Source: a virus
Lineage: Duplodnaviria; Heunggongvirae; Uroviricota; Caudoviricetes
Reading direction: 5' to 3' (one strand)
Length of the DNA stretch: 47,797 nt
Virus record (IMG/VR): IMGVR_UViG_2571042438_000008
This document shows positions 1-47,797 of this stretch, piece after piece. Within the stretch, counting starts at the first letter, position 1; each line of letters opens with the position of its first letter. The notes below the pieces were generated by a model. The model ran no database searches. It was not told the origin of the DNA and worked only from the letters and a program-made list of their open reading frames with translations. The position numbers and the translations under genes are program-made.

Positions 1-1
1 G

Positions 2-289
2 GTTGAAGATGTAGTAAATAGCTTGGGTGGAGAGGTAAACATAACAGAATGGTTTGAAACATCACCACCTGGCGAACCATATACAGCCTCAATTGTTGCT
101 TCGATTAACTCTTTTGATGGTGCTGTTCCTTCGAAAGAGATGTTGGAGGATACGTTAAGAAGTATCAAGAGTGCAAAGTCGGCAAGAACACTATTTACAT
201 TTTCGCAAGCAACCAATGTTTCAGGTGGTGTTGGTATTGTCGGTGCTTTCCAGCCTGTGTCTTATGTACGATTAATTGGTGAGTGCTAA
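2..289 (+). CDS. Tail/baseplate protein, P2 gpI-like, C-terminal part (same gene as 47254..47797 across the circular junction)
   Basis: The reading frame is continuous with the ORF that opens at ATG 47254. Bases 1-251 are identical to 47547-47797. The gene lies between the baseplate J-like gene and the tail fibre, as in P2/Mu-type tails. Confidence 0.7.
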   Translation, partial: VEDVVNSLGGEVNITEWFETSPPGEPYTASIVASINSFDGAVPSKEMLEDTLRSIKSAKSARTLFTFSQATNVSGGVGIVGAFQPVSYVRLIGEC

Positions 290-319
290 TTTGCGATTTG
301 TTAATCCAAGGAATTAAGC

Positions 320-3166
320 GTGAGTAAATTATTATTTACGATGACTGACGCCGGGCGTAAGGCGCTGGTTAATGCCAACAAGACTGGAACAAATAAAGTT
401 GAGATCGTTTCTGTTGGTTTAGGTAGTAGATATTATGCCACATCAACCACACAAACAAAAATAACAGATGAAATAAAGCGACTTACCACAATAGGAGGCA
501 AAGTCGTTTCTCCTGATACCATTCATGTAACTGCGAAGGATGATAGTAAAGATGAGTATGCTGTCCATACAATAGGTTTGTATACAAATAAAGGAACATT
601 GTTTGCTGTATACTCGCAAGAACAAGTAATAATAAATAAAGCATCTTCTACAATTGCTTTAATATCAAGTGATATAGCAATTAAAAATCTTGATACTAAA
701 AACATTACATTTGGTGATGTTGAGTTTATTAACCCTCCCGCAACCGAAACTGTTGTTGGAGTAGCAAGATTTGCTAATGAACAAGAAATTGATGCAGGTA
801 CAGATGATTCCCTGGCTGTTTCAGCAAAGCGGCTTAAGCAAGCTATTGTAAAACATGAGCAATCACGTAATCATCCTGATGCAACTTTAACATCAAAAGG
901 CATTGTTCAACTCAGTAATGCCACCAATAGCACGTCTGAAAAGCTCGCAGCGACGCCTAAGGCTGTTAAGGCTGCATATGACCTGGCTGACGGAAAATAT
1001 ACCGCCCAGAATGCCACCACGGCACAAAAAGGGATAGTTCAGCTCAGTAGTGCCACTAACAGTACGTCTGAAACGCAGGCGGCAACGCCAAAAGCGGTCA
1101 AGGCAGCAAATGACAACGCAAATTCACGTCTGGCGAAAAATCAGAACGGTGCAGATATCCAGGATAAATCAGCTTTTCTGGACAATGTTGGCGTTACCAG
1201 CCTGACGTTTATGAAAAACAATGGCGAAATGCCGCTTGATGCTGATCTGAATACGTTTGGTCCTGTTAAGGCTTATTCAGGTATCTGGTCTAAAGCAACA
1301 TCCACCAACGCAACACTGGAGAAAAATTTCCCGGAAGATAATGCTGTCGGTGTGCTTGAGGTTTTTGCTGCCGGCAATTTTGCAGGTACGCAACGCTTTA
1401 CCACGAGAGACGGCAATGTATACATGCGTAAACTCGCCAATAAGTGGAATGGCACTGATGGTCCGTGGGGCGTATGGCGTCACACTCAATCTGCTACCCG
1501 CCCTTTGAGTACGACTATAGACCTGAATACGCTTGGAGCCGCCGAGCATCTTGGTTTATGGCGTAACAGTAGCTCAGCTATAGCTTCATTTGCCCGCAAT
1601 TATCCGGAAGAAGGGAGCTATGCTCAGGGGATTCTCGAAGTTCTTGAAGGCGGCGGATATTCGCGAACACAGCGTTACACTACCAGTCGTGGAAATATGT
1701 ATGTACGCTGCCTTACCGCAAGCTGGGATGCATCAAATCCGCAGTGGGGACAGTGGCTAAGAATCGGCAGCCAGACTGCAAGCGGTTTCTTTGAAGGCGA
1801 TCTGAATAATCTGACCGATCCTGGTATTTACAGTGTTACAGGAAAGGCAACAAACGGTCCGATGCTGGACGCTGCTGGGGCGACATTGCTTGGGATACTG
1901 GAAGTAATCAGGCGTTTTGATGGTGTATCTGTCTGGCAGCGTTACACAACCACAGGAAAATCAGAAACCACACAGGGGCGCACTTTTGAGCGCGTCTACG
2001 CCGGGAGCACATGGACCGAATGGCGAGAAGTGTATAACTCCTTTTCGTTGCCCCTGAATCTGGGTATTGGCGGCGCAGTGGCAAAACTCACCAGCCTGGA
2101 CTGGCAGACCTACGACTTTGTGCCGGGCAGTCTGATAACCGTTCGGCTTGATAACATGACCAACATTCCCGACGGTATGGACTGGGGCGTCATTGATGGT
2201 AACCTGATAAACATCGCTGTTGGCCCAAGTGATGATACCGGTACGGGGCGCTCAATGAAGGTATGGCGCAGCACTGTAAGTAAAGCCAACTACCGCTTTT
2301 TTATGGTGCGCATTTCAGGAAATCCGGGAAGCCGCACGATCACAGCAAGACGAGTACCAATCATTGACGAAGCCCAGACATGGGGCGCGGAACAGACATT
2401 CAGCGGTGGTCTTTCAGGCGAACTATCCGGCAATGCTGCTACAGCAACAAAGCTGAAAACGGCAAGGACAATTAACGGCGTAAAATTTGACGGCTCGGCA
2501 AATATTGAAGCGTTTCCGCCAGGTGTTCCGCTGCCGTGGCCATCAGATACGCCACCTGCAGGTTATGCAATCATGCAGGGGCAGACGTTTGATAAGGCAG
2601 CATATCCGAAACTGGCTATTGCCTATCCTTCTGGTGTTATTCCAGATATGCGCGGCTGGACAATCAAGGGCAAACCCGCCAGTGGTCGGGCCGTATTGTC
2701 TCAGGAACAGGATGGCATTAAATCGCACACCCACAGTGCCAGCGCATCCAGTACGGATTTGGGTACGAAAACCACATCGTCGTTTGATTACGGTACTAAA
2801 TCAACGAATAACACAGGTGCACATACCCACAATGTATCTGGTACTGCAAATAGTGCTGGCGCACATACTCATACCGTTCCATTAAGGAGACCAAACAGTG
2901 GCGGTATGAATTTCGACTGGCTGGATGGTTCATCAAGTGGCACGGTGGTGGGGAATGGAACTGTGCCTTCTTCTGGCGCACATACCCACTCAGTATCAGG
3001 TACCGCTACAAGTGCTGGGGCACATGCACACACTGTTGGTATTGGCGCTCATACGCACTCTGTTAAGATTGGTTCACATGGACACACCATCACCGTTAAC
3101 GCTGCTGGTAACGCGGAAAACACCGTTAAAAACATCGCATTTAATTATATTGTGAGGCTTGCATAA
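320..3166 (+). CDS. Tail fibre protein (mosaic, side-tail-fibre type)
   Basis: 948 aa. Two copies of the conserved fibre repeat [24 protein letters not shown]. Three tandem ~85-aa knob-like repeats ([18 protein letters not shown] / [18 protein letters not shown] / [19 protein letters not shown]). The C-terminus carries GAHTHS/HxH repeats like T4 gp37, Mu S and lambda Stf-type fibres. It is followed by a Tfa gene. Confidence 0.9.
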
Positions 3167-3783
3167 TGGCATTCAGAATGAGTGAACAATCACGTACCGT
3201 AAAAATTTATAACCTGCTGGCCGGAACTAATGAGTTTATTGGTGAAGGTGACGCATATATTCCACCTCATACAGGGCTGCCAGCTAATTCTACAGATATC
3301 GCCCCACCGGAAATTCCTGCTGGCTTTGTGGCAGTTTTTAACAGTGAAAATGAATCGTGGAATATTGTTGAAGACCATCGTGGTAAAACGGTCTATGACG
3401 TGGCGTCGGGGGACGCATTGTTTATTTCTGAACTCGGACCGCTACCAGAGAATGTCACCTGGTTGTCGCCAGCAGGGGAGTATCAGAAGTGGGACGGCGT
3501 ATCCTGGGTGAATGATGAGGAAGCAGAAAAACTGTTTCGGATACGGGAAGCGGAAGAGAAAAAGGCAAGGTTGATCCAGGAAGCAACAGATAACATCGCA
3601 ATTCTGCAGGATGCAGTTAATCTTGAAATAGCAACAAACGAGGAAAATTCACAACTGGATTCCTGGAGAAAATACAGAGTATTAGTGAGTAGAATTGACA
3701 CCAGTACAGCTCCGGATATCGTATGGCCAGAGCTGATGAATCAGGGTTATGTTCGGGAGGACGAGCAGATAACTTCAGACTGA
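3166..3783 (+). CDS. tfa: Tail fibre assembly protein (Tfa / P2 G / Mu U family)
   Basis: The start overlaps the fibre stop (TAATG). The N-terminus ..[47 protein letters not shown].. is typical of the Tfa chaperone family. Confidence 0.85.
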
Positions 3784-4310
3784 AATTTAGTGATGAATGT
3801 TGAATCATCAGGAATATCATGCAATACCAATGCATGAGCACCTATTGTGACATTGTTTCCTATACGCACTTTGCCACCAAGAATGGTGGCATTACAACCA
3901 ATGGTCACATTATGCCCTATAACAATATCCATATCATTAAATTCCCCGCGAAGTCCAATAGTTACTCCGGGCTTAATTGAACAATTTTCACCGATTGTTA
4001 CTTTGTGACCGATAACAACACTGTTGAGATAAGAAATATCAAAGCCTTTCCCTATATTTACAGTTAAAGGGACTGTTACATTATATTTATCAAGAATGAA
4101 ACGTTCTATTTTTCCCGCAATCTTCCGACAGTATCCGCCTTTATCAAAAAGGTATTTGGCTATGCGCCACCAAAATAAATAACGAACCCTTCTATGTTTT
4201 ATTGCGCGAACAATTGCCTTTCGCCAGGAGAAAGGACGCTCGCTACCGATTACTTCATAGTGAATACAGTCTTTAAGTTCATTAATATTCATATCTTTAT
4301 TATTCAGCAT
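3747..4310 (-). CDS. Hexapeptide-repeat (LbH) O-acetyltransferase, WcaB/CysE-like; probable moron
   Basis: Repeated [LIV]-G-x4 hexapeptides ([49 protein letters not shown]). It is convergent with tfa and overlaps its 3-prime end by 37 bp. The region is visibly more AT-rich than its neighbours. Confidence 0.8.
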
Positions 4311-4725
4311 AAGATAATCATGTGACCAATTATTGTAATAATTTTAATGGTATGTTTCTACTGGCTATCCAGCGTGTCTGATATCCAGTAACAAATCGTC
4401 AACACGGGTGCAATCAAATGGTGAGTGTTAAGACTGACCACTTATTACCAGGTATGAGTGGCCAGCATTAAATCAGAACAGCCCTTTAACTGAACTGGCC
4501 GCGCTGTTAAGGGATGATGTCACCTTATCTTTGAAGCCGGACAGCATATTGCTGAACGATGAGTTTACCGCAGGTTTCTGGCTGGGAATCATTGACTGGA
4601 GTTAGGCCAGTAGTATGATGCTCGCAAAACGAGATCCAATTTAGATCCTTTTACTGGTGGATTATCGTTCGATCAGTGAGAGACTTCGTGCATGACCGAA
4701 AGTGTTGTGGTAGAGTTCTCTTAAA

Positions 4726-4740
4726 ACCACGTAACGTGGT
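4726..4740. promoter_or_regulatory. Perfect ACCAC-N5-GTGGT palindrome (operator-like) upstream of the repA control region
   Basis: The sequence is ACCACGTAACGTGGT. The same 5+5 palindrome occurs at the cI/cro intergenic region (14748, 14851) and downstream of cI (13997). Confidence 0.5.
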
Positions 4741-4782
4741 TATGATTGTGGGTGTCTGGTTGGAAAGTGACCAGATATGGAA

Positions 4783-4897
4783 ACAAAAAGCCCGCAGATA
4801 AATCTGCGGGCTTCTTGCGACATCCACGGAAAACCAACAACTAACCATGGGCGCCTCGACAACTCCCATTATACGTTGGTTTTCCGTGGACGCAAGA
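4783..4897 (-). ncRNA. Candidate CopA-like antisense RNA controlling repA
   Basis: Read on the minus strand there is a 22-bp interrupted stem (4814-4838 / 4875-4896) with a 36-nt loop. It is followed by the GC hairpin GCCCGCAGA-TTTA-TCTGCGGGC (4790-4811) and a U-run (complement of 4781-4789). A weak promoter-like TAGAGA-N17-TATGTT sits just upstream on the minus strand. The position immediately 5-prime of repA matches IncFII copA/copT. Confidence 0.55.
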
Positions 4898-4905
4898 GCG
4901 AACAT

Positions 4906-5754
4906 ATGGATAGACCAATGCCGTCTCTACGTTCAGCTTACGTTTGTAATTTGTCGCCGGAGTTCCAGCCTCCAAAGCACCATACGCACAAGCTGCCGCT
5001 GGTGTTATCTGATGCTTTACAGCGCATTAATGGGCGTGATCTTACGTGTGAGGTTGCGTTCTACGTTAATCAACCGTCAGAGCGGAAGCGCCGGATAAAC
5101 GAGCATCGTCGTCGGGCGATTAATGCTGTGATCGCTGCGATTTTGCACCATGTAAACATCATTTCTAAGCGGGTTCTGGCCAGTGCTGAGGCGTTGGCTG
5201 ATTTTTGCGGCCTGTCTACCGTATCCGAAGCTGGGAACAAGTCTATAACGCGCTGTACAAGGGCGTTGTCGCAACTGAAAGCGTTAGGTTTTATTGATTA
5301 TGAACGTCGCTGGGATCGGGTGAATAAACAGTATTGGCCAGCGAAAATAGAGATTCGTGATCAACTGCTGGAAACCGTTGGTATTACTGAACAAGCATGG
5401 AGACGTGCGGTTAGCCAGAAACTTAATTACTTCAATGCGAAGAATAGCGAACGGCTTAAAAAAGCGATAACGGAGGCTGATTATAAGCGTATTGTTATTC
5501 AGGAGCAGATGGAGAATGTATGGCATCAGAGGAAGACGGCCAGAGAGATAAAGGCAAAACAGAAAGCAGCGGAGAGAGCTGCGCGTCTTGTTCGGGAAAA
5601 GGGAGAGGCCGAACTTCGTCATCAAATCACTAGAGAGGTTAGCCAGGAATTTGCTGATGGCATGTATCCTGGAGCTGACCTTGCATATTTACGATCCCTC
5701 GTTGAGCAGCGTTATAACAGGTTAAGAAAGACCTGGAAATCACTCCAACATTAA
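4906..5754 (+). CDS. repA: Plasmid replication initiator, IncFII RepA family
   Basis: 282 aa from ATG 4906; the ORF is open from 4777 but that part is the hairpin region. The core RRAINAVIAAILHH..GNKSITRCTRALSQLKALGFIDYERRWD parallels the R1/R100 RepA1 core as I recall it (RRAIDALLQGLCFHY..GKLSITRATRALTFLSELGLITYQTEYD). A DnaA box and an AT-rich origin follow the gene. Confidence 0.85.
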   Translation: MDRPMPSLRSAYVCNLSPEFQPPKHHTHKLPLVLSDALQRINGRDLTCEVAFYVNQPSERKRRINEHRRRAINAVIAAILHHVNIISKRVLASAEALADFCGLSTVSEAGNKSITRCTRALSQLKALGFIDYERRWDRVNKQYWPAKIEIRDQLLETVGITEQAWRRAVSQKLNYFNAKNSERLKKAITEADYKRIVIQEQMENVWHQRKTAREIKAKQKAAERAARLVREKGEAELRHQITREVSQEFADGMYPGADLAYLRSLVEQRYNRLRKTWKSLQH

Positions 5755-5759
5755 CCCAC

Positions 5760-6030
5760 CTGAATGATGAATCCGGTTTTACCGGAGGATTATCTACGTC
5801 GCAATAAAATATCTGTTCAAAAAACAATCTAAATTAATTTTCTCTAAACCGGAACACAGCAAAAATATCGCCTTTACAGGCATCGGCTAATAAAGTTATC
5901 CACAGTTTTGATATGTATATGCAAATGGTTTTTTATAATAGATGCACTAAACAAATAAATGCAAAATCACTTTCTTTTATTAAGACTTTCTTTATTTAAC
6001 TTACGCAGGCTTTGCCTGTGAATATGTTCG
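5760..6030. other. Probable plasmid origin (oriR-like, AT-rich, downstream of repA)
   Basis: An AT-rich, ORF-free block directly after repA, as in IncFII replicons. It contains a consensus DnaA box. Confidence 0.6.
5896..5904 (+). promoter_or_regulatory. DnaA box, perfect consensus TTATCCACA
   Basis: An exact 9-mer inside the AT-rich region after repA. Confidence 0.7.
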
Positions 6031-6342
6031 CCCTTGCAGCGAGCTAAAGCTCGCGCCGGTTCGAGTCGCTACGCTCAAATATACCTCCTCCGGCACTTGC
6101 CGGAGGCATGGAGCAGCCTGATCATCCTTTTCGAAACGGCGCGTTTCGAACTATACAAAATCAATTTATATAAGGCCGAAATAAGGCCTACGGCCGGGCT
6201 TTGCAGGAGGAAGGGGCGAGCCTTATCAATAAACGTCGAGAAATACGCACACAGTAGCCATCAGAACGCGATAAAACGTAAGAAACATCATTTCCTATTA
6301 GACATAGAAAACTTGTCTTATACGCAATGTAGTAAATTTCTA

Positions 6343-6371
6343 TTGCCACATAGGAAAAGATTTCCTACCAT
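6343..6371 (+). promoter_or_regulatory. Promoter-like element TTGCCA-N17-TACCAT with spacer palindrome AGGAAA-AGA-TTTCCT
   Basis: It has the same architecture as the triplicated cassette promoters (TTTACA-N17-TATGGT with GGGAAA-AAA-TTTCC in the same spacer position). A perfect TATAAT also lies at 6378-6383. Confidence 0.45.
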
Positions 6372-6385
6372 CGTAGATATAATAA

Positions 6386-6685
6386 ATGGAGATGGTTATG
6401 GATAAAGATACTGTTTTAAAAATGTTGAATCCGGCTTGTTTAAAAAAAGCGGATGAATGGGAATCTCCTACATGTGGAGAAGTTCGGGCAGTCATTGGCC
6501 TCACCGGAATGAGTGGCTCGCAGTTGGCCAAAAAACTAGGCTTAAAAGATAGTCGCAATGTTCGCAACTGGCAGATGTTAAAGGAGTCCACATCCAGATC
6601 CAGCATTCCGTATGCAGCCTGGGCGCTGCTGTGTTACTTCGCTGGGTTAGGGTTAATCTTCATTGATAACAAAACAGATGTTTGA
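6386..6685 (+). CDS. Small HTH DNA-binding protein (XRE-like); start may be ATG 6398
   Basis: The HTH-like segment is GMSGSQLAKKLGLKDSRNVRNW. A GGAGA sits 6 nt before ATG 6398. The stop overlaps the next ORF. Confidence 0.7.
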   Translation: MEMVMDKDTVLKMLNPACLKKADEWESPTCGEVRAVIGLTGMSGSQLAKKLGLKDSRNVRNWQMLKESTSRSSIPYAAWALLCYFAGLGLIFIDNKTDV

Positions 6686-6708
6686 AACATGCAAATATGA
6701 GGTTTGTT

Positions 6709-6972
6709 ATGGAACTTGTACGCAAAACACGCAAAGAGTTCTTGGACCTGTATCGCATGGGAGCTTTCACTTGTGTTGTGGCTACCCAGGACGAAGTGAC
6801 AAAAAGCTGGCGGCTTTTTGCTCTCAATAAAAAAGGGATTGCCGTTTTCATTGAAAAAGCCCGTGGTGGTATCCGCGAATGGGCGGGATTGAATTATGTG
6901 GCTGATTTTTGCGCAGCTATGGGGATTCGTCGCTGGGAAGTCCATATGCCAGGAGTAAAGTCACAAAAATAG
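6709..6972 (+). CDS. Hypothetical protein (alternative starts 6682 TTG, 6697 ATG)
   Basis: GAGG lies 6 nt upstream of ATG 6709. The gene is co-oriented with, and abuts, the HTH gene. I recognise no family. Confidence 0.5.
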   Translation: MELVRKTRKEFLDLYRMGAFTCVVATQDEVTKSWRLFALNKKGIAVFIEKARGGIREWAGLNYVADFCAAMGIRRWEVHMPGVKSQK

Positions 6973-7000
6973 GGCTTTCGCGTCGAAAATGAGGCGAAAC

Positions 7001-7016
7001 TGAAAACGAGATTTCA
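7001..7016. promoter_or_regulatory. ARG-box-like palindrome TGAAA-ACGAGA-TTTCA (possible accessory site for Xer recombination)
   Basis: It resembles the ArgR half-site pattern TGAAT-N6-ATTCA. It lies about 110 bp on the XerC-arm side of the core site, as in cer-type sites. Confidence 0.3.
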
Positions 7017-7113
7017 TTAACAAATAAGCAACATAAAAAACGGTGGAAAACGCCCAGGAAAACATGATCTTTTGAGCGGATTTTTTAGATCCGACAATGA
7101 ACGGTGATCCGGT

Positions 7114-7141
7114 GGTGCCGATAACGTCCATTATGTTAAAT
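7114..7141 (+). other. dif/cer-like XerC/XerD recombination core site (multimer resolution)
   Basis: GGTGCCGATAA-CGTCCA-TTATGTTAAAT compared with E. coli dif GGTGCGCATAA-TGTATA-TTATGTTAAAT. The XerD arm matches 11/11, the XerC arm 9/11, and the spacer is 6 bp. Confidence 0.7.
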
Positions 7142-7154
7142 AGCCCCGTTTTTC

Positions 7155-7206
7155 TTGAAATTATAACCCACAGGTTATATAGTTAGTGATATAAACTACA
7201 GGTTAT
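7155..7206 (+). promoter_or_regulatory. Promoter TTGAAA-N17-TATAGT with two operator palindromes (ATAACC-CACA-GGTTAT, ATAAAC-TACA-GGTTAT)
   Basis: The -35 is at 7155-7160 and the -10 at 7178-7183. IR1 (7163-7178) sits in the spacer and IR2 (7191-7206) just downstream, immediately before the toxin-antitoxin pair. Confidence 0.6.
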
Positions 7207-7216
7207 AGGATTGAGC

Positions 7217-7564
7217 ATGTGGACGGTACTTTTTAGCCAGCGATTTGACGACTGGCTAAATGAGCAAGAAGACGCTCTTCAGGAAAAGGTTTTGGCTGAT
7301 TTGAAAAAGCTACAGGTTTACGGACCTGAGTTACCCAGGCCATATGCCGATACCGTAAAAGGTTCTCGGTACAAAAATATGAAAGAGCTTCGCGTTCAGT
7401 TTTCTGGCCGTCCGATAAGAGCCTTTTATGCGTTCGATCCGATTCGTCGGGCCATCGTTCTTTGTGCAGGAGACAAAAGTAACGATAAGCGGTTTTATAA
7501 AAAACTGGTGCGTATAGCTGAGGATGAGTTTGCAGCACATCTGAACACACTGGAGAGCAAGTAA
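7217..7564 (+). CDS. higB: Type II toxin, HigB-like / RelE-ParE superfamily (phage Gp49-type)
   Basis: 115 aa. The block ..YGPELPRPYADTVKGSRYKNMKELRVQFSGRPIRAFYAFDPIRRAIVLCAGDK.. is typical of the killer-protein family. The toxin-first order with an overlapping XRE antitoxin (ATGA-type junction) fits HigBA. Confidence 0.8.
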   Translation: MWTVLFSQRFDDWLNEQEDALQEKVLADLKKLQVYGPELPRPYADTVKGSRYKNMKELRVQFSGRPIRAFYAFDPIRRAIVLCAGDKSNDKRFYKKLVRIAEDEFAAHLNTLESK

Positions 7565-7863
7565 TGAGAACATTAGATGAGGTGATTGCCAGCCGTTCAC
7601 CTGAAAGCCAGGCGCGAATTAAAGAAATGGCAGATGAGATGATTCTTGAGGTCGGCTTGCAGATGATGCGTGAAGAACTCCAGTTATCACAAAAACAGGT
7701 TGCTGAGGCGATGGGTATAAGCCAGCCAGCAGTAACAAAGCTGGAGCAGCGCGGAAATGATTTAAAGCTGGCGACATTAAAGCGTTACGTTGAAGCTATG
7801 GGAGGCAAATTAAGCCTGGATGTTGAGCTTCCTACAGGAAAGCGAGTAGCGTTCCATGTCTAA
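7564..7863 (+). CDS. higA: Type II antitoxin, HigA-like XRE-family HTH
   Basis: The HTH is LSQKQVAEAMGISQPAVTKLEQ. The start overlaps the toxin stop. Confidence 0.8.
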   Translation: MRTLDEVIASRSPESQARIKEMADEMILEVGLQMMREELQLSQKQVAEAMGISQPAVTKLEQRGNDLKLATLKRYVEAMGGKLSLDVELPTGKRVAFHV

Positions 7864-7871
7864 CATAATGT

Positions 7872-7890
7872 AAGGCCCCATTGGGGCCTT
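7872..7890. terminator. GC hairpin between convergent genes (bidirectional terminator candidate)
   Basis: AAGGCCCC-ATT-GGGGCCTT between the stop at 7863 (+) and the stop at 7897 (-). Confidence 0.55.
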
Positions 7891-7896
7891 ACTTAT

Positions 7897-8181
7897 TTAC
7901 TTACCATTTTTGCGGTTTTTTTCGGACTTCATAAGCTGGCTAACGCGCCCAGGTGTGATATTTAACATGCGGCTTACTTCAGCTTGTGATCCTACTTCCT
8001 CTACTAGCGATGCAACATAGCGAGATTTTCCTGAGGAGGTTAATCCATTATATGTTGCTCGTGCGACTTTTCCCTGAGCTTCTCTCATATCAACTAATGC
8101 CTGAGCAACCTGCTCAAAACCTTTAATTGTTACTTCTGTTAATGCTCGAATAGCATCAATTTCAGATTTTGGTTTAGCCAT
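7897..8181 (-). CDS. Small DNA-binding protein with C-terminal HTH
   Basis: 94 aa with a GGAGGTG Shine-Dalgarno. The HTH-like segment is SQAEVSRMLNITPGRVSQLM. It is divergent from cassette copy 1. Confidence 0.65.
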   Translation of the reverse strand: MAKPKSEIDAIRALTEVTIKGFEQVAQALVDMREAQGKVARATYNGLTSSGKSRYVASLVEEVGSQAEVSRMLNITPGRVSQLMKSEKNRKNGK

Positions 8182-8228
8182 TTGGCACCTCCAATTGTTT
8201 AAAATGTGTTAATTGTAAAATTCAGCCG

Positions 8229-8247
8229 ATACCATGTTCAATGGTAT
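8229..8247. promoter_or_regulatory. Perfect palindrome ATACCAT-GTTCA-ATGGTAT overlapping a minus-strand promoter (TTGAAA-N18-TATACC)
   Basis: 7-bp arms with a 5-bp spacer. It overlaps the -10 and start region of the promoter for 7897..8181. The pattern is related to ACCAC-N5-GTGGT but with T/A at the inner position. Confidence 0.5.
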
Positions 8248-8339
8248 ACCATTGCTGAAATGTCTTTTTCAAGACCTTGCCAATAAGCTAAACAAAAATG
8301 TTTAATGTGCAGCCTAAAAAAGCACCAGTCACTATTATT

Positions 8340-8441
8340 TATATAATTATAGATTTATATAAAAAGTGCTTTACGGGTGGGAAAAAATTTCCTATGGTTA
8401 TACCCGAAACCGAGCGATACCCGCCCTGGTTAAACCGGAGA
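8340..8441 (+). repeat. Promoter-leader cassette, copy 1 of 3 (102 bp)
   Basis: One mismatch to 17297-17398. It consists of an AT box, -35 TTTACG (8370-8375), the spacer palindrome GGGAAAAAATTTCC, -10 TATGGT (8393-8398), and the leader ..TATACCCGAAACCGAGCGATACCCGCCCTGGTTAAACCGGAGA. Confidence 0.85.
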
Positions 8442-8448
8442 TAACCCG

Positions 8449-8829
8449 ATGAGCATGATTAAAATCCGCAAAAACGCTTTCCTTAAAATTCAAACTATCC
8501 TGGCTGGTTCTGTCGGCGTGATTTGCCGTTCTTCTTCAAGCCGCATCGATGACGGCTACGATGATGAGTATCGTGTGTCCTCGTGCGATGAGGCTTTAAC
8601 CTGGCTGAAGGAGAATCAGGAACGTGCCCAGGTATATCTGGAAACAGAGAACGGCAATCAGATGCTGCGTATTAGCGGTCGTTATGGATTTGAAACTACA
8701 TTCATGGCCTATTTTAATCAGGCTTACTTTGACAAGGAGCTGGCCTGGTACACTGACCGCATGAGCAAAAGCGAGCCAGCCCCGATTACACCGCCGAACA
8801 ATAAACCATTTTTATTCCTCGTTAAGTAA
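8449..8829 (+). CDS. Hypothetical protein (first gene behind cassette copy 1)
   Basis: 126-aa ORF starting 8 nt after the cassette GGAGA. I recognise no family. Confidence 0.6.
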   Translation: MSMIKIRKNAFLKIQTILAGSVGVICRSSSSRIDDGYDDEYRVSSCDEALTWLKENQERAQVYLETENGNQMLRISGRYGFETTFMAYFNQAYFDKELAWYTDRMSKSEPAPITPPNNKPFLFLVK

Positions 8830-8837
8830 ACACAATG

Positions 8838-8864
8838 CGCAAAGTGTCATTTTGACACTTTGCG
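8838..8864 (+). terminator. 11-bp perfect hairpin (possible terminator or RNA stabiliser)
   Basis: CGCAAAGTGTC-ATTTT-GACACTTTGCG directly after the 8829 stop. The U-tract is weak. Confidence 0.45.
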
Positions 8865-8892
8865 AGTGTTAATATTGTTCGAGGAGGATGCT

Positions 8893-9166
8893 ATGACGGG
8901 TTATGAATTGAAATTATGGCGTCGTGGGATGAATTGGACGCAGGAGCGAGCCGCTGAAGAGTTTGGGATATCGTTGGCTACATATAAGCGATATGAGAAG
9001 GGTGAGCCGCCGAGGGGGCATTGAGATGGCCATTCGCGTTCTGTCGTTTGACGATATGGTTAAGGATCTTTCACACCTTGATAAAGATGCGATTCTGTTA
9101 AGGCTGCAAACCCTTGTATGGGAAAAGGTTAAAGTGTCGTCAGAATTGGAACAAGGGATCAAATGA
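8893..9166 (+). pseudogene. XRE-family HTH gene interrupted by a frameshift at a G5 run (9014-9018)
   Basis: A GAGGAGGA Shine-Dalgarno precedes ATG 8893. Frame 1 reads MTGYELKLWRRGMNWTQERAAEEFGISLATYKRYEKGEPPRGH and stops at 9024. Removing one G gives ..EPPRGIEMAIRVLSFDDMVKDL.., which continues to 9166 (about 91 aa). Confidence 0.6.
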
Positions 9167-9215
9167 TCCTTTACGGATCGTTTTATGGTGGTGTAATGTA
9201 AGCGCCAGAAAGACA

Positions 9216-9239
9216 AAAACCGCCTTGCCGGGCGGTTTT
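9216..9239. terminator. Bidirectional rho-independent terminator
   Basis: AAAACCGCC-TTGCCG-GGCGGTTTT, with A/T runs on both sides. Confidence 0.7.
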
Positions 9240-9776
9240 CAGTCTGAAATTTAAATCTTGCTTGGTAGGCTGGATTTAAAAAGACACCTCTTGATTGGGG
9301 CGGCTTTCTTGCGTCTAAAGATAATCAAATCTTTTTGCGCCTGCAACCCCTTTTTTACTGGTGCCCATTTCAGACTCACGCTCGCGTCGTTGTCTTTGCC
9401 ACTTCGTTGGGTTCGGTGTTTTTGGGCGAAGTGGCGCGCGGGTATGCGTACAAGGGGAAAGTGTGCTGACGCAAGCCAGGAACAGCGATCTAAACTAAGT
9501 CGAGTCTGAGAAAGGCAGGAGTGCGACAACTCGCCTGTGCTCTATGAGCAGAAGAAGGTATATCAGACGACCAATGGCATGATTGTGGGCCACAGGGCGC
9601 ACACGGCGGCGAAGCATTGGAAACGATGTGGAGCTATCTGGTGGCATGAGTTCCGGTACTCGATCTCGAGCTTTTTTTGATGCTTTTGAGAAGGGGCCGG
9701 AACTCCGGTAAAGGGCACCCTGTATGGGGGGAGGGGGGGTTGTGTCTGAAGGGTGGCTATCGGTTATGGTGGAATT

Positions 9777-9965
9777 ATGATGCGTAGAAAAGCGAGTTTG
9801 CTGCAAGCTATTGGGTCCATTATTTCTTTGTTTCCGGCAGTTGATCATTTTCGTCATATGGCGACACGTTCGAGTATGGGCTTGGCGCGTGACGCTGACG
9901 CTATTCGAAAGGATTTTCAGAAAGTCTCTGGTGTTGATAAGAGAGAAAAGAGTAAGGGGCCGTAG
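9777..9965 (+). CDS. Small hypothetical protein (62 aa; ORF open from 9753)
   Basis: MMRRKASLLQAIGSIISLFPAVDHFRHMATRSSMGLARDADAIRKDFQKV.. is not low-complexity. GGTGGA lies upstream of ATG 9777. The ORF ends inside a GC hairpin. Confidence 0.35.
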   Translation: MMRRKASLLQAIGSIISLFPAVDHFRHMATRSSMGLARDADAIRKDFQKVSGVDKREKSKGP

Positions 9966-9971
9966 CCCCTT
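9954..9971 (-). terminator. GC hairpin after the antirepressor gene stop
   Basis: AAGGGGC-CGTA-GCCCCTT. On the minus strand it is followed by a pyrimidine/U-rich tract. Confidence 0.45.
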
Positions 9972-9975
9972 GTAG

Positions 9976-11175
9976 TTATGGTCTGCTTTTCTGTGCCAGC
10001 TTATCAGCACATGTTTTTATCAGATCCTGTAGTGTCCTGGCTGGCAGGTTTGCATCCAGTACGCTGAGTATGCTGTTGTGATCTGCTTGGTCGACTACTT
10101 TGCCTGTCGGTGGTAGTAGCTTGAGCTGAGGATTCAGGTTTTCGTCAAAGCTGATAAGTGCTCTGGCGTTTCTGAGCAGATCAAGAAGTAAGGCTGATAT
10201 CACATTTTCCTGAGTCATTGCTGGCAGACTTAGCGCCGCTTTGGTTTTCCCTGTTGCCTTGTCAAACTCCTTGATTAGTTCCTTCCTGTAGTTCGGTTCC
10301 GTTAATAGCCGATTATGCTCTGTTGCCGCGCGGATAATCGTTTTTTCCTGGTATAGTCGTTTAGCCAGATCACGCTCGTACTGTGTTTTTAACACGCTGC
10401 TGATAGCGTTAAAGGCTTCAATGTAGGCCAGCTTGATATCTTTCACGCCTGGACCGTCGATGCTCTCCATGAGCAAGGTAAATCCGTCTTTTGTCATGCG
10501 ATAGATTGTTATTTCGCGGTCGCTTCCTTCCAGCGGTCGTTGCTCTTTAAAGAAGTGACGCGCCGCAGCCGTGCGAGGAATGCGTAGCGCATCGATGGCC
10601 ATAACGATGGAATTGTTTGTGGTGCTGAATGCCTGGGCAACATCGGCTGAGGTTGTGAGTGGCTCGTTGTTGCACACTTTAATGTAAAACATCGGTTTGG
10701 CGTTGAGCGTATCGACAACCTCACGAGCATTGCTTGGCGAGACGGTTACGGTCGCGGCCGTTTGCGCGTTCCGGCTGAAATAGCAGTCTTCCAGCCGTTC
10801 GAACACATCCCACGCTTGGTTAGTTTCAAGCATTTTGGCGTGACGTGCAGCCCCGCGTTCTGTCCAGAGAATGAGGGAGCGGGCTTTCGGGGAAATTTGT
10901 AACCCTCTTAAAGATGGTTGCACATTTTGTGAGTTACTTAAAGTAACCCGCAAATTTTGTGAGTGACTTAAAGTCACTCGCAAAGTTTTTAACTCATCGC
11001 CAGCCACTTTGAAAAAATGCTTTCCTTCAATAAAGCGGTTTGCGTTACGTGAGTAATTTTTTTTGATGTTATCAACGTCTGTGCCGTATAGCTTTGCCAG
11101 TAGTTCAGTAGTGATAACGGGGATCTGGTTATGCAGGATAGGCTGTAGGGTGTTAACGGTCGGAAGCGTTTTCAT
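9976..11175 (-). CDS. ant: Antirepressor-like protein (N-terminal ORF6N/KilA-N-like domain + Rha-like domain)
   Basis: The N-terminus IPVITTELLAKLYGTDVDNIKKNYSRNANRFIEGKHFFKV...ILWTERGAARHAKMLETNQAWDVFERLEDCYF is ORF6N-type. The middle EPLTTSADVAQAF..IYRMTKDGFTLLMESIDGPGVKDIKLAYIEAFN is Rha-type. The start overlaps the upstream ORF stop (ATGA). Confidence 0.8.
   Translation of the reverse strand: MKTLPTVNTLQPILHNQIPVITTELLAKLYGTDVDNIKKNYSRNANRFIEGKHFFKVAGDELKTLRVTLSHSQNLRVTLSNSQNVQPSLRGLQISPKARSLILWTERGAARHAKMLETNQAWDVFERLEDCYFSRNAQTAATVTVSPSNAREVVDTLNAKPMFYIKVCNNEPLTTSADVAQAFSTTNNSIVMAIDALRIPRTAAARHFFKEQRPLEGSDREITIYRMTKDGFTLLMESIDGPGVKDIKLAYIEAFNAISSVLKTQYERDLAKRLYQEKTIIRAATEHNRLLTEPNYRKELIKEFDKATGKTKAALSLPAMTQENVISALLLDLLRNARALISFDENLNPQLKLLPPTGKVVDQADHNSILSVLDANLPARTLQDLIKTCADKLAQKSRP
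10921..10980. repeat. Two tandem 30-bp repeats inside ant, each holding a 5-bp-arm palindrome (GTTAC-TTAAA-GTAAC / GTGAC-TTAAA-GTCAC)
   Basis: 10921-10950 and 10951-10980 differ at 4 positions. Two of those differences are compensatory (T:A to G:C) and preserve the palindrome. Confidence 0.8.
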
Positions 11176-11399
11176 TTTGCACCTCCCATAACTACTTTGG
11201 TTACGAGGGAGATTTTTGCGTCAGAAACAGCGTTATCGTTGCTGGCGATGCGCATAGCTTCGCGCTCGATGATTTCAGTCAGGCGGAATTTATCGGCGTA
11301 TGAGGCTTTCTTGAGAAGGATCTTTACGAGGTTGACGTAATAGTCATGGGGTAGGTTTGTCATTGTGATATCTCCAGTATATGGAACTATCACCGCCAT
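11172..11399 (-). CDS. Small protein translationally coupled to ant (position equivalent to P1 icd); alternative start ATG 11363 with a GGAG Shine-Dalgarno
   Basis: 75-aa ORF (63 aa from 11363). Its stop overlaps the ant start codon. I make no family call. Confidence 0.55.
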   Translation of the reverse strand: MAVIVPYTGDITMTNLPHDYYVNLVKILLKKASYADKFRLTEIIEREAMRIASNDNAVSDAKISLVTKVVMGGAK

Positions 11400-11413
11400 T
11401 CGAGGCTAATCAA

Positions 11414-11497
11414 ATGGTGGTGAGCCGTACAGGGTTAGCCTTACCGGACACAATGACGAACCGGCGCGGATTTCTCCGCCCCTGTACGACCCACCAT
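11414..11497 (-). ncRNA. Candidate structured regulatory RNA (c4-like) in the ant operon leader
   Basis: An 84-nt three-way structure. The outer stem is ATGGTGG/CCACCAT (7 bp), the second stem GTACAGGG/CCCTGTAC (8 bp), and the inner hairpins are GCGGA-TTTC-TCCGC (11466-11479) and CCGG..CCGG (11444-11464). The loop segment AGGCUAA (minus-strand RNA) is complementary to UUAGCCU, which occurs in two flanking direct repeats GAUUAGCCUC (11402-11411 and 11567-11576). Confidence 0.35.
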
Positions 11498-11525
11498 AAT
11501 TTGGGCGTAACAGTGCTCTACGCAT

Positions 11526-11545
11526 AAAAAAACCGCTAACGCGGT
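11526..11545 (-). terminator. Rho-independent terminator (minus strand) inside the ant leader
   Basis: On the minus strand ACCGC-GTTA-GCGGT is followed by T7. Confidence 0.65.
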
Positions 11546-11658
11546 ATGCGCCATCGTGTTATTCAGGAGGCTAATCCCGGCCGTAGATTTTGCTACGGCT
11601 CGGAAAGTGTCCACCAATGGCGCATTTATGTCAATACGGCGGGATTTTAACAGAGACA

Positions 11659-11673
11659 ACCACATAGCGTGGG
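11659..11673. promoter_or_regulatory. Near-perfect operator-like palindrome ACCAC-ATAGC-GTGGG in the ant leader
   Basis: 9/10 match to the ACCAC-N5-GTGGT family. It lies beside a minus-strand TAAAAT -10-like hexamer. Confidence 0.4.
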
Positions 11674-11691
11674 TTTATTGGTAGGCAGAAA

Positions 11692-11807
11692 CAAAAAAAC
11701 CGCCCTATTGAGGACGGTTCTTTCGTGCTGATCGGATTCGCGGTCCTTTCAGCATTACGTTGTTGTATAAACAACCACGCAAGCACAAGCAGCAAGTTAA
11801 TTTTACC
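11692..11807 (-). ncRNA. Candidate ~115-nt sRNA (promoter TTGAAG-N16-TATTAC, internal hairpin, strong terminator)
   Basis: Minus-strand features: -35 at 11836-11841 and -10 at 11814-11819; 5-prime region ..ACUUGCUGCUUGUGCUUGCG..; hairpin GTTGTT-TATA-CAACAAC; terminator AACCGUCC-UCAAUA-GGGCGGUU plus U7 (11692-11719). Nucleotides 11779-11793 are the exact complement of plus-strand 12037-12051. Confidence 0.45.
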
Positions 11808-12116
11808 CAAAAGGTAATAATAGTCCACTATTATGCTTCAAAAAATTGTGGTTCTTGTTGTGCCTGCAAACTCACAGATTGTGGGTAGGTTACTGATTTT
11901 GTGAAAATAAACGAGTTTTTTCGTTTAATTTCTTTCCTATTACTAATCTTAAAATAATCGTAAAATACCTGTGGACCTTCCCGCCGATTCGCACCCGGGC
12001 ACCGACTTTAGGGGAGGATTCTCCGTTGCCGTACATGCAAGCACAAGCAGCCGTGCTTGCTCTCGCGTTGTTTTCGTCGGTGGGGATGCCGTGAAACGGC
12101 CTGTAAGGGCCATACA

Positions 12117-12239
12117 ATGAAAAAATACTGTATGTGTATTTTTATCGTTGTTACTGGGGCTTTGTTTACGCCACATGGGGAGGGTTGGAAGATTACTGAT
12201 AACGCTCTGAATGTGACGATAAACATTAGCAGCAAGTAG
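12117..12239 (+). CDS. Small hydrophobic peptide (40 aa), candidate type I toxin or small membrane/secreted protein
   Basis: MKKYCMCIFIVVTGALFTPHGEGWKITDNALNVTINISSK. A strong plus-strand terminator follows immediately. A TAAAAT -10-like hexamer at 11961-11966 would give a ~145-nt structured 5-prime UTR. The Shine-Dalgarno is weak. Confidence 0.4.
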   Translation: MKKYCMCIFIVVTGALFTPHGEGWKITDNALNVTINISSK

Positions 12240-12244
12240 CGATT

Positions 12245-12268
12245 AGGCCCCTTCGGGGGCCTTTTTTT
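12245..12268 (+). terminator. Rho-independent terminator (plus strand)
   Basis: AGGCCCC-TTCG-GGGGCCT followed by T7. Confidence 0.8.
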
Positions 12269-12278
12269 ATGGCTGAAT

Positions 12279-12428
12279 TTAAACGCTGGAGCGCATTAAG
12301 CCTTTCAGAACTGCTTCACGTACCCATTCTGGCCTGGTGGATAGCAGGGCAAATAAGCAGCCAGCTTGCAGCCGTTTGAGGTCGGTTAGACGAGTTTTCA
12401 GTAACCGTGTATATTGTTGCTCGGACAT
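12279..12428 (-). CDS. Small hypothetical protein (49 aa from ATG 12428)
   Basis: AAGGGGA Shine-Dalgarno 8 nt upstream. It is the last gene of the par operon direction. Confidence 0.4.
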   Translation of the reverse strand: MSEQQYTRLLKTRLTDLKRLQAGCLFALLSTRPEWVREAVLKGLMRSSV

Positions 12429-12490
12429 AACAAATTCCCCTTGTTGTGTCGCGACGGCCAACAGTTGGCGCTGGAGGCCGTCACCTTCTC

Positions 12491-12739
12491 TTACTTCTGG
12501 TTGTATTGAGCCTTGAGTAACTCAAAAGACTTTGTCAGCACTTCTTTCAATGACATATCCATTGAGCTGGCGAACGTTTTGTACTCGCGTTTAAATTCAG
12601 GGTCGACGTTAAACGCCATTTGTGCCCCACCTGATTTGGTTCTGGTTGGCGTTTCAGTCGGGTCGAAAACCTGCGGTTGTTCGATCGATGGCGGTACGCC
12701 TTTGCTGTTCTTCTTTGGTGGTTTTGATGGTGCGGCCAT
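12491..12739 (-). CDS. Small partition/centromere-binding protein, ParG/omega-like (disordered N-terminal tail + RHH-like C-terminus)
   Basis: 82 aa, directly downstream of parA. The C-terminus MAFNVDPEFKREYKTFASSMDMSLKEVLTKSFELLKAQ has a beta-alpha-alpha pattern. Its size and position fit type Ib par systems. Confidence 0.6.
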   Translation of the reverse strand: MAAPSKPPKKNSKGVPPSIEQPQVFDPTETPTRTKSGGAQMAFNVDPEFKREYKTFASSMDMSLKEVLTKSFELLKAQYNQK

Positions 12740-12751
12740 GTGTATCCCCTC

Positions 12752-12786
12752 TTATATAAATCTATAAAACTATAATTATATATTAT
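12752..12786. repeat. AT box (TTATATAAATCTATAAAACTATAATTATATATTAT) between parA and the parG-like gene
   Basis: Member of the dispersed AT-box family built from TATAATTATA and ATAAATCTATA words. Confidence 0.7.
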
Positions 12787-13451
12787 GCGGCAGTAGTCAG
12801 AGCCTCAAGCTGGTTGATAATCCCCTGAATAACGTCGTCTGCCTTTTTGCGTGGCGCAACGTATGAGCACTCAATGAGGCTTAAGCCCTTATCCTGAGCT
12901 TTGCTCAGAGCTGGCTTGTGGGGAATGTACTTATCGACAACAAAGTATGGCGTATTAGCCAGGTACTCTTGGGCTTCAATATAGTCAGCTTCGTTTTCAG
13001 CCGCGCCGGAAAACACCATGCAAATTTTCTTGATTGGTACACCCTTTTTAACGATGCCGTGAGCAGTGTTAACGGTGGTTTCCAGGTCATCGGTAGAGAA
13101 TCGGGTTGGCAAAATAACCATATCCAGAAATTCAGATAGCTTCGGTACTGATTCAGATGCGTAGGCACCGCCATCGACGATAACCAGGTCGTATACTTCT
13201 GATTCGATGATTTTCTGGACTTGTGATGGTGTGCCGCACGGCTGCGCCGCGATTGCTGGTTCGATATTGTTGGCCATTCTGCGTTGTACCCAACGCGTTA
13301 CCGTTCCGTTAAGCACATCCATATCGATCAGGCATACATTCCAGCCAGCCTTTGCATAAGCAACTGCTAAAGCACGGGCAATTGTTGATTTGGTTACGCC
13401 GCCTTTTCCGTTGAAAATACCTACAGAGATAGTCATTTGTCGAGGCTCCAT
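12783..13451 (-). CDS. parA: Partition ATPase ParA (type Ib, deviant Walker A)
   Basis: GKGGVTKST Walker A box. 222 aa with no N-terminal HTH extension. Confidence 0.9.
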   Translation of the reverse strand: MEPRQMTISVGIFNGKGGVTKSTIARALAVAYAKAGWNVCLIDMDVLNGTVTRWVQRRMANNIEPAIAAQPCGTPSQVQKIIESEVYDLVIVDGGAYASESVPKLSEFLDMVILPTRFSTDDLETTVNTAHGIVKKGVPIKKICMVFSGAAENEADYIEAQEYLANTPYFVVDKYIPHKPALSKAQDKGLSLIECSYVAPRKKADDVIQGIINQLEALTTAA

Positions 13452-13459
13452 GTGTTTGG

Positions 13460-13491
13460 TTATATAATTCTATAAATCTATATTTATAGAA
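13460..13491. repeat. AT box upstream of parA (TATATAATTCTATAAATCTATATTTATAGA)
   Basis: AT-box family member. Candidate centromere/operator. Confidence 0.7.
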
Positions 13492-13530
13492 CGAGGTAAG
13501 CATAACCAACTTTTTGGCTGATGAAAAGCG

Positions 13531-13565
13531 TTTTATATAATTATATAAATCTATAATCATATAAG
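13531..13565. repeat. AT box upstream of parA (TTTTATATAATTATATAAATCTATAATCATATAA)
   Basis: AT-box family member. Candidate centromere/operator. Confidence 0.7.
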
Positions 13566-13586
13566 CGGGCGTTAGCCCGCTTGCAG

Positions 13587-13961
13587 TCAGAGGTCAGCTA
13601 TCGTTGATATCAGTTGATTTGCTAGCTGTCGCTGTTTACGTGAGAGGGTTAGAGCAGCTTCTGAGCGGTCGCTAAGAGGGGGGGTTTCATCAAGAATCAT
13701 GAGGCATACAGAAATAATAGCCCTGTTATATGCCATCAATGGCTGGCACAGCTTCGATACCGCTGGCACATCGTATTGTAAGGCCGTTTTGAGGCAGACT
13801 TTTTGTTCTGATGCCAGATGAAGGATAGATTCTATCCAGTCGATATCTTTCTCATTATCAATGATTTGGCATAACATACACTCAATCGCTATGTTCAACG
13901 CTTGGATTTCGATTCCAGCAGTGATCAGAGTTTCGTTTTTATTGGCTGTATGTAATTCCAT
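13587..13961 (-). CDS. Hypothetical protein
   Basis: 124-aa ORF between cI and the par locus, with an AAGAGG Shine-Dalgarno. Confidence 0.6.
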   Translation of the reverse strand: MELHTANKNETLITAGIEIQALNIAIECMLCQIIDNEKDIDWIESILHLASEQKVCLKTALQYDVPAVSKLCQPLMAYNRAIISVCLMILDETPPLSDRSEAALTLSRKQRQLANQLISTIADL

Positions 13962-13996
13962 GCGTAGCCTCTTTTATACTTTTACATGTTGTCAAA

Positions 13997-14011
13997 ACCA
14001 CAAAATGTGGT
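13997..14011. promoter_or_regulatory. Perfect ACCAC-AAAAT-GTGGT palindrome
   Basis: Located between the cI stop and the next minus-strand gene, overlapping a TTGACA hexamer. Confidence 0.5.
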
Positions 14012-14053
14012 TTTTTTGAGCGTAGAAATGCACGGCTTTCGCCGTGCTGTGTA

Positions 14054-14710
14054 TCATAACCAGTTGACAACACTAACTACGCGGCCAAGAACTTTATAAC
14101 GCTTAAATTCCTCGTTATTCAGATGCTTAGTGTTCATTTCAGCATCCCTTTCGGTTGACAGCATAACAGCATTGTCACCCGGTATGACTCTACAGTGCCT
14201 CAAAACAACCAGGCCATTTCTGTCTTCAAGGGCATAGATCCCCTCATGAATCTCTGTATCGTCTGTATTAATCAGGACTTGGGAGCCTGGGGATATTGTT
14301 GGTGACATTAACTCATCGTTGCTCTGGAGAACTGACAGAGACGATGGGTTGATGTTCTTGCTTCGTAGAATCTCCTGTTCTATCGCCAGCACTGGCTTTT
14401 CTCCGGCGTGCGATGCTATGTCATTTTTTATAGCTACAAGCCCAGGAATAACAGGAGCGTTAGTATTCTGGGGTGGGAACGGGTTATCTGTTAAGCACGC
14501 GATATAAGGCGCTGATGCTTTCAGGGCGTGCGCGATTTTCTTGATGGCAGGTATAGATGGTTGTCTTAATCCGGCCTCATAGTTCTGCAAGGTGCTTAAG
14601 CCTATTCCAGTGACTTGCTGGAGATCTCCGGCAGTCATGCCGGATTGTTTCCGTAGAGTCTGAATGCGCAGACCTATTTCTTTCTTGATGTTCTCGTCGT
14701 TGCTTTTCAT
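14054..14710 (-). CDS. CI-like repressor (XRE HTH + S24 LexA-like C-terminal domain, catalytic dyad apparently substituted)
   Basis: The N-terminal HTH is MTAGDLQQVTGIGLSTLQNYEAG. The C-terminus aligns by eye to the S24 fold: DELMSPTISPGSQVLIN against GDSMEPTI.dGd.vlv, and GLVVLRHCRV against ..vvKRl... The gene is divergent from a Cro-like gene across an operator-rich region. Confidence 0.85.
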   Translation of the reverse strand: MKSNDENIKKEIGLRIQTLRKQSGMTAGDLQQVTGIGLSTLQNYEAGLRQPSIPAIKKIAHALKASAPYIACLTDNPFPPQNTNAPVIPGLVAIKNDIASHAGEKPVLAIEQEILRSKNINPSSLSVLQSNDELMSPTISPGSQVLINTDDTEIHEGIYALEDRNGLVVLRHCRVIPGDNAVMLSTERDAEMNTKHLNNEEFKRYKVLGRVVSVVNWL

Positions 14711-14747
14711 GTCTCATCAATCGTGAATGGTGGGTTATTTATACATT

Positions 14748-14762
14748 ACCACATTTAGTGGT
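14748..14762. promoter_or_regulatory. Operator: perfect ACCAC-ATTTA-GTGGT
   Basis: In the cI/cro divergent intergenic region. Confidence 0.6.
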
Positions 14763-14850
14763 TTTCACATGGTAAGACGAGAGGTGGACCACAAATAGAA
14801 GGTTATTTTTTGTTTCGCCCATTGAAAAACTCACGATATGTGGTTTTAAT

Positions 14851-14865
14851 ACCACGTATCGTGGT
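14851..14865. promoter_or_regulatory. Operator: perfect ACCAC-GTATC-GTGGT
   Basis: In the cI/cro intergenic region. Degenerate relatives lie at 14788-14804 (ACCAC-AAATA-GAAGGTT) and 14830-14844 (CTCAC-GATAT-GTGGT). Confidence 0.6.
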
Positions 14866-14884
14866 TTTAACTGGAGTTCGTTAA

Positions 14885-15379
14885 ATGACCTTTCAGGAGT
14901 GGGTTGACGAAAATGGAGGCCAAATTGGTGTTGCCAGAAAGTTTTGCTTTACGTCATCACTGATTGGTGCCTGGTATCGCTTCGAGAGATTCCCTCGTGC
15001 GGATAACCTGACGCTGCTGGTGGCGTATTCGGAAGGCCGGATTAACGTCCAGCAATGGGCGGCAGATTTTGCCGAACGTCAGCGCCAGCGTAGCGATGGC
15101 ACATCGGTTCGGCAGAACAAGATCAAAGGGAATCTCCCTGTTAACTGCTTATCAAGGCTGAAAGCGGTTTTCTCTGAGCTGGGGATGCCTGCGGAGCGTT
15201 GCAATCTACGCGGTCCGCGATTCATTGCTCGCTGGAAACACTCACACGTAACCGTTTCAGAGGTTCGTGATGCGATTACCGTGCTGGAGCTTAAGAATAA
15301 AGATTCCAGCGATATCGAGCTGATTCATAAGGAGATTAGCAACGCCCGGCGTTCAGCACTTGGGAGGCTTGAGGAATGA
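14885..15379 (+). CDS. Cro/YdaS-like HTH protein with C-terminal extension (first gene of rightward operon)
   Basis: Divergent from cI. The N-terminus QEWVDENGGQIGVARKFCFTSSLIGAWYRFERFP resembles the Cro/YdaS-type HTH. Confidence 0.55.
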   Translation: MTFQEWVDENGGQIGVARKFCFTSSLIGAWYRFERFPRADNLTLLVAYSEGRINVQQWAADFAERQRQRSDGTSVRQNKIKGNLPVNCLSRLKAVFSELGMPAERCNLRGPRFIARWKHSHVTVSEVRDAITVLELKNKDSSDIELIHKEISNARRSALGRLEE

Positions 15380-15891
15380 TGATTCTGGCCTTCTTTGGTG
15401 ATAATCACCAGATTCAATCGCAGGTGGTGCACTACCTTGATCAAACGATTAAAGGATTTGTTATCGATCATATTGATAACGATAGCAAACGTCTATCTGT
15501 AGAGCAGAAAATTGGAGGTGTGCAGCGACTGGTTGCCAGCCGTAACAGACGTGACACCGTAACAGTCGTTACGGGGATTACGGAGGTCATGGAGTACCAG
15601 ATGTTGCTGCATCGTGGAGCTGTTTTCTGCGTTCTTCCTGGTATTCTGCCAGCAATTCTTGCTCGTGGTTTTGTCCCTATTGATGAGTCGTTCTTATATG
15701 TAACCCCAAGCCGTTCCCTTCTGGATACGGAGGCGAAGCGTCGCATTTATATGATGCCGGACGAGGCATTTTCTGAATGTTACCGCCGTGAAATGAGGTT
15801 GGGTAAACGAGAAGTGTCTGTTGTTCGTGATGGCAGGTTTTTAAGAAGCCGCACGGTGAAAAGCACCAGAAATGACGGGGGCCATCAATGA
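15376..15891 (+). CDS. Hypothetical protein
   Basis: 171-aa ORF with start overlapping the upstream stop (ATGATGA). Confidence 0.6.
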   Translation: MMILAFFGDNHQIQSQVVHYLDQTIKGFVIDHIDNDSKRLSVEQKIGGVQRLVASRNRRDTVTVVTGITEVMEYQMLLHRGAVFCVLPGILPAILARGFVPIDESFLYVTPSRSLLDTEAKRRIYMMPDEAFSECYRREMRLGKREVSVVRDGRFLRSRTVKSTRNDGGHQ

Positions 15892-16121
15892 GTAGTTATG
15901 TTCGCGGTGCTGCGATGCATTGCCAGAATCCCCAATTCTGGCGCTTTCTGACCAGTAAAACAGGGAAGAACGTTTCAAACAGTTCTGAGGCCTCTGTGAT
16001 TCTGCGTGAGTTTTGCGGGATCTCATCCCGTAAAGAGCTGGCAAAGAACTACGCGGCCAGAAGCATGTATGTCCAGTTAATCAACGAGTTCAACCTCTTT
16101 ATCAATGGTAAGGGGCGCTGA
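15888..16121 (+). CDS. Hypothetical protein
   Basis: 77-aa ORF with overlapping start and stop on both sides. Confidence 0.55.
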   Translation: MSSYVRGAAMHCQNPQFWRFLTSKTGKNVSNSSEASVILREFCGISSRKELAKNYAARSMYVQLINEFNLFINGKGR

Positions 16122-16525
16122 TGAACGGACGTACACCAACGAAGAAAGAGAAACTTTATATACAAGCGGTGCTCACTCACGTGGGTTGCATAGCTTGCAT
16201 TATTGATGGCCGTGAAATTGAGAATCCAGAGCTGTGGACGGAGCTACATCACGATCCTGATTACGGCAGCGTTGATGAGAATTGCCACTTCCATAGCTTT
16301 GGGTTGTGCGCACCACATCATCGCGGTGTTGTGCCTGGTGGTGGGCGTGTGCCTCCGCATATTGCCGTTCGTCACCCTCCCCTGAGTAATTGTGCTCGCT
16401 TTGTTGAGCGTTATGGCACAGATGAATTTTTGTGTGCGCAGACGTGGGAGCTGTTGCCGCAGTCAGTTAAAGACGAAATTGGGTTTGATCTTAGTCTTGG
16501 TGAAGTACCAGGGGATACCAAATGA
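16121..16525 (+). CDS. HNH-type nuclease, P1 Ref-like (recombination enhancement) family
   Basis: The Cys/His pattern GCIACI..ELHHDP..FGLCAPHHRG is as I recall it for Ref-family proteins. The gene sits in an early operon. Confidence 0.5.
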   Translation: MNGRTPTKKEKLYIQAVLTHVGCIACIIDGREIENPELWTELHHDPDYGSVDENCHFHSFGLCAPHHRGVVPGGGRVPPHIAVRHPPLSNCARFVERYGTDEFLCAQTWELLPQSVKDEIGFDLSLGEVPGDTK

Positions 16526-16854
16526 GATATACCGGCTTTCGCAAACCAGCGACAAGGAAAAGCAAATACGGCAATAAAAAAACGGTTGTCGATGATATCG
16601 CTTTTGATAGCAAAAAAGAGGCTGATTACTACTGCGAACTGAAGCTACTGAGAAAAGCTGGCCGCGTTGTGACGTTTCTTATGCAGGTGCCTTTTCATCT
16701 GCCAGGTGGTGTCGTTTATAAACTTGATTTCATGGTGTTTTATGACGATGGGACGATTGATTGTGTCGACACTAAAGGTGTGCGAACAGACGTCTACATC
16801 ATGAAGAAAAAGCAGGTAGAGGCGCTTTATCCCGTCACGATACGGGAGATCTGA
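16522..16854 (+). CDS. DUF1064-family protein (putative PD-(D/E)XK-like endonuclease/resolvase)
   Basis: KYGNKKTVVDDIAFDSKKEADYYCELKLL..KLDFMVFYDDG..DTKG matches the DUF1064 signature. Confidence 0.75.
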   Translation: MRYTGFRKPATRKSKYGNKKTVVDDIAFDSKKEADYYCELKLLRKAGRVVTFLMQVPFHLPGGVVYKLDFMVFYDDGTIDCVDTKGVRTDVYIMKKKQVEALYPVTIREI

Positions 16855-16857
16855 ACA

Positions 16858-17235
16858 GTGAGACGCGATCTGGATAGCTTGTTTGAGCTATGGGCGCTGT
16901 GGGTGCGCAATGGCTGCAACGCCCGTAGCGGTTTCGCGTCGATGTTAGAAATGATGATGGTTACGCGCTGCCAGTTTACCGGAGGGGGCGGCGCACCAAA
17001 TGACTCACTGGAAACCAGTATAGAGGGAGCGGTGACGGCCCTCACGGTAGTTGATGAGACTGCGGCGCTGGTTGTCCGAATTGAATACGGGGCGTGGGAG
17101 ATTCGGGGCCTCGACATAAATGCACCGCATATTGATAAAGCCCACGCCCTTTCTCTTAGCCTCAGACAGTATCGCCGGAAGCTGGCAAAAGCCAGGGCGT
17201 ATGTTGTCGACTATTTGAAAAAGCGAAGAGAGTAA
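16858..17235 (+). CDS. Antitermination protein Q-like
   Basis: 125 aa. The LFELWALWVRNG.. N-terminus and the ..LSLSLRQYRRKLAKARAYVVDYL C-terminus resemble the Phage_antitermQ family. It is the last gene of the early operon and is directly followed by cassette copy 2. Confidence 0.5.
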   Translation: MRRDLDSLFELWALWVRNGCNARSGFASMLEMMMVTRCQFTGGGGAPNDSLETSIEGAVTALTVVDETAALVVRIEYGAWEIRGLDINAPHIDKAHALSLSLRQYRRKLAKARAYVVDYLKKRRE

Positions 17236-17296
17236 AAGTGTCATTTTGAGCTGTTTTGATGGTGTGTAGACATCGGGAACATCGAAAATCTATAAA

Positions 17297-17398
17297 TATA
17301 TAATTATAGATTTATATAAAAAGTGCTTTACAGGTGGGAAAAAATTTCCTATGGTTATACCCGAAACCGAGCGATACCCGCCCTGGTTAAACCGGAGA
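17297..17398 (+). repeat. Promoter-leader cassette, copy 2 of 3 (102 bp)
   Basis: -35 TTTACA at 17327-17332, -10 TATGGT at 17350-17355. Identity with copy 3 continues to the ATG (AATCTGATGA). An extra inverted AT word ATCTATAA lies upstream (17288-17295). Confidence 0.85.
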
Positions 17399-17404
17399 AA
17401 TCTG

Positions 17405-18472
17405 ATGAATAAACAAGTAATTATTTCTGACTGGATCAACAACCCTAACAGCCTGTTAAGCACTGATACTGGCTACCTATTACGCCATGTTAATGGTCGT
17501 ATGGTCAAAAGCGATGAGCACGAAACCTTTTTCTTTGTTGAAGACGATGGGCGTATCTATGAGGATGGTTACTCTTATGAAGCCCAAACTGGTTGTATCC
17601 CTGCGGAGCTGGTGGACGTAACAGAAGATCTGCGCAAAGCATGGCTTGAACAGCAGCAGCGCGGAGATGATTACGTAAACACCTATCAGGAACGCCAGAA
17701 CGCGCGTCTTGCCCGATATATTGCTCGTGCAGAAAAAGCCAGAAAAGAAGGTGCGGTAGCGCATAAGCGAGCGCATGACCTGTTGGATGTGATCCCGTTA
17801 GGCCAGCCGATTTTAGTTGACCATTATAGCGCGAAAGGCCATCGCCGCCGTTTGTCTAAAGCTGATGCGTTATTCAGAAAAGCGTTTGTTGAATGCGAAA
17901 GTAAAGCATCACACTACGAGAGCAAAGCCGCAGGTGTTGGTCGTAATGGAATTTCGTCTGATGATCCTGATGCGCTATTTAAGTTGCTTCGTAAGCTGCA
18001 AGGCTGCATGAAGTCACACGTCAAAATGAAGGCCGCAAATAAGGCCATTCGCAAATACAAAAAAGACCAAATACAGCAGCTTTCTGCATTAATCGATCTC
18101 AGGTTTACAGAAAGCGAAGCCAAAGAGTTACTGGCCGGAGATTTCTGTGGGCACATCGGATTCCCTTCATACGCACTGAGCAACAATAACGCCGAAATCA
18201 AACGACTACAGAGCCGTATTAAGGAGCTTGAATCGGTCAAGTCTGTAACAGGAGCACAGCGCGAAGAATACGACGGCTTTTCTATGGAGATAGATCCAGA
18301 GGATAACCGCATCCTGTTTTATTTCCCTGGCAAACCAGAGGCAAACATTCGTTCGCTGCTTAAATCACGCGCCTTTAAGTGGAGTCCAACCCGTAATGCA
18401 TGGGTTCGCAAGATTACTCCAAACGCCCTGGCTGATGCCCGATATCTAAAAGAATCGCTATTGAAAGCCTGA
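17405..18472 (+). CDS. DUF3560-family protein
   Basis: 355 aa from ATG 17405. The block GQPILVDHYSAKGHRRRLSKAD..ISSDDPDA..MKAANKAIRKY and the C-terminal FKWSPTRNAWVR fit DUF3560, a family common in plasmid leading regions. The upstream extension MVIPETERYPPWLNRRNL is just the cassette leader. Confidence 0.7.
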   Translation: MNKQVIISDWINNPNSLLSTDTGYLLRHVNGRMVKSDEHETFFFVEDDGRIYEDGYSYEAQTGCIPAELVDVTEDLRKAWLEQQQRGDDYVNTYQERQNARLARYIARAEKARKEGAVAHKRAHDLLDVIPLGQPILVDHYSAKGHRRRLSKADALFRKAFVECESKASHYESKAAGVGRNGISSDDPDALFKLLRKLQGCMKSHVKMKAANKAIRKYKKDQIQQLSALIDLRFTESEAKELLAGDFCGHIGFPSYALSNNNAEIKRLQSRIKELESVKSVTGAQREEYDGFSMEIDPEDNRILFYFPGKPEANIRSLLKSRAFKWSPTRNAWVRKITPNALADARYLKESLLKA

Positions 18473-18503
18473 CAGTAAGCCTACGGCGGGACGTCTCCCG
18501 CCG

Positions 18504-18536
18504 TATATAGAATTATATATTTATACAAATGTATAA
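18504..18536. repeat. AT box (TATATAGAATTATATATTTATACAAATGTATAA)
   Basis: AT-box family member at an operon boundary. It is preceded by the hairpin ACGGCGGGA-CGTC-TCCCGCCGT (18484-18505). Confidence 0.6.
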
Positions 18537-18549
18537 GGACGCCTCGACA

Positions 18550-18831
18550 ATGAAACGCAAAATTATTAACCCCCAAGATGTGATTAATTTCCTGACCGAT
18601 CACCCATGTTCAAAAGTGGACGTAATCGCGGAGCACATTGGTGTGTCGCAGAACTCTATGCGTTGCAGACTGAGAAGCATGGTTGCCGAAGGACAGATAA
18701 CAACCAGGAAAATAAATGGTTGCCTGTACTACTCCGCTAAACCGGAATTGCCATTTGGCATGAATCCTAACTCCATGTTGTTTAACACCTTATTAGCCAA
18801 AGTTAAGCCGTTGAGAGGGGCTGTGGCATGA
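18550..18831 (+). CDS. Winged-helix DNA-binding protein (alternative start 18529)
   Basis: INFLTDHPCSKVDVIAEHIGVSQNSMRCRLRSMVAEGQI is a MarR/wHTH-like pattern. Confidence 0.55.
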   Translation: MKRKIINPQDVINFLTDHPCSKVDVIAEHIGVSQNSMRCRLRSMVAEGQITTRKINGCLYYSAKPELPFGMNPNSMLFNTLLAKVKPLRGAVA

Positions 18832-19193
18832 GCATCAAAACCCATACCGGAATAATCATTACCAATGATGGTGAGAAAAGAGTGAAGTTGCGCGAAACGC
18901 CGACAACCTGGTGTGTTGGTCCGAAAGAAACATATCGCAAGGAAGATGGCCGTCGTTGTGGGGCACCACTTTCCCGCCGTCGCCTCCTTTTGAGCACGAT
19001 AAAACCTATCGGGCAGGTTGAGCAACCAACGACTCCGGTAACGAAGATTTCAGACAAGAGTCTGGCAAACCTGATCGCTGATGCGGACAAGGTGCTGGAG
19101 CGGAACACCCCCGTTGCAGATGAGGAATGGTGGCAGGATTTCCGAGCCGCAATGCTAGAGCTTCAGGAACGTCGTCGGGAGGAGTTGAAGTGA
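18828..19193 (+). CDS. Hypothetical protein
   Basis: 121-aa ORF with overlapping junctions. Confidence 0.55.
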   Translation: MSIKTHTGIIITNDGEKRVKLRETPTTWCVGPKETYRKEDGRRCGAPLSRRRLLLSTIKPIGQVEQPTTPVTKISDKSLANLIADADKVLERNTPVADEEWWQDFRAAMLELQERRREELK

Positions 19194-19381
19194 GCAAGAA
19201 AAATGCCGGATGGGTCAGGCCAATGAAGGCGAATAAACATCATTATTTTAATGAAGGTGAAGTAACCAGCATTTGCGGCCGTTGGATGTATTTTGGTGAT
19301 TACCGTGAGCCAGACACTTTTGAGAGTCCTGATGATTGCGTGTCTTGTCGCCGGAAATTGAACAAGGTGGCTTCTAAATGA
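19190..19381 (+). CDS. Small Cys-containing protein (GTG start)
   Basis: GTGA overlap with the upstream stop and a GGAGGAG Shine-Dalgarno. ICGRW..CVSC suggests a zinc-ribbon-like fold. Confidence 0.45.
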   Translation: MSKKNAGWVRPMKANKHHYFNEGEVTSICGRWMYFGDYREPDTFESPDDCVSCRRKLNKVASK

Positions 19382-19989
19382 AAGAACGTGGTGTTGTTTT
19401 TAATGACGATATGGTTAGGGCCATCCTCGAAGGAAGGAAGACGCAGACTCGCCGACCTGTAAAAAATGTCAGGGCCGATAACTGCCTGGTTATCCGTAAA
19501 CCGACAAAGAAACGCAATGGTGTCTATACCCACGTTATGGATGCACTGGAACATGGTTTATGCCCGTTCGGTAACGTTGGTGATCGCATATGGGTCCGTG
19601 AAACATTCAACGCTTTTTGGCTGGATAACGATGTCATTCAGGAAATCAAAGATGGTGTCTCTCTGGCTTCTGAACTGTGTGATTACAAGGCTGATTACTC
19701 AGATAGTAGCAAGCCAGCTGAGGGCTGGACCCCGTCGATTCACATGCCGCGCTGGGCTTCGCGTATTTTGCTGGAAATTACCGACGTGCGTGTGGAGCGG
19801 CTGCATGACATGAGCGAGGCAGATGCTAAAGCAGAAGGCGCATCTCCGGTGACGTACAAGATTACACCGCCGGAAGCTGTTTATCGCGTTGGCTTTGGTG
19901 ATATCTGGCGCGGTATTTACGGGCAAGAGAACTGGCTATCTAACCCGTGGGTATGGGTAATTGAGTTTAAGCGTATTAAGGAAGCATAA
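19378..19989 (+). CDS. ASCH/PUA-like domain phage protein
   Basis: FNDDMVRAILEGRKTQTRRP..GDRIWVRE..SIHMPRWASRILLEITDVRVERLHDMSEADAKAEG is a signature I recognise from ASCH-like phage proteins. Confidence 0.55.
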   Translation: MKERGVVFNDDMVRAILEGRKTQTRRPVKNVRADNCLVIRKPTKKRNGVYTHVMDALEHGLCPFGNVGDRIWVRETFNAFWLDNDVIQEIKDGVSLASELCDYKADYSDSSKPAEGWTPSIHMPRWASRILLEITDVRVERLHDMSEADAKAEGASPVTYKITPPEAVYRVGFGDIWRGIYGQENWLSNPWVWVIEFKRIKEA

Positions 19990-19991
19990 CT

Positions 19992-20336
19992 ATGAGCAAA
20001 TCACTTAACGCACGCTGCATCCGTCGCTGGACCGTCGAATTTAAAGGCCGCTGCGACTCAAAATATAGCCCGTATTGGCGTAAGCGCGACCTGCGGGGGT
20101 ACATCCGTGAGGTTGCACTGAACACCGCGGATTGCATGGTCGAGCGTATGGCCGAGGATAATGCGATGGTAGATTTTCAGGGGGCTAATCGAGGATGGTC
20201 GCCGGAGTTCTCAGCCTGGTACCACGAACGCCGTGAACAGTATCTCAAAGAGGCGCGCGACCATCTGAACGAAGACGCCACCAATGACGAGGTTGACGAG
20301 GAGATTCAGAACGAGCTGGAGGCCTGGAATGACTAA
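19992..20336 (+). CDS. Hypothetical protein
   Basis: 114-aa ORF. Confidence 0.55.
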   Translation: MSKSLNARCIRRWTVEFKGRCDSKYSPYWRKRDLRGYIREVALNTADCMVERMAEDNAMVDFQGANRGWSPEFSAWYHERREQYLKEARDHLNEDATNDEVDEEIQNELEAWND

Positions 20337-21045
20337 CAGCACAGCAATTAACTATCAGGCACTACGTGAGATAGCAAAACAGGCAACACAAGGCGAATGG
20401 GTCGCATTTATTTCGTCGGGTACTGGTACATATGCGGTGCATACACCCGGTGATAAACGATGTGAAGACGTTATCAAATGGACCGGCTTTGACGGACAGA
20501 AAAACGCAGAGAACAACGCTCGTTATATCGCAGCTTTCAACCCAGAAGTAGTGCAGGCGTTGCTGAATGAACGGGAAGCACAAAGCAAACGCATTGCTGA
20601 ACTGGAGGCCAGTCGTGCGGCGCTGGCGGCGGAGAATGCAGGGCTTAAGGCGATATGTGATGACCGTCGCAGGTTCATCATGAATGGGGTGCAGACGGGT
20701 TATATCAAGGTGCCAACAGCGGAAACAGCTCCAGACCTTGAGACAATTCGCATTGCTATATCACCACAAAAGCCCATTCCAGCCACCGATGCTTTCCTGG
20801 CTGAAATACGTGCGGAGGCACGCAACGAGGGGATTAACTACACCGCAAGCCGTCTTGCTGCTGCGTTCAATCACGGATTTATCAATAAGTCTTTGCGTGA
20901 AGTTTTCGACGTTACACGCATGATTTTGTCAGCGAAAGAAGAGTTGGCTAATGAACCGCACCCGATTGATGGCCTGTCCGGTGAATATGCGGAGAAATCT
21001 CTTGAGGAGTGGGCGGAACAGATTCGTAAAGGAGGCGACAAGTGA
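20329..21045 (+). CDS. Ead/Ea22-like family protein
   Basis: The N-terminus ..LREIAKQATQGEWVAF..YAVHTP.., the phrase ENNARYIAAFNPEVVQALLNE and a coiled coil fit the family. ATGA overlap with the upstream gene. Confidence 0.6.
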   Translation: MTNSTAINYQALREIAKQATQGEWVAFISSGTGTYAVHTPGDKRCEDVIKWTGFDGQKNAENNARYIAAFNPEVVQALLNEREAQSKRIAELEASRAALAAENAGLKAICDDRRRFIMNGVQTGYIKVPTAETAPDLETIRIAISPQKPIPATDAFLAEIRAEARNEGINYTASRLAAAFNHGFINKSLREVFDVTRMILSAKEELANEPHPIDGLSGEYAEKSLEEWAEQIRKGGDK

Positions 21046-21233
21046 GCAATTTAGCGAGGCTACGAGCAGTATTTAGATATTCAGAGCGGGTAATGAGGCA
21101 CATACAACCGAAAACATGGCAGAAATTGGATTCTGTGGGAGTTAAGTTGGAGAAGATTACTCAACTTAAGCAGTGGAATATCGGCGAATATTATGGAAGT
21201 CCTGGTCGGGATGTTCAGTTGGTAAAAAGTTGA
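21042..21233 (+). CDS. Hypothetical protein
   Basis: 63-aa ORF with a GTGA overlap. Confidence 0.4.
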   Translation: MSNLARLRAVFRYSERVMRHIQPKTWQKLDSVGVKLEKITQLKQWNIGEYYGSPGRDVQLVKS

Positions 21234-21378
21234 ACATTGCTTTTTTATTGATCGATTAACCACGATATGAAGGTTTTTTTATGGGGAAACCTTGTTTTAG
21301 GTGGTAACTGGGTGTAGTGTTTCATTTAACGTAGTAAAACTGCGTTAAGCGATTACCGCGTAATTTGTTGCTTTATGA

Positions 21379-21410
21379 AGCCCTGCCTTTTTCGGCGGGG
21401 CTTTTTTTTT
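21379..21410 (+). terminator. Strong rho-independent terminator immediately upstream of the lysis genes (tR-prime-like)
   Basis: AGCCCTGCC-TTTTTC-GGCGGGGCT followed by T9. Confidence 0.8.
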
Positions 21411-21423
21411 AACGAGGATTTCA

Positions 21424-21819
21424 ATGTCAGCAGAACCAATTTCCGGTACGGCCGTTGCTGCTGGTGGCCTGATGGGTGCCAGCGTTTTTGGTATTGCAAC
21501 TGGTATTGATTACGGCGTTGTATTCGGGGCATTTGCTGGCGCTGTTTTCTATGTTGCTACAGCGGTGAATATTAGCCGTCTCAAGCTGATTGGCTATTTC
21601 TTTACATCGTTCATTGTTGGAGTGATTGGAGCGCCGTTAGTTGGCTCATTTCTTGCTAAATGGACCAGCTACAACGATCGTCCTCTGGATGCGCTTGGTG
21701 CGGTTATTGTGGCTGCATTGACCATTAAAATCCTCACGTTCGTAAACAGCCAGGATCTCGGTAGCATCTTTGGAATGCTTTCCCGCTTACGTGGAGGGGG
21801 TTCAAATGGTAAGCAGTGA
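21424..21819 (+). CDS. Multi-pass membrane protein, holin/antiholin candidate
   Basis: 131 aa with Gly/Ala-rich predicted TM segments. It is the first gene of the lysis cassette. Confidence 0.45.
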   Translation: MSAEPISGTAVAAGGLMGASVFGIATGIDYGVVFGAFAGAVFYVATAVNISRLKLIGYFFTSFIVGVIGAPLVGSFLAKWTSYNDRPLDALGAVIVAALTIKILTFVNSQDLGSIFGMLSRLRGGGSNGKQ

Positions 21820-22102
21820 CCCGTCAGCACTGATTAATGCGGTGCTTTGCACAGTAATAGTAATGGCGCTGATGCTTTATCGACGGAAAGACTCCAGGCA
21901 TCGTCCATTTGTTTCCTTTCTGGCTTATATTTACGTCATTGTATACGCCAATGTTCCCTTCCGTTATGTGTTCGGTCTTTATCAAGAATCCCACTGGCTG
22001 GTGGTTATTGGAAATCTGATTATCTGCATCGTTGTTCTGTATTTCAGGGGCAATCTGGCGCGGATAGTTGACGCATTAGGGTTTAATCATGACCAAAGAT
22101 GA
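21806..22102 (+). CDS. Holin candidate (3 predicted TM segments)
   Basis: GGAGGGGG Shine-Dalgarno before ATG 21806. 98 aa. It sits immediately upstream of, and overlaps, the endolysin gene. Confidence 0.55.
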   Translation: MVSSDPSALINAVLCTVIVMALMLYRRKDSRHRPFVSFLAYIYVIVYANVPFRYVFGLYQESHWLVVIGNLIICIVVLYFRGNLARIVDALGFNHDQR

Positions 22103-22631
22103 GATTTTTAACAGCGTTCTTGGAAAAGAGGGCGGCTATGTGGATCACCCTGACGACAAGGGAGGCCCAACAAAGTGGGGCATTACTCAGAACACTGCCC
22201 GTGCTCATGGATACCGTGGCGATATGCGCGATTTAACCCGCGAACAGGCACTGGAAATCCTTGAGGCTGATTACTGGTACGGACCACGCTTTGATCAGGT
22301 GGCCGCATTATCCTCTGATATTGCCGCAGAGCTGTGTGATACCGGTGTGAATATGGGGCCAACAGTGGCGTCCAAAATGCTTCAACGCTGGCTGAATGTG
22401 TTCAATCTGCGTGGGAAGCTGTATCCCGATTTGGATGCAGATGGACGAATCGGTCCACGTACCATTAATGCGCTGCGTGCTTATCTTGGGAATCGGGGAA
22501 AAGACGGCGAACGGGTGATGCTGACGTCGCTGAACTGTACGCAGGGCGAACGCTATCTGGAGCTGGCGGAGAAGCGCGAGGCGAATGAGTCGTTTGTCTA
22601 CGGCTGGATGAAAGAGCGAGTGGTGGTATGA
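22089..22631 (+). CDS. Endolysin, glycoside hydrolase family 108 + C-terminal peptidoglycan-binding domain
   Basis: GKEGGYVDHPDDKGGPTKWGIT (GH108 signature) and ..DADGRIGPRTINAL.. (PG_binding_3-like). Confidence 0.85.
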   Translation: MTKDEIFNSVLGKEGGYVDHPDDKGGPTKWGITQNTARAHGYRGDMRDLTREQALEILEADYWYGPRFDQVAALSSDIAAELCDTGVNMGPTVASKMLQRWLNVFNLRGKLYPDLDADGRIGPRTINALRAYLGNRGKDGERVMLTSLNCTQGERYLELAEKREANESFVYGWMKERVVV

Positions 22632-22906
22632 CTGGTTTGAAGGCCGTTTTGTCATTTATTGGCACAATTATATTGGTTGCATTCGGCGCGTTTGGTTTTG
22701 GTCGTATGAAGGGGCGAGAAAAGGCCGAAGATGAAGCTGAAAAGCAGCGCATTAATGAGAATGCAGCCGCCGTAAAAGCCACTGCGGAGCGGCGTATAGA
22801 AGTGACAAAAGAGGTGGGGAATGTACATCAGAGTGTTAACCATATGGCTGATGACGATGTTGATCGCGAGCTGCGGGAGTCGTGGAAGCGTCCCGGTGGT
22901 GGTTGA
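22628..22906 (+). CDS. i-spanin (Rz-like)
   Basis: An N-terminal TM segment followed by a charged coiled coil. The o-spanin gene overlaps it. Confidence 0.7.
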   Translation: MTGLKAVLSFIGTIILVAFGAFGFGRMKGREKAEDEAEKQRINENAAAVKATAERRIEVTKEVGNVHQSVNHMADDDVDRELRESWKRPGGG

Positions 22907-23030
22907 TACCGCCTGTGATTGGGTAAAGCCCATCTACCTGACTGATCACGATATCGATGTTATGGACCGCCAGACAAAGAAAGATATTCTGGCTCATAAC
23001 AGGGCATGGGAAATCAACTGCCCCAAGTAA
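22821..23030 (+). CDS. o-spanin (Rz1-like lipoprotein), overlapping the i-spanin 3-prime end in another frame
   Basis: Signal sequence with lipobox LIASC. 69 aa. Confidence 0.7.
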   Translation: MYIRVLTIWLMTMLIASCGSRGSVPVVVDTACDWVKPIYLTDHDIDVMDRQTKKDILAHNRAWEINCPK

Positions 23031-23064
23031 TATATATTTCTATAATTATATAAATATATAGTTA
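23028..23064. repeat. AT box (TAATATATATTTCTATAATTATATAAATATATAGTTA)
   Basis: AT-box family member directly after the lysis cassette. Confidence 0.6.
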
Positions 23065-23199
23065 CAACATTCTATGCGCTTTTCTCATGGGCGCACGCAT
23101 CAACCATGTTTGTCTGATATGCCGCCGCGCCCAAAAATCCTGAATTTATTGGCTGGGATTTTCGTGCGCGGCGCCACACCAGACAAACAGATCAAATAT

Positions 23200-23275
23200 G
23201 GCCCCTTAGCTCAGTGGTTAGAGCAGGCGACTCATAATCGCACGGTCATCGGTTCAAATCCGGTAGGGGCCACCA
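23200..23275 (+). tRNA. tRNA with anticodon CAU, tRNA-Ile2 (ileX-like) rather than Met
   Basis: A 76-nt cloverleaf, GGCCCCTTAGCTCAGTGGTTAGAGCAGGCGACTCATAATCGC..GGTTCAAATCC..GGGGCCACCA, with the anticodon at 23233-23235 and an encoded CCA. The 5-prime half is identical to E. coli ileX as I recall it. The acceptor stem has C4-G69 and C5-G68. Confidence 0.9.
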
Positions 23276-23483
23276 ATTCACTCTCACACATAAAGATAAG
23301 CGCGGTGGAGTTACTTCCTTCGTGCTCATCTTTATGCGTGCCTGGTGCGCATTTCGGGCGAACGTGGGGCTAAGTTACAGGCAGGGCCTGTTATCCGCAA
23401 AGGGGTAAAAGCTGGAGCGGCACGGAACTGTAGCCGTGTTACCAAAACAGCGTTGTCGGGCGATATCCGGCACACAACAGGCA

Positions 23484-23515
23484 AGGGCATTAATCAGTCT
23501 GGTTAGTGCCCTTTT
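23484..23515 (+). terminator. Rho-independent terminator candidate
   Basis: AGGGCATTA / TAGTGCCCT form a 9-bp stem with an 11-nt loop, followed by TTTT. Confidence 0.5.
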
Positions 23516-23583
23516 CGTTGTGTCTGCTGTAGAGCTGGCCAGCGTTATGACTGCCGGAGATCAGCGCCGGAGGCACAACTAAC

Positions 23584-24171
23584 ATGGAGGCAATTGCATT
23601 GTTTAATCTGATTTATGCAGATCCCCCCTGGGAATACAAAGATAAGTGTAAGGATGGGAATCGTGGAGCTGGTTTTAAGTATCCAACGATGAAAGCTGAG
23701 GATATTGCTCGTATTCCTGTCTGGCAGCTTGCTAATCCTGAATCGTGTTTGTTGGCCATGTGGTGGGTTCCGACTCAGCCAGAAGAAGCGTTGCTGGTGG
23801 TGAAAGCATGGGGATTCAGGCTTATGACCATGAAGGGCTTCACATGGAACAAATGTGGTAGCCGACAACCAGATAAGCTGGTGATGGGGATGGGGCATAT
23901 GACTCGTGCAAACAGTGAAGATTGCTTGTTTGCGGTAAAAGGCAAATTGCCGACCCGCCTTGATGCGGGGATCATTCAGTCGTTTACATCGCCTCGTCTG
24001 GAGCATTCTCGGAAGCCTGATGTGGTTCGTGACAAGCTGGTAAGGCTGTTAGGTGATGTTCCTCGTATTGAGCTGTTTTCTCGCGGTGATTTACCTGATG
24101 GTTGGCATGGCTGGGGCAACCAGTGCAATGGAGGTATCCAGTTGCATGATGCTCTCTGGCAAGTGGCATAA
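23584..24171 (+). CDS. MT-A70 family DNA N6-adenine methyltransferase
   Basis: DPPW catalytic motif (IYADPPWEY). FKYPTMK and EHSRKPD are typical MT-A70 blocks. Confidence 0.85.
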   Translation: MEAIALFNLIYADPPWEYKDKCKDGNRGAGFKYPTMKAEDIARIPVWQLANPESCLLAMWWVPTQPEEALLVVKAWGFRLMTMKGFTWNKCGSRQPDKLVMGMGHMTRANSEDCLFAVKGKLPTRLDAGIIQSFTSPRLEHSRKPDVVRDKLVRLLGDVPRIELFSRGDLPDGWHGWGNQCNGGIQLHDALWQVA

Positions 24172-24174
24172 AAT

Positions 24175-24276
24175 TATATAATTATATATTTATATAAAAA
24201 GTGCTTTACAGGTGGGAAAAAATTTCCTATGGTTATACCCGAAACCGAGCGATACCCGCCCTGGTTAAACCGGAGA
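24175..24276 (+). repeat. Promoter-leader cassette, copy 3 of 3 (102 bp)
   Basis: One mismatch to copy 2. -35 TTTACA at 24205-24210 and -10 TATGGT at 24228-24233. Confidence 0.85.
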
Positions 24277-24282
24277 AATCTG

Positions 24283-24552
24283 ATGAAAGTACAAGACCGT
24301 GAAGTAGTAAAAAACCTCCTGCAATACCTGACCTCAAAAAACCTGACGGGCAGCGTTGAGTTCCGTGAAGCGTTAAAACATTTCAACGTCACTACGGTTT
24401 ATCGTTGGGAAAACAAACATTCTGAAAGACCGTATGTGGTGGATGTTTTTGCGCCTGATATTGAGTGCGGTTTTGAGCGTCATTCGTTCAAGGAGAAACA
24501 TTCTGCTGATTTTTTTTGTGAGGTTGTATGTGCGGCAGGAGATGATGAGTGA
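24283..24552 (+). CDS. Hypothetical protein (first gene behind cassette copy 3)
   Basis: 89 aa from ATG 24283 (GGAGA Shine-Dalgarno). The upstream extension in the ORF track is the cassette leader. Confidence 0.6.
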   Translation: MKVQDREVVKNLLQYLTSKNLTGSVEFREALKHFNVTTVYRWENKHSERPYVVDVFAPDIECGFERHSFKEKHSADFFCEVVCAAGDDE

Positions 24553-24749
24553 TGCGTATTTCCTTCAAACGTGCGACTGAGCAGCAACGCAAAGAGTTCC
24601 TGGCTGATGATGTTGCGGCCGTTTATGACCTCATGAAAGAGGTTGTGGAATCAGGGAACTACACGGCGGCAAAGATGCTTAAACTGCAATTCTTGCTGGG
24701 CGACCTGAAATACAAATCCGAAGTTGTCGCCGGACGACGCGAGCATTAA
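24549..24749 (+). CDS. Hypothetical protein
   Basis: 66-aa ORF with a GTGATG overlap. Confidence 0.5.
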   Translation: MMRISFKRATEQQRKEFLADDVAAVYDLMKEVVESGNYTAAKMLKLQFLLGDLKYKSEVVAGRREH

Positions 24750-24771
24750 ACCGTAACGATAACGAACAACG

Positions 24772-24798
24772 AGCCTCGGCAATTGCCGGGGCTTTTTT
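24772..24798 (+). terminator. Rho-independent terminator
   Basis: AGCCTCGGC-AATT-GCCGGGGCT followed by T6. Confidence 0.8.
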
Positions 24799-24823
24799 AC
24801 ATCCAGACAAAGGAGAACATGGG

Positions 24824-25123
24824 ATGCCTTCGACAAGCACCAAAAAAGAAATGGCGGTTAGTGATGTGCTTTACGCGCTTTCGACTATATGTGACGGAGC
24901 AATGATGAGGATGAAAGTCCTCCGTGAAGCATACGGAAAAAGTCACGATGAGGCAGCTAAAGAATGCCTGAATGAGATTGTGGACTTCATTGATAACCAT
25001 CGTTCAGTTATATCGCGTCAACCGACAGAGTCGTCCATCACGATTAGCGCACCGGTTATCAATATATCAGTAACTGCGGCGTGTAAATCAGCAGCGGAAG
25101 ATGATCGTGCTTATGCCGAGTGA
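24824..25123 (+). CDS. Hypothetical protein
   Basis: 99-aa ORF with an AAGGAGAA Shine-Dalgarno. Confidence 0.55.
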   Translation: MPSTSTKKEMAVSDVLYALSTICDGAMMRMKVLREAYGKSHDEAAKECLNEIVDFIDNHRSVISRQPTESSITISAPVINISVTAACKSAAEDDRAYAE

Positions 25124-25313
25124 TTTGTTCTGGTTTCCGCTTCCAATAAGAGATTTGTTGGTATTTCTGGCTGGCGCTTACGTCTGGAGAAAAGCGAAAG
25201 ACACCTCGTTATCTTTGAGGTTTGTCTTAGCTATATCGGTAGGAACCGCGCTGGGTACGGCGTATCTCTTGATATTACTGGAGGTATTCATTGAAAAATG
25301 GATAGTTTCATGA
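25101..25313 (+). CDS. Small membrane protein (2 predicted TM segments)
   Basis: 70 aa with hydrophobic segments LLVFLAGAYVW and AISVGTALGTAYLLILL. Confidence 0.45.
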   Translation: MIVLMPSDLFWFPLPIRDLLVFLAGAYVWRKAKDTSLSLRFVLAISVGTALGTAYLLILLEVFIEKWIVS

Positions 25314-25462
25314 ATGGTCTTGGCATTTTTCTGATGATTGTGGCCGTGTGTTTTTGTATCTCGCTGGTGGTTATTGCTGGTGTCCTGTGGCGCATCTTAG
25401 TGGCGCAGAGAGCTTTTCGGCTTAAGCGGGAGCAAATGCGCCTTGATTTCTATCGAAAGTAA
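25310..25462 (+). CDS. Small membrane peptide (50 aa, 1 TM segment); not in the supplied ORF track
   Basis: ATGA overlap with the previous gene. The sequence is MNGLGIFLMIVAVCFCISLVVIAGVLWRILVAQRAFRLKREQMRLDFYRK. A terminator follows. Confidence 0.4.
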   Translation: MNGLGIFLMIVAVCFCISLVVIAGVLWRILVAQRAFRLKREQMRLDFYRK

Positions 25463-25469
25463 CTCTTAC

Positions 25470-25499
25470 AGCCTCGCGGTGTCGCGGGGCTTTTATTTT
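25470..25499 (+). terminator. Rho-independent terminator
   Basis: AGCCTCGCG-GTGT-CGCGGGGCT followed by TTTTATTTT. Confidence 0.8.
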
Positions 25500-25591
25500 C
25501 AGGTGATGTTATGGAAAAGAAAGAAGATAAACCGATTGCCATTGGTGCAGAGTCTGTTCCGTTTAAGTTTGAATGATCCCAACTGGTAACA

Positions 25592-25921
25592 ATGCGTATC
25601 AGTGAAGAGTGGGGAGAAGTACAAGCCCGTGCTCAGTATGCAAATGGCGAAAACCAGTATTTGATTCACTATCAGGCGGCTGATGGTCGTGCTACCACAG
25701 AGTGGTTCGGTGAATCGATGTTGATTGCGATGGAAGATGATCGTTATCCAGGCTGCCCTGTTTTTGCCTGTGTTGATTTGCCAGAAGGCGCGGTACTTGA
25801 AGACGACAAAGAAGAATGCTCGTCTGATGGCGAACTTGTCATTACCGGAATCGTTGATGGTAAGCCGGAATACTCTCGTATTGAGGTAAATAACGGCCGC
25901 ATCCGTTTGATCCCTGCGTAA
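25592..25921 (+). CDS. Hypothetical protein
   Basis: 109-aa ORF. Confidence 0.5.
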   Translation: MRISEEWGEVQARAQYANGENQYLIHYQAADGRATTEWFGESMLIAMEDDRYPGCPVFACVDLPEGAVLEDDKEECSSDGELVITGIVDGKPEYSRIEVNNGRIRLIPA

Positions 25922-25974
25922 CGCATTACAGCAGCTCTTGTGCTTATCAGGGGCTGCGATAATGCGCAAACCAA

Positions 25975-26026
25975 AGCTGCCTCATTAACTCCAGCTCGCT
26001 GTGGAGTTAATGCTGGTGGCTTTTTT
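25975..26026 (+). terminator. Long compound hairpin + T6 (terminator)
   Basis: The inner stem is CATTAACTCCA / TGGAGTTAATG (11 bp). An outer wobble-containing stem surrounds it, followed by TTTTTT. Confidence 0.65.
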
Positions 26027-26155
26027 ATTACTGGAAGGTGGGCGACCGCCGTCAGTTGCGACCTGACGACAGTCATTCATACCCACAGGGTGCCGTGGAT
26101 ACAAACCGAGGCCCACTTGCTTGCACAAGCGAGGGGATTTTAGCGGATAAACGGC

Positions 26156-26779
26156 ATGACAAAACATCTTAATGTGGTTTCTTTACCACTTTCTGTGTTG
26201 ATTGGTTATGAAAAGAACGCTCGCACACACTCCGTGGAGCAGGTAGATCAGATTGTTGCCAGCATACAGGAGTACGGATGGACTAATCCGATCCTGATAG
26301 ACGAGAACAACGTTGTAATTGCTGGTCATGGTCGAATTGCTGCGGCCACTCAGTTGGGGATGGATGAGGTTCCCTGCATTGTTCTGGAAGGGCTAACGGA
26401 GAATCAGAAGAAGGCATATCGTCTGGCCGACAACCGTATTCCGCTGAATGCTGGTTGGGATGAAGAGTTGTTAAGCGCGGAGCTTGCAGATCTTGCGGCC
26501 GATGATTTTGCTCTGGACTCAATTGGTTTTACTCAGCGCGAACTGGATAACTTATTGAGTGCGGCGGTCTACGATGACACAGAGGGTATGGATATCCCAT
26601 TTGAGAAGGATGAGGCCAAATCAGGCGTAAAAGTTCAGTACCTGTCATTTGGAGGTCATAAAATCCCGGCAACGGATGAGGAAGCGGATCGTTTTGACTG
26701 CGCGGTGTCTCGTTATGTTGATGATAATGGCAGCTATATCGGATTTGTATCCGCATTGCTGGCTGGGGAGGTGTGCTGA
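26156..26779 (+). CDS. ParB/Srx-fold (ParB-like nuclease domain) protein, paralogue 1
   Basis: KNARTHSVEQVDQIVASIQEYGWTNPILIDENNVVIAGHGRIAAATQLGMDEVPCIVL..QKKAYRLADNRIPLNAGWDEELL. It is a full-length paralogue of 29446..30036. Confidence 0.8.
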   Translation: MTKHLNVVSLPLSVLIGYEKNARTHSVEQVDQIVASIQEYGWTNPILIDENNVVIAGHGRIAAATQLGMDEVPCIVLEGLTENQKKAYRLADNRIPLNAGWDEELLSAELADLAADDFALDSIGFTQRELDNLLSAAVYDDTEGMDIPFEKDEAKSGVKVQYLSFGGHKIPATDEEADRFDCAVSRYVDDNGSYIGFVSALLAGEVC

Positions 26780-28152
26780 TGCTTCACCTCAATTACGACA
26801 TAACGCACCTACGCGGCGCGGAATATAACCCGCGTTTTATCGGTGAGGATGATCTTGCGAGGCTGGCGGAAAGCGTCAGGGAGCTGGGGCTTGTGAAGCC
26901 ATTGATAGTGCGCGGCGATTTGCTGGTGGCGGGACACCAAAGGACGAAGGCGCTACGTAAGTTGGGAATAACGCGTGCTGCGGTGTATGTGTTGCCCTGT
27001 GAAACGACGGTATACGACGAAGTACGGTTTAACCAACTGCATAACGGAACGGATTTTGATAGCGGAGATGAGCGTTGCAGGGTGTCCGGTCTGGAAGATA
27101 AGCATGGTTTTGTTCAGGTATCGGCAAGCCAGATCTCAGGCAATATGCGCGCGAAAATGGCATATGTTCGAAAGAACATAGCGGAACTGGTTATCAAGTA
27201 TGGTCCGTGGGGTGGTTGTGTTGCTACTCAGTCTGGCGAGGTTATTCACTGTGCTCAGTATGCATTAGCAGCGAAGATGACGCGCACACCGCTAACGGTG
27301 TTTGTGATCCCTGATGTTGAGAAGGAAAAATACCAAAGTTATCTGAATAAAACTTATGGTGTATTTGAGTATTCTCATCTGGAGAAAACAACATACATCC
27401 AGACGTATGCGCAGCTTATGCGGTTGCGTAATGGTGGCAGCCTGAAATCAAACCTGTATGAGTCGTTGATCCTCCCGATCATTGCCAAGACGCCAAGAGG
27501 AATTGATTTTGGTTCGGGGCAGGGAGACTACGCGCGAATGCTCAGGGCAAAGGGATATAACCTGCATGATCTCGAGCTTTTCCGCCGTAAGGGCGCTGGA
27601 AACACTCTGGATAGGACCGCAACAAACCGGATGATTGATACGCTGGTGGACGACTTAAAAACGCGAGGGCGTTACGACTACGTGATTTGCGATAGCGTTT
27701 TGAACTCGGTCGATAGTGTCGAGGCTGAATGGTCCGTTCTGACGGTTCTGAAAGGCTTGTGTAAAGCTGGTGGGTCAATATTCTTTTCTGGCCGTAGCCG
27801 TGGAGAGCTGGAAACCGTCCTGAAACAAACACAAGCGGCGAGTTCCAAAAGCCGGCTTTATTTTATTGATCATAACGGTTTTACCGCGTTGTACCGGAAG
27901 GGGCACTGGTTTTACCAGAAGTTTCACTCTGATGATGAAGTGAAGCAGTTGTGTCGTGTACATGGTTTCAGGATTAAGCGGTCAATATTCAACTGTAAGA
28001 GCTGGTATTTGCACGTCATTAACGATGATTCCCTTAGTTGGGCGAGTCTGGAGAAAGCTGTTCGTTTTGAGTTTGAGTTGCCGTTGCCTGGTGGTTCAAC
28101 AATCGGACGATCTGATGATGTGCTGGCGGCTTTCCGGCCGTTGATTAAGTAG
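26779..28152 (+). CDS. Fusion protein: N-terminal ParB/Srx-like domain + C-terminal class I SAM-dependent methyltransferase
   Basis: N-terminus: YNPRFIGEDDLARLAESVRELGLVKPLIVRGDLLVAGHQRTKAL. C-terminus: IDFGSGQGDY (motif I), YDYVICDSVLNSV, GGSIFFSG. No DPPY/NPPY-type DNA-MTase motif is seen. TGATG overlap with the upstream gene (the ORF is open from GTG 26773). Confidence 0.7.
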   Translation: MLHLNYDITHLRGAEYNPRFIGEDDLARLAESVRELGLVKPLIVRGDLLVAGHQRTKALRKLGITRAAVYVLPCETTVYDEVRFNQLHNGTDFDSGDERCRVSGLEDKHGFVQVSASQISGNMRAKMAYVRKNIAELVIKYGPWGGCVATQSGEVIHCAQYALAAKMTRTPLTVFVIPDVEKEKYQSYLNKTYGVFEYSHLEKTTYIQTYAQLMRLRNGGSLKSNLYESLILPIIAKTPRGIDFGSGQGDYARMLRAKGYNLHDLELFRRKGAGNTLDRTATNRMIDTLVDDLKTRGRYDYVICDSVLNSVDSVEAEWSVLTVLKGLCKAGGSIFFSGRSRGELETVLKQTQAASSKSRLYFIDHNGFTALYRKGHWFYQKFHSDDEVKQLCRVHGFRIKRSIFNCKSWYLHVINDDSLSWASLEKAVRFEFELPLPGGSTIGRSDDVLAAFRPLIK

Positions 28153-28168
28153 TGTGTAGGAGGCGCTG

Positions 28169-28888
28169 GTGGCTGACAGAATTGAGATAAAGATGGATTT
28201 TTCTTCTCAGGATATTCAACGACAACTCCAGCGCCTTGAAGAACGCGAATTGCCGTTCGCAATGGCGCTTGCGGCAACCAGAACGGCAAAGGCTTCTCAG
28301 GCTGCGATTAAGAATGAAATTAATCGGGTATTTGACAGGCCCACGCCGTGGATTCAGAACTCTACTTACGTTTTGGCCGCAAAGAAGAGTGATCCTACAG
28401 CCATTGTGTATGCTCGTGAATGGGGAGGAACGCCAGCCCCTGTAACGTTGACTCCGCAAATCGAAGGTGGACAACGACAGTACAAACGCTCAGAAGGGGC
28501 GCTAAGGGCTGGTGGATATTTGCCTAACGGCTGGCAGCTTGCTCCTGGTCCCGGTGCAAAGCTGGACAAATACGGGAATATTTCGCGGGGGCAATTACAG
28601 CAGGTCTTATCTGGCCTAAGAGTTCAGCGAGATGCGCATCAAAATCGCCGTCAGGGCAAGCCTACGGAGTTTTTTGTTGTTCGACCTGGTACAAGTAACC
28701 CGCTTCAACCAGGCGTCTGGCAGCGCGTTGGGCGGCGTCCTACGTTGATCCTTACGTTTATCCAGCAACCTAACTATTCGCAGCGTCTTGATTGGCATGG
28801 CGTGGCGCTGCGTGCTGGTGAGGATGCGTTTGCTGATGAAGTCACAAAGGCTATTGATGACATTCTTTCTAAGACTTTCTCTCGTTAA
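28169..28888 (+). CDS. Hypothetical phage protein
   Basis: 239-aa ORF (GTG start, AGGAGG Shine-Dalgarno). No family recognised with confidence. Confidence 0.6.
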   Translation: MADRIEIKMDFSSQDIQRQLQRLEERELPFAMALAATRTAKASQAAIKNEINRVFDRPTPWIQNSTYVLAAKKSDPTAIVYAREWGGTPAPVTLTPQIEGGQRQYKRSEGALRAGGYLPNGWQLAPGPGAKLDKYGNISRGQLQQVLSGLRVQRDAHQNRRQGKPTEFFVVRPGTSNPLQPGVWQRVGRRPTLILTFIQQPNYSQRLDWHGVALRAGEDAFADEVTKAIDDILSKTFSR

Positions 28889-28939
28889 TCATCGTGTGGT
28901 TGATGGTGTTGTTATGCAGAGTGTATTCACTGTGTTCTG

Positions 28940-29445
28940 TAGCGTCGCTCGCTGGCTGTCTGTGGGTGGGCACGAGCATCGTTTCATCGTCCGGCAGAAT
29001 TGGGTCCTTCTGGCCAAAAGCGTTGGATGCGGGTCATTCGAACCCCGATGTTCGGCTAGCTAAACGTGAAAAAAGTTAGGTTAAAAGTTGCGGTAAAAGA
29101 AATTTACCCATCTCATTGAAAAATATTGGGAAAACGTGATTTTTTGCTGTGCTTGTGATGGTGAAAAGAAAGTAGAGAATTTTCTTTTAGATCATCAAGA
29201 TACGCGCAGATCTTTAACCAATGCAAGGCTGTTTTGATAAAAATCTTTATAAATCATGCAAATACATCCAATCTTTTAACCAAAACACCATCGGAAGATC
29301 CTTTTTACTTATAAAAACTTAATAAAACCAGATAATTATGCTGGTTTGTGTGATTTTTTATGAGTAAAAAGATCGTCATTTTTCTCTTTTAGTATCAATA
29401 AGTTAAACATTTTTCTTTAACCTGTTGTGTTATGGCGGTTAAAAA
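28940..29445. other. ORF-poor region upstream of the packaging genes: candidate cos/pac region
   Basis: A GC-rich ~120 bp is followed by ~380 bp of AT-rich DNA. The AT-rich part has four GATC sites (29190, 29210, 29296, 29371) and three CTTTAACC-like words (about 29212, 29272, 29415). Its position relative to the Nu1-like and GpA-like terminase genes matches lambda cos. Confidence 0.3.
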
Positions 29446-30036
29446 ATGGCTCTAAAAATCGAATATTTACCAGTCGGTAAGCTGCTCAGATATGCCAAAA
29501 ATTCACGGACTCATTCAGATGAGCAAGTTGAACAGTTGGTGAACAGTATCCGTGAGTTCGGTTTCACTAATCCTGTGCTGATCGATGAAAAGAATGAACT
29601 GATTGCGGGGCATGGGCGGCTTGCAGCAGCCGAAATTCTGGAAATGGATAAAGTTCCGGCGATTCGGTTGAGTAACCTTTCTGAAAAACAGAAGAAGGCG
29701 TACAGGATTGCAGATAACAAGCTGGCCTTAAATGCTGGCTGGGATATGCAGCTTCTGGCCGAAGAAGTCAAAGAGTTAATGGATGATGATTTTGATATTG
29801 ATCTGCTTGGGTTTAATGATGCAGAGCTTGACGAAATGTTAAGCGATGAACAGCCGCAGGAAGAAGACGATAATTCTTCCCCTGTTGTTCAAATTAAGTA
29901 CCTGGCTATTGATAAAGAACGTATTCCCGCGACGGATATGGAAATTGCATTGTTGCTGGATGTTTATCGTCAGTACCACGACGCGCATGAAACGCATGAG
30001 GGATTTGTTCAGTATCTTGCTAATGGTTGCAAGTAA
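29446..30036 (+). CDS. ParB/Srx-fold (ParB-like nuclease domain) protein, paralogue 2
   Basis: KNSRTHSDEQVEQLVNSIREFGFTNPVLIDEKNELIAGHGRLAAAEILEMDKVPAIRL..QKKAYRIADNKLALNAGWDMQLL. The stop overlaps the TerS start (TAATG). Confidence 0.8.
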   Translation: MALKIEYLPVGKLLRYAKNSRTHSDEQVEQLVNSIREFGFTNPVLIDEKNELIAGHGRLAAAEILEMDKVPAIRLSNLSEKQKKAYRIADNKLALNAGWDMQLLAEEVKELMDDDFDIDLLGFNDAELDEMLSDEQPQEEDDNSSPVVQIKYLAIDKERIPATDMEIALLLDVYRQYHDAHETHEGFVQYLANGCK

Positions 30037-30587
30037 TGGCCATCGTCAGTAAGTCAGAGTTTGCCCGCCGGAAAGGTATTTCTCCGGCAATGGTTACGAA
30101 GCTCTGTCGTTCCGGTCGCATTCCAGTGCTGAAAAGCGGCAAGCTGGATTTTGATAAAGCCAGTGCGGCTTATGAAGCGAGCCGACAGGTTGGTCGTGAG
30201 GTATCTGCTGAAAATGGAAAAAGAGGGCATGGGATATCTTCGGAACAACCAGAGTTACCCGCTGATGATGCCGGATTAGCTGGTGGTACTTCCGGTGTTG
30301 CGGTGCAATTCAACAAGGCTAAGACCGCAGAAAAAATTTATCAGGCAAAGCTGAAACGCCTTGAATTTGAAGAAAAGGAAGGCTCTCTCATCGCTAAAGA
30401 TGCGGTCAGGGATGATGCATTTCTGGCAGCTAATGAATTGCGTAGCCGCTTATTTAGTATTGCTCCAAGAGCAGCTCCCCGTTGTGAAGGCAAAACAGCC
30501 AGGGAGATCGAACGCATTATTGAAGACGAGATTAATTTTGCGCTTCAGGCGCTCCAGGAATCCCGATTTATTAAGCAGGAAGAATAA
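30036..30587 (+). CDS. Terminase small subunit (Nu1-like wHTH N-terminus)
   Basis: MAIVSKSEFARRKGISPAMVTKLCRSGRIPV resembles the Nu1-type N-terminal DNA-binding domain. The gene is immediately upstream of TerL. Confidence 0.7.
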   Translation: MAIVSKSEFARRKGISPAMVTKLCRSGRIPVLKSGKLDFDKASAAYEASRQVGREVSAENGKRGHGISSEQPELPADDAGLAGGTSGVAVQFNKAKTAEKIYQAKLKRLEFEEKEGSLIAKDAVRDDAFLAANELRSRLFSIAPRAAPRCEGKTAREIERIIEDEINFALQALQESRFIKQEE

Positions 30588-30592
30588 ACCTC

Positions 30593-32449
30593 ATGGGCGA
30601 AACAGTATGGAGCACCGCTTTTTTCCGTGCGCTTCGCCCTAAATCACGGCTAACTGTTTCCGAATGGGCTGATAAGTATCGTCATGTAGCGCCGGGAACG
30701 TCTCCAGAGCCAGGGCCGTGGCGTACAAGCCGAGTGCCATATTTGCGTGAACCAATGGATGTTATTGGTGACGCTGATACAGAAACAGTAGTGATGCAAT
30801 GTAGCTCGCAAATTGGTAAATCCGAATTACAGCTAAATGTTATGGGTTACTTTGCAGATCAGGAGCCATCTCCTCAGTTGATGATTTATCCAACGGTAGA
30901 GGCGGCTGAGGCTTTTTCAAAGGAGCGTATTGATCCGACGTTCAAATATTCCCCTGGTTTGAAACACAAGCTGCATGAAGGGAAAGAGGGGCGCGGTGCA
31001 GCCAAAAAGTCCAGCACGACTATACGTATGAAGCATTACGCTGGTGGATATATAGCACTTGTTGGTGCTAATTCCCCAGCAGGTCTTGCATCCAGGCCAA
31101 TTCGAATACTGTTAGCTGATGAGATTGATCGTTACGGTGTGACGCAGGAGGGCGACCCACTAAAACTAGGTATTCAGCGTACTACCAACTTTCATAATCG
31201 TAAGAAAGTTTTTGTTTCTACTCCTGTTTTGGAGGAAACGAGCAAAATCCACAAGTGGTTTAAGCTCTCCGATCAGCGTTACTACCATGTTCCTTGCCCA
31301 TGTTGTGGCACCATGCAGGTGATGAAATGGTCGCAAGTCAGATGGGATAAGAGCGATTCAGGTGAGGCGTTACCGGAAACGGCCAGATATGAGTGCTGTG
31401 AGTGCGGCGGGATTATGCGCGGATCTGGTAAACCAGACGTTGATTGGTTGGCGAAGGGGGTATGGATAGCTGAACATACTGGAGTTAAAGGTATTGTTGG
31501 TTTTCATATTAACAGTCTTTACTCCCCGTGGGTTGCATTGTCAGAGCTGGTTGAAGAATTTACGGAAGCAACCAGAAACCGCGATAAAAATGGATTAATG
31601 GAGTTTATTAACCTTAAGCTGGGTGAGCCATGGAAAGAGGATGCTAAAGACGATATCGATCCTGAATACTTGTTGCAACGCAGAATAAGGTTTGAAGAGT
31701 TTTTACCAGATGATGTTTTATTGTTAAGTGCTGGTGTTGACGTACAGGACACGTATTTAGTTTGTGAATTGGTCGGTTGGGGAAAAGGTAAGGAGTCATG
31801 GGGGATAGAATATAAAATATTCCCAGGTGATCCCGCACAAGATGTTGTCTGGAAACAACTTGATGAATACTTACTCCGTAGCTGGTCATTCCGTGACGGT
31901 CGAAAATTACAGATTTCTTCCGTTTGTATTGACTCTGGTGGGCATTTTACGACAGAGGTATATCGCTTTACTAAGCCGAGAGAATCAAGGCGAATATACT
32001 CTATCAGGGGGCGTGGTGGGGTAGGTTTACCGTTTATAGGAAAGCCAAGTAATAATAACCGTGTGGGTGCTATGTTGTTTAATTTGGGGGTTGATGATGG
32101 TAAAGGGACCATCATGGCAAGAATTAAACTACATGATCCTGGTCCTGGTTATATGCATTTCCCATTAGATTCTGACAGAGGATATGATACCGAATACTTT
32201 AAAGGATTATTATCAGAGAAGAAAATATTTGAATATAAAAATGGGCAGACAAAAGAAAAGTGGGTAAAAGTCTACGAGCGTAACGAGCCTCTTGATTGCC
32301 GTAACTATGCAACTGCCGCGATGGAAATTCTGAACCCTAATTTTAACTGGCTTGCCGAACAGGAAATGCGAGGTAATGTGTATGTGCAGAACTCGTCAGG
32401 TATACGTAGAAGACGCCGTAGAGTTATAAGTAAAGGCGTAACCATATAG
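30593..32449 (+). CDS. Terminase large subunit, lambda GpA family
   Basis: 618 aa. The N-terminal block LTVSEWADKYRHVAPGTSPEPGPWRTSRVPYLREPMD and a Walker-like SSQIGKSE fit GpA. It is followed by W, portal and protease genes in lambda order. Confidence 0.9.
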   Translation: MGETVWSTAFFRALRPKSRLTVSEWADKYRHVAPGTSPEPGPWRTSRVPYLREPMDVIGDADTETVVMQCSSQIGKSELQLNVMGYFADQEPSPQLMIYPTVEAAEAFSKERIDPTFKYSPGLKHKLHEGKEGRGAAKKSSTTIRMKHYAGGYIALVGANSPAGLASRPIRILLADEIDRYGVTQEGDPLKLGIQRTTNFHNRKKVFVSTPVLEETSKIHKWFKLSDQRYYHVPCPCCGTMQVMKWSQVRWDKSDSGEALPETARYECCECGGIMRGSGKPDVDWLAKGVWIAEHTGVKGIVGFHINSLYSPWVALSELVEEFTEATRNRDKNGLMEFINLKLGEPWKEDAKDDIDPEYLLQRRIRFEEFLPDDVLLLSAGVDVQDTYLVCELVGWGKGKESWGIEYKIFPGDPAQDVVWKQLDEYLLRSWSFRDGRKLQISSVCIDSGGHFTTEVYRFTKPRESRRIYSIRGRGGVGLPFIGKPSNNNRVGAMLFNLGVDDGKGTIMARIKLHDPGPGYMHFPLDSDRGYDTEYFKGLLSEKKIFEYKNGQTKEKWVKVYERNEPLDCRNYATAAMEILNPNFNWLAEQEMRGNVYVQNSSGIRRRRRRVISKGVTI

Positions 32450-32460
32450 AGGAAATATAA

Positions 32461-32700
32461 ATGAACAATGAAGCATTTTCTCTGACTGAAGCCAGAGAGA
32501 TGTTATCTGTCTGGCGGGAAGCATATCGCGCTATTGCTATTGGCGGTCAGTCATATAAATTTGGTACGCGGCAGTTAACTCGTGCGGATTTATCAGAAGT
32601 CAGAAAAGAGATGGATTACTGGCGTAATGAAGTAGAAAGATTATCAGCAGGTATACGCCGAGGCCCACGAATTAAACGAGTGGTGATAAGAGATTTATGA
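32461..32700 (+). CDS. Head-tail joining protein, lambda gpW-like
   Basis: 79 aa between TerL and the portal gene. ..YKFGTRQLTRADLSEVRKEMDYWRNEVERL. Confidence 0.7.
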   Translation: MNNEAFSLTEAREMLSVWREAYRAIAIGGQSYKFGTRQLTRADLSEVRKEMDYWRNEVERLSAGIRRGPRIKRVVIRDL

Positions 32701-34271
32701 ATATTCTTGATCGAGTTATTGCGCCGTTTTCACCTCAGAGGGCATTAAATCGAGCTTTGGCAAGAAAACGGTTAGAAGCACTTGAAGGTATTAATAACCT
32801 TGGATATTCACGTCATGGTGCAAGCACTCATAAAAAATCATTAAGGGGTTGGTTTAGTAAAGCTGGTTCTCCTGATGATGATATTGTTAAAAATATAGAT
32901 AAATTGCGTGAGCGTTCTCGTGATCTCTTCATGGGAAACCCGCTATCGGTTGGCGCAATAAAAACTATCAGGACAAACGTTGTTGGTTCCGGTTTAAAAC
33001 TAAATGCGAACATTGATGCCGATTTCTTGGGGATGACGCAGGAAGAAGCGCGAGCATGGGAAAAGCATGTTGAGCGTGAGTTTAGATTATGGGCTGATTC
33101 TCCAAATTGTGATGCATCAAGAATGTGTACTTTTGGACAATTGCAATCATTGGTCCAAATATCTGCGTTAACATCTGGCGATATATTTGCTGCGCTACCA
33201 GTTATTAAGCGTAAGGGTGTTATATATGATTTGTGCGTCTATTTAATTGAAGGTGATCGTGTTTGCAATCCAGAGGATCGTTTTATACCAAATCTTTACG
33301 GTGGCGTAGAGGTTGGTGAATTTAGCGAGCCTGTGGCGTACTGGGTTGCAAAACATCACCCAGCCGGGACTTCTGGTTTTGTAACCCGCAAGTGGGAACG
33401 TATTCCCGCATATGGGAGTAAAACAGGAAGAAGAAATATTCTGCATGTCATGCAGGATTTTGAAAGGCCTGGGCAACGCCGTGGCGTTCCTGTCCTTGCT
33501 CCTGTAATTGAAGCATTGAAGCAGTTAGGACGATACACCGATGCTGAATTGGTTGCTGCGGTTGTGTCAGGGATGTTTACTGTCTTTATTAAAACAGACG
33601 CTCCTGATGGGCCAGTCGGTGAATCGGGTATCCCTCAGTACGAGCAGATCGATAACCATGATGATAACACCCAAGAAATGGGGAATGGCTCCATAGTAAG
33701 TTTGGGTGAAGGTGAGTCGATAGATACAGCAAATCCCGGGCGACCAAATACGGCATTTGATGGTTTTGTTGTCGCCATATGCCGTCAAATTGGGGCTGCT
33801 TTAGAACTCCCTTACGAACTCTTGGTAAAGCATTTTACAGCAAGTTATAGCGCAAGCAGGGCCGCATTACTTGAAGCCTGGAAAATGTTCCGTATGCGAC
33901 GTGACTGGATGGTTCAGTCATTTTGCCAACCGATCTATGAGGAATGGTTGGCCGAAGCCGTTGCTAAAGGTCGTGTTATTGCCCCTGGTTTTTTTTATGG
34001 GCCTGAATATCGCGCTGCATGGAGTGGCGCTCAATGGTATGGCCCATCACAAGGCCAATTAGATCCCCTTAAAGAAGTCAAAGCTGCAAAACTGCGTGTT
34101 GAGGAAACATTCTCTACCCGTGAAAAAGAAGCGGCTGAAATGTCAGGTCTTAACTGGGAAGAAACCGCACAAATCTGTGGCAGAGAAGAGAATGCTCGCC
34201 GTGAGTTGGGGCTTATTACACCTCCTGTTTCTGAGGTAAATGAACAAAATATGGAGACTGATGATGCCTAA
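32697..34271 (+). CDS. Portal protein, lambda gpB family
   Basis: 524 aa, with position and size matching lambda-type portals. Confidence 0.85.
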   Translation: MNILDRVIAPFSPQRALNRALARKRLEALEGINNLGYSRHGASTHKKSLRGWFSKAGSPDDDIVKNIDKLRERSRDLFMGNPLSVGAIKTIRTNVVGSGLKLNANIDADFLGMTQEEARAWEKHVEREFRLWADSPNCDASRMCTFGQLQSLVQISALTSGDIFAALPVIKRKGVIYDLCVYLIEGDRVCNPEDRFIPNLYGGVEVGEFSEPVAYWVAKHHPAGTSGFVTRKWERIPAYGSKTGRRNILHVMQDFERPGQRRGVPVLAPVIEALKQLGRYTDAELVAAVVSGMFTVFIKTDAPDGPVGESGIPQYEQIDNHDDNTQEMGNGSIVSLGEGESIDTANPGRPNTAFDGFVVAICRQIGAALELPYELLVKHFTASYSASRAALLEAWKMFRMRRDWMVQSFCQPIYEEWLAEAVAKGRVIAPGFFYGPEYRAAWSGAQWYGPSQGQLDPLKEVKAAKLRVEETFSTREKEAAEMSGLNWEETAQICGREENARRELGLITPPVSEVNEQNMETDDA

Positions 34272-35328
34272 TTGGTGGGAAATAAAAAATAGCACGGGTG
34301 AAGATGACTCTCCGGCTGAACTTTTAATTTACGGGTATATTGGTGAATTTGATGAGGTTTCTTCTTCTGACATAGTTAATAAATTAAAGGATATTTCATC
34401 AAATACTATCAACGTAAAAATTAATAGTTATGGTGGTTCTGTTTTTACTGCTCAAGCTATTCTTTCATCATTAAAGCGTCATAAGGCGAATATTACGGTT
34501 TATATCGACGGGATTGCTGCATCGGCTGCAACTATTATTGCAATGGCGGGTGATAAAATTATTATCCCATCTAATGCTATGATGATGATCCATAATCCGT
34601 GGACATTTGCTGCTGGCGATGCGGATGAATTGCGTGATATTGCTGAGATGATGGATAAGATACGCAATAGTATTTTATCTGCATATAAGGAGAAAACAGG
34701 GCTTTCTGAGGATAAATTAATTGAACTAATGGATCAGGAAACATGGCTAAATGCAGAAGAGGCTGTAGAGCTTGGATTTGCTGACGAAGTTGAAAAACCA
34801 ATACGCTTATCCGCTTCTATAAAGGAAGGGATGCTTTCGCTTAATGGAATAACTTTTGAAGCATCAAGGTTTTCAAAATTACCTGATTCACTCGCAAAGT
34901 TGCCGCAAAATAAAAATGAGTTATCTACTGAATCAAATGAACAAAATGAGGACGATATTGTGACTCTTGATGAATTAAAAAATAAATATCCAGAATTATA
35001 CAATCAGGTTTTTAATGCTGGTAAAGACGAGGGCGTTAAATCAGAACGCGAGCGCATTGAAACAATCGAGAATAGCGTGATTCCTGGTCATGACGACCTG
35101 GTTAAGAATGCAAAATTCAAAACAGGAGTTTCTGCGGCTGAACTTGCTTTGGAAATTATGAATGCAGAGCGAGCGCGTAACAAAAACTTTCTTAATCAAC
35201 GGCAAGAAGACGCAAGTGAGGTGAATGATTCAGTTGATGTTAATCAACCAGAAAACAACGGCAACAAACAGGCTGAAGCAGTAAAAAATGTTATTGGGTC
35301 AGTATTTAAAAACCGCGATAAAAATTAA
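34261..35328 (+). CDS. Head maturation protease / scaffold (ClpP/S49-like, lambda gpC family)
   Basis: INSYGGSVFTAQAILSSLKRHKANITVYIDGIAASAATIIAMAGDKIIIPSNAMMMIHNPW. GGAGA Shine-Dalgarno before ATG 34261 (the ORF is open from 34240). Confidence 0.85.
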   Translation: MMPNWWEIKNSTGEDDSPAELLIYGYIGEFDEVSSSDIVNKLKDISSNTINVKINSYGGSVFTAQAILSSLKRHKANITVYIDGIAASAATIIAMAGDKIIIPSNAMMMIHNPWTFAAGDADELRDIAEMMDKIRNSILSAYKEKTGLSEDKLIELMDQETWLNAEEAVELGFADEVEKPIRLSASIKEGMLSLNGITFEASRFSKLPDSLAKLPQNKNELSTESNEQNEDDIVTLDELKNKYPELYNQVFNAGKDEGVKSERERIETIENSVIPGHDDLVKNAKFKTGVSAAELALEIMNAERARNKNFLNQRQEDASEVNDSVDVNQPENNGNKQAEAVKNVIGSVFKNRDKN

Positions 35329-35337
35329 GGTGAGTTT

Positions 35338-35721
35338 ATGCGAGAGTCTTTTTCATTTGAACCAGATAATCTGATTATTTCTGGTGGTATGCCAGCAATT
35401 CCAACAAGTATTAAACTTGCCAGCGGTAAAGTAAAACGGGGTGAGTTACTTGCTTTTGTCAGTATTGATCAGACAACAAATGTTGTCACTGTGGCGCCAA
35501 TAAATCTCTCTGGTGAAGGGGAGGCAAAAGAACCGTATTGTATCGCTCAACACAATATTGATGCGACTGATTCAGCGCAAGTTGGAACAGCATGGCTGAC
35601 CGGAATGTTCAATGCACATGCGGTTATCCTTCCTGAATCAGCAAAGATTGCCGATGTATATCTGGCTTGCCGGAAGGTTGGGATATTCCTTAATACCGCA
35701 CAACAAAATCCATCTGCATAA
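35338..35721 (+). CDS. Head decoration protein (lambda gpD-like)
   Basis: 127 aa, immediately upstream of the major capsid gene. Confidence 0.65.
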   Translation: MRESFSFEPDNLIISGGMPAIPTSIKLASGKVKRGELLAFVSIDQTTNVVTVAPINLSGEGEAKEPYCIAQHNIDATDSAQVGTAWLTGMFNAHAVILPESAKIADVYLACRKVGIFLNTAQQNPSA

Positions 35722-35741
35722 TATAAAGAGGTCGTATTTTT

Positions 35742-36785
35742 ATGCCGAATATTGATATTTTTGAACGACGTACAATGCTTGAGCCTGTTATTCAGAATTT
35801 CAAGGCTCGTCGTTTTCTTCTTCGTACCTTTTTTCCTGGTGTTCAGACCTTTAATACAAAGAAAGTTGATCTGGATTTTGTTCGCGGGGGCCGTACTATG
35901 GCTCCGTTTGTTGGTAAAGGTTTTGGCTCAAAAACCGTTGAGCGACGCGGCTTTGTAACGAGAACTCTGGAGCCACCACTTGTTGCACCTGATTTGGTAA
36001 CAACAGCCGAGCTGCTTTTAAACAGGCTTCCGGGTGAGAATATTTACAACGCAAAATCGCCAGAAGAACGAGCCGCCGAGCAATTAGGTAAAGATTTGCT
36101 TGAGCTTGATGAAATGGTTAACCGCCGTGAAGAATGGATGTGTGCACAAGTCTTGTTTACGGGGCAGGTTGATATTGTTGGTGAAGGAGTGGATGACACA
36201 GTTTATTTTTGGCCTGAAGAGGAAGGAGATAAACCATATCTTGAACTGACAGGTGATGATTTATGGAGTGCAGCAAAATCAGATCCGTTGGTCAATGTTC
36301 GCAACTGGAAACGTCGGGTATCACTAACTTCAGGTTTTACACCTCGTGTTGCCGTAATGGGCGCAAAAGTTGTTGATGCCTTCGTTAAAAATGAAGCAGT
36401 AACTAAATATCTTGATAATCGCCGAAAAGAGCTTGGGTATATTGAGCCTAAGGAGTTAGAAGAAGGCGTAACTCATTATGGCAATCTTGAAGGTGTCGAT
36501 TTTTATGGTTACGACGAACTTATTCGCAATGATAAAACAGGAAAACCAGAACCATTAGTACCGGAAGATAAGATCCTCTTTGGCTCTCCTGGTCGAGGAA
36601 CGATGCTGTATGGTGCTGTAGAGCTTGTAGATGACGCCGAAAAGACTCTAACGATTGTTGAGTCGCCACGAGTTCCAGACACCTGGGTAACTCGTAAGCC
36701 GGCTGGCCGTTATGTTGCCATGAAGTCATCTCCACTGCCTAATCCTGGTGTGGCTGATGCCTATCTGGTGGCTAAGGTGGTTTAA
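35742..36785 (+). CDS. Major capsid protein (lambda gpE family)
   Basis: 347 aa. N-terminal MPNIDIFERRTMLEPVIQNFKARRFLLRTFFP and position in the lambda gene order. Confidence 0.85.
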   Translation: MPNIDIFERRTMLEPVIQNFKARRFLLRTFFPGVQTFNTKKVDLDFVRGGRTMAPFVGKGFGSKTVERRGFVTRTLEPPLVAPDLVTTAELLLNRLPGENIYNAKSPEERAAEQLGKDLLELDEMVNRREEWMCAQVLFTGQVDIVGEGVDDTVYFWPEEEGDKPYLELTGDDLWSAAKSDPLVNVRNWKRRVSLTSGFTPRVAVMGAKVVDAFVKNEAVTKYLDNRRKELGYIEPKELEEGVTHYGNLEGVDFYGYDELIRNDKTGKPEPLVPEDKILFGSPGRGTMLYGAVELVDDAEKTLTIVESPRVPDTWVTRKPAGRYVAMKSSPLPNPGVADAYLVAKVV

Positions 36786-37178
36786 ATGGCCAGACTGATT
36801 AAAAACATTGATACGATAAGCCACGGCTCGCTAAAAGCGGGCCGTTTGCTTAATGGGCTAATGGATAACTCCAGAATTGCCGAACTGATTGCGTCAGGAC
36901 ATGCTATTGCCACCGAAGAGGATGGTGATTTGGCATCGGCTGGGGGCTATGATGCTGCTAAGTTAGCTTTTGAGCATGGATACGCATCTGCTGTTAATGA
37001 TGCTGTGGACGCAGGGTTGATTACGCGAACGGAGGCGGGTAGCTGTGTATTCGAGGTTGAGTTTGAGGATGATGGCGGCAATGAGGAAATGGTTGCTGAT
37101 GATTCATCTGAGTCTGTAGCTACTTCTGATACCAGTAATGCGAAAAAATCAACGCAAAAAAAAGGTAATAAGAAGTAA
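36786..37178 (+). CDS. Hypothetical head-associated protein (acidic, Lys-rich tail)
   Basis: 130-aa ORF with a TAAATG junction to the capsid gene. Confidence 0.55.
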   Translation: MARLIKNIDTISHGSLKAGRLLNGLMDNSRIAELIASGHAIATEEDGDLASAGGYDAAKLAFEHGYASAVNDAVDAGLITRTEAGSCVFEVEFEDDGGNEEMVADDSSESVATSDTSNAKKSTQKKGNKK

Positions 37179-37522
37179 TGAACTCCTTCAAAGAGGTTAT
37201 AGCGCAAGATATTTCTGCAATATTCCTCAATGAAAAAGAGTTTGCCGATACATATAACATAGACGGCAAGGATATCCTTGCCGTTATTGATACAGACCTT
37301 ATTCATGAGCGTAATAAACGCTCATATGCTGAGTTTGCAGAGGGAATAAATCAGGGGCAAATAATATTATTTGTTTCAAGAAAAGATTTTCCTGTTCTCC
37401 CTGTCAAAGACCAGTCAATGAAAATCAACGGTAAAAGTTATATTGTTGATGAAGTATCAGATAATGTTGGTGTATTGGAAATAACTCTCACTGTTAATAC
37501 TAACAGAGGAATGCCGATTTGA
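37178..37522 (+). CDS. Head-tail connector/adaptor candidate
   Basis: 114-aa ORF with an overlapping junction, positioned between the head and tail modules. Confidence 0.5.
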   Translation: MNSFKEVIAQDISAIFLNEKEFADTYNIDGKDILAVIDTDLIHERNKRSYAEFAEGINQGQIILFVSRKDFPVLPVKDQSMKINGKSYIVDEVSDNVGVLEITLTVNTNRGMPI

Positions 37523-38004
37523 TTAATCTTTTGATAGATGCAATAAAAAATCGGTTGGAACATGAGGTTTTCCATGATTTATTAGTGCAGGGGCCTCCTT
37601 ATGATGAAACAGACAGCGATATTAAATTGTTTGTTCCAACAATATTTAAAGGGTACTTGCCTCCTAAATCACAACCATCTCCAGATAAACCGCCAGAATT
37701 TCCTCATGTGATTATCAGACCCACGGAAGGAGGAATGCAGCCTGAAACGGATGAAGTTAAGGTTAAGTTTCTTCTAGGTGGTTTTTGTGAGGACCATACT
37801 GGGTATGAATGGGTAATGGCTCTTCTTGAAAGGATGATGTTTCATTTTCAGGAGAAGCCTTTACTTGAAGAGAAATTTCTCTTTCAGGGTGATATCAGAT
37901 GGCGAATGTTTGATGATCAACCATATCCATATTGGATAACGGAAGCAACTGGAACGTGGCTAGTATTAAAGCCTCAGAATATTCAGTCTCAGGAGTTTAT
38001 CTAA
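37519..38004 (+). CDS. Head-tail joining / tail completion candidate
   Basis: 161-aa ORF (TTG start) with an overlapping junction. Confidence 0.5.
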   Translation: MINLLIDAIKNRLEHEVFHDLLVQGPPYDETDSDIKLFVPTIFKGYLPPKSQPSPDKPPEFPHVIIRPTEGGMQPETDEVKVKFLLGGFCEDHTGYEWVMALLERMMFHFQEKPLLEEKFLFQGDIRWRMFDDQPYPYWITEATGTWLVLKPQNIQSQEFI

Positions 38005-38295
38005 ATGGCTAATAAGAAAAGTAGTAAAGAAGATATAGAAAAGAAGGAAGATGTTGCTCAAACATTTGTATATATAGGACCAACAATCCCTCAACTCTCA
38101 ATTTTGAAGCATAAACTATTTAAGAATGGCTTATCTCCAGAGTGTGAAAAATTAATATCACATATTCCTGGTGCAAAGTGTTTGTTTGTGGCAACCAGTG
38201 ATTTTGCAGATGCAGAAAAAAGACTTTCTGATAAAACCAGTGTCGAGTATGTAATGTACTCTAGAGTTTCTTCTTCTATCATGGAGATTAAATAA
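38005..38295 (+). CDS. Hypothetical virion-module protein
   Basis: 96-aa ORF directly upstream of the sheath gene. Confidence 0.5.
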   Translation: MANKKSSKEDIEKKEDVAQTFVYIGPTIPQLSILKHKLFKNGLSPECEKLISHIPGAKCLFVATSDFADAEKRLSDKTSVEYVMYSRVSSSIMEIK

Positions 38296-39758
38296 TGGGA
38301 TATCGCCACGGTATTTATATATCTGAGCTGGCTACATCTATAACTCCTCCAGTACAAGTTAGTGCTGGGTTGATTGTCGCATTTGGTACAGCTCCTGTTA
38401 ATCAGTTAGAAGATCCAGCCTCAGCGGTAAATAAACCTATCATTGCTTATACATACGCAGAGGCCGTATCTAAAATAGGATATAGCACAAACTTCGAGAA
38501 ATATACTTTAAGCGAAGTAATTAAAGTCGCATTTGGAATATATGGTGTTGCGCCAGTTGTATTTATCAATGTGCTTGATCCAGCAAAGCATAAGAAAGAC
38601 GTAACTGATGAGGTAGTAAAACTTTCTGGCGGGAAAGGTACGCTCTCTAACGATGGTGTCTTATATAAATCTGTTGTTGTGAAAAAAGCAGATGGTGATT
38701 CGGCAGGGTTAACGGTTGATACCGATTATGTGCTGGCGCTGGATGATAATGGCTATACGGTCATTACCGCTATTAGCGGAGGAAAAATTACCGAAAAAGA
38801 CGCTACTCTTAAGGTTAGTTATACACATCTTGATCCCGGTGCCGTAACTAAAAATGACATTATCGGTGGTGTGGATTCCAACACTAAAGCCAATACAGGG
38901 CTTGAGTTACTGTCTGATGTGTATCCCCGCTTCAAGTTGGTTCCTGGACAAGTGATTGCGCCTGGATTTAGTTCTGATAGTGAAGTTGGTCAGCTAATGG
39001 CGGCTAAAGCCGCGTTGATTAGTGAATTGTTCAAAGCAGAAGCCATAACTGATGCACCGACCGATAAATCTACTATCAGTGATTACTCGGCTGTTCCTGA
39101 ATGGAAACAGAACAATAATCACATGGCCGCTAACCAGACAGTGTGCTGGCCGATGGTGAAACTTGGTGACAATATTTACCATCACTCAACCCATTTAGCG
39201 GCCGCAACATGCTTGCTGGATAGTCAGTATGGCGATATTCCATCACGTTCTCCGTCAAATATAAAACTACAGATGGACGGTGCTGTACGTAAAGATGGCA
39301 GTGAAGTATGGCTTAACATTAGCCAGGCAAACTACTTAAATGGACAGGGGATTGTAACAAGCCTTAATTTTGATGGTTGGAAATCATGGGGAAACCGTAA
39401 TGCTATTTATCCAACATCTACAGACCCCAAAGACGCATTTCGTGTTTGCCGACGTATGTTTAACTGGGTGGGTAATACGTTAATTCTTTCGCATTGGTCA
39501 AAAATAGACAATCCTGCAAACCGTCGATTAATTGAATCGATTGTTACAAGTGCGAATATTTGGCTTAACGGCCTCACAGGTAATCAGGATATTGCAGGTG
39601 GTGTTGTTACCTTTGATCAGTCTGAAAACACGATTACGTCATTGATGGACGGGATTGTTAAATTCCATGTAAAAATGACACCATTCTCACCTGCCAGAGA
39701 TATAGAGTTCGTCATGGAATATAATCCTGATTATCTGCTGAACTTGTTTTCTGAATAA
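38295..39758 (+). CDS. Tail sheath protein
   Basis: 487 aa. N-terminal GYRHGIYISELATSITPPVQVSAGLIVAFGTAPVN is typical of contractile sheath proteins. The tube gene follows. Confidence 0.85.
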   Translation: MGYRHGIYISELATSITPPVQVSAGLIVAFGTAPVNQLEDPASAVNKPIIAYTYAEAVSKIGYSTNFEKYTLSEVIKVAFGIYGVAPVVFINVLDPAKHKKDVTDEVVKLSGGKGTLSNDGVLYKSVVVKKADGDSAGLTVDTDYVLALDDNGYTVITAISGGKITEKDATLKVSYTHLDPGAVTKNDIIGGVDSNTKANTGLELLSDVYPRFKLVPGQVIAPGFSSDSEVGQLMAAKAALISELFKAEAITDAPTDKSTISDYSAVPEWKQNNNHMAANQTVCWPMVKLGDNIYHHSTHLAAATCLLDSQYGDIPSRSPSNIKLQMDGAVRKDGSEVWLNISQANYLNGQGIVTSLNFDGWKSWGNRNAIYPTSTDPKDAFRVCRRMFNWVGNTLILSHWSKIDNPANRRLIESIVTSANIWLNGLTGNQDIAGGVVTFDQSENTITSLMDGIVKFHVKMTPFSPARDIEFVMEYNPDYLLNLFSE

Positions 39759-39774
39759 ATAATAGGAGGTTGCT

Positions 39775-40296
39775 TTGAGCAATCAAATTCCTGAGAGACT
39801 TATTAACTTTACAGTATACGGTGAGGGAAACCGTATTATCGGTGTTGCTGACGCAAAGCTGCCATCAATTGAGATGATGACAGAAACTGTTAGTGGTGCA
39901 GGTATCGCTGGAGAGCTTGATAGCGGAACGCTGGGGCATTTCAAACCAATGACTGTCTCTCTTAAATGGCGAACTCTGACCTCTGCTGGTACAAAATTAT
40001 TTCTATCCTCATCGCATCAGGTAGATTTTCGCGGTAGCCAGCAGGTTTATGATGCCGGAACAGGAAAATATAAAACGGTTCCTATTCGAGCTTCAATGAA
40101 GCTAAATCCTAAAAAACTGGATTTGGGTTCGCTACAGGTAGCAAAGGCCACTGATTCAGAAAATGAATTCGAAGTTCTCTATATCAAATTATTTATTGAT
40201 GGGAAAGAAGTCTTAGAAATTGATAAGTTGAACTTTATTTGTATCTTTGATGGCGAAGATATATTAAAAACTGTTCGTGATGATTTAGGTTTATAA
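39775..40296 (+). CDS. Tail tube protein (P2 FII family)
   Basis: LINFTVYGEGNRIIGVADAKLPSIEMMTETVSGAGIAGELDSG matches the FII-type signature. Confidence 0.8.
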   Translation: MSNQIPERLINFTVYGEGNRIIGVADAKLPSIEMMTETVSGAGIAGELDSGTLGHFKPMTVSLKWRTLTSAGTKLFLSSSHQVDFRGSQQVYDAGTGKYKTVPIRASMKLNPKKLDLGSLQVAKATDSENEFEVLYIKLFIDGKEVLEIDKLNFICIFDGEDILKTVRDDLGL

Positions 40297-40305
40297 GGTG
40301 AAAAA

Positions 40306-40587
40306 ATGGAAACCGTTAAATTAAGTAAAGAATATCGTTTTGAAGACTTTGAGCCAGTGACTGAACTCAACCTTGATTTAGACAACCTAAAAGGCAGTGA
40401 TATTTTAGAGGTATCGGACTTACTGCAATCTCAAGGGCATGTTTCAGTTCAAACATCACTTGATAATAAAGTCCATGCAGCCTTGGCTGCTCGCTGTATT
40501 GGTCGTCCAATAGAGTATCTGAATGGATTACCAGCGAAAGACTTTGTTAAAGTTTGTCAAAAGGTACAGAATTTTTTGCTCTCGTAG
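40306..40587 (+). CDS. Tail assembly chaperone (P2 gpE-like)
   Basis: 93 aa between the tube and tape-measure genes. The slippery heptamer lies near its 3-prime end. Confidence 0.75.
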   Translation: METVKLSKEYRFEDFEPVTELNLDLDNLKGSDILEVSDLLQSQGHVSVQTSLDNKVHAALAARCIGRPIEYLNGLPAKDFVKVCQKVQNFLLS

Positions 40588-40736
40588 GTTTTGATGAGCA
40601 AAAACCTATTGATAAGCAAATAATGAGGGCCGCGAGTTCTCTATCTCAATCATCTCAATCAACACCTATATCCTACTGGCTTTCGCTTCGGTTGAGGCGA
40701 ATCGTCGCATGGATTGACGTGTTTAATGAGGATTAA
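40306..40736 (+). CDS. Tail assembly chaperone, -1 frameshift product (gpE+E-prime-like)
   Basis: TTTTTTG at 40572-40578. The -1 frame is open from there (..FFALVGFDEQKPID..) to 40736, just before the tape-measure start. Confidence 0.7.
40572..40578 (+). other. Programmed -1 ribosomal frameshift slippery site TTTTTTG
   Basis: Same heptamer and same position as the P2 E/E+E-prime frameshift. Confidence 0.7.
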
Positions 40737-40741
40737 TACTA

Positions 40742-43534
40742 ATGGCCAGCAATAAGAACTTTAAGCTGGCTTTTGAAATTGGCGGCAAAGTTGCCGCCTC
40801 TCTCCCCAAAAGTTTTACTACAGCTAATCAGGCTGTTGCTAAATTAAATGCCGAGCTTGCTGGATTAACGAAAGAACATGGGGAAATTCAAAAGCTACAA
40901 TCTGTAAAAGTAAAGGTTGGACAGACTGCCCTCGAATATCATAAAGCTGCCGCTCGCGTTGAAGAGTTACAGAAGCAAATAAAAAACACGGCCAATCCAA
41001 CCAGAGCGATGCTTCGTGACTTTGAGAAGGCAAAAACACATTCATCGAATTTACGAGCATCACTACGTTCTCAGCGTGAAGAACTGGCCGCTTTAAAGTC
41101 TGCCTATCAGGGAGCTGATACATCTGCCAGAGCTTTGGCCTCAAGAGAGAAAGAGCTTAAAGCCAGCATTGATCGTAATCGTGAGGCTCAGGCCCGTAGC
41201 GTTGAGCAGGTTAACCGCTACAGAACGGCTTTGGCTTTAGCCAGAGCAAATGTTCAGCAAGTGAAAAAACAGCAGGAGGAACTTAACCGGGCATTAGAAA
41301 AACAACGTATTGATAAAATTAACAGCTATAAAAATGCGTTGGCTGAAGCACGGAAAAATGTTCTTGCAGTAAAACGTGCTCAGGAGGAGTTAAACCGCGC
41401 GTTGGAAAGGCAGCGTGAATTGAAGCGAGAGCATCTTGGTGAGGCAAAGAGTCAACTTGTAAGGTCAGGATTACAAACTGGTGCTGTAGCGGCTGGTGCA
41501 TTTGCTGCTGCTAACAATGCAGCAAATTTCAATCGTGAAAACAAAATGATTGGTCTTACGGCAGATATGAAGCCGGAAGAAGTTCAGGCGATGGGGCAGG
41601 CGATGCTTGTTACCGGAACGGCTACCAACCAGTTTGCATCTGATATTCAGGCCGCTCAGGGTTTTCTCGTCGCTGCTGGGCAGGATTATAAAGAGGCTCA
41701 GGCGAATCTACTAACTATTGGGCGAACAGCTACAGCTACTGGCTCTGATATCCTCGATGTCTCGAAAGCATCATTTACATTAAGTGACTCATTGAAGATT
41801 GATCCATCTCAAATGAAGTCTGCAATGGGGATTCTGGTTCAGGCAGGGAAAGAGGGGAACTTTGAATTTAAAGATATGGCCAAAAATCTTCCTGTGCTTG
41901 GTGCTCAGTTCCAGGCATTAAAAATGGGAGGTAAAGAAGCAGCCGCGACGATGGGTGCAGCTTTGCAGATAGCTCGCAAGGGGGCTGCAACTTCGGATGA
42001 GGCTGCTAATAATATGAACAACTTTTTGGCAAAAATACTTTCCCCTGAAACACTAAAAAAAGCAAAGAAAAATTTCGGTGTAGATTTATATAAAATTGTT
42101 ACAACAGCGCAGAAAAAAGGGAAGAATCCATTCGAAGCTGCAATGCATTCTGTCATGAAAATGACTAAGAACGGAGATCAGAAGTTACTTGGTGAACTAT
42201 TTGGCGATATGCAGGTTCAGAACTTTGTTCGTCCGATGATTCAAAACTGGAAGGAATACCAGAGAATCAAAGCAACATCTCTTGGAGCTGGAAGTGCTGT
42301 TATTGACCGCGATTTTGCCAACATAACGAAAGATAATGCGGAGCGATTGAAACAATTACGTATTCAGGCTAGCAATGCATCATTAAGTTTTGGTCAGGCC
42401 TTGCAACCTGCTTTGAATGCCGCGCTTAGTGTTTTGGTTCCGCTGATTACAAAAATTAGTGAATTTGTAGCTAACAACCCCAATTTTGTGTCTCAGATAG
42501 TGATGGCGGCAGGTGCGTTTCTAACCATGAAAAGTGTGGTTATAGCGTGTAGGGTAGCTATGCTGGCTTTATCTGTAGCGACAAAGCTAACACCCTTCGG
42601 GTGGATTCAGATGGCTATATCTGCGCTGGTTGCCGCAGGAATATTGCTCTATCAGAATTGGGATAAGATCAGAGATTATGCTGTCAGAGTTTGGCCTTCT
42701 GTTAAGGAATATACAGTTAAATCATTTGAGGCTATAAAAAACTTTATCTTAAACTTTGACCTCAATGGATGGATTATATCTATGTTTGGTAAAGCATGGG
42801 ATTATCTTTCCAACATAAACTGGAGTTCGGCAGGTGTAAGAATTTACAGTACATTAATTAGTGCTTTTAAATGGATGTCTCCGCTTCCGTTCTTAATTAA
42901 AGCATTTAAAATTACAACAAATTACCTTTCTGGCATTAACTGGAGCGAAACAGGAAAGAAAATCATAGATACACTGGTATCTGTTTTTATGCGTTTTTCA
43001 CCAGTTGGACTCTTTATAAGAGCATTCCAATCTGTAACGACTTATTTATCTGGAATAAACTGGAGTGAGTCAGGCGCAAAAATAATTGAGACGTTAATCA
43101 CTGGGATAAAATCAAAAGCAAATGCTTTAATTAATGAAGTGAAAGGCGTTTTTTCTTCTGTACGTGAGTATTTACCGTTCTCTGACGCGAAAAAAGGTCC
43201 ATTCTCACAGCTAACAAAGTCAGGTGGTGCAATAATGACTACTCTGGCATCAGGTGTTAGCAGGAATAACAGCTTACAGAATGCAATAGCAAGCAAGTTC
43301 GGGCAATCAAATTTATCACCTCACGGGATATCTGCCGCCGGGACTTCTGGACCTCGCCAGAACGTTAACGCTGTGACTGGTGGAATAACCTATTCACCTG
43401 TAATCAATCTTCCGGCTGGTTCACCAAAGGAAACTGAGGCGGCAGCTAAAAGAGCATTAGATGCGGGATATTCTGATTTTGAGAAGAAATTGAGTGCTCA
43501 TATGTTCCAACAACGGAGATTAAGTTTTGGATGA
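40742..43534 (+). CDS. Tail tape measure protein
   Basis: 930 aa with an N-terminal coiled coil, a central TM-like hydrophobic block and repeated WS..G motifs. It follows the chaperone pair. Confidence 0.9.
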   Translation: MASNKNFKLAFEIGGKVAASLPKSFTTANQAVAKLNAELAGLTKEHGEIQKLQSVKVKVGQTALEYHKAAARVEELQKQIKNTANPTRAMLRDFEKAKTHSSNLRASLRSQREELAALKSAYQGADTSARALASREKELKASIDRNREAQARSVEQVNRYRTALALARANVQQVKKQQEELNRALEKQRIDKINSYKNALAEARKNVLAVKRAQEELNRALERQRELKREHLGEAKSQLVRSGLQTGAVAAGAFAAANNAANFNRENKMIGLTADMKPEEVQAMGQAMLVTGTATNQFASDIQAAQGFLVAAGQDYKEAQANLLTIGRTATATGSDILDVSKASFTLSDSLKIDPSQMKSAMGILVQAGKEGNFEFKDMAKNLPVLGAQFQALKMGGKEAAATMGAALQIARKGAATSDEAANNMNNFLAKILSPETLKKAKKNFGVDLYKIVTTAQKKGKNPFEAAMHSVMKMTKNGDQKLLGELFGDMQVQNFVRPMIQNWKEYQRIKATSLGAGSAVIDRDFANITKDNAERLKQLRIQASNASLSFGQALQPALNAALSVLVPLITKISEFVANNPNFVSQIVMAAGAFLTMKSVVIACRVAMLALSVATKLTPFGWIQMAISALVAAGILLYQNWDKIRDYAVRVWPSVKEYTVKSFEAIKNFILNFDLNGWIISMFGKAWDYLSNINWSSAGVRIYSTLISAFKWMSPLPFLIKAFKITTNYLSGINWSETGKKIIDTLVSVFMRFSPVGLFIRAFQSVTTYLSGINWSESGAKIIETLITGIKSKANALINEVKGVFSSVREYLPFSDAKKGPFSQLTKSGGAIMTTLASGVSRNNSLQNAIASKFGQSNLSPHGISAAGTSGPRQNVNAVTGGITYSPVINLPAGSPKETEAAAKRALDAGYSDFEKKLSAHMFQQRRLSFG

Positions 43535-43745
43535 TTATAGAACGGTTCAAGGGGACTCATGGGATAGTATCGCTTTAAAGTTGTATGGTAATGAGTACCT
43601 GTCTTATCTTCTTATTGATGCTAATACTGAGCACCGCTTTACGGTGCTTTTTTCTGCGGGAATTATTCTTAAAGTTCCTGATGCTCCGGTTATGCCAATA
43701 TCAGTAAACAATTTTCCTCCGTGGAGACGCAATAGTGTTACGTAA
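43527..43745 (+). CDS. Tail protein X-like (LysM domain)
   Basis: YRTVQGDSWDSIALKLYGNEYLSYLLIDAN..ILKVP is a LysM pattern, as in P2 gpX. Confidence 0.7.
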   Translation: MDDYRTVQGDSWDSIALKLYGNEYLSYLLIDANTEHRFTVLFSAGIILKVPDAPVMPISVNNFPPWRRNSVT

Positions 43746-44736
43746 AACGCTTTTTGATGTTATATATCAGAATGTAAATATTACCGCTCATATGTCACCT
43801 GATGTTTTGTCAATGTCTTATACAGATAATGAAGATGGTCAGGTCGATGATATTTCTATTATATTAAAAAATGATGATGGGAAATGGTCTGGAGACTGGA
43901 CACCTAAAAAGGGTGATTTTATTGATTTGAGCTTTAAGCCTATAAATCAAATCGTCCTTGAGTGCGGGAAATTCCAGGTAGATGGCATAACTTGCTCTGG
44001 ACCACCTTCTGTGGTTGAGGTAACTGCTGTTTCTGTTCCTATTTCATCAGGCATTAGACGTGATTTAAAAAGTAATGCATGGGAAAAAACAACTCTTAAA
44101 GATATAGCAACTTCTATAGCTAAATTAGCTAACCTTGAACTGTTGTTTCTTATTGATGGTGATAGTAATCCATATTATGCACGTGAAGATCAAATGGAGG
44201 AAAGCGATTTAAAATTTCTCCATCGACTTTGCCAGGATGAAGGGTTGTCGTTAAAGGTCACTGATAGCCAATTAATAATATTTGCTCAAGAGATGTTTGA
44301 GCAAAAAGATCCTATCGCTACGCTTACGTTAGGTATTGATGAGATAATCAGATATAGCTTTAGCACACAATCTACAGATTTGTATAAAAGTTGCACGTGC
44401 AAATATCGCGTACCTAAAAAAAGAAAGTCGCTTTCGTATACTTGGGTAGATCCATCCGTAGAAGAAGGGTCGAATCTTAAGATAAGAAAACTGGTAGCTA
44501 ATTTAGATGAAGCAAAACGTAAGGCAAAGGCTGCTTTGCGGCTTAAAAATAGATATCAAAATACCGGATCTTTAGTATTGGTTGGAGACACCAGATTGGT
44601 AGCTGGTGTAACTATAAATCTGGAGGGATTCGGTTCATTTTCTGGAAAATATCTTATATCGAAAGCTGTGCATTCAATTGGGACTAGTGGTTATACCACC
44701 TCGATTGATGTCCGAAGAGTAATTAATGGGTATTAA
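43735..44736 (+). CDS. Baseplate hub / late control gpD-like protein
   Basis: 333 aa, positioned after X and before the spike. The size and position fit gpD/Mu gp44-type proteins. Confidence 0.65.
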   Translation: MLRKTLFDVIYQNVNITAHMSPDVLSMSYTDNEDGQVDDISIILKNDDGKWSGDWTPKKGDFIDLSFKPINQIVLECGKFQVDGITCSGPPSVVEVTAVSVPISSGIRRDLKSNAWEKTTLKDIATSIAKLANLELLFLIDGDSNPYYAREDQMEESDLKFLHRLCQDEGLSLKVTDSQLIIFAQEMFEQKDPIATLTLGIDEIIRYSFSTQSTDLYKSCTCKYRVPKKRKSLSYTWVDPSVEEGSNLKIRKLVANLDEAKRKAKAALRLKNRYQNTGSLVLVGDTRLVAGVTINLEGFGSFSGKYLISKAVHSIGTSGYTTSIDVRRVINGY

Positions 44737-44738
44737 TT

Positions 44739-45359
44739 ATGAATGATTTAGAAACATTATTACGTCAGACTATAAGAGTTGGCGTTGTTTCTGATATTGA
44801 TGATGGTGATGTTACAGCAAGAGTTACTTTCGATGATCAGGATAACGTCACTTCGGCAAAGTTATCAGTTATTGTGAAAAATACAGATAAGAATGCTGAT
44901 TACTGGATGCCAGATATTGGTGAGCAAGTTTTGTGTATCTTTCATCCCGCGGGGCCGCAACAAGGTTTTATTCTTGGTAGTTTTTATGATGAAACACAGA
45001 AGCCGCCATCTAATACTGTTAATAAACGCGTCATTAGATTTAATAACGGAACTCGTATTGAGATAGACAGAGAATCTAATTTACTCCTTGTTGATGCTGT
45101 CGGAGATGTAACCATTAAGGCTACAGGAACCGTAACTATTGATGCTCCAGAAACCATCATTACCGGAAATGCTACAGTTGAAGGATTACTAACCTTCAAA
45201 GGTGGAATGAAAGGATCTTCTGCTGGAGGTGTTGCAGCTACAATTTCTGGGAATGTTAAGGTTGTTGGTGGTGATATAGATGTTGATGGGATTAAATCTA
45301 AAGGCCACCATCACACAGCTCAGGGGGAATACGCTCCGACAACGGAGGCTCAGGCATGA
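44739..45359 (+). CDS. Baseplate central spike (P2 gpV-like)
   Basis: An OB-fold-like N-terminus (RVGVVSDIDDGDVTARVTFDD), a beta-helical repeat region and a C-terminal His-rich apex (KGHHHTAQG). Confidence 0.7.
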   Translation: MNDLETLLRQTIRVGVVSDIDDGDVTARVTFDDQDNVTSAKLSVIVKNTDKNADYWMPDIGEQVLCIFHPAGPQQGFILGSFYDETQKPPSNTVNKRVIRFNNGTRIEIDRESNLLLVDAVGDVTIKATGTVTIDAPETIITGNATVEGLLTFKGGMKGSSAGGVAATISGNVKVVGGDIDVDGIKSKGHHHTAQGEYAPTTEAQA

Positions 45360-45823
45360 TTGTGGGTATGCTTGGTACAATGCCTTTTGTTGCCTCATCA
45401 ATAGTGGTGAATACGTTCAACAATTTTAAAAGGACGTCAAAGCGTCGTGTAGCGCGCCATGATGTTATTGGGCTTAAACCTGTTCTGGAGGATATAGGTC
45501 CAGATCTGGATGAAGTTAGTTTTAATATGCGGTTGGATACAACACTTGGCATTGTTCCATTGGCTGCGCTTTCATTACTTAGGACAATGCAATCAATTCA
45601 GGAAGTAAATCCTGTTGTAATTGGTATTCAGTATTTTGGTAATTTTATAATTACAGATATAGAGGAATCATGGACTTATTTCGGTCCAACTGGGAATCCA
45701 CGAGTGATTATCGTCGGCATTAAATTACAGGAAGTCGGACAGACCTCTCTGAAAGAAGCATTAGTTGATATTGCTGGCAATATAGAGTCAAAAACTAGAA
45801 GTGCGTTAGGTAAATTATTATGA
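45356..45823 (+). CDS. Tail protein, P2 gpU-like
   Basis: ..RRVARHDVIGLKPVLEDIGPDLDEVSFNMRL..LLRTMQS..PVVIG..GNFIITDIEESWTYFGPTGNPRVIIVGIKLQEV follows the GpU family pattern as I recall it. Confidence 0.55.
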   Translation: MIVGMLGTMPFVASSIVVNTFNNFKRTSKRRVARHDVIGLKPVLEDIGPDLDEVSFNMRLDTTLGIVPLAALSLLRTMQSIQEVNPVVIGIQYFGNFIITDIEESWTYFGPTGNPRVIIVGIKLQEVGQTSLKEALVDIAGNIESKTRSALGKLL

Positions 45824-46140
45824 ATAATACGTTTACCATATCATCACCTTCTTACTCGATTGATTGGTCGCCCAAAACAGTTGTAGAAGAAGTTTTGCAA
45901 AATGTCTCTACTATTATTAATACTCAAATTGGCACTGTACCATATGCCAGAAAATTAGGAATTAATTCAAGTCTTGTTGATAGCCCTAGTCCAATTTTTA
46001 TTGCTACAGCAACACGAGAAATAATTCAAAAAATTAGTGAGTTTGAGCCTAGAGCGATTATCCATTCTGTTACTTTTGAAAGAACGGACGTTTCTGATGG
46101 TTTTATTAGGCCAAAACTTGTGATAGGAGTTAGAGAATGA
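45820..46140 (+). CDS. Baseplate wedge protein (GPW/gp25 family)
   Basis: 106 aa immediately upstream of the J-like gene. ..VLQNVSTIINTQIGTVPYARKLG.. is a gp25-like pattern. Confidence 0.75.
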   Translation: MNNTFTISSPSYSIDWSPKTVVEEVLQNVSTIINTQIGTVPYARKLGINSSLVDSPSPIFIATATREIIQKISEFEPRAIIHSVTFERTDVSDGFIRPKLVIGVRE

Positions 46141-47261
46141 CGTTGCCGCGTGGTGGTTTGCCAGATATTACTTTCGCAGATTCTAACCCGACTGATATAA
46201 CAACTCGTTCAATCAGGGCTTTTGAGAGTATAACAGGTGAAACATTAGCACCTGCTGATCCACGTAGATTATTCATCTTATCATTGTGTGAGATTATTAT
46301 ACAGCAAAGAAAAGCTATCGATTTTTCTGCAAAACAAAACCTTCTTACATATGGTGAAGGTGAATATCTCGACCATATAGGCTATCTGACGGATACGCCT
46401 AGGCTGGAAGCTCAATCTGCCTTGACTACATTTGAGTTTAATCTGTCAACAAAATTATCGGGGATATATACAATACCTGCTGGCACTCAAGTTTCAACTG
46501 GAAATGGTGTTATTTTCCAAACAGATATTTTGTTGGAAATACCTGCTGGGAAAACAGTTGGTACAGTCTCAGGATATGCTGTTATACCTGGTTTATCTGG
46601 GAATGGCTTTTTACCAGGGCAAATAAATGAGTTGGTGACTCCGTTGCCGTATGTTTCCAGCGTAAGGAATGTAACAACATCTAATTCTGGTGCTGATACG
46701 GAGTCAGATGATAATTATGCTGAAAGAATAAAACTGTCGCCGGAAAAACTGTCTACAGCAGGGCCGGAGGATTCTTATAAATATTGGACAAGAACAGCCA
46801 ATCAGAATATAAAAGATGTGAATGTATATACACCATCGCCCGGAATTGTAGAAATCCGTTCTTTGTTAGAGAACGGAGATATACCTTCTAATGAACTATT
46901 AGAGCAGATAAATAGCGTTCTCTCTGCAACTAATATTCGACCATTCACAGATAAAGTTCTTGTTAAGAAACCAGAGAGCATTGAATACGATATAATAATT
47001 AAATACTGGATTAACTCATCGGACAAAAACAGAACAACTTTAATTCAAAGTGAGGTTGAGAAAGCTATTGATGAGTATAAACAATGGCAACGTTCGGTTA
47101 TGGGAAGAGATATAAATCCAGATGAAATTATTCAACGTTTAAAAAATGCTGGGGCTAAAAGATTAGAAATATCAAGTCCTGTTTTTACTGTGATTGGAGA
47201 GACACAGGTCGCCAGAGAGAGAAATATAAATTGCCAGTATGCGGGGTTAGAGGATGGCTGA
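46137..47261 (+). CDS. Baseplate protein J-like
   Basis: 374 aa, with position and size matching P2 J / Mu gp47. Confidence 0.8.
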   Translation: MTLPRGGLPDITFADSNPTDITTRSIRAFESITGETLAPADPRRLFILSLCEIIIQQRKAIDFSAKQNLLTYGEGEYLDHIGYLTDTPRLEAQSALTTFEFNLSTKLSGIYTIPAGTQVSTGNGVIFQTDILLEIPAGKTVGTVSGYAVIPGLSGNGFLPGQINELVTPLPYVSSVRNVTTSNSGADTESDDNYAERIKLSPEKLSTAGPEDSYKYWTRTANQNIKDVNVYTPSPGIVEIRSLLENGDIPSNELLEQINSVLSATNIRPFTDKVLVKKPESIEYDIIIKYWINSSDKNRTTLIQSEVEKAIDEYKQWQRSVMGRDINPDEIIQRLKNAGAKRLEISSPVFTVIGETQVARERNINCQYAGLEDG

Positions 47262-47797
47262 TATCTTTAATGTTAGCTTGTTGGATGTTTTACCTCCTAA
47301 CTTAGCTAGCGATCCCAACGTGATAGCTATGTCGAAAGCTATTGATGATGAACTACAAGCAATTAACAATTTAATATATAAGACAGAAATATATAGCGTT
47401 GTTGATAACCTGGACTCAGTTGTTCTCGATCATTTAGCTTGGCAATGGAATGCTGATACATGGAGGGATAGTTGGCCTGTATTGTTAAAGCGTTCTGTTT
47501 TTAAATCAATAATACGAACAAAGCGAATAAAGGGTACAAGGGCAGCGGTTGAAGATGTAGTAAATAGCTTGGGTGGAGAGGTAAACATAACAGAATGGTT
47601 TGAAACATCACCACCTGGCGAACCATATACAGCCTCAATTGTTGCTTCGATTAACTCTTTTGATGGTGCTGTTCCTTCGAAAGAGATGTTGGAGGATACG
47701 TTAAGAAGTATCAAGAGTGCAAAGTCGGCAAGAACACTATTTACATTTTCGCAAGCAACCAATGTTTCAGGTGGTGTTGGTATTGTCGGTGCTTTCC
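47254..47797 (+). CDS. Tail protein, P2 gpI-like (N-terminal part; runs off the window end and continues at 2..289); not in the supplied ORF track
   Basis: ATG 47254 overlaps the J stop. It translates MADIFNVSLLDVLPPNLASDPNVIAMSKAIDDEL..LDHLAWQWNADTWRDSWP..KRIKGTRAAVEDVVNSLGG, which is a gpI-family pattern. No stop is reached before the window end. Confidence 0.75.
   Translation, partial: MADIFNVSLLDVLPPNLASDPNVIAMSKAIDDELQAINNLIYKTEIYSVVDNLDSVVLDHLAWQWNADTWRDSWPVLLKRSVFKSIIRTKRIKGTRAAVEDVVNSLGGEVNITEWFETSPPGEPYTASIVASINSFDGAVPSKEMLEDTLRSIKSAKSARTLFTFSQATNVSGGVGIVGAF
47547..47797. repeat. Terminal overlap: exact copy of bases 1-251 (circular assembly artefact or circular permutation)
   Basis: Read directly: both segments start GGTTGAAGATGTAGTAAATAGC and end ..GTCGGTGCTTTCC. 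Confidence 0.95.

Follow-up and report, generated by a model that had tools for sequence, protein, structure and literature searches.

A 102-bp repeat that occurs three times in the genome of a phage-plasmid is, on balance, probably a regulon promoter with dual repression, by a ParG-like partition protein and by a small autoregulated helix-turn-helix (HTH) protein, and with a 5' leader hairpin that would stabilise and insulate the transcripts; this reading is built on sequence comparison. The window, by which we mean the whole stretch of DNA analysed (47,797 nt), comes from a complete circular phage-plasmid of ~47.5 kb that is frequent in E. coli. Phage-plasmids of the same type were found in at least 65 sequenced plasmids of E. 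coli, Salmonella and Klebsiella, one of them in E. coli ATCC 25922, and infective Yersinia phages are further isolates of the type; a literature search for these Yersinia phages found no paper. The comparative set consisted of six diverged lineages and was drawn from viral contigs and plasmids, since a profile search of genome contigs with the Q-like protein listed below returned one locus only.

The three copies announced in the preliminary description were located exactly at 8340-8441, 17297-17398 and 24175-24276, and their identity of 98-99% over 102 nt cannot have arisen by chance. Mismatches among them are confined to cassette position 13 (G/G/T) and position 36 (G/A/A). Copies 2 and 3 remain identical for a further 11 bases, through the ATG, and the flanks are unrelated. 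Each copy carries the GGAGA Shine-Dalgarno sequence that had been noted, 7-8 nt 5' of an ATG, and the genes behind the copies are indeed unrelated to one another: a 126-aa protein (phrog_8090), a DUF3560 protein and an 89-aa protein (phrog_6143).

8437-8451, plus strand: copy 1 Shine-Dalgarno GGAGA and ATG
8449-8829, plus strand: copy 1 gene, 126 aa, ATG at 8449
17394-17407, plus strand: copy 2 Shine-Dalgarno GGAGA and ATG
17405-18472, plus strand: copy 2 gene, DUF3560, ATG at 17405
24272-24285, plus strand: copy 3 Shine-Dalgarno GGAGA and ATG
24283-24552, plus strand: copy 3 gene, 89 aa, ATG at 24283, first of a two-gene unit
24771-24794: terminator-like hairpin closing the copy 3 two-gene unit

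That the repeat is non-coding, regulatory DNA or RNA, and that its conservation runs past the promoter into the transcribed leader, were both borne out. The cassette is ~90% identical between E. coli and Salmonella, whereas the proteins it drives are 45-68% identical, which points to purifying selection on the cassette. The three copies of the Salmonella plasmids have the same substitutions relative to the E. coli copies, and lineage-specific changes of this kind, common to the copies within one genome, indicate concerted evolution. The near-identity of the copies would follow from every part but the hairpin loop being a recognition site, and recombination among them is probably a second homogenising force. 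A covariance-model search detected no further cassette copies in the window and none in loci L018, L019, L024, L022 and L025. In Salmonella, an additional gene is found 5' of copy 2 and a divergent gene 3' of copy 3.

The upstream end of each copy, originally taken for an AT box, is AT-rich, but it is not merely that: it is an array of 8-bp iterons, of a kind also seen at five other intergenic sites. In all, 8-bp-periodic arrays occupy exactly eight intergenic loci in the window, against a chance expectation of 0.08.

8331-8364, plus strand: copy 1 iteron array, 3-4 units (~AwTTATAk), unit type as at the par operon
8361-8369, plus strand: copy 1 A-tract AAAAAGTGC, at the array end, just 5' of the -35
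16858-17235, plus strand: candidate Q-like protein, 125 aa, remotely similar to Q21 and sigma region 4
17282-17326, plus strand: copy 2 iteron array (4 units) and A-tract, starting 47 nt past the stop of the Q-like gene
24166-24204, plus strand: copy 3 iteron array and A-tract, directly 3' of the stop of the MT-A70 methyltransferase gene (23584-24171)
12752-12785, unstranded: iteron array between the parA-like and parG-like genes
13460-13564, unstranded: pair of iteron arrays, 13460-13493 and 13533-13564, on either side of the par promoter
Between these two arrays, minus strand: par promoter, TTTTCA, 17-bp spacer, TATGCT
18497-18538, unstranded: iteron array without cassette core, after a hairpin and immediately 5' of a gene starting at 18550
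23022-23071, unstranded: iteron array without cassette core, upstream of tRNA-Met (23200-23275)
12783-13451, minus strand: ParA/ParF-like Walker-type partition ATPase, 222 aa (CbiA/ParA/MipZ families; phrog_164 "ParA-like partition protein")
12491-12739, minus strand: ParG-like protein, 82 aa, candidate iteron binder (disordered basic tail, then a predicted strand and two helices)

Three of the arrays bracket the parA-like and parG-like genes, and the two at 13460-13564 together with the par promoter have the layout of a parH/OF-type centromere plus operator (PMC3130281). Two hallmarks of ParG/omega-type systems were found here, namely a short Walker-type ParA without an N-terminal DNA-binding domain followed by a small protein gene (the 82-aa ORF starts 44 nt past the stop of the 222-aa gene), and arrays of fixed 8-bp period upstream of the par operon. 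The iteron unit differs between lineages, being TTATAkAw in the window, of ATATA type in L013-L016 and L021, TTAAAGAw in L020, TTAAATAw in L018, L019, L022 and L027, CAGAAA in L023 and ACGAAA in L024. A genome's own unit type also flanks its parA promoter in six of the six lineages examined (window, L015, L020, L018, L023 and L024, with L019 left out), and over about six lineages the beta-strand predicted for the ParG-like protein changes along with the unit (MAFNV, LLLRL, MNFNV/LNFNV, LNFKV, LNFKR). In the AF2 monomer model of the 82-aa protein, residues 1-40 are disordered and helices span residues 47-59 and 62-80. A Foldseek search with this model gave no informative match, and in a profile search against the PDB the sole ribbon-helix-helix match was SvtR, a weak one (E~1). 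Aligned by hhalign with TP228 ParG, the strand and both helices fell in register, but at a probability of 26%. We infer that the 82-aa protein, as centromere binder of a type Ib partition system encoded by the element, binds the arrays; the basis of this and of the other protein-site assignment made below is co-occurrence and covariation over about six lineages, representing few independent events.

In TP228, ParG is centromere binder and transcriptional repressor in one protein (PMC3130281, PMC7308502), and in its operator tetramer boxes of both orientations, direct and inverted, alternate regularly with AT spacers of 4 bp (PMC3130281). The likeness extends to a small protein gene right after a short Walker ParA, to a flexible basic N-terminal tail followed by strand-helix-helix (predicted here), and to short boxes that recur every 8 bp in both orientations and form two clusters 5' of the par genes. 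Unlike in TP228, the boxes are of TATA rather than ACTC type, arrays are also present at five further promoter regions across the phage genome, and the similarity to ParG is not significant. The arrays could instead serve the Q-like protein, because Q21-type proteins bind direct repeats of 8-bp subsites (bioRxiv 10.1101/651190) and an array lies 3' of the Q-like gene in most lineages. As an iteron binder the Q-like protein was set aside, its recognition helix not tracking the iteron type.

The sigma-70-type promoter of the preliminary description, with a -35 of TTTAC(A/G), a 17-bp spacer and a -10 of TATGGT, is present in every copy, and a promoter scan lists copies 2 and 3. The palindrome GGAAA-AAA-TTTCC described in the spacer was likewise found, with a fourth occurrence at 6353-6365, beyond the three copies, in the promoter of an HTH gene.

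8370-8398, plus strand: copy 1 core promoter, -35 TTTACG at 8370-8375, 17-bp spacer, -10 TATGGT at 8393-8398
8380-8392, plus strand: copy 1 palindrome GGAAAAAATTTCC in the spacer
17327-17355, plus strand: copy 2 core promoter, TTTACA, 17-bp spacer, TATGGT, palindrome at 17337-17349
24205-24233, plus strand: copy 3 core promoter, TTTACA, 17-bp spacer, TATGGT, palindrome at 24215-24227
6343-6371, plus strand: HTH gene promoter, TTGCCA, 17-bp spacer, TACCAT, with no iteron array and no hairpin
6353-6365, plus strand: palindrome GGAAAAGATTTCC of the HTH promoter, at the same position abutting the -10
6386-6685, plus strand: HTH protein, 99 aa, candidate autoregulated repressor, probable true start at 6398

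The palindrome has a 5-3-5 structure and abuts the -10 at all four sites in the window, and in all cassettes it keeps the same position relative to the -10. The promoter of the HTH gene itself carries it in the window (6353) and in L002 (16342), L011, L020 (3181), L026 (27004) and L027 (16278), whilst the HTH gene of lineages B and D is part of a cassette-driven operon. One palindrome thus overlies the core promoters of both the target genes and the HTH gene, as would be expected of the shared operator of an autoregulated repressor. The half-site differs by lineage (GGAAA, GGACT, GGTCA or GGGCC) and the recognition helix of the HTH protein varies in step with it; the helix is identical in E. 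coli and Salmonella, which have one common half-site. In L018, L019 and L024, where the fetched locus contains no HTH homologue, arrays are present and the cassette core is absent. The 99-aa protein had no match in Pfam; it matched phrog_8351 (no known function) over its full length and phrog_7950 ("transcriptional repressor") weakly (E 3.6e-4), and its HTH-like segment is conserved while varying by lineage. These co-variations suggest that the palindrome is the operator of the 99-aa protein, which would also repress its own promoter. The HTH gene at 6386 and the parG-like gene, already named as candidate regulators in the preliminary description, are therefore the two proteins that the comparative data indicate. 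Two other regulators were considered and rejected. The CI-type repressor has a different operator, ACCAC-N5-GTGGT, which occurs at 14748, 14851, 13997 and 4726 and at none of the cassettes, and the divergent gene for a 94-aa HTH protein (7897-8181) is missing from relatives.

The leader was thought to hold two competing hairpins. The former of these, AACCGAGCG/CGCCCUGGUU, is real and backed by covariation.

8408-8431, plus strand: copy 1 leader hairpin AACC(G)-A-GCG-AUACC-CGC-CC-(U)GGUU, predicted transcription start ~8405-8407
17365-17388, plus strand: copy 2 leader hairpin, predicted transcription start ~17362-17364
24243-24266, plus strand: copy 3 leader hairpin, predicted transcription start ~24240-24242

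The search for covariation among related phage-plasmids that had been proposed for this leader yielded compensatory changes in this hairpin across the six lineages. In 30 distinct leaders from these lineages 89.6% of cells were paired, as against 13-39% when the partners were slid; five of the eight pairs had changes on both sides, and G-U pairs occurred on the sense strand only. RNAalifold recovered the same helix independently. The minimum-energy fold of each lineage has the same topology and starts at +3/+4, that is 2-3 nt past the predicted start, a position derived from promoter geometry and alike in all six lineages. This covariation indicates that the structure is under selection. The other hairpin, CUGGU-UAA-ACCGG, is not conserved: with 44% of cells paired it did not exceed the slid controls, and the minimum-energy folds lack it. 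The direct repeat ATACCCG-N10-ATACCCG does occur in the window, but neither the Salmonella relatives nor any other lineage has it, and it was discarded as a functional element for that reason.

The loop sequence of the conserved hairpin varies freely, even between copies of one genome, which argues against a target for an sRNA or for any factor reading the loop. The Shine-Dalgarno sequence is free of pairing in the predicted folds. Rfam 15 contained no match to the cassette, either at the gathering score with the whole window or at E<=10 with the cassette. The neighbouring C4 and IsrK-like RNAs were dismissed as leader partners, their duplexes being no better than those with shuffled leaders (63/300 and 32/300 shuffles at least as good, respectively). 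The post-initiation control suggested for the repeat (antiterminator loading, an sRNA target or competing hairpins) was not supported: two putative DNA operators and a promoter account for most of the conserved sequence, and the post-initiation part is the hairpin and the Shine-Dalgarno sequence alone.

Our guess is that the hairpin protects the 5' end from decay and keeps the ribosome site clear of downstream coding sequence. Stem-loops of the ompA 5' UTR type lie near the mRNA 5' end next to an accessible ribosome site and act against 5'-end-dependent decay by RNase E and RppH. The cassette resembles them in that the predicted hairpin is a few nucleotides from the predicted 5' end and is followed by an accessible ribosome site; it differs in having a conserved internal loop, which is unnecessary for a stabilising role. 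Within a lineage, moreover, the stem sequences are more conserved than structure alone demands, and on that ground a protein could read the hairpin.

That possibility taken alone, with the hairpin as the operator of a phage or host RNA-binding regulator and the upstream DNA elements as ordinary promoter parts, seems unlikely as an account of the cassette. It would accommodate the conserved asymmetry of the internal loop, in which lineages B, C, D and E have a 5' G facing AA, the nearly invariant stems of lineage B in front of differing coding regions, the constant distance of 5-7 nt from hairpin to Shine-Dalgarno, and the confinement of the hairpin to genomes with the HTH gene. The internal loop, however, is a different one in the E. 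coli lineage, and no protein other than the HTH protein co-occurs with the hairpin as a candidate RNA binder; the free variation of the loop, the unsequestered Shine-Dalgarno and the null results with Rfam and with C4/IsrK complementarity described above also speak against such an operator. Least probable of the readings weighed here is that the repeat is selfish or recombinational, a mobile promoter module resembling the PeSLs of T4-type phages, with copy identity arising from recent copying and gene conversion. PeSLs, the documented precedent, are short conserved repeats of a promoter and a stem-loop that lie between variable small ORFs and mark where genes have been gained or lost (PMC2839356, PMC4122927). 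Like them the cassette is a short conserved promoter with a stem-loop, and the number of cassettes and the genes behind them vary between close relatives, with two to four tandem cassette-ORF units in L013-L016 and L021 and a varying count of such units among lineage B relatives; homology is lost downstream of copy 3 in 11/65 plasmids, and the concerted evolution of the copies fits as well. PeSLs are described as promoter-terminator composites of virulent phages, whereas the stem-loop of the cassette lies within the leader just past the start and the cassette also has two operator types. Gene conversion alone is insufficient, given the palindrome at the HTH promoter, which is no cassette, the match of array type to par-locus type in every lineage examined, and the compensatory changes in the stem pairs; the excess of cassette over protein conservation between E. 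coli and Salmonella tells against it too. Mobility of the repeat is in any case compatible with the regulon model and is no true alternative to it.

Copy 2 had been likened in position to lambda PR', and it does follow the Q-like gene, its array starting 47 nt past the stop, although lineage B has the array alone at that place. We nevertheless find it improbable that the cassettes are PR'-like late promoters of Q type, in which the promoter-proximal conserved sequence would be a qut site and a Q21-like protein would antiterminate into lysis and morphogenesis genes. The arrangement recalls the Q cassettes of lambda and phage 21, with a gene for a small protein resembling sigma region 4, a strong promoter at once after it, terminators downstream and 8-bp direct repeats of the sort that form Q21 sites. 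The Q-like gene comes last in the early-right operon, preceded by those for Ref and DUF1064, cassette copies are also found 3' of it in L020, L026 and L027, and strong terminator-like hairpins lie at 21377, before the lysis genes, and at 24771 and 25470, downstream of copy 3. In Foldseek the top matches of the 125-aa protein were Q21 chains, aligned over the full length and followed by sigma region 4, but the fold match is weak (probability 0.96, E 0.23, TM ~0.5). Two of 27 members of its family matched PF06530 below threshold (E 0.065), while the protein itself had no Pfam match at E<=0.01 and no relevant match in a profile search of the PDB. No -10-like pause element 3' of the start is conserved across relatives, the hexamer past the -10 being TATACC in the window and AGTAAC/GACAAC, CTATTC, TATCTC, GTCCCC or ATCTCT in relatives. 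The spacer element is an inverted and not a direct repeat, with no direct 8-bp repeat between the -35 and +20, and the 8-bp arrays lie 5' of the -35, too distant from a promoter-proximal paused complex. The recognition helix of the Q-like protein covaries with neither DNA element. Cassettes also stand at loci unrelated to Q: copy 1 drives one 126-aa gene, which is not a late gene, and lineage B has its cassettes ~7 kb 5' of the Q-like gene (6.6-8.8 kb in L015), where they drive small accessory operons that include the HTH gene. The three terminator-like sites could be ordinary operon ends.

In the dual-repression model that we favour, three unrelated transcription units would have acquired one four-part control region. 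Its iteron array, at about -75 to -45 beside a UP-like A-tract, would bind the ParG-like protein, most likely with repression of transcription as the outcome, the sequence fitting repression or activation alike; the arrays flanking the par promoter would be the likely centromere or operator there. A fairly strong sigma-70 promoter (TTTACA, 17-bp spacer, TATGGT) would drive each unit. At the 3' end of the spacer, abutting the -10, the palindrome would allow the HTH protein to repress the cassettes together with its own promoter. The bipartite hairpin near the 5' end would guard the mRNA, with a strong Shine-Dalgarno sequence at the end of the leader, and by keeping the ribosome site free of coding sequence it would let any gene placed behind the cassette be expressed alike. 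In the plasmid (lysogenic) state both repressors would be present and the three units held low, and in a newly infected cell, or upon titration of the repressors, the three would fire together. More speculatively, a centromere-binding protein may have become a genome-wide regulator and formed, with a co-evolving repressor and a new leader hairpin, a portable establishment cassette that fires in the naive cell; this we put forward tentatively.

If this bolder reading holds, plasmid segregation would be coupled physically and genetically to the phage programme, with arrays marking at least eight promoter regions, and the cassette could be recombined in front of any gene. The leader hairpin is a covariation-supported RNA motif that is not in Rfam, and the operator types have diverged into at least five specificities. 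The cassette would constitute a compact natural expression module, combining a UP-like tract and a promoter with two orthogonal types of operator, a hairpin at the 5' end and a strong ribosome site, and the genes it drives (126-aa, DUF3560 and 89-aa proteins) would be candidates for establishment or anti-defence functions.

The circuit, with one partition protein and one small repressor over several unrelated operons, would be an RK2/pSM19035-like regulon in a phage. In pSM19035 (inc18) the omega protein, and in RK2 KorB, is a partition centromere binder that acts as global repressor of several operons through repeats by the -35, and in RK2 a second small repressor, KorA, sits at the -10 of the same promoters and so provides dual control. 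Those systems are carried by conjugative or broad-host-range plasmids and the present one by a phage; the omega and KorB repeats are 7-bp heptads and 13-bp palindromes, respectively, and they are not known to come with a common transcribed leader, unlike the cassette. Among phages, P1 has an immunity repressor, C1, whose operators are dispersed over the prophage-plasmid. The element described here is likewise a plasmid prophage in which sites attributed to one regulator are spread over many operons; it differs from P1 in that its CI-type operators form a separate set, missing from the cassettes.

The window carries an exact terminal duplication of 251 bp (1-251 and 47547-47797) which makes it a genome of about 47.5 kb that is circular (or terminally redundant) and was written out with overlapping ends. 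It is a phage-plasmid, in which maintenance genes (RepA, the toxin-antitoxin pair HigBA, a short Walker ParA and, after it, an 82-aa protein) accompany a CI-like repressor, an early-right operon, lysis genes, terminase, and genes for a myovirus head and tail with a Hin invertase. Three Yersinia pestis phages were 99% identical to it over the stretch tested, and a literature search found no papers on these phages. The 102-bp cassette was carried by 65 plasmids of about 48 kb, in nearly every record as three copies. Their hosts were E. coli, E. albertii, E. fergusonii, Klebsiella and Salmonella, and E. coli ATCC 25922 had one of these plasmids. No Rfam family matched the cassette. Tandem imperfect repeats with a GAHTH-type peptide motif were also seen within a tail-fibre-region ORF (2816-3037).

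Cassette copies and genes discussed here
8340-8441, copy 1, before a 126-aa protein (phrog_8090)
17297-17398, copy 2, before a 355-aa DUF3560 protein
24175-24276, copy 3, before an 89-aa protein (phrog_6143)
6386-6685, 99-aa HTH protein
12491-12739 (-), 82-aa ParG-like protein
12783-13451 (-), ParA-like protein
16858-17235 (+), 125-aa Q-like protein

The three copies lay exactly where the preliminary description had placed them, and its statement that the genes behind them are unrelated was borne out. Over the 102 nt they differed at two positions only, 13 (G, G, T) and 36 (G, A, A), with identity between copies 2 and 3 extending 11 bases further, through the start codon; the flanks 5' of the AT-rich part and 3' of the ATG showed no relatedness. 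A promoter scan returned TTTACA, a 17-bp spacer and TATGGT for copies 2 and 3, the -35 of copy 1 being TTTACG. The three copies of the Salmonella plasmids all carried an identical set of changes relative to E. coli, and the copies thus evolve in concert. Sequence comparison resolved four separable elements, each fixed in position. Between lineages each changed together with one particular gene, except the leader hairpin, which changed by compensation.

The part described earlier as an AT box is indeed AT-rich, but proved to be an array of 8-bp units (about AwTTATAk), some direct and some inverted. When the window was scanned for three TATA boxes spaced 8 bp apart, the 25 overlapping matches were confined to eight loci (0.08 expected by chance), all intergenic: 8340, 12755, 13463, 13534, 17289, 18506, 23031 and 24167. 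Three of these arrays bracket the parA-like and 82-aa genes, two flanking the par promoter and one lying between the genes, which is the layout of the TP228 ParG operator and centromere (PMC3130281). Relatives were obtained via the Q-like protein and from plasmids, and every one fetched had arrays at several intergenic sites, with lineage-specific units.

Array units in the relatives
Lineage B (L013-16, L021): ATATA type
Lineage C (L020): TTAAAGAw
Lineage D (L023): CAGAAA
Lineage E (Serratia): TTAAATAw in L027; a mixture of TTAAATAA and TTAAAGAA in L026
Without cassette core: TTAAATAw in L018, L019 and L022; ACGAAA in L024

In all six genomes examined for this (the window, L015, L020, L018, L023 and L024), the parA promoter was flanked by the genome's own unit type. 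If the 82-aa protein is of the ribbon-helix-helix (RHH) type, a short conserved segment preceding its two helices would be the strand that reads DNA, although profile, fold and alignment searches could not demonstrate that fold. This candidate strand varied with the unit (MAFNV, LLLRL, MNFNV/LNFNV, LNFKV, LNFKR), the MNFNV and LNFNV forms going with the two nearly identical TTAAA units. In contrast, the Q-like protein has a recognition helix that did not follow the units: it was nearly identical in lineages B and C, L024 and L025, and differed between L018 and L019, which have their unit in common; the Q-like protein was thus rejected as the array binder. Because the strand tracks the units and the Q-like helix does not, we infer that the arrays belong to the ParG-like protein.

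Arrays lacking the cassette core were also seen (window 18497-18538 and 23022-23071, L015 10366-10414, L023 10394-10451), frequently right before a Shine-Dalgarno or right after a hairpin. That of L023 has four direct and two inverted units and overlaps another promoter directly 3' of the Q-like gene. The par promoter of the window resembles the cassette promoter in layout (array, AAAACGC, TTTTCA, 17-bp spacer, TATGCT) and holds another palindrome, CCAACTTTTTGG, in its spacer (13506-13517); the par promoters of L015 and L020 have no spacer palindrome.

The window has four perfect copies of the palindrome GGAAA-N3-TTTCC, one per cassette and a fourth (6353-6365) within a promoter (TTGCCA, 17-bp spacer, TACCAT) directly 5' of the HTH gene. 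At all four sites it took up the 13 bp at the 3' end of the spacer, abutting the -10. A palindrome between the -35 and -10 of a promoter with a 17-bp spacer is in the classic position for a repressor.

Spacer palindromes by lineage (cassette; HTH gene)
A' (Salmonella): GGAAAATATTTCC; own promoter, GGAAATATTTTCC
C (L020): GGTCAAAAAGACC; own promoter, GGTCATAAAGTCC
E (Serratia): AGGAAAAAAAGTCC; own promoter, AGGATAAAAAGTCC
B: GGACTAAAAGTCC; gene inside cassette-driven operon
D: GGGCCAATGGTCC; gene inside cassette-driven operon

The putative HTH recognition helix is common to E. coli and Salmonella (DSRN(V/L)RNW), as is their half-site, and reads DPRNIRKW in B, EARQIRRW in C and DDRTVRRW in D. 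No HTH homologue was found at L018, L019 and L024, where there are arrays but neither cassette core nor leader motif. These correspondences suggest that the palindrome belongs to the HTH gene. The CI-like repressor was rejected as its binder, since the CI operator differs (ACCAC-N5-GTGGT) and is not at the cassettes. That operator had five perfect matches in the window (0.04 expected), at the divergent CI/early immunity promoters, 5' of a 124-aa gene and some 37 nt before repA begins, among them:
4726-4740
13997-14011
14748-14762
14851-14865
The site near repA suggests control of plasmid replication, too, by the immunity repressor. Separately, the palindrome ATACCAT-GTTCA-ATGGTAT (8226-8250) overlaps the predicted promoter of a divergent 94-aa HTH gene (7897-8181, -) absent in relatives, and is probably that gene's own operator. 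Rfam matches above the gathering score to C4 antisense RNA (11413-11501, -), IsrK (11526-11599, -) and ryfA (11971-12267, +) lie close to the 5' side of a gene for a 399-aa antirepressor of the ORF6N/Rha type (9976-11175, -). The arrangement looks like antirepressor control by antisense RNA of the P1 immI type, here in a phage-plasmid other than P1.

Conservation of the leader, proposed from the window together with a check for covariation, held as one fold kept across lineages A, A', B, C, D and E with differing sequence. The details proposed with it did not fare as well: the ATACCCG direct repeat is lost in the Salmonella copies, and the second hairpin, CUGGU-UAA-ACCGG, paired in 44% of cells, equal to slid controls. 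The conserved fold has a lower stem of 4-5 bp, one unpaired 5' base (usually G), an upper stem of 3-4 bp, a loop of 3-6 nt and free sequence, and two unpaired 3' bases (usually AA). When 19 leaders were aligned with MAFFT, 88.8% of cells paired, against 12-40% with partners slid by 1-3 columns; both-sided changes occurred in five of eight pairs, none of 500 shuffles matched the score, and RNAalifold predicted the same helix independently. A covariance model built on this alignment found three copies each in the window, the Salmonella plasmid L002 and the Serratia plasmids L026 and L027, two to four in lineage B loci, two in L012 (a partial Salmonella-type locus), two in L020, one in L023, and no others in the genomes and loci scanned. 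In 30 distinct leaders 89.6% of cells paired, in an alignment fitted to the model and so favouring structure. G-U pairs were confined to the sense strand, and the pairing is therefore at the RNA level. In every lineage the hairpin was in the minimum-energy fold and its predicted start was +3/+4 (counting 7 nt from the -10), with an unpaired GGAG-type Shine-Dalgarno 5-7 nt 3' of it.

Decay of mRNA dependent on the 5' end is established, and the most economical reading of the hairpin would be a 5'-terminal protective element, combined with a ribosome site that is strong and insulated. Stems that hardly vary within lineage B would also allow for a hairpin-reading protein. A minority rival would make the cassette a loading site for the 125-aa protein. 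In its favour, the Q-like gene is followed by copy 2, as had been noted, and by the corresponding copies of lineages C and E, and terminator-like hairpins occur downstream. However, lineage B cassettes stand before the HTH operon and further small accessory genes, a long way from the Q-like gene, no pause element is conserved after the start, the element in the spacer is an inverted repeat, and the Q-like helix covaries with neither DNA element. The label itself is plausible but unproven: the protein has no Pfam family, its own family is small, and its AF2 model (mean pLDDT 77) matched Q21 chains first (probability 0.96, E 0.23, TM about 0.5) and sigma region 4 next, Q21 itself being a sigma-region-4-like protein (bioRxiv 10.1101/651190).

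We favour dual repression by the ParG-like and HTH proteins. The ParG-like protein would coat the array beside an UP-like A-tract (AAAAAGTGC) and the HTH protein would occupy the spacer, together holding the three operons low in the plasmid state, while the hairpin would even out mRNA stability and translation. The proposed design parallels ParG/OF, with a partition protein as repressor, omega of pSM19035, where it is a global repressor, and the KorA/KorB regulon of RK2, in which another repressor is added at the -10. A promoter and stem-loop are likewise repeated in the PeSL cassettes of T4-type phages (PMC2839356, PMC4122927). Unlike in these systems, two operator types and a transcribed structured leader here form one portable unit, near-identical in sequence three times per genome, within a temperate phage-plasmid, and diversified to at least five specificity sets.

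L027 (NZ_CP074139.1, Serratia sp.) combines the window's maintenance and regulatory backbone (RepA, HTH, ParA/ParG-like, CI, Ref, DUF1064, Q-like and three cassettes) with siphovirus tail genes of lambda-like type where the window has its myovirus tail; different virion types have the control module in common. In L020, two 74-nt stretches (14744-14817 and 15105-15178) at the starts of adjacent ORFs are 100% identical, which looks like a recent gene duplication. Another member of the family, L026 (CP083756.1, Serratia marcescens), carries blaTEM-1 beside a recombinase gene (23202-24062). L028 (NZ_CP037908.1), an E. coli conjugative plasmid with cfr, holds a 48-bp cassette fragment (3001-3048; array and -35) accompanied by the HigBA genes and the 94-aa HTH gene and truncated by IS26, and is a case of a phage-plasmid piece captured by a resistance plasmid.

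Follow-up and report, generated by a model that had tools for sequence, protein, structure and literature searches.

The 190 nt at positions 21234-21423 of the window, namely, the whole 47,797-nt stretch of DNA analyzed here, are best explained as a regulatory junction between an early-right gene array (14885-21233) and a lysis-late gene array. The junction ends in a strong intrinsic terminator lying directly before the first holin gene, such that read-through of this terminator is geometrically necessary for holin transcripts. Given the presence of real terminators, together with the homology of a 125-amino acid early protein to Q-type antiterminators, read-through by this Q-like factor offers the best explanation of the arrangement. 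As such, lambdoid-type processive antitermination via the Q-like protein at a terminator-gated late operon is the preferred reading, held with a probability of roughly 55%.

The junction in its phage-plasmid context

Bases 21200-21460 of the window share 100% identity with plasmid pECO-b75 of Escherichia coli ECONIH1 and are found at 95.8-100% identity in 70 of 5,426 complete E. coli genomes, nearly always on plasmids of ~46-58 kb, with the carriers including the reference strain ATCC 25922. In PLSDB, the same bases were found in 61 non-mobilizable plasmids from Escherichia, Salmonella, and Klebsiella. Yersinia phage vB_YpM_41 is 97.8% identical to the window over a 7-kb stretch, and Yersinia pestis is also infected by this phage-plasmid family (vB_YpM_39/41/44). 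The RefSeq annotation of pECO-b75 lists RepA, ParA, an XRE/S24 repressor and a plus-strand early gene block, followed by two holins, a GH108 endolysin, a tRNA, an MT-A70 methylase and ParB-N-like proteins, and then by a large terminase, portal, protease, capsid and P2-like contractile tail. From this gene content, the window (~47.8 kb) is recognized as a myovirus-type phage-plasmid of E. coli, of the kind represented by pECO-b75 and vB_YpM_41. The pSLy3 group belongs to a different, SSU5-type family. In pECO-b75, all genes from the holin onwards lie on a single strand; the annotation of this near-identical plasmid thus bears out the claim of an earlier sequence-only reading of the window that the lysis, tRNA, packaging, head and tail genes are co-oriented. 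The sequence features named in that reading were likewise all found, at or within 1-3 nt of where they had been placed. The features of the junction and of the region beyond it are as follows:

16858-17235, plus strand: gene for the 125-amino acid Q-like protein, a probable remote homolog of Q21/Q82-type antiterminators
21377-21413, plus strand: strong intrinsic terminator (11-bp stem, 7 G-C pairs, 6-nt loop, U9)
21424-22906, plus strand: lysis cassette (PHROGs and RefSeq annotation)
21424-21819, plus strand: holin, in the lysis cassette
21806-22102, plus strand: second holin, in the lysis cassette
22089-22631, plus strand: GH108 endolysin, in the lysis cassette
22628-22906, plus strand: Rz-like spanin, in the lysis cassette
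23200-23275, plus strand: tRNA with a CAT anticodon (Met according to ARAGORN, Ile according to RefSeq)
23483-23520, plus strand: intrinsic terminator 3' of the tRNA (-18 kcal/mol)
24771-24800, plus strand: intrinsic terminator closing the cassette of the module promoter at 24203 (-18.3 kcal/mol)
25470-25499, plus strand: intrinsic terminator (-16.1 kcal/mol)
25973-26026, plus strand: imperfect compound hairpin (25973-26020) followed by T6 (-27.5 kcal/mol, z -5.5)
43629-43656, plus strand: intrinsic terminator in the late operon, between the tape-measure and gpD-like genes (-11.8 kcal/mol)

The strong terminator that had been proposed to lie directly before the lysis genes is indeed present, with its 11-bp stem and U9 tract giving a folding energy of -20.1 kcal/mol (z -5.3). 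It consists of a G+C-rich hairpin (stem-loop 21377-21404) directly 5' of a U-tract, as expected of an intrinsic terminator, and is the top-ranked terminator-like site within 14-30 kb. As no strong terminator was found on the plus strand between 14865 and 21377, this is the first such site beyond an early gene stretch of 6.5 kb. The last U of the tract is at 21413, followed by the Shine-Dalgarno sequence GAGGA (21414-21418) and, from 21424, the holin ATG. The ~10 nt separating the U-tract from the holin start include the Shine-Dalgarno sequence and leave no room for a promoter, and every holin mRNA therefore has to read through the 21377 terminator. The same layout was seen in a comparison of ~80 IMG/VR loci, mostly lambdoid-type prophages, that encode holins 80-100% identical to that of the window. 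Of the 57 different sequences found 5' of these holin genes, almost all have one or two terminators within ~60 nt of the holin start, despite being unrelated to the leader of the window.

Beyond the lysis genes, further plus-strand terminators had been proposed at 23484, 24772, 25470 and 25975, and all four were confirmed by scanning or folding. A strict definition of terminators, requiring a perfect stem of 8 bp or more that includes 5 or more G-C pairs and is followed by a T-rich tail, is expected to give ~0.25 sites per strand at random. On the plus strand, it gave four sites within 21.4-25.5 kb, plus one among the tail genes, at 43629. The compound hairpin at 25973-26026, missed by a simple scan, is the final terminator ahead of the ParB-like and packaging genes. 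The sequence-only reading had placed these terminators correctly, but the genes at 26156-28888 are ParB-N/methyltransferase-like and do not encode terminase; the large terminase is encoded at 30593-32449. In the cassettes at 24824-25462 and 25592-25921, no recognizable promoter of their own was found. The terminators at 23483, 24771, 25470, 25973 and 43629 are best explained as bounding moron-like cassettes inside the late gene array. Morons of lambdoid prophages are promoter-gene-terminator cassettes found in the Q-controlled late region (PMC4104026). The cassette at 24203-24800, with its own promoter and terminator, is of this type, and other small cassettes have the terminators at 23483, 25470 and 25973 as their boundaries. 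Unlike classical morons, several of the cassettes seen here have a terminator without a recognizable promoter, and a single promoter type appears in three copies in the genome.

A Q-like protein outside of the curated family

The gene at 16858-17235 sits in the early-right array directly after genes encoding a Ref-like nuclease and a DUF1064 protein, an order analogous to the nin-Q gene order of lambdoid phages. In all public annotations, its product is termed a hypothetical protein, and it matches a PHROG of unknown function. When the single 125-amino acid sequence was compared with Pfam at an E value of 0.01, no match was obtained, PF06530 included. A narrow profile built from close relatives (A2) gave a marginal result against PF06530 (E 0.02, Prob 2%) and nothing useful against the PDB and Pfam, such that a wider family (A7) was needed for comparison with PF06530. 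An exhaustive HMM search provided 130 representative clusters with members of 107-165 amino acids. The profile of 106 family sequences was aligned with PF06530 by hhalign over 114 collinear columns (Prob 84%, E 7.8e-6) and, when compared with all PDB sequences, matched only Q21 (E 2.7e-5). Direct matches to PF06530 were obtained for 10 of the 106 relatives (best E 1e-4), and some family members match ECF-sigma models. A search of the genome contigs with the Q-like profile returned one locus only.

Structure prediction points in the same direction. The AlphaFold model (pLDDT 77) comprises an N-terminal helix, a conserved loop of low confidence and a four-helix C-terminal domain. Foldseek comparison with the PDB ranked Q21 structures in positions 1-4 (probability 0.77-0.94), with E values of only ~0.3. 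The 21Q protein contains a sigma-region-4-like helix-turn-helix onto which an N-terminal helix is packed (PMC6606751), and the fold predicted for the window protein is that of Q21/Q82 and agrees with this description. Like Q21, Q82 and Q933W (PF06530), the window protein falls in the range of ~125-130 amino acids and is collinear with them over its full length, with the same predicted fold. It is nonetheless only ~18-23% identical to Q21 and to family members, and presents a GGGG-P loop in place of the Cys-rich motif of PF06530. From these profile comparisons and predicted folds, we conclude that the 125-amino acid protein is probably a remote homolog of Q21/Q82-type antiterminators that lies outside of the curated Pfam family. 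Both the homology (hhalign, PDB Q21) and the fold evidence thus uphold the earlier designation of 16858-17235 as Q-like. We infer from this relationship that the protein would itself act in antitermination.

A further weak resemblance was detected to PA0613_fam (NCBIfam NF051483), named for a gene of the Pseudomonas aeruginosa R/F-pyocin cluster. The window protein matches this model over its full length with 21.3 bits (E 2.5e-4), below the equivalog cut-off of 100 bits, while 56 of the 106 family members match it with a best E of 6.7e-9, all scores being far below 100 bits. PA0613 adjoins the holin gene PA0614 in a cluster that also encodes a P2-like tail, the type of tail module present here as well; the Q-like gene considered here, by contrast, is not adjacent to a holin gene. 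A literature search on PA0613 and pyocin antiterminators returned no functional study.

Leader anatomy and candidate loading sites

As a whole, the 190-nt junction folds better than 200 of 200 shuffled sequences (z -4.3). Its parts are listed here:

21237-21346, plus strand: backbone-linked part of the leader (blastn and alignment; 85-88% identity in Salmonella-type relatives)
21259-21306, plus strand: hairpin 1, composite (-15.1 kcal/mol, z -3.2, better than all 200 shuffles)
21290-21346, plus strand: invariant core of 57 nt (alignment; variable only at 21299-21301 and 21311)
21325-21349, plus strand: hairpin 2, UUUAACGUAGU-AAA-ACUGCGUUAAG (TTAACG..CGTTAA; -10.2 kcal/mol, z -3.5, better than all 200 shuffles)

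Hairpin 1 is built of an outer stem (ACCAC/GTGGT) and an inner stem (AAGGUUU/AAACCUU), with the loop and internal loop varying freely among relatives. In an alignment of ten leader sequences, 97% of cells are paired, as compared to 39-57% when the partners were slid; helix 2 of hairpin 1 is 92% paired and includes two compensatory pairs, both from a single lineage. The eight core pairs of hairpin 2 never vary and are therefore uninformative for or against structure. A small ORF in hairpin 1 (ATG at 21268, 16 codons) was considered and rejected, as it is interrupted by a TGA in locus L009. The motif ACCAC-N5-GAAGGTT, located at 21259-21275, resembles the repressor operator ACCAC-N5-GTGGT, of which exact copies occur at 4726, 13997, 14748, 14851 and 44001. 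However, ACCACGATATGAAGG (21259-21273) has three mismatches to the operator palindrome, where two at most were allowed, and is absent from the 25 operator sites listed. At best, then, the motif may be considered as a degenerate copy of the phage repressor operator.

Members of the phage-plasmid lineage conserve the leader at 96-100%. Three relatives whose Q-like protein is 89-93% identical, namely, L095, L096 and the Salmonella Weltevreden plasmid L116, keep only 21237-21346 of it. In these relatives, the 5' 110 nt are followed by a different terminator, AAGCCTCGC...GCGGGGCTT-T7, and by a non-homologous holin gene; in L009, the homology boundary falls at ~21237. Retention of 21237-21346 when terminator and holin were swapped reveals the leader to be modular, and shows that the leader-terminator-lysis architecture survives module exchange. 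As judged from these comparisons, the 110-nt element is linked to the phage-plasmid backbone, with the terminator-plus-lysis cassette being exchangeable. Inside the 110 nt, the core at 21290-21346, which also holds the 5' arm and loop of hairpin 2, is invariant, whereas its flanks diverge by ~15%; in the linker before the terminator, no conservation was seen in the leader alignment. The core has no detectable counterpart where the Q-like protein is 65% identical or less. Indeed, 12 loci whose Q-like genes are more distant were searched for the 57 nt, and none gave a score exceeding the range of the shuffles.

The sequence-only reading had noted the lack of a convincing sigma-70 promoter in 21234-21300, and a plus-strand scan of all of 21234-21423 similarly found no site reaching 9/12. 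The best candidate in the leader, TTGTTT (21292-21297)-17-TAGTGT (21315-21320), scores 7/12, a level not listed by the scan and common by chance. It contains the only TANNNT hexamer in the core with a TTG-type -35 element at 17 nt. The repeats GGTGGTA (21300-21306) and GGTGTA (21311-21316) lie in the core, within the putative spacer; in the case of 21Q, two TGAGCA subsites are found in the promoter spacer (PMC6606751). TAACGT occurs at 21327-21332, the predicted start, although these core motifs were picked post hoc and are without statistical support. The Q21-type TGAGCA binding element is absent from the leader, and the weight matrix of the lambdoid initial transcribed region (GAGTGGTTAC...GCCACG) does not find the leader. 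With low confidence, the core at 21290-21346 may be put forward as the preferred Q loading site and as a weak PR'-like promoter.

Several other candidates were rejected. In the leader, GTGGTAAC and GTAGTAAA had seemed akin to the 933W/lambdoid pR' initial transcribed region, but weight-matrix scans of the window ranked these sites below 3000th. Nor is the leader matched by the 65 nt that follow the Q-like gene (17236-17300), whose local alignment score was 14, as compared to a shuffle mean of 15. The promoter-leader-terminator units of L084 (9482-9660) and L101 (12641-12790), which are 79% identical to each other, were not supported as being 933W pR'-like, since the lambdoid-only matrix did not place them among its top three hits in either locus.

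A promoter module is, moreover, present in three copies:

8333-8448, plus strand: copy 1, driving a 126-amino acid ORF (8449-8829)
17290-17404, plus strand: copy 2, driving a DUF3560 gene and beginning 55 nt past the Q-like stop codon
24168-24282, plus strand: copy 3, between the terminators at 23483 and 24771

Copy 2 is composed of an AT-rich palindrome, TTTACA-N17-TATGGT (17327-17355), a shared 5'UTR and a ribosome-binding site. The promoter/operator layout of the early region is, for its part, repeated at 26156-26199, and the operator-like site it contains (26164-26199) hints that genes past the last terminator may be under separate control.

Probable antitermination and competing explanations

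The arrangement is like that of lambda PR'-6S-tR' and Q in several respects. A strong terminator lies just 5' of the lysis genes, and beyond it the late genes are co-oriented. A Q-type protein is encoded toward the end of the early-right genes, following those for recombination and nuclease functions, and the terminator is so placed that late expression needs read-through. Unlike lambda, no strong constitutive promoter was found 5' of the terminator when a sigma-70 promoter was sought 50-200 nt upstream. Lambda Q adjoins its leader, whereas here ten ORFs separate the end of the Q-like gene (17235) from the start of the leader (21234); nor does lambda Q bear any sequence relation to the 125-amino acid protein. 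Finally, lambda 6S RNA is 194 nt long, whereas the terminated RNA here would be ~85 nt (start at 21327) or else the 3' end of a 6.5-kb early transcript. The proposal that a lambda 6S-like leader of ~150 nt precedes the lysis genes thus found no support, given that no promoter was found ~150 nt 5' of the terminator and that the only candidate, the weak 7/12 site, would yield ~85 nt. The broader proposal that late genes are expressed via antitermination stands as the best-supported reading.

In that reading, the Q-like protein would modify RNA polymerase such that the 21377 terminator is ignored, with the modified polymerase also passing the terminators at 23483, 24771, 25470, 25973 and 43629. 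Loading may take place at the invariant core, where GGTGGTA/GGTGTA would be spacer repeats at the position of the Q21 binding element, and where TAACGT, at ~+1, could act as a sigma-dependent pause element. In the absence of Q, the core promoter would give rise to a terminated RNA of ~85 nt. The position at which the Q-like protein loads is the second point that we infer, and it may lie elsewhere. Counted for antitermination were the 933W layout, the invariance of the core, the strength and position of the terminator, the preservation of the layout across module exchange, the agreement of the predicted fold with that of 21Q and the cassettes in which no promoter was recognized. Counted against it were the 4.1 kb separating the Q-like gene from the terminator, the leader candidate scoring just 7/12, the lack of a core counterpart beside more distant Q-like proteins, the failure of the single protein to match PF06530, the operator-like site at 26164-26199 and the structural conservation of hairpin 1, which an RNA starting at ~21327 leaves unexplained.

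Antitermination could be real and yet proceed from the promoter module, with the Q-like protein loading at TTTACA-17-TATGGT (17327, possibly also 24203 and 8368) and the leader at 21234-21346 simply being transcribed through. The module is the sole 9/12 sigma-70-like promoter near the Q-like gene, giving the canonical order of Q followed by PR'. It is ~90% conserved in L095/L096, as compared to 45-69% identity for the proteins it drives; the arrangement of its elements (A-tract, TTTAC, A-rich spacer, TATnnT) can be aligned with that of 933W pR'; and it has GGTGG after the -35 element in common with the leader core. In 933W, moreover, kilobases and several terminators are possible between pR' and the holin gene, and tRNA genes and morons lie in this Q-controlled stretch, as they do here. 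Because the 933W order of Q, pR', terminators, tRNAs, morons and holin extends over kilobases, distance rules out neither the core nor the module. On the other hand, the sequence-only reading, which had raised the triplicated promoters as loading sites, finds no direct support for this idea. There is no TANNNT -10-like element within the first 50 bases transcribed from the module, its spacer is an inverted repeat (GGAAA/TTTCC) with no direct repeats, and the copy at 8368 runs into convergent minus-strand genes. A 147-amino acid gene separates the Q-like gene from the module in L095, L096 and L116, while relatives with an identity of 65% or lower have no module downstream of Q. Lastly, the AT-rich TATAATTATA palindromes upstream of the module are shared with the parA region, and their presence in the flanks of parA suggests control of the module by a partition or repressor protein. 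Loading at the module is accordingly considered unlikely, if worth keeping in sight. Much the same standing is given to there being no processive antitermination at all. Here, a leaky 21377 terminator would end the early operon, or the 125-amino acid protein, being sigma-region-4-like, would act as an activator of late promoters, with late genes having promoters of their own, for example, at 26100-26200 or in the 29050-29445 gap. The ECF-sigma matches of some family members, the repeated promoter/operator layout at 26156-26199, the 400-nt AT-rich gap ahead of the terminase block and the fact that no Q loading site has been identified all speak for such a scheme. It is difficult to reconcile, however, with a terminator-to-holin interval too short for a promoter, with a 21377 terminator that is among the strongest possible (U9, -20 kcal/mol) and with the presence of five to six strong terminators inside a co-oriented array in which several cassettes are promoterless. 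Nor does it accommodate profile matches that are specific to Q21 and PF06530 and extend over the full length, beyond the helix-turn-helix, or the lack of any 9/12 sigma-70 site on the plus strand across 26000-29790. Late transcription of this kind is thus also judged improbable.

The leader could instead encode a trans-acting Hfq-type sRNA, be it the terminated leader RNA or the processed 3' end of the early operon, in which the GU-rich stretch at 21298-21324 would correspond to a GcvB R1-like seed. Such an RNA would open with a 5' stem-loop, followed by the invariant GU-rich stretch as a single-stranded region, by another stem-loop and by the terminator with its long U tail. The combination of an invariant unpaired stretch, a freely varying hairpin 1 loop and an exchangeable terminator would suit an sRNA. 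Prophage regions downstream of PR' are, moreover, known to carry Hfq-bound sRNAs (PMC4104026). The Rfam GcvB model (RF00022) matched 21252-21409 in full with 34.3 bits, below the gathering threshold of 42 (E 4e-6 in a 331-nt search of 21150-21480), with GcvB R1 aligning to the invariant unpaired stretch (UGUAGUGUUU-CA versus UGUUGUGUUUGCA). Yet this score is under the family gathering threshold, and a scan of the full window at gathering level did not report GcvB. Furthermore, the L095 homolog, with its different terminator, scored only 21.7 bits against GcvB, the level of unrelated terminator-bearing sRNA families, so that much of the GcvB score is generic and derives from the terminator. As no promoter was found and the linker before the terminator is not conserved, an sRNA function is regarded as doubtful. 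Were it true, a by-product of a '6S-like' Q-switch would have been recruited, and host amino acid and peptide transport reprogrammed, in ~1% of sequenced E. coli (70/5426). Very improbable, finally, is a role for the two leader hairpins as a cis-acting RNA that, as in HK022 put, renders polymerase termination-resistant without a protein factor. Two stable hairpins do lie directly 5' of the terminator, and the pairing of hairpin 1 is kept despite sequence change. The hairpins of HK022 put are adjacent; those of the leader are 18 nt apart. The phage-plasmid also encodes a Q homolog, hairpin 2 presents no covariation, the invariant unpaired stretch would go unexplained and constitutive put-like activity would make the terminator purposeless.

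A terminator-gated late operon is a textbook mechanism, with the phage-plasmid offering a divergent variant. What is new and useful is that a protein family lacking annotation can be assigned to the Q21/Q82 superfamily, and that the leader is modular, with an invariant core. In this manner, ~130 representative clusters without a Pfam assignment are placed as a distant branch of Q21/Q82, providing a testable model of the lysis/late switch. The family overlaps that of PA0613, and its placement further suggests that PA0613-type genes found beside pyocin holins may be antiterminators.

Candidate RNA elements in the leader and in relatives

Examination of the late leader, which lies ahead of the holin gene, revealed that 21252-21409 matches the full Rfam GcvB model at 34.3 bits, below the gathering score of 42, with the GcvB R1 seed aligned with the invariant GU-rich stretch of the leader. 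The homologous sequence in L095, a relative with a closely similar Q-like (antiterminator-related) protein, scored only 21.7 bits against GcvB.

In two more distant relatives, namely, L084 (9482-9660) and L101 (12641-12790), whose Q-like proteins are 55-59% identical, TTTAAM-N17-TATKKT is followed by ATGGTGGTGWAGTTGCCAYC, ~70 nt and a strong terminator. This arrangement, 79% conserved between the two genomes from the first motif to the terminator, looks like a putative promoter-leader-terminator unit. No statistical tie was found between these two units and known sites of pR', the late promoter at which Q acts in lambdoid phages. Four other distant relatives contain a conserved G+C-rich stretch of ~110 nt with a 13-14-bp terminator at its end, a candidate that may correspond to a structured RNA:

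L098, ~16000-16171
L099, ~16520-16689
L100, ~18590-18764
L105, ~15530-15701

The late block

The segment 26156-26199, right where the first gene past the last terminator begins, carries ATGACA-N17-TTCTTT together with GTGGT-N6-ACCAC (26174-26189), the same layout as that seen in the early promoter/operator (14822-14865). Such a site could serve either as a repressor roadblock or as a weak, regulated promoter from which the late block is transcribed. Further on, a 400-nt non-coding gap (29050-29445), both AT-rich and GATC-rich and flanked by ParB-N/methyltransferase genes on one side and ParB-like/terminase genes on the other, is a candidate packaging site, lytic origin or late promoter region. 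Where the major capsid gene ends, directly 3' of its stop codon, a hairpin (36824-36851) with a 9-bp stem containing 7 G-C pairs and a weak T-tail was noted; this candidate partial terminator may set capsid stoichiometry.

Repeated promoters and dispersed palindromes

A 115-nt module, comprising an AT-rich palindrome, TTTACA-N17-TATGGT, a common 5'UTR and a ribosome-binding site, occurs three times in the window with 95-100% identity, each copy driving an unrelated gene (a 126-aa ORF, a DUF3560 protein and an 89-aa ORF):

8333-8448, module copy
17290-17404, module copy
24168-24282, module copy

Given that in L095 and L096, another close relative, every copy is ~90% identical whereas the driven proteins are only 45-69% identical, sequence conservation points to a co-regulated set or, alternatively, to gene conversion.

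Palindromes of the sequence TATAATTATA are found 5' of all three module promoters, of a MarR-like gene and of the tRNA at 23200-23275 (anticodon CAT; tRNA-Met according to ARAGORN and Yersinia phage records, tRNA-Ile of the lysidine type according to RefSeq), as well as on both flanks of parA (12783-13451):

8342, 12771, 13536, 17299, 23041, 24177, exact
13463, 13479, 18508, one mismatch

These look like candidate dispersed centromere or operator sites. In N15, partition sites are scattered, a distribution which the palindromes of the window recall.

Immunity region and predicted operators

Matches above the Rfam threshold were obtained for C4 antisense RNA, isrK and ryfA, all adjoining an ORF6N-Rha antirepressor-like gene:

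11413-11599 (minus strand), 11971-12267 (plus strand) and 9976-11175 (minus strand), C4/isrK/ryfA and ORF6N-Rha region

This is a predicted antirepressor control region in the phage-plasmid, of the P1/P7 immI type or the Gifsy-1 isrK type.

With up to two mismatches allowed, 25 ACCAC-N5-GTGGT palindromes were observed in the window, as compared to the 12.4 expected, with exact copies falling in the immunity region and 50 nt 5' of repA:

4726, 13997, 14748, 14851, 44001, exact
11659, 26185, one mismatch
14054-14710 (minus strand), XRE/S24 repressor gene

The palindromes are probably operators of this repressor, in which case plasmid replication would be tied to the repressor.

What the first reader, a model, noticed from the sequence alone, without database searches (positions are those of the whole stretch)
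26156..30036. Two paralogous ParB/Srx-fold proteins and a ParB-N::SAM-methyltransferase fusion bracket the presumed packaging site
ORFs 26156..26779 and 29446..30036 are full-length paralogues, with the same GHGR-type ParB-like nuclease core and the same C-terminal ..YL(S/A)..IPATD.. region. The first is translationally coupled to a 458-aa fusion of a third, more divergent ParB-like N-domain (AGHQRTKA) with a class I SAM methyltransferase. That methyltransferase has motif I IDFGSGQG but no DPPY/NPPY-type DNA-MTase motif, so its substrate is open: DNA, RNA, protein or a small molecule. The second paralogue is translationally coupled (TAATG) to the Nu1-like small terminase. The two arms are separated by an unknown 239-aa gene and the AT-rich, GATC-rich region. 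Three ParB-fold domains in 4 kb, in addition to a separate ParA/RHH partition system and a separate MT-A70 methylase at 23584, is not what partition needs. Possible roles include a nuclease or clamp accessory to cos/pac recognition, analogous to HNH helpers of HK97-type terminases. Other options are a self-DNA marking or anti-restriction module, or a CTP-dependent sliding clamp loaded at the AT-rich site.
Basis: partly seen in the sequence, partly recalled or inferred. Interest (0 to 1): 0.68.

Follow-up and report, generated by a model that had tools for sequence, protein, structure and literature searches.

The report
Phage ParB-partnered methyltransferase cassette beside terminase
Next to the DNA-packaging genes of a 48-kb E. 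coli phage-plasmid lie a movable two-gene cassette (a small ParB-like protein plus a ParB-ParB'-methyltransferase enzyme of unknown target) and a separate, lineage-fixed ParB-like gene. Neither serves plasmid partition, and the cassette recurs in front of terminase genes in phages of many bacterial phyla.

Summary
A (26156-26779) and D (29446-30036) are 48% identical ParB-fold paralogues. B (26779-28152, 457 aa) is a ParB::class I SAM-methyltransferase fusion with no DPPY-type motif. They flank an AT-rich gap that holds the ends of three phage genome records.

They are not one unit. A and B form an obligate pair: 77 of 77 informative viral loci have an A-like gene just upstream of B. The pair is spread over at least seven phyla and usually sits directly in front of terminase genes of several families. 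It is present or absent among near-identical relatives, so it is an accessory cassette. D stays, coupled to the small terminase, in relatives that lack A-B.

B probably contains a second, degenerate ParB fold. Its methyltransferase domain occurs almost only in this architecture and resembles small-molecule and tRNA methyltransferases, not DNA amino-methyltransferases. About half of the cassettes elsewhere carry a third, unknown Cys/His protein that this window lacks.

The ParB::Methyltransf_23 fusion was already catalogued (PNAS 2025), and one such fusion bound ATP there. Its function is unknown.

Best guess: an NTP-gated, late-expressed nucleic-acid (probably DNA) methylation module. Partition and a canonical parS clamp are disfavoured.

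The parts
25470..25491 (+). Terminator-like hairpin (9-bp stem, 7 G-C pairs, T-run) at the left edge of the variable cassette
   Evidence: The L090 deletion relative to the window starts just after it: L090 matches window 25477-25572 and then resumes at 28057.
25592..25921 (+). orf109 (phrog_1935, unknown function), lost together with A-B in the L090-type deletion
26156..26779 (+). A: 207-aa ParB-fold protein (phrog_620), the obligate upstream partner of B. It has a ParB N-domain with NxR, GHGR and DN motifs, a helical linker, and a conserved roughly 45-aa C-terminal domain.
   Evidence: An A-like ORF lies upstream of B in 77 of 77 informative viral loci and in the genome loci.
26779..28152 (+). 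B: 457-aa ParB - ParB' - class I SAM methyltransferase (phrog_5475). Its start overlaps A's stop (TGATG).
26779..27054 (+). B residues 1-92: ParB N-domain with invariant Y-N-P-R, A-G-H-Q-R and D-E..F-N-Q motifs
   Evidence: hhalign against the A-family N-domain gives E 1e-18.
27106..27348 (+). B residues 110-190: probable second, degenerate ParB/Srx fold, with GxxR replaced by H-C-A-Q-Y
   Evidence: The AF2 secondary-structure order beta-alpha-beta-beta-alpha-beta-alpha is identical to that of the N-domain. hhalign against the A-family N-domain gives E 4.6e-5, probability 68%, 83 columns in register. The direct comparison with B's own N-domain is not significant (E 0.14).
27451..28149 (+). B residues 225-457: class I SAM methyltransferase domain. 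Motif I is IDFGSGQGDY, the invariant acidic residue is E266, and the post-beta4 motif is D305-S-V-L-N-S-V-D312. There is no DPPY/NPPY motif.
   Evidence: The domain is found almost only in this architecture.
28169..28888 (+). C: 239-aa protein (phrog_1924, labelled 'minor tail protein', no Pfam match). It is the last gene before the genome end. Its homologues sit directly upstream of TerS/TerL in other phages.
28889..29445 (.). AT-rich intergenic gap (37% GC) with 4 GATC sites (not significantly enriched) and several short direct and inverted repeats. No sigma-70-like promoter or terminator was found in it.
29032..29043 (.). Candidate 12-nt cohesive end GGTCATTCGAAC (cosN-like)
   Evidence: Yersinia phage records vB_YpM_39 and _41 begin at 29032 and vB_YpM_44 begins at 29044. 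The large terminase is the lambda gpA type. This is inferred from record boundaries, not measured.
29446..30036 (+). D: 196-aa A-family ParB-fold paralogue. Its stop overlaps the TerS ATG (TAATG). It is retained in sister lineages that lack A-B.
30036..30587 (+). Small terminase subunit (phrog_57)
30593..32449 (+). Large terminase, lambda gpA type (GpA_ATPase + GpA_nuclease)

Best explanation
The region holds two separable things, and neither is a partition system.

(1) A and B are a self-contained, horizontally mobile accessory cassette. A is a short ParB-fold protein of the clade that is normally fused to DNA methylases. B is an enzyme built from an intact NTP-binding ParB domain, a degenerate second ParB-like domain and a dedicated class I SAM methyltransferase.

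I infer the following. A and B work as a complex in which NTP binding by the ParB domains (probably ATP) gates or targets the methyltransferase on nucleic acid. The target is most likely phage DNA. The genes are expressed with the late/packaging operon, so genomes would be marked just before encapsidation and protected in the next host. The chemistry is probably not the usual N6-adenine or N4-cytosine reaction, because the catalytic (D/N/S)PP(Y/F) motif is absent.

(2) D is a paralogue of A that is fixed in this phage lineage between cos and the small terminase. It works without B. It may be an extra A-type subunit when B is present. Its own role at the packaging end is unknown.

Shown: the domain architecture, the obligate A-B pairing, the position in front of terminases, the present/absent polymorphism, and the persistence of D.
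Inferred: complex formation, the NTP gate, DNA as substrate, and the protective role.
For: Pairing and spread:
- An A-like ORF lies directly upstream of B in 77 of 77 informative viral loci, overlapping or abutting it in 72.
- The same holds in genomes of Gamma- and Alphaproteobacteria, Bacillota, Planctomycetota, Chloroflexota, Chlorobiaceae and Bacteroidia.
- B is full length and collinear at 33-62% identity, with dozens of invariant residues in every domain, including motif I and E266.
- The methyltransferase domain searched against 1.84 billion representatives found only 398 hits. Nearly all of the 150 best hits listed are about 460 aa with the match starting near residue 195.

Link to DNA modification:
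- A and D match the first roughly 150 residues of ParB-N6/N4 DNA-methylase profiles at E 1e-38 to 1e-52.
- Bona fide ParB_N+N6_N4_Mtase fusions 43-53% identical to D's N-module occupy the same slot before TerS/TerL.

NTP binding:
- The phosphate-binding residues (NxR, the Arg of GxxR, the box III Asn) are conserved in A, B and D.
- D's model matches the CTP-binding N-domains of Noc, PadC, ParB and KorB.
- Kaljevic et al. list ParB::Methyltransf_23 as phage-enriched, report ATP binding by a ParB::SAM-dependent-methyltransferase fusion, and list an R-to-A control for the phage Methyltransf_23 construct.

Precedent: a ParB homologue without a DNA-binding domain activates a phage DNA thymine dioxygenase on dsDNA.

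Position and timing:
- 55 of 67 loci with at least 3.5 kb of downstream sequence have a large terminase 0.5-2.6 kb downstream on the same strand. Pfam on sampled loci shows several terminase families.
- Here the genes lie between the lysis cassette and cos in one transcription direction.

Accessory status:
- L090, 97% identical downstream, lacks window 25573-28056 and keeps a 62-aa remnant of B.
- In the sister lineage at about 73% nucleotide identity, most loci lack A-B and at least L095 and L110 carry it; all of them keep C-gap-D-TerS-TerL.
- D is 79% identical there, against 88% for TerS and TerL.
Against: - No methylation data exist.
- The methyltransferase fold is closest to small-molecule and tRNA methyltransferases: 3d2l, 1ve3, CcbJ, Trm9, METTL6, at 10-18% identity. 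It lacks every DNA-methyltransferase signature, so DNA is not the only plausible substrate.
- No DNA-binding domain was identified in A, B or D. The shared C-terminal domain of A and D has no sequence match in Pfam or PDB.
- The ParB hydrolysis residues Q/E are N/H here, so any NTPase cycle differs from ParB's.
- I could not verify that the fusion tested for ATP binding belongs to B's family.
- D persists without B, so the A-family domain does not need B.
- The second ParB fold in B rests on a single profile comparison (probability 68%) plus secondary-structure order, not on a structural superposition.
- The position in front of terminases would also fit a packaging role.
Confidence: 0.45

Rival explanations
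1. B methylates something other than DNA: a host or phage RNA such as tRNA or rRNA, a protein (terminase, capsid or a host factor), a nucleotide bound in the ParB pocket, or a small molecule. A would act as regulator or adaptor.
For: The best structural matches are small-molecule and tRNA methyltransferases. There is no DNA-methyltransferase motif. The Pfam match is the generic Methyltransf_23. ParB folds also serve as ATP-binding modules of metabolic enzymes (SerK, Srx), as summarised.
Against: A and D belong to the ParB clade fused to DNA methylases. A tRNA gene lies within about 8 kb in only 4 of 38 dereplicated loci. The fixed place at the head of the packaging operon is hard to explain for a metabolic enzyme.
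Confidence: 0.2
2. The ParB-fold proteins, D above all, are accessory factors of DNA packaging. They would bind, bend or nick DNA at cos/pac or assist the small terminase, as HNH proteins assist HK97-type terminases.
For: D lies between the candidate cos end and TerS and is translationally coupled to TerS. It is kept in all relatives of this lineage, with conservation close to that of TerS and TerL. ParB-fold genes directly upstream of terminase genes are common. Nicking activity has been reported for a ParB-methylase, as cited.
Against: Phages with the same C-TerS-TerL(gpA) layout have no ParB gene there: phi2LM21, Pben1, MD8. A-B precedes terminases of unrelated families and packaging modes and is dispensable in near-identical relatives. 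In other phages the same slot holds complete ParB-DNA-methylase fusions. No nuclease motif can be assigned.
Confidence: 0.15
3. The cassette is a moron that acts on the host or on competitors, either as a superinfection-exclusion or defence module or as a host-reprogramming ParB like plasmid HerB/YfjB.
For: It shows present/absent polymorphism in a variable region between the lysis genes and cos. A terminator-like hairpin lies just upstream. The third gene of the cassette is sometimes encoded on the opposite strand. There is precedent for non-partition ParB-like proteins on mobile elements.
Against: There is no PADLOC match beyond the ParB part of a methyltransferase profile. No promoter-like site was found ahead of A. 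In many phages A-B abuts TerS-TerL with no gap. A and D lack the HTH domain that HerB uses.
Confidence: 0.1
4. A and D are canonical CTP-dependent ParB sliding clamps loaded at a parS-like site in the AT-rich gap, serving partition or DNA organisation.
For: ParB N-domain fold with the GxxR arginine. There are repeats in the gap.
Against: There is no HTH domain. Scores are below the TIGR00180 cut-off. The hydrolysis residues are replaced. A separate ParA with its own small partner is present. The repeats in the gap are short two-copy matches of the kind expected in AT-rich DNA. About 90 bp of the gap is missing in vB_YpM_44.
Confidence: 0.05

Closest known systems
ParB-CTPase::Methyltransf_23 fusions catalogued by Kaljevic et al., PNAS 2025 (PMC12704722); PHROG family phrog_5475
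   Same: Same Pfam architecture, PF02195+PF13489. B matches phrog_5475 over its full length at E 1.6e-265. The fusion is phage- and prophage-enriched, and ATP binding through the P-motif arginine was reported for such a fusion.
   Different: Neither source assigns a function or substrate. From the parts of the paper I read, it does not describe the obligate A-type partner gene, the probable second ParB fold, the third Cys/His gene, or the fixed position before terminases. I could not check that the protein tested there is a member of B's family.
ParB_N + N6_N4_Mtase DNA methylases (phrog_498; PADLOC MTase_II PDLC03229; ParB-methylase BCE_0392)
   Same: The first roughly 150 residues of A and D are homologous to the ParB module plus linker of these enzymes, at E 1e-38 to 1e-52. 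Such fusions sit in the same place before TerS/TerL.
   Different: A and D have no methylase domain. They carry a roughly 45-aa C-terminal domain of unknown fold family instead. B's methyltransferase is a different class I family without the (D/N/S)PP(Y/F) motif.
ParB-dependent phage thymine dioxygenases (5mYOX176/ParB176; PMC13229309)
   Same: A stand-alone ParB homologue with a nucleotide-binding domain and a C-terminal domain but no obvious DNA-binding domain is encoded next to a DNA-modifying enzyme and is needed for its action on dsDNA. The A+B layout looks the same.
   Different: The enzyme here is a SAM methyltransferase that carries its own ParB domains. The annotation of a near-identical plasmid lists no dioxygenase or hypermodification genes. 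No activity has been shown.
Canonical ParB/Noc/KorB CTP-dependent DNA clamps
   Same: The N-domain fold and the phosphate-binding arginine and asparagine are shared. Foldseek hits to Noc, PadC, ParB and KorB have E 3e-6 to 1e-3.
   Different: There is no HTH DNA-binding domain and no recognised C-terminal dimerisation domain. Q/E is replaced by N/H. Scores are below the TIGR00180 cut-off, and the genes are not linked to ParA.
HNH endonucleases adjacent to cos and terminase genes (HK97 gp74 type; see PMC3592412)
   Same: A small nucleic-acid-enzyme-like gene placed right next to the small terminase and the cos site.
   Different: The fold is different, there is no HNH motif, the terminase is the gpA type, and no role in cos cleavage is shown.

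Membership tests
Canonical partition ParB (TIGR00180, ParABS CTPase clamp) | ParB N-terminal (CTPase) fold with the GxxR P-motif arginine | tested here: met
   Pfam ParB_N hits: D is above the cut-off, A and B just below. GHGR and GHQR are present. D's model matches Noc, ParB and KorB N-domains.
Canonical partition ParB (TIGR00180, ParABS CTPase clamp) | Family score above the curated cut-off | tested here: not met
   TIGR00180 scores are 30.3 bits (A), 16.4 (B) and 40.1 (D), against a cut-off of 58.45.
Canonical partition ParB (TIGR00180, ParABS CTPase clamp) | Helix-turn-helix parS-binding domain and C-terminal dimerisation domain | tested here: not met
   No HTH or ParB C-terminal Pfam hit. 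D's model has only three short helices, then a disordered linker, then a beta-hairpin plus two helices. The model is of moderate confidence (pLDDT 73.7).
Canonical partition ParB (TIGR00180, ParABS CTPase clamp) | CTP-hydrolysis residues (Q of QPR, E of GERR) | tested here: not met
   Alignments to Spo0J and ParB put N-x-R and G-H-x-R at these positions in A, B and D.
Canonical partition ParB (TIGR00180, ParABS CTPase clamp) | Operon with ParA | tested here: not met
   ParA (12783-13451, minus strand) has its own 82-aa downstream partner and lies 13 kb away.
ParB-CTPase::Methyltransf_23 fusion (phrog_5475) | PF02195 and PF13489 in one polypeptide of about 460 aa, collinear with the family | tested here: met
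   (E 1.6e-265 over positions 1-457 of 458).
ParB-CTPase::Methyltransf_23 fusion (phrog_5475) | NTP (ATP) binding through the P-motif arginine | not testable with these tools
   R55 is invariant. Binding is reported only for a fusion of the same Pfam architecture.
DNA amino-methyltransferases (N6_N4_Mtase, MT-A70, Dam) | Catalytic (D/N/S)PP(Y/F/W/H) motif after strand 4 | tested here: not met
   There is no such motif anywhere in B. The equivalent stretch is D-S-V-L-N-S-V-D.
DNA amino-methyltransferases (N6_N4_Mtase, MT-A70, Dam) | Profile or fold match to a DNA methyltransferase family | tested here: not met
   Only Methyltransf_23 in Pfam. None of the top 50 Foldseek PDB matches is a DNA methyltransferase. 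The PADLOC MTase_II match covers only the ParB part.
Class I SAM-dependent methyltransferases | Rossmann-like fold with the GxGxG SAM motif and an acidic residue after strand 2 | tested here: met
   D243-F-G-S-G-Q-G and E266 are invariant. The model has pLDDT 88.8, and 337 PDB matches reach E<=0.001; all 50 listed are SAM-dependent enzymes of the methyltransferase fold.
ParB_N + N6_N4 DNA methylase fusions (phrog_498) | ParB module plus helical linker homologous to the family | tested here: met
   A and D: phrog_498 E 3e-51 and 4e-52; PDLC03229 E 3e-38 and 2e-40, covering profile positions about 7-158.
ParB_N + N6_N4 DNA methylase fusions (phrog_498) | C-terminal N6_N4_Mtase domain | tested here: not met
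   Absent from A, B and D. Present in relatives L111, L114, L115 and L130.
HNH-type terminase accessory proteins | HNH catalytic motif, with a demonstrated role in cos cleavage | tested here: not met
   No HNH Pfam hit in A, B, C or D. The functional part is not testable here.
ParB-dependent 5mYOX DNA hypermodification systems | Neighbouring TET/JBP-type dioxygenase | tested here: not met
   None is listed in the annotation of the near-identical plasmid p142_C, and none was found among the proteins scanned. Not every small ORF was scanned.

The most novel reading that the evidence does not exclude
A+B, with the Cys/His third protein in about half of the lineages, is a new kind of NTP-gated DNA-modifying enzyme. 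In this reading a tandem ParB/ParB' module together with a free ParB partner loads a small-molecule-type methyltransferase onto phage DNA. The enzyme then installs a mark other than m6A, m4C or m5C, for example on a ring nitrogen, an oxygen or the backbone. This happens just before packaging and makes the cassette a portable anti-restriction device used by phages of many phyla.
Probability: 0.2. Interest if true: 0.8.

Novelty: new variant of a known kind. Interest (0 to 1): 0.55.

Why it matters
ParB-fold proteins are being recognised as general NTP switches well beyond chromosome segregation. The first case of a ParB homologue activating a DNA-modifying enzyme was only just reported.

This window offers a concrete, widespread and experimentally tractable E. 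coli example: a two- or three-gene module with a dedicated methyltransferase whose target is unknown. Natural plus and minus variants exist on near-identical phage-plasmids. If B modifies DNA, it would define a new DNA methyltransferase class and a new anti-restriction route. If it does not, it would show a ParB-gated enzyme acting on another substrate at the moment of packaging.

It also warns against annotating such genes as 'partition proteins' or 'nucleases' on phage-plasmids.

Tried and rejected
- Partition role: rejected, because a separate ParA system exists, scores are below the cut-off and there is no HTH domain.
- GATC enrichment in the gap: 4 sites against about 1.5-1.9 expected, P about 0.07. 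GATC is under-represented in the window as a whole, 133 against 163 expected.
- parS-like repeats in the gap: only short two-copy matches.
- Promoter in the gap or ahead of A: none by consensus scan.
- RHH assignment for the shared C-terminal domain of A and D (beta-hairpin plus two helices in the model): no support from a PDB profile search or from Pfam. Left open.
- Second ParB fold in B against B's own N-domain: not significant, E 0.14. Against the more diverse A-family profile it reaches E 4.6e-5. Kept as probable.
- Stand-alone relatives of B's methyltransferase domain: essentially none in 1.84 billion representatives. The short hits look like fragments.
- Defence-system membership: no PADLOC family beyond the ParB part of a methyltransferase profile.
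- Link to phage tRNA genes: a tRNA is nearby in only 4 of 38 loci.
- Third cassette gene: no Pfam, PHROG or PDB match, and no copy in the window.
The model from a shallow alignment is only moderate, pLDDT 73.7.
- Literature searches found no functional study of ParB-fold genes next to terminases or of this phage-plasmid group.

Full report
**What the element is.** The window is essentially a whole phage-plasmid of about 48 kb. The 4.6-kb region is at least 99% identical to Escherichia phage vB_EcoM-613R2 and Yersinia phages vB_YpM_39, _41 and _44. It occurs in 74 of 5,426 complete E. coli genomes, and 79 of 82 places are on plasmids; those listed are 47-52 kb. The annotation of a 99.9% identical plasmid (p142_C) shows an IncFII-type RepA, a small ParA followed by an 82-aa ORF, a RelE-type toxin, lysis genes, a lambda gpA-type terminase and a contractile tail. 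Genes from about 14.9 kb to 47.3 kb all run on the + strand. The region of interest lies between the lysis cassette and the head genes.

**Check of the observation.**
- A (26156-26779, 207 aa) and D (29446-30036, 196 aa) are 48% identical over 201 residues, E 7e-62. Both match phrog_620 over their full length.
- B starts at the ATG at 26779, which overlaps A's TGA. It is 457 aa, not 458. D's TAA overlaps the small-terminase ATG.
- B matches ParB_N and Methyltransf_23. It has motif I IDFGSGQG and no (D/N/S)PP(Y/F/W/H) motif anywhere.
- The gap 28889-29445 is AT-rich.
- The claim that it is GATC-rich is weak: four sites against 1.5-1.9 expected, P about 0.07.
- The packaging site is plausibly there. 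Two Yersinia phage records begin at window 29032 and the third at 29044. The 12 bases between, GGTCATTCGAAC, look like a cohesive end of the kind a gpA-type terminase makes. This is an inference from record boundaries.

**None of the three proteins is a partition ParB.**
- They score below the TIGR00180 cut-off.
- They have no HTH or ParB C-terminal Pfam domain.
- Alignments to Spo0J and ParB put N-x-R and G-H-x-R where ParB has Q-P-R and G-E-R-R. The phosphate-binding arginines and the box III asparagine are kept, but the hydrolysis pair Q/E is replaced.
- ParA sits 13 kb away with its own small partner.

**Anatomy of B.**
- An alignment of 22 family members at 45-69% identity shows invariant residues in every part of the protein.
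- The AlphaFold2 model is confident: pLDDT 88.8, pTM 0.85.
- Residues 1-92 are a ParB N-domain.
- Residues 110-190 repeat exactly the same order of secondary-structure elements, beta-alpha-beta-beta-alpha-beta-alpha.
- A profile of residues 99-195 aligns in register over 83 columns with the N-domain profile of the A family (hhalign E 4.6e-5, probability 68%). H-C-A-Q-Y stands where the G-x-x-R motif would be. The comparison with B's own N-domain alone was not significant.
- I therefore regard a second, degenerate ParB fold as probable, not proven.
- Residues 225-457 are a class I methyltransferase. Its best PDB matches are uncharacterised, small-molecule and tRNA methyltransferases (3d2l, 1ve3, CcbJ, Trm9, METTL6) at 10-18% identity. 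None of the top 50 matches is a DNA methyltransferase.
- Searched alone against 1.84 billion representative proteins, this domain found only 398 relatives. Nearly all of the 150 best hits listed are about 460 aa with the match beginning near residue 195. It is a dedicated domain of this architecture.

**Anatomy of A and D.**
- Their first roughly 150 residues match the ParB module plus linker of ParB-N6/N4 DNA methylases: phrog_498 at E about 1e-51, PADLOC MTase_II at E about 1e-38 to 1e-40.
- Instead of a methylase they end in a conserved domain of about 45 residues, consensus L-x-F-G-x-x-K-I-P-x-T-x-x-E...G-x-x-x-G-F-V-x-x-L-L. A, D and all A-like partners elsewhere share it.
- D's model (pLDDT 73.7, shallow alignment) shows the ParB N-domain, three short helices, a disordered acidic linker and a beta-hairpin plus two helices.
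- Its best PDB matches are the CTP-binding domains of Noc, PadC, ParB, pNOB8 ParB and KorB.
- The C-terminal domain resembles a ribbon-helix-helix pattern by eye. Neither a PDB profile search nor Pfam supports any assignment.

**A and B are an obligate pair placed in front of terminases.**
- Eighty viral contigs encode a relative of B, at 33-100% identity.
- In all 77 with sequence upstream, an A-like ORF lies directly upstream on the same strand. It overlaps or abuts B in 72.
- In 55 of the 67 loci with at least 3.5 kb downstream, a large terminase follows within 0.5-2.6 kb.
- Pfam shows these terminases belong to different families: gpA, Terminase_6, Terminase_3.
- An independent sample from GTDB genomes repeats the A-B adjacency in Gamma- and Alphaproteobacteria, Bacillota, Planctomycetota, Chloroflexota, Chlorobiaceae and Bacteroidia.
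- Some genomes carry two or three A-like genes before B (Pirellulaceae, Bacteroidaceae). Others carry two or three B genes in a row (Chloroflexota).
- About half of the cassettes have a third gene next to B: 21 of 38 dereplicated viral loci and 19 of 38 genome loci. It is sometimes on the opposite strand and encodes a roughly 145-aa protein with invariant His and Cys residues. It has no Pfam, PHROG or PDB match, and the window has no copy.

**A-B and D are separable.**
- A contig 97% identical to the window downstream of B lacks window 25573-28056 (orf109, A and most of B). It keeps a 62-aa remnant of B.
- The left edge of this deletion follows a strong terminator-like hairpin at 25470-25491.
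- In a sister lineage at about 73% nucleotide identity, most contigs have C-gap-D-TerS-TerL but no A-B, and at least two (L095, L110) have A-B.
- In that lineage D is 79% identical to the window's D, against 84% for C, 88% for TerS and TerL and 86% for the portal. D is therefore maintained without B.
- A-B is an accessory cassette. D is a fixed gene of this packaging block.
- D is not a general part of gpA-type packaging. Sinorhizobium phi2LM21, Paracoccus Pben1 and Pseudomonas MD8 have a C homologue directly before TerS/TerL, or at the very right end of the genome, with no ParB gene.
- In other phages the slot directly before TerS/TerL holds complete ParB_N+N6_N4_Mtase DNA methylases whose ParB modules are 43-53% identical to D.

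**What is known.**
- Kaljevic et al. (PNAS 2025, PMC12704722) surveyed the ParB-CTPase fold. They list Methyltransf_23 (PF13489) among the domains fused to it preferentially in phages, call it a predicted DNA methyltransferase, and suggest an anti-defence role.
- They report ATP binding by a ParB::SAM-dependent-methyltransferase fusion. Their protein list includes an R-to-A control for the phage Methyltransf_23 construct. I could not check that the tested protein belongs to B's family.
- O'Toole et al. (PNAS 2026, PMC13229309) show that a ParB homologue without an obvious DNA-binding domain activates a phage thymine dioxygenase on dsDNA.
- Iyer et al. (PMC5512222) review nuclease and NTPase reports for ParB domains, including a ParB-methylase with nicking activity.
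- I found no study of the A-B pair, of its position, or of D.

**Most likely mechanism.** I commit to the following, at about 45% confidence. A and B form an NTP-gated nucleic-acid methylation complex. It is expressed with the late operon and most likely marks phage DNA before packaging. The chemistry would differ from N6-adenine or N4-cytosine methylation.
- Shown: the architecture, the pairing, the position, the accessory status, and the kinship of A and D with the ParB modules of DNA methylases.
- Inferred: the complex, the NTP gate, the substrate and the benefit.

The main rival (about 20%) is a non-DNA substrate. The methyltransferase fold allows this. A tRNA gene is nearby in only 4 of 38 loci, which argues against a phage-tRNA target. 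A packaging-accessory role (about 15%) remains open mainly for D. A moron or defence role (about 10%) and a canonical clamp or partition role (about 5%) are less likely, for the reasons given above.

**Verdict.** The interpretation that these genes do not serve partition is right. The picture of one three-gene unit bracketing cos is not. The fusion architecture is already catalogued, so this is a new variant of a known kind. The added points are the obligate partner, the probable tandem ParB fold, the third gene, the cross-phylum conservation and the fixed place before terminases. Natural plus and minus variants in E. coli make it directly testable.

Noticed in passing
L019:9189-9635, L036:9398-9865, L026:1358-1789, L048:9419-9883, L141:5382-5819, L143:5936-6376 (minus strand); no copy in the window: A third cassette gene lies next to B in about half of the lineages (21 of 38 viral loci, 19 of 38 genome loci). 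It encodes a roughly 145-aa protein with invariant Y19 W21 H33 C34 Y68 C70 G71 N81 H83 C134 R135 N136 and the motifs HCAxCL, YLCGV and TCRNFQFG. It has no Pfam, PHROG or PDB match. It is sometimes convergent with B.
   Followed up: partly
window 28169-28888; L084:4372-5118, L085:3875-4618, L086:4378-5100: Protein C (phrog_1924, labelled 'minor tail protein', no Pfam match) is always the gene directly before TerS/TerL(gpA), or the last gene at the right genome end, in Sinorhizobium, Paracoccus and Pseudomonas phages. The tail annotation looks doubtful, and a role tied to cos or packaging is possible.
   Followed up: partly
window 29032-29043: GGTCATTCGAAC is the 12-nt offset between the starts of three independently deposited Yersinia phage records. 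It is a candidate cohesive end for the gpA-type terminase.
   Followed up: partly
window 29044-29445 compared with L137 (OR545055.1 1-1600): In vB_YpM_44, D starts 312 nt after the record start instead of the 402 nt expected. About 90 bp of the AT-rich gap is therefore missing in a phage that was isolated and propagated.
   Followed up: no
window 23584-24171: The stand-alone MT-A70 methylase matches the C-terminal part of phrog_21315 (positions 238-407 of 415). A and D match that family's N-terminal part (28-94), so ParB::MT-A70 fusions exist and a split partnership with D or A is conceivable. The gene is frameshifted in plasmid p142_C. It lies in the same variable region as A-B and is absent from the relatives that lack A-B.
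   Followed up: partly
window 23200-23275: The single tRNA gene has a CAT anticodon. ARAGORN and the Yersinia phage record call it tRNA-Met, whereas the RefSeq annotation of p142_C calls it tRNA-Ile. It lies in the variable region between the lysis genes and MT-A70.
   Followed up: no
L151, L154-L157 (Chloroflexota); L149, L158 (Pirellulaceae); L168, L169 (Bacteroidaceae): Two or three B paralogues occur in tandem in Chloroflexota genomes. Two or three A-like genes lie in a row before B in Planctomycetota and Bacteroidaceae. Multiple ParB paralogues around B are therefore a recurring theme.
   Followed up: no
window 12491-12739 (minus strand): The 82-aa ORF downstream of ParA has no Pfam match. 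It has a disordered basic N-terminus and a strand-helix-helix pattern by eye, so it is probably the ParG-like centromere-binding partner.
   Followed up: no
whole window: GATC is under-represented overall: 133 sites against 163 +/- 10 in shuffles, and all 100 shuffles have at least as many as the window.
   Followed up: no
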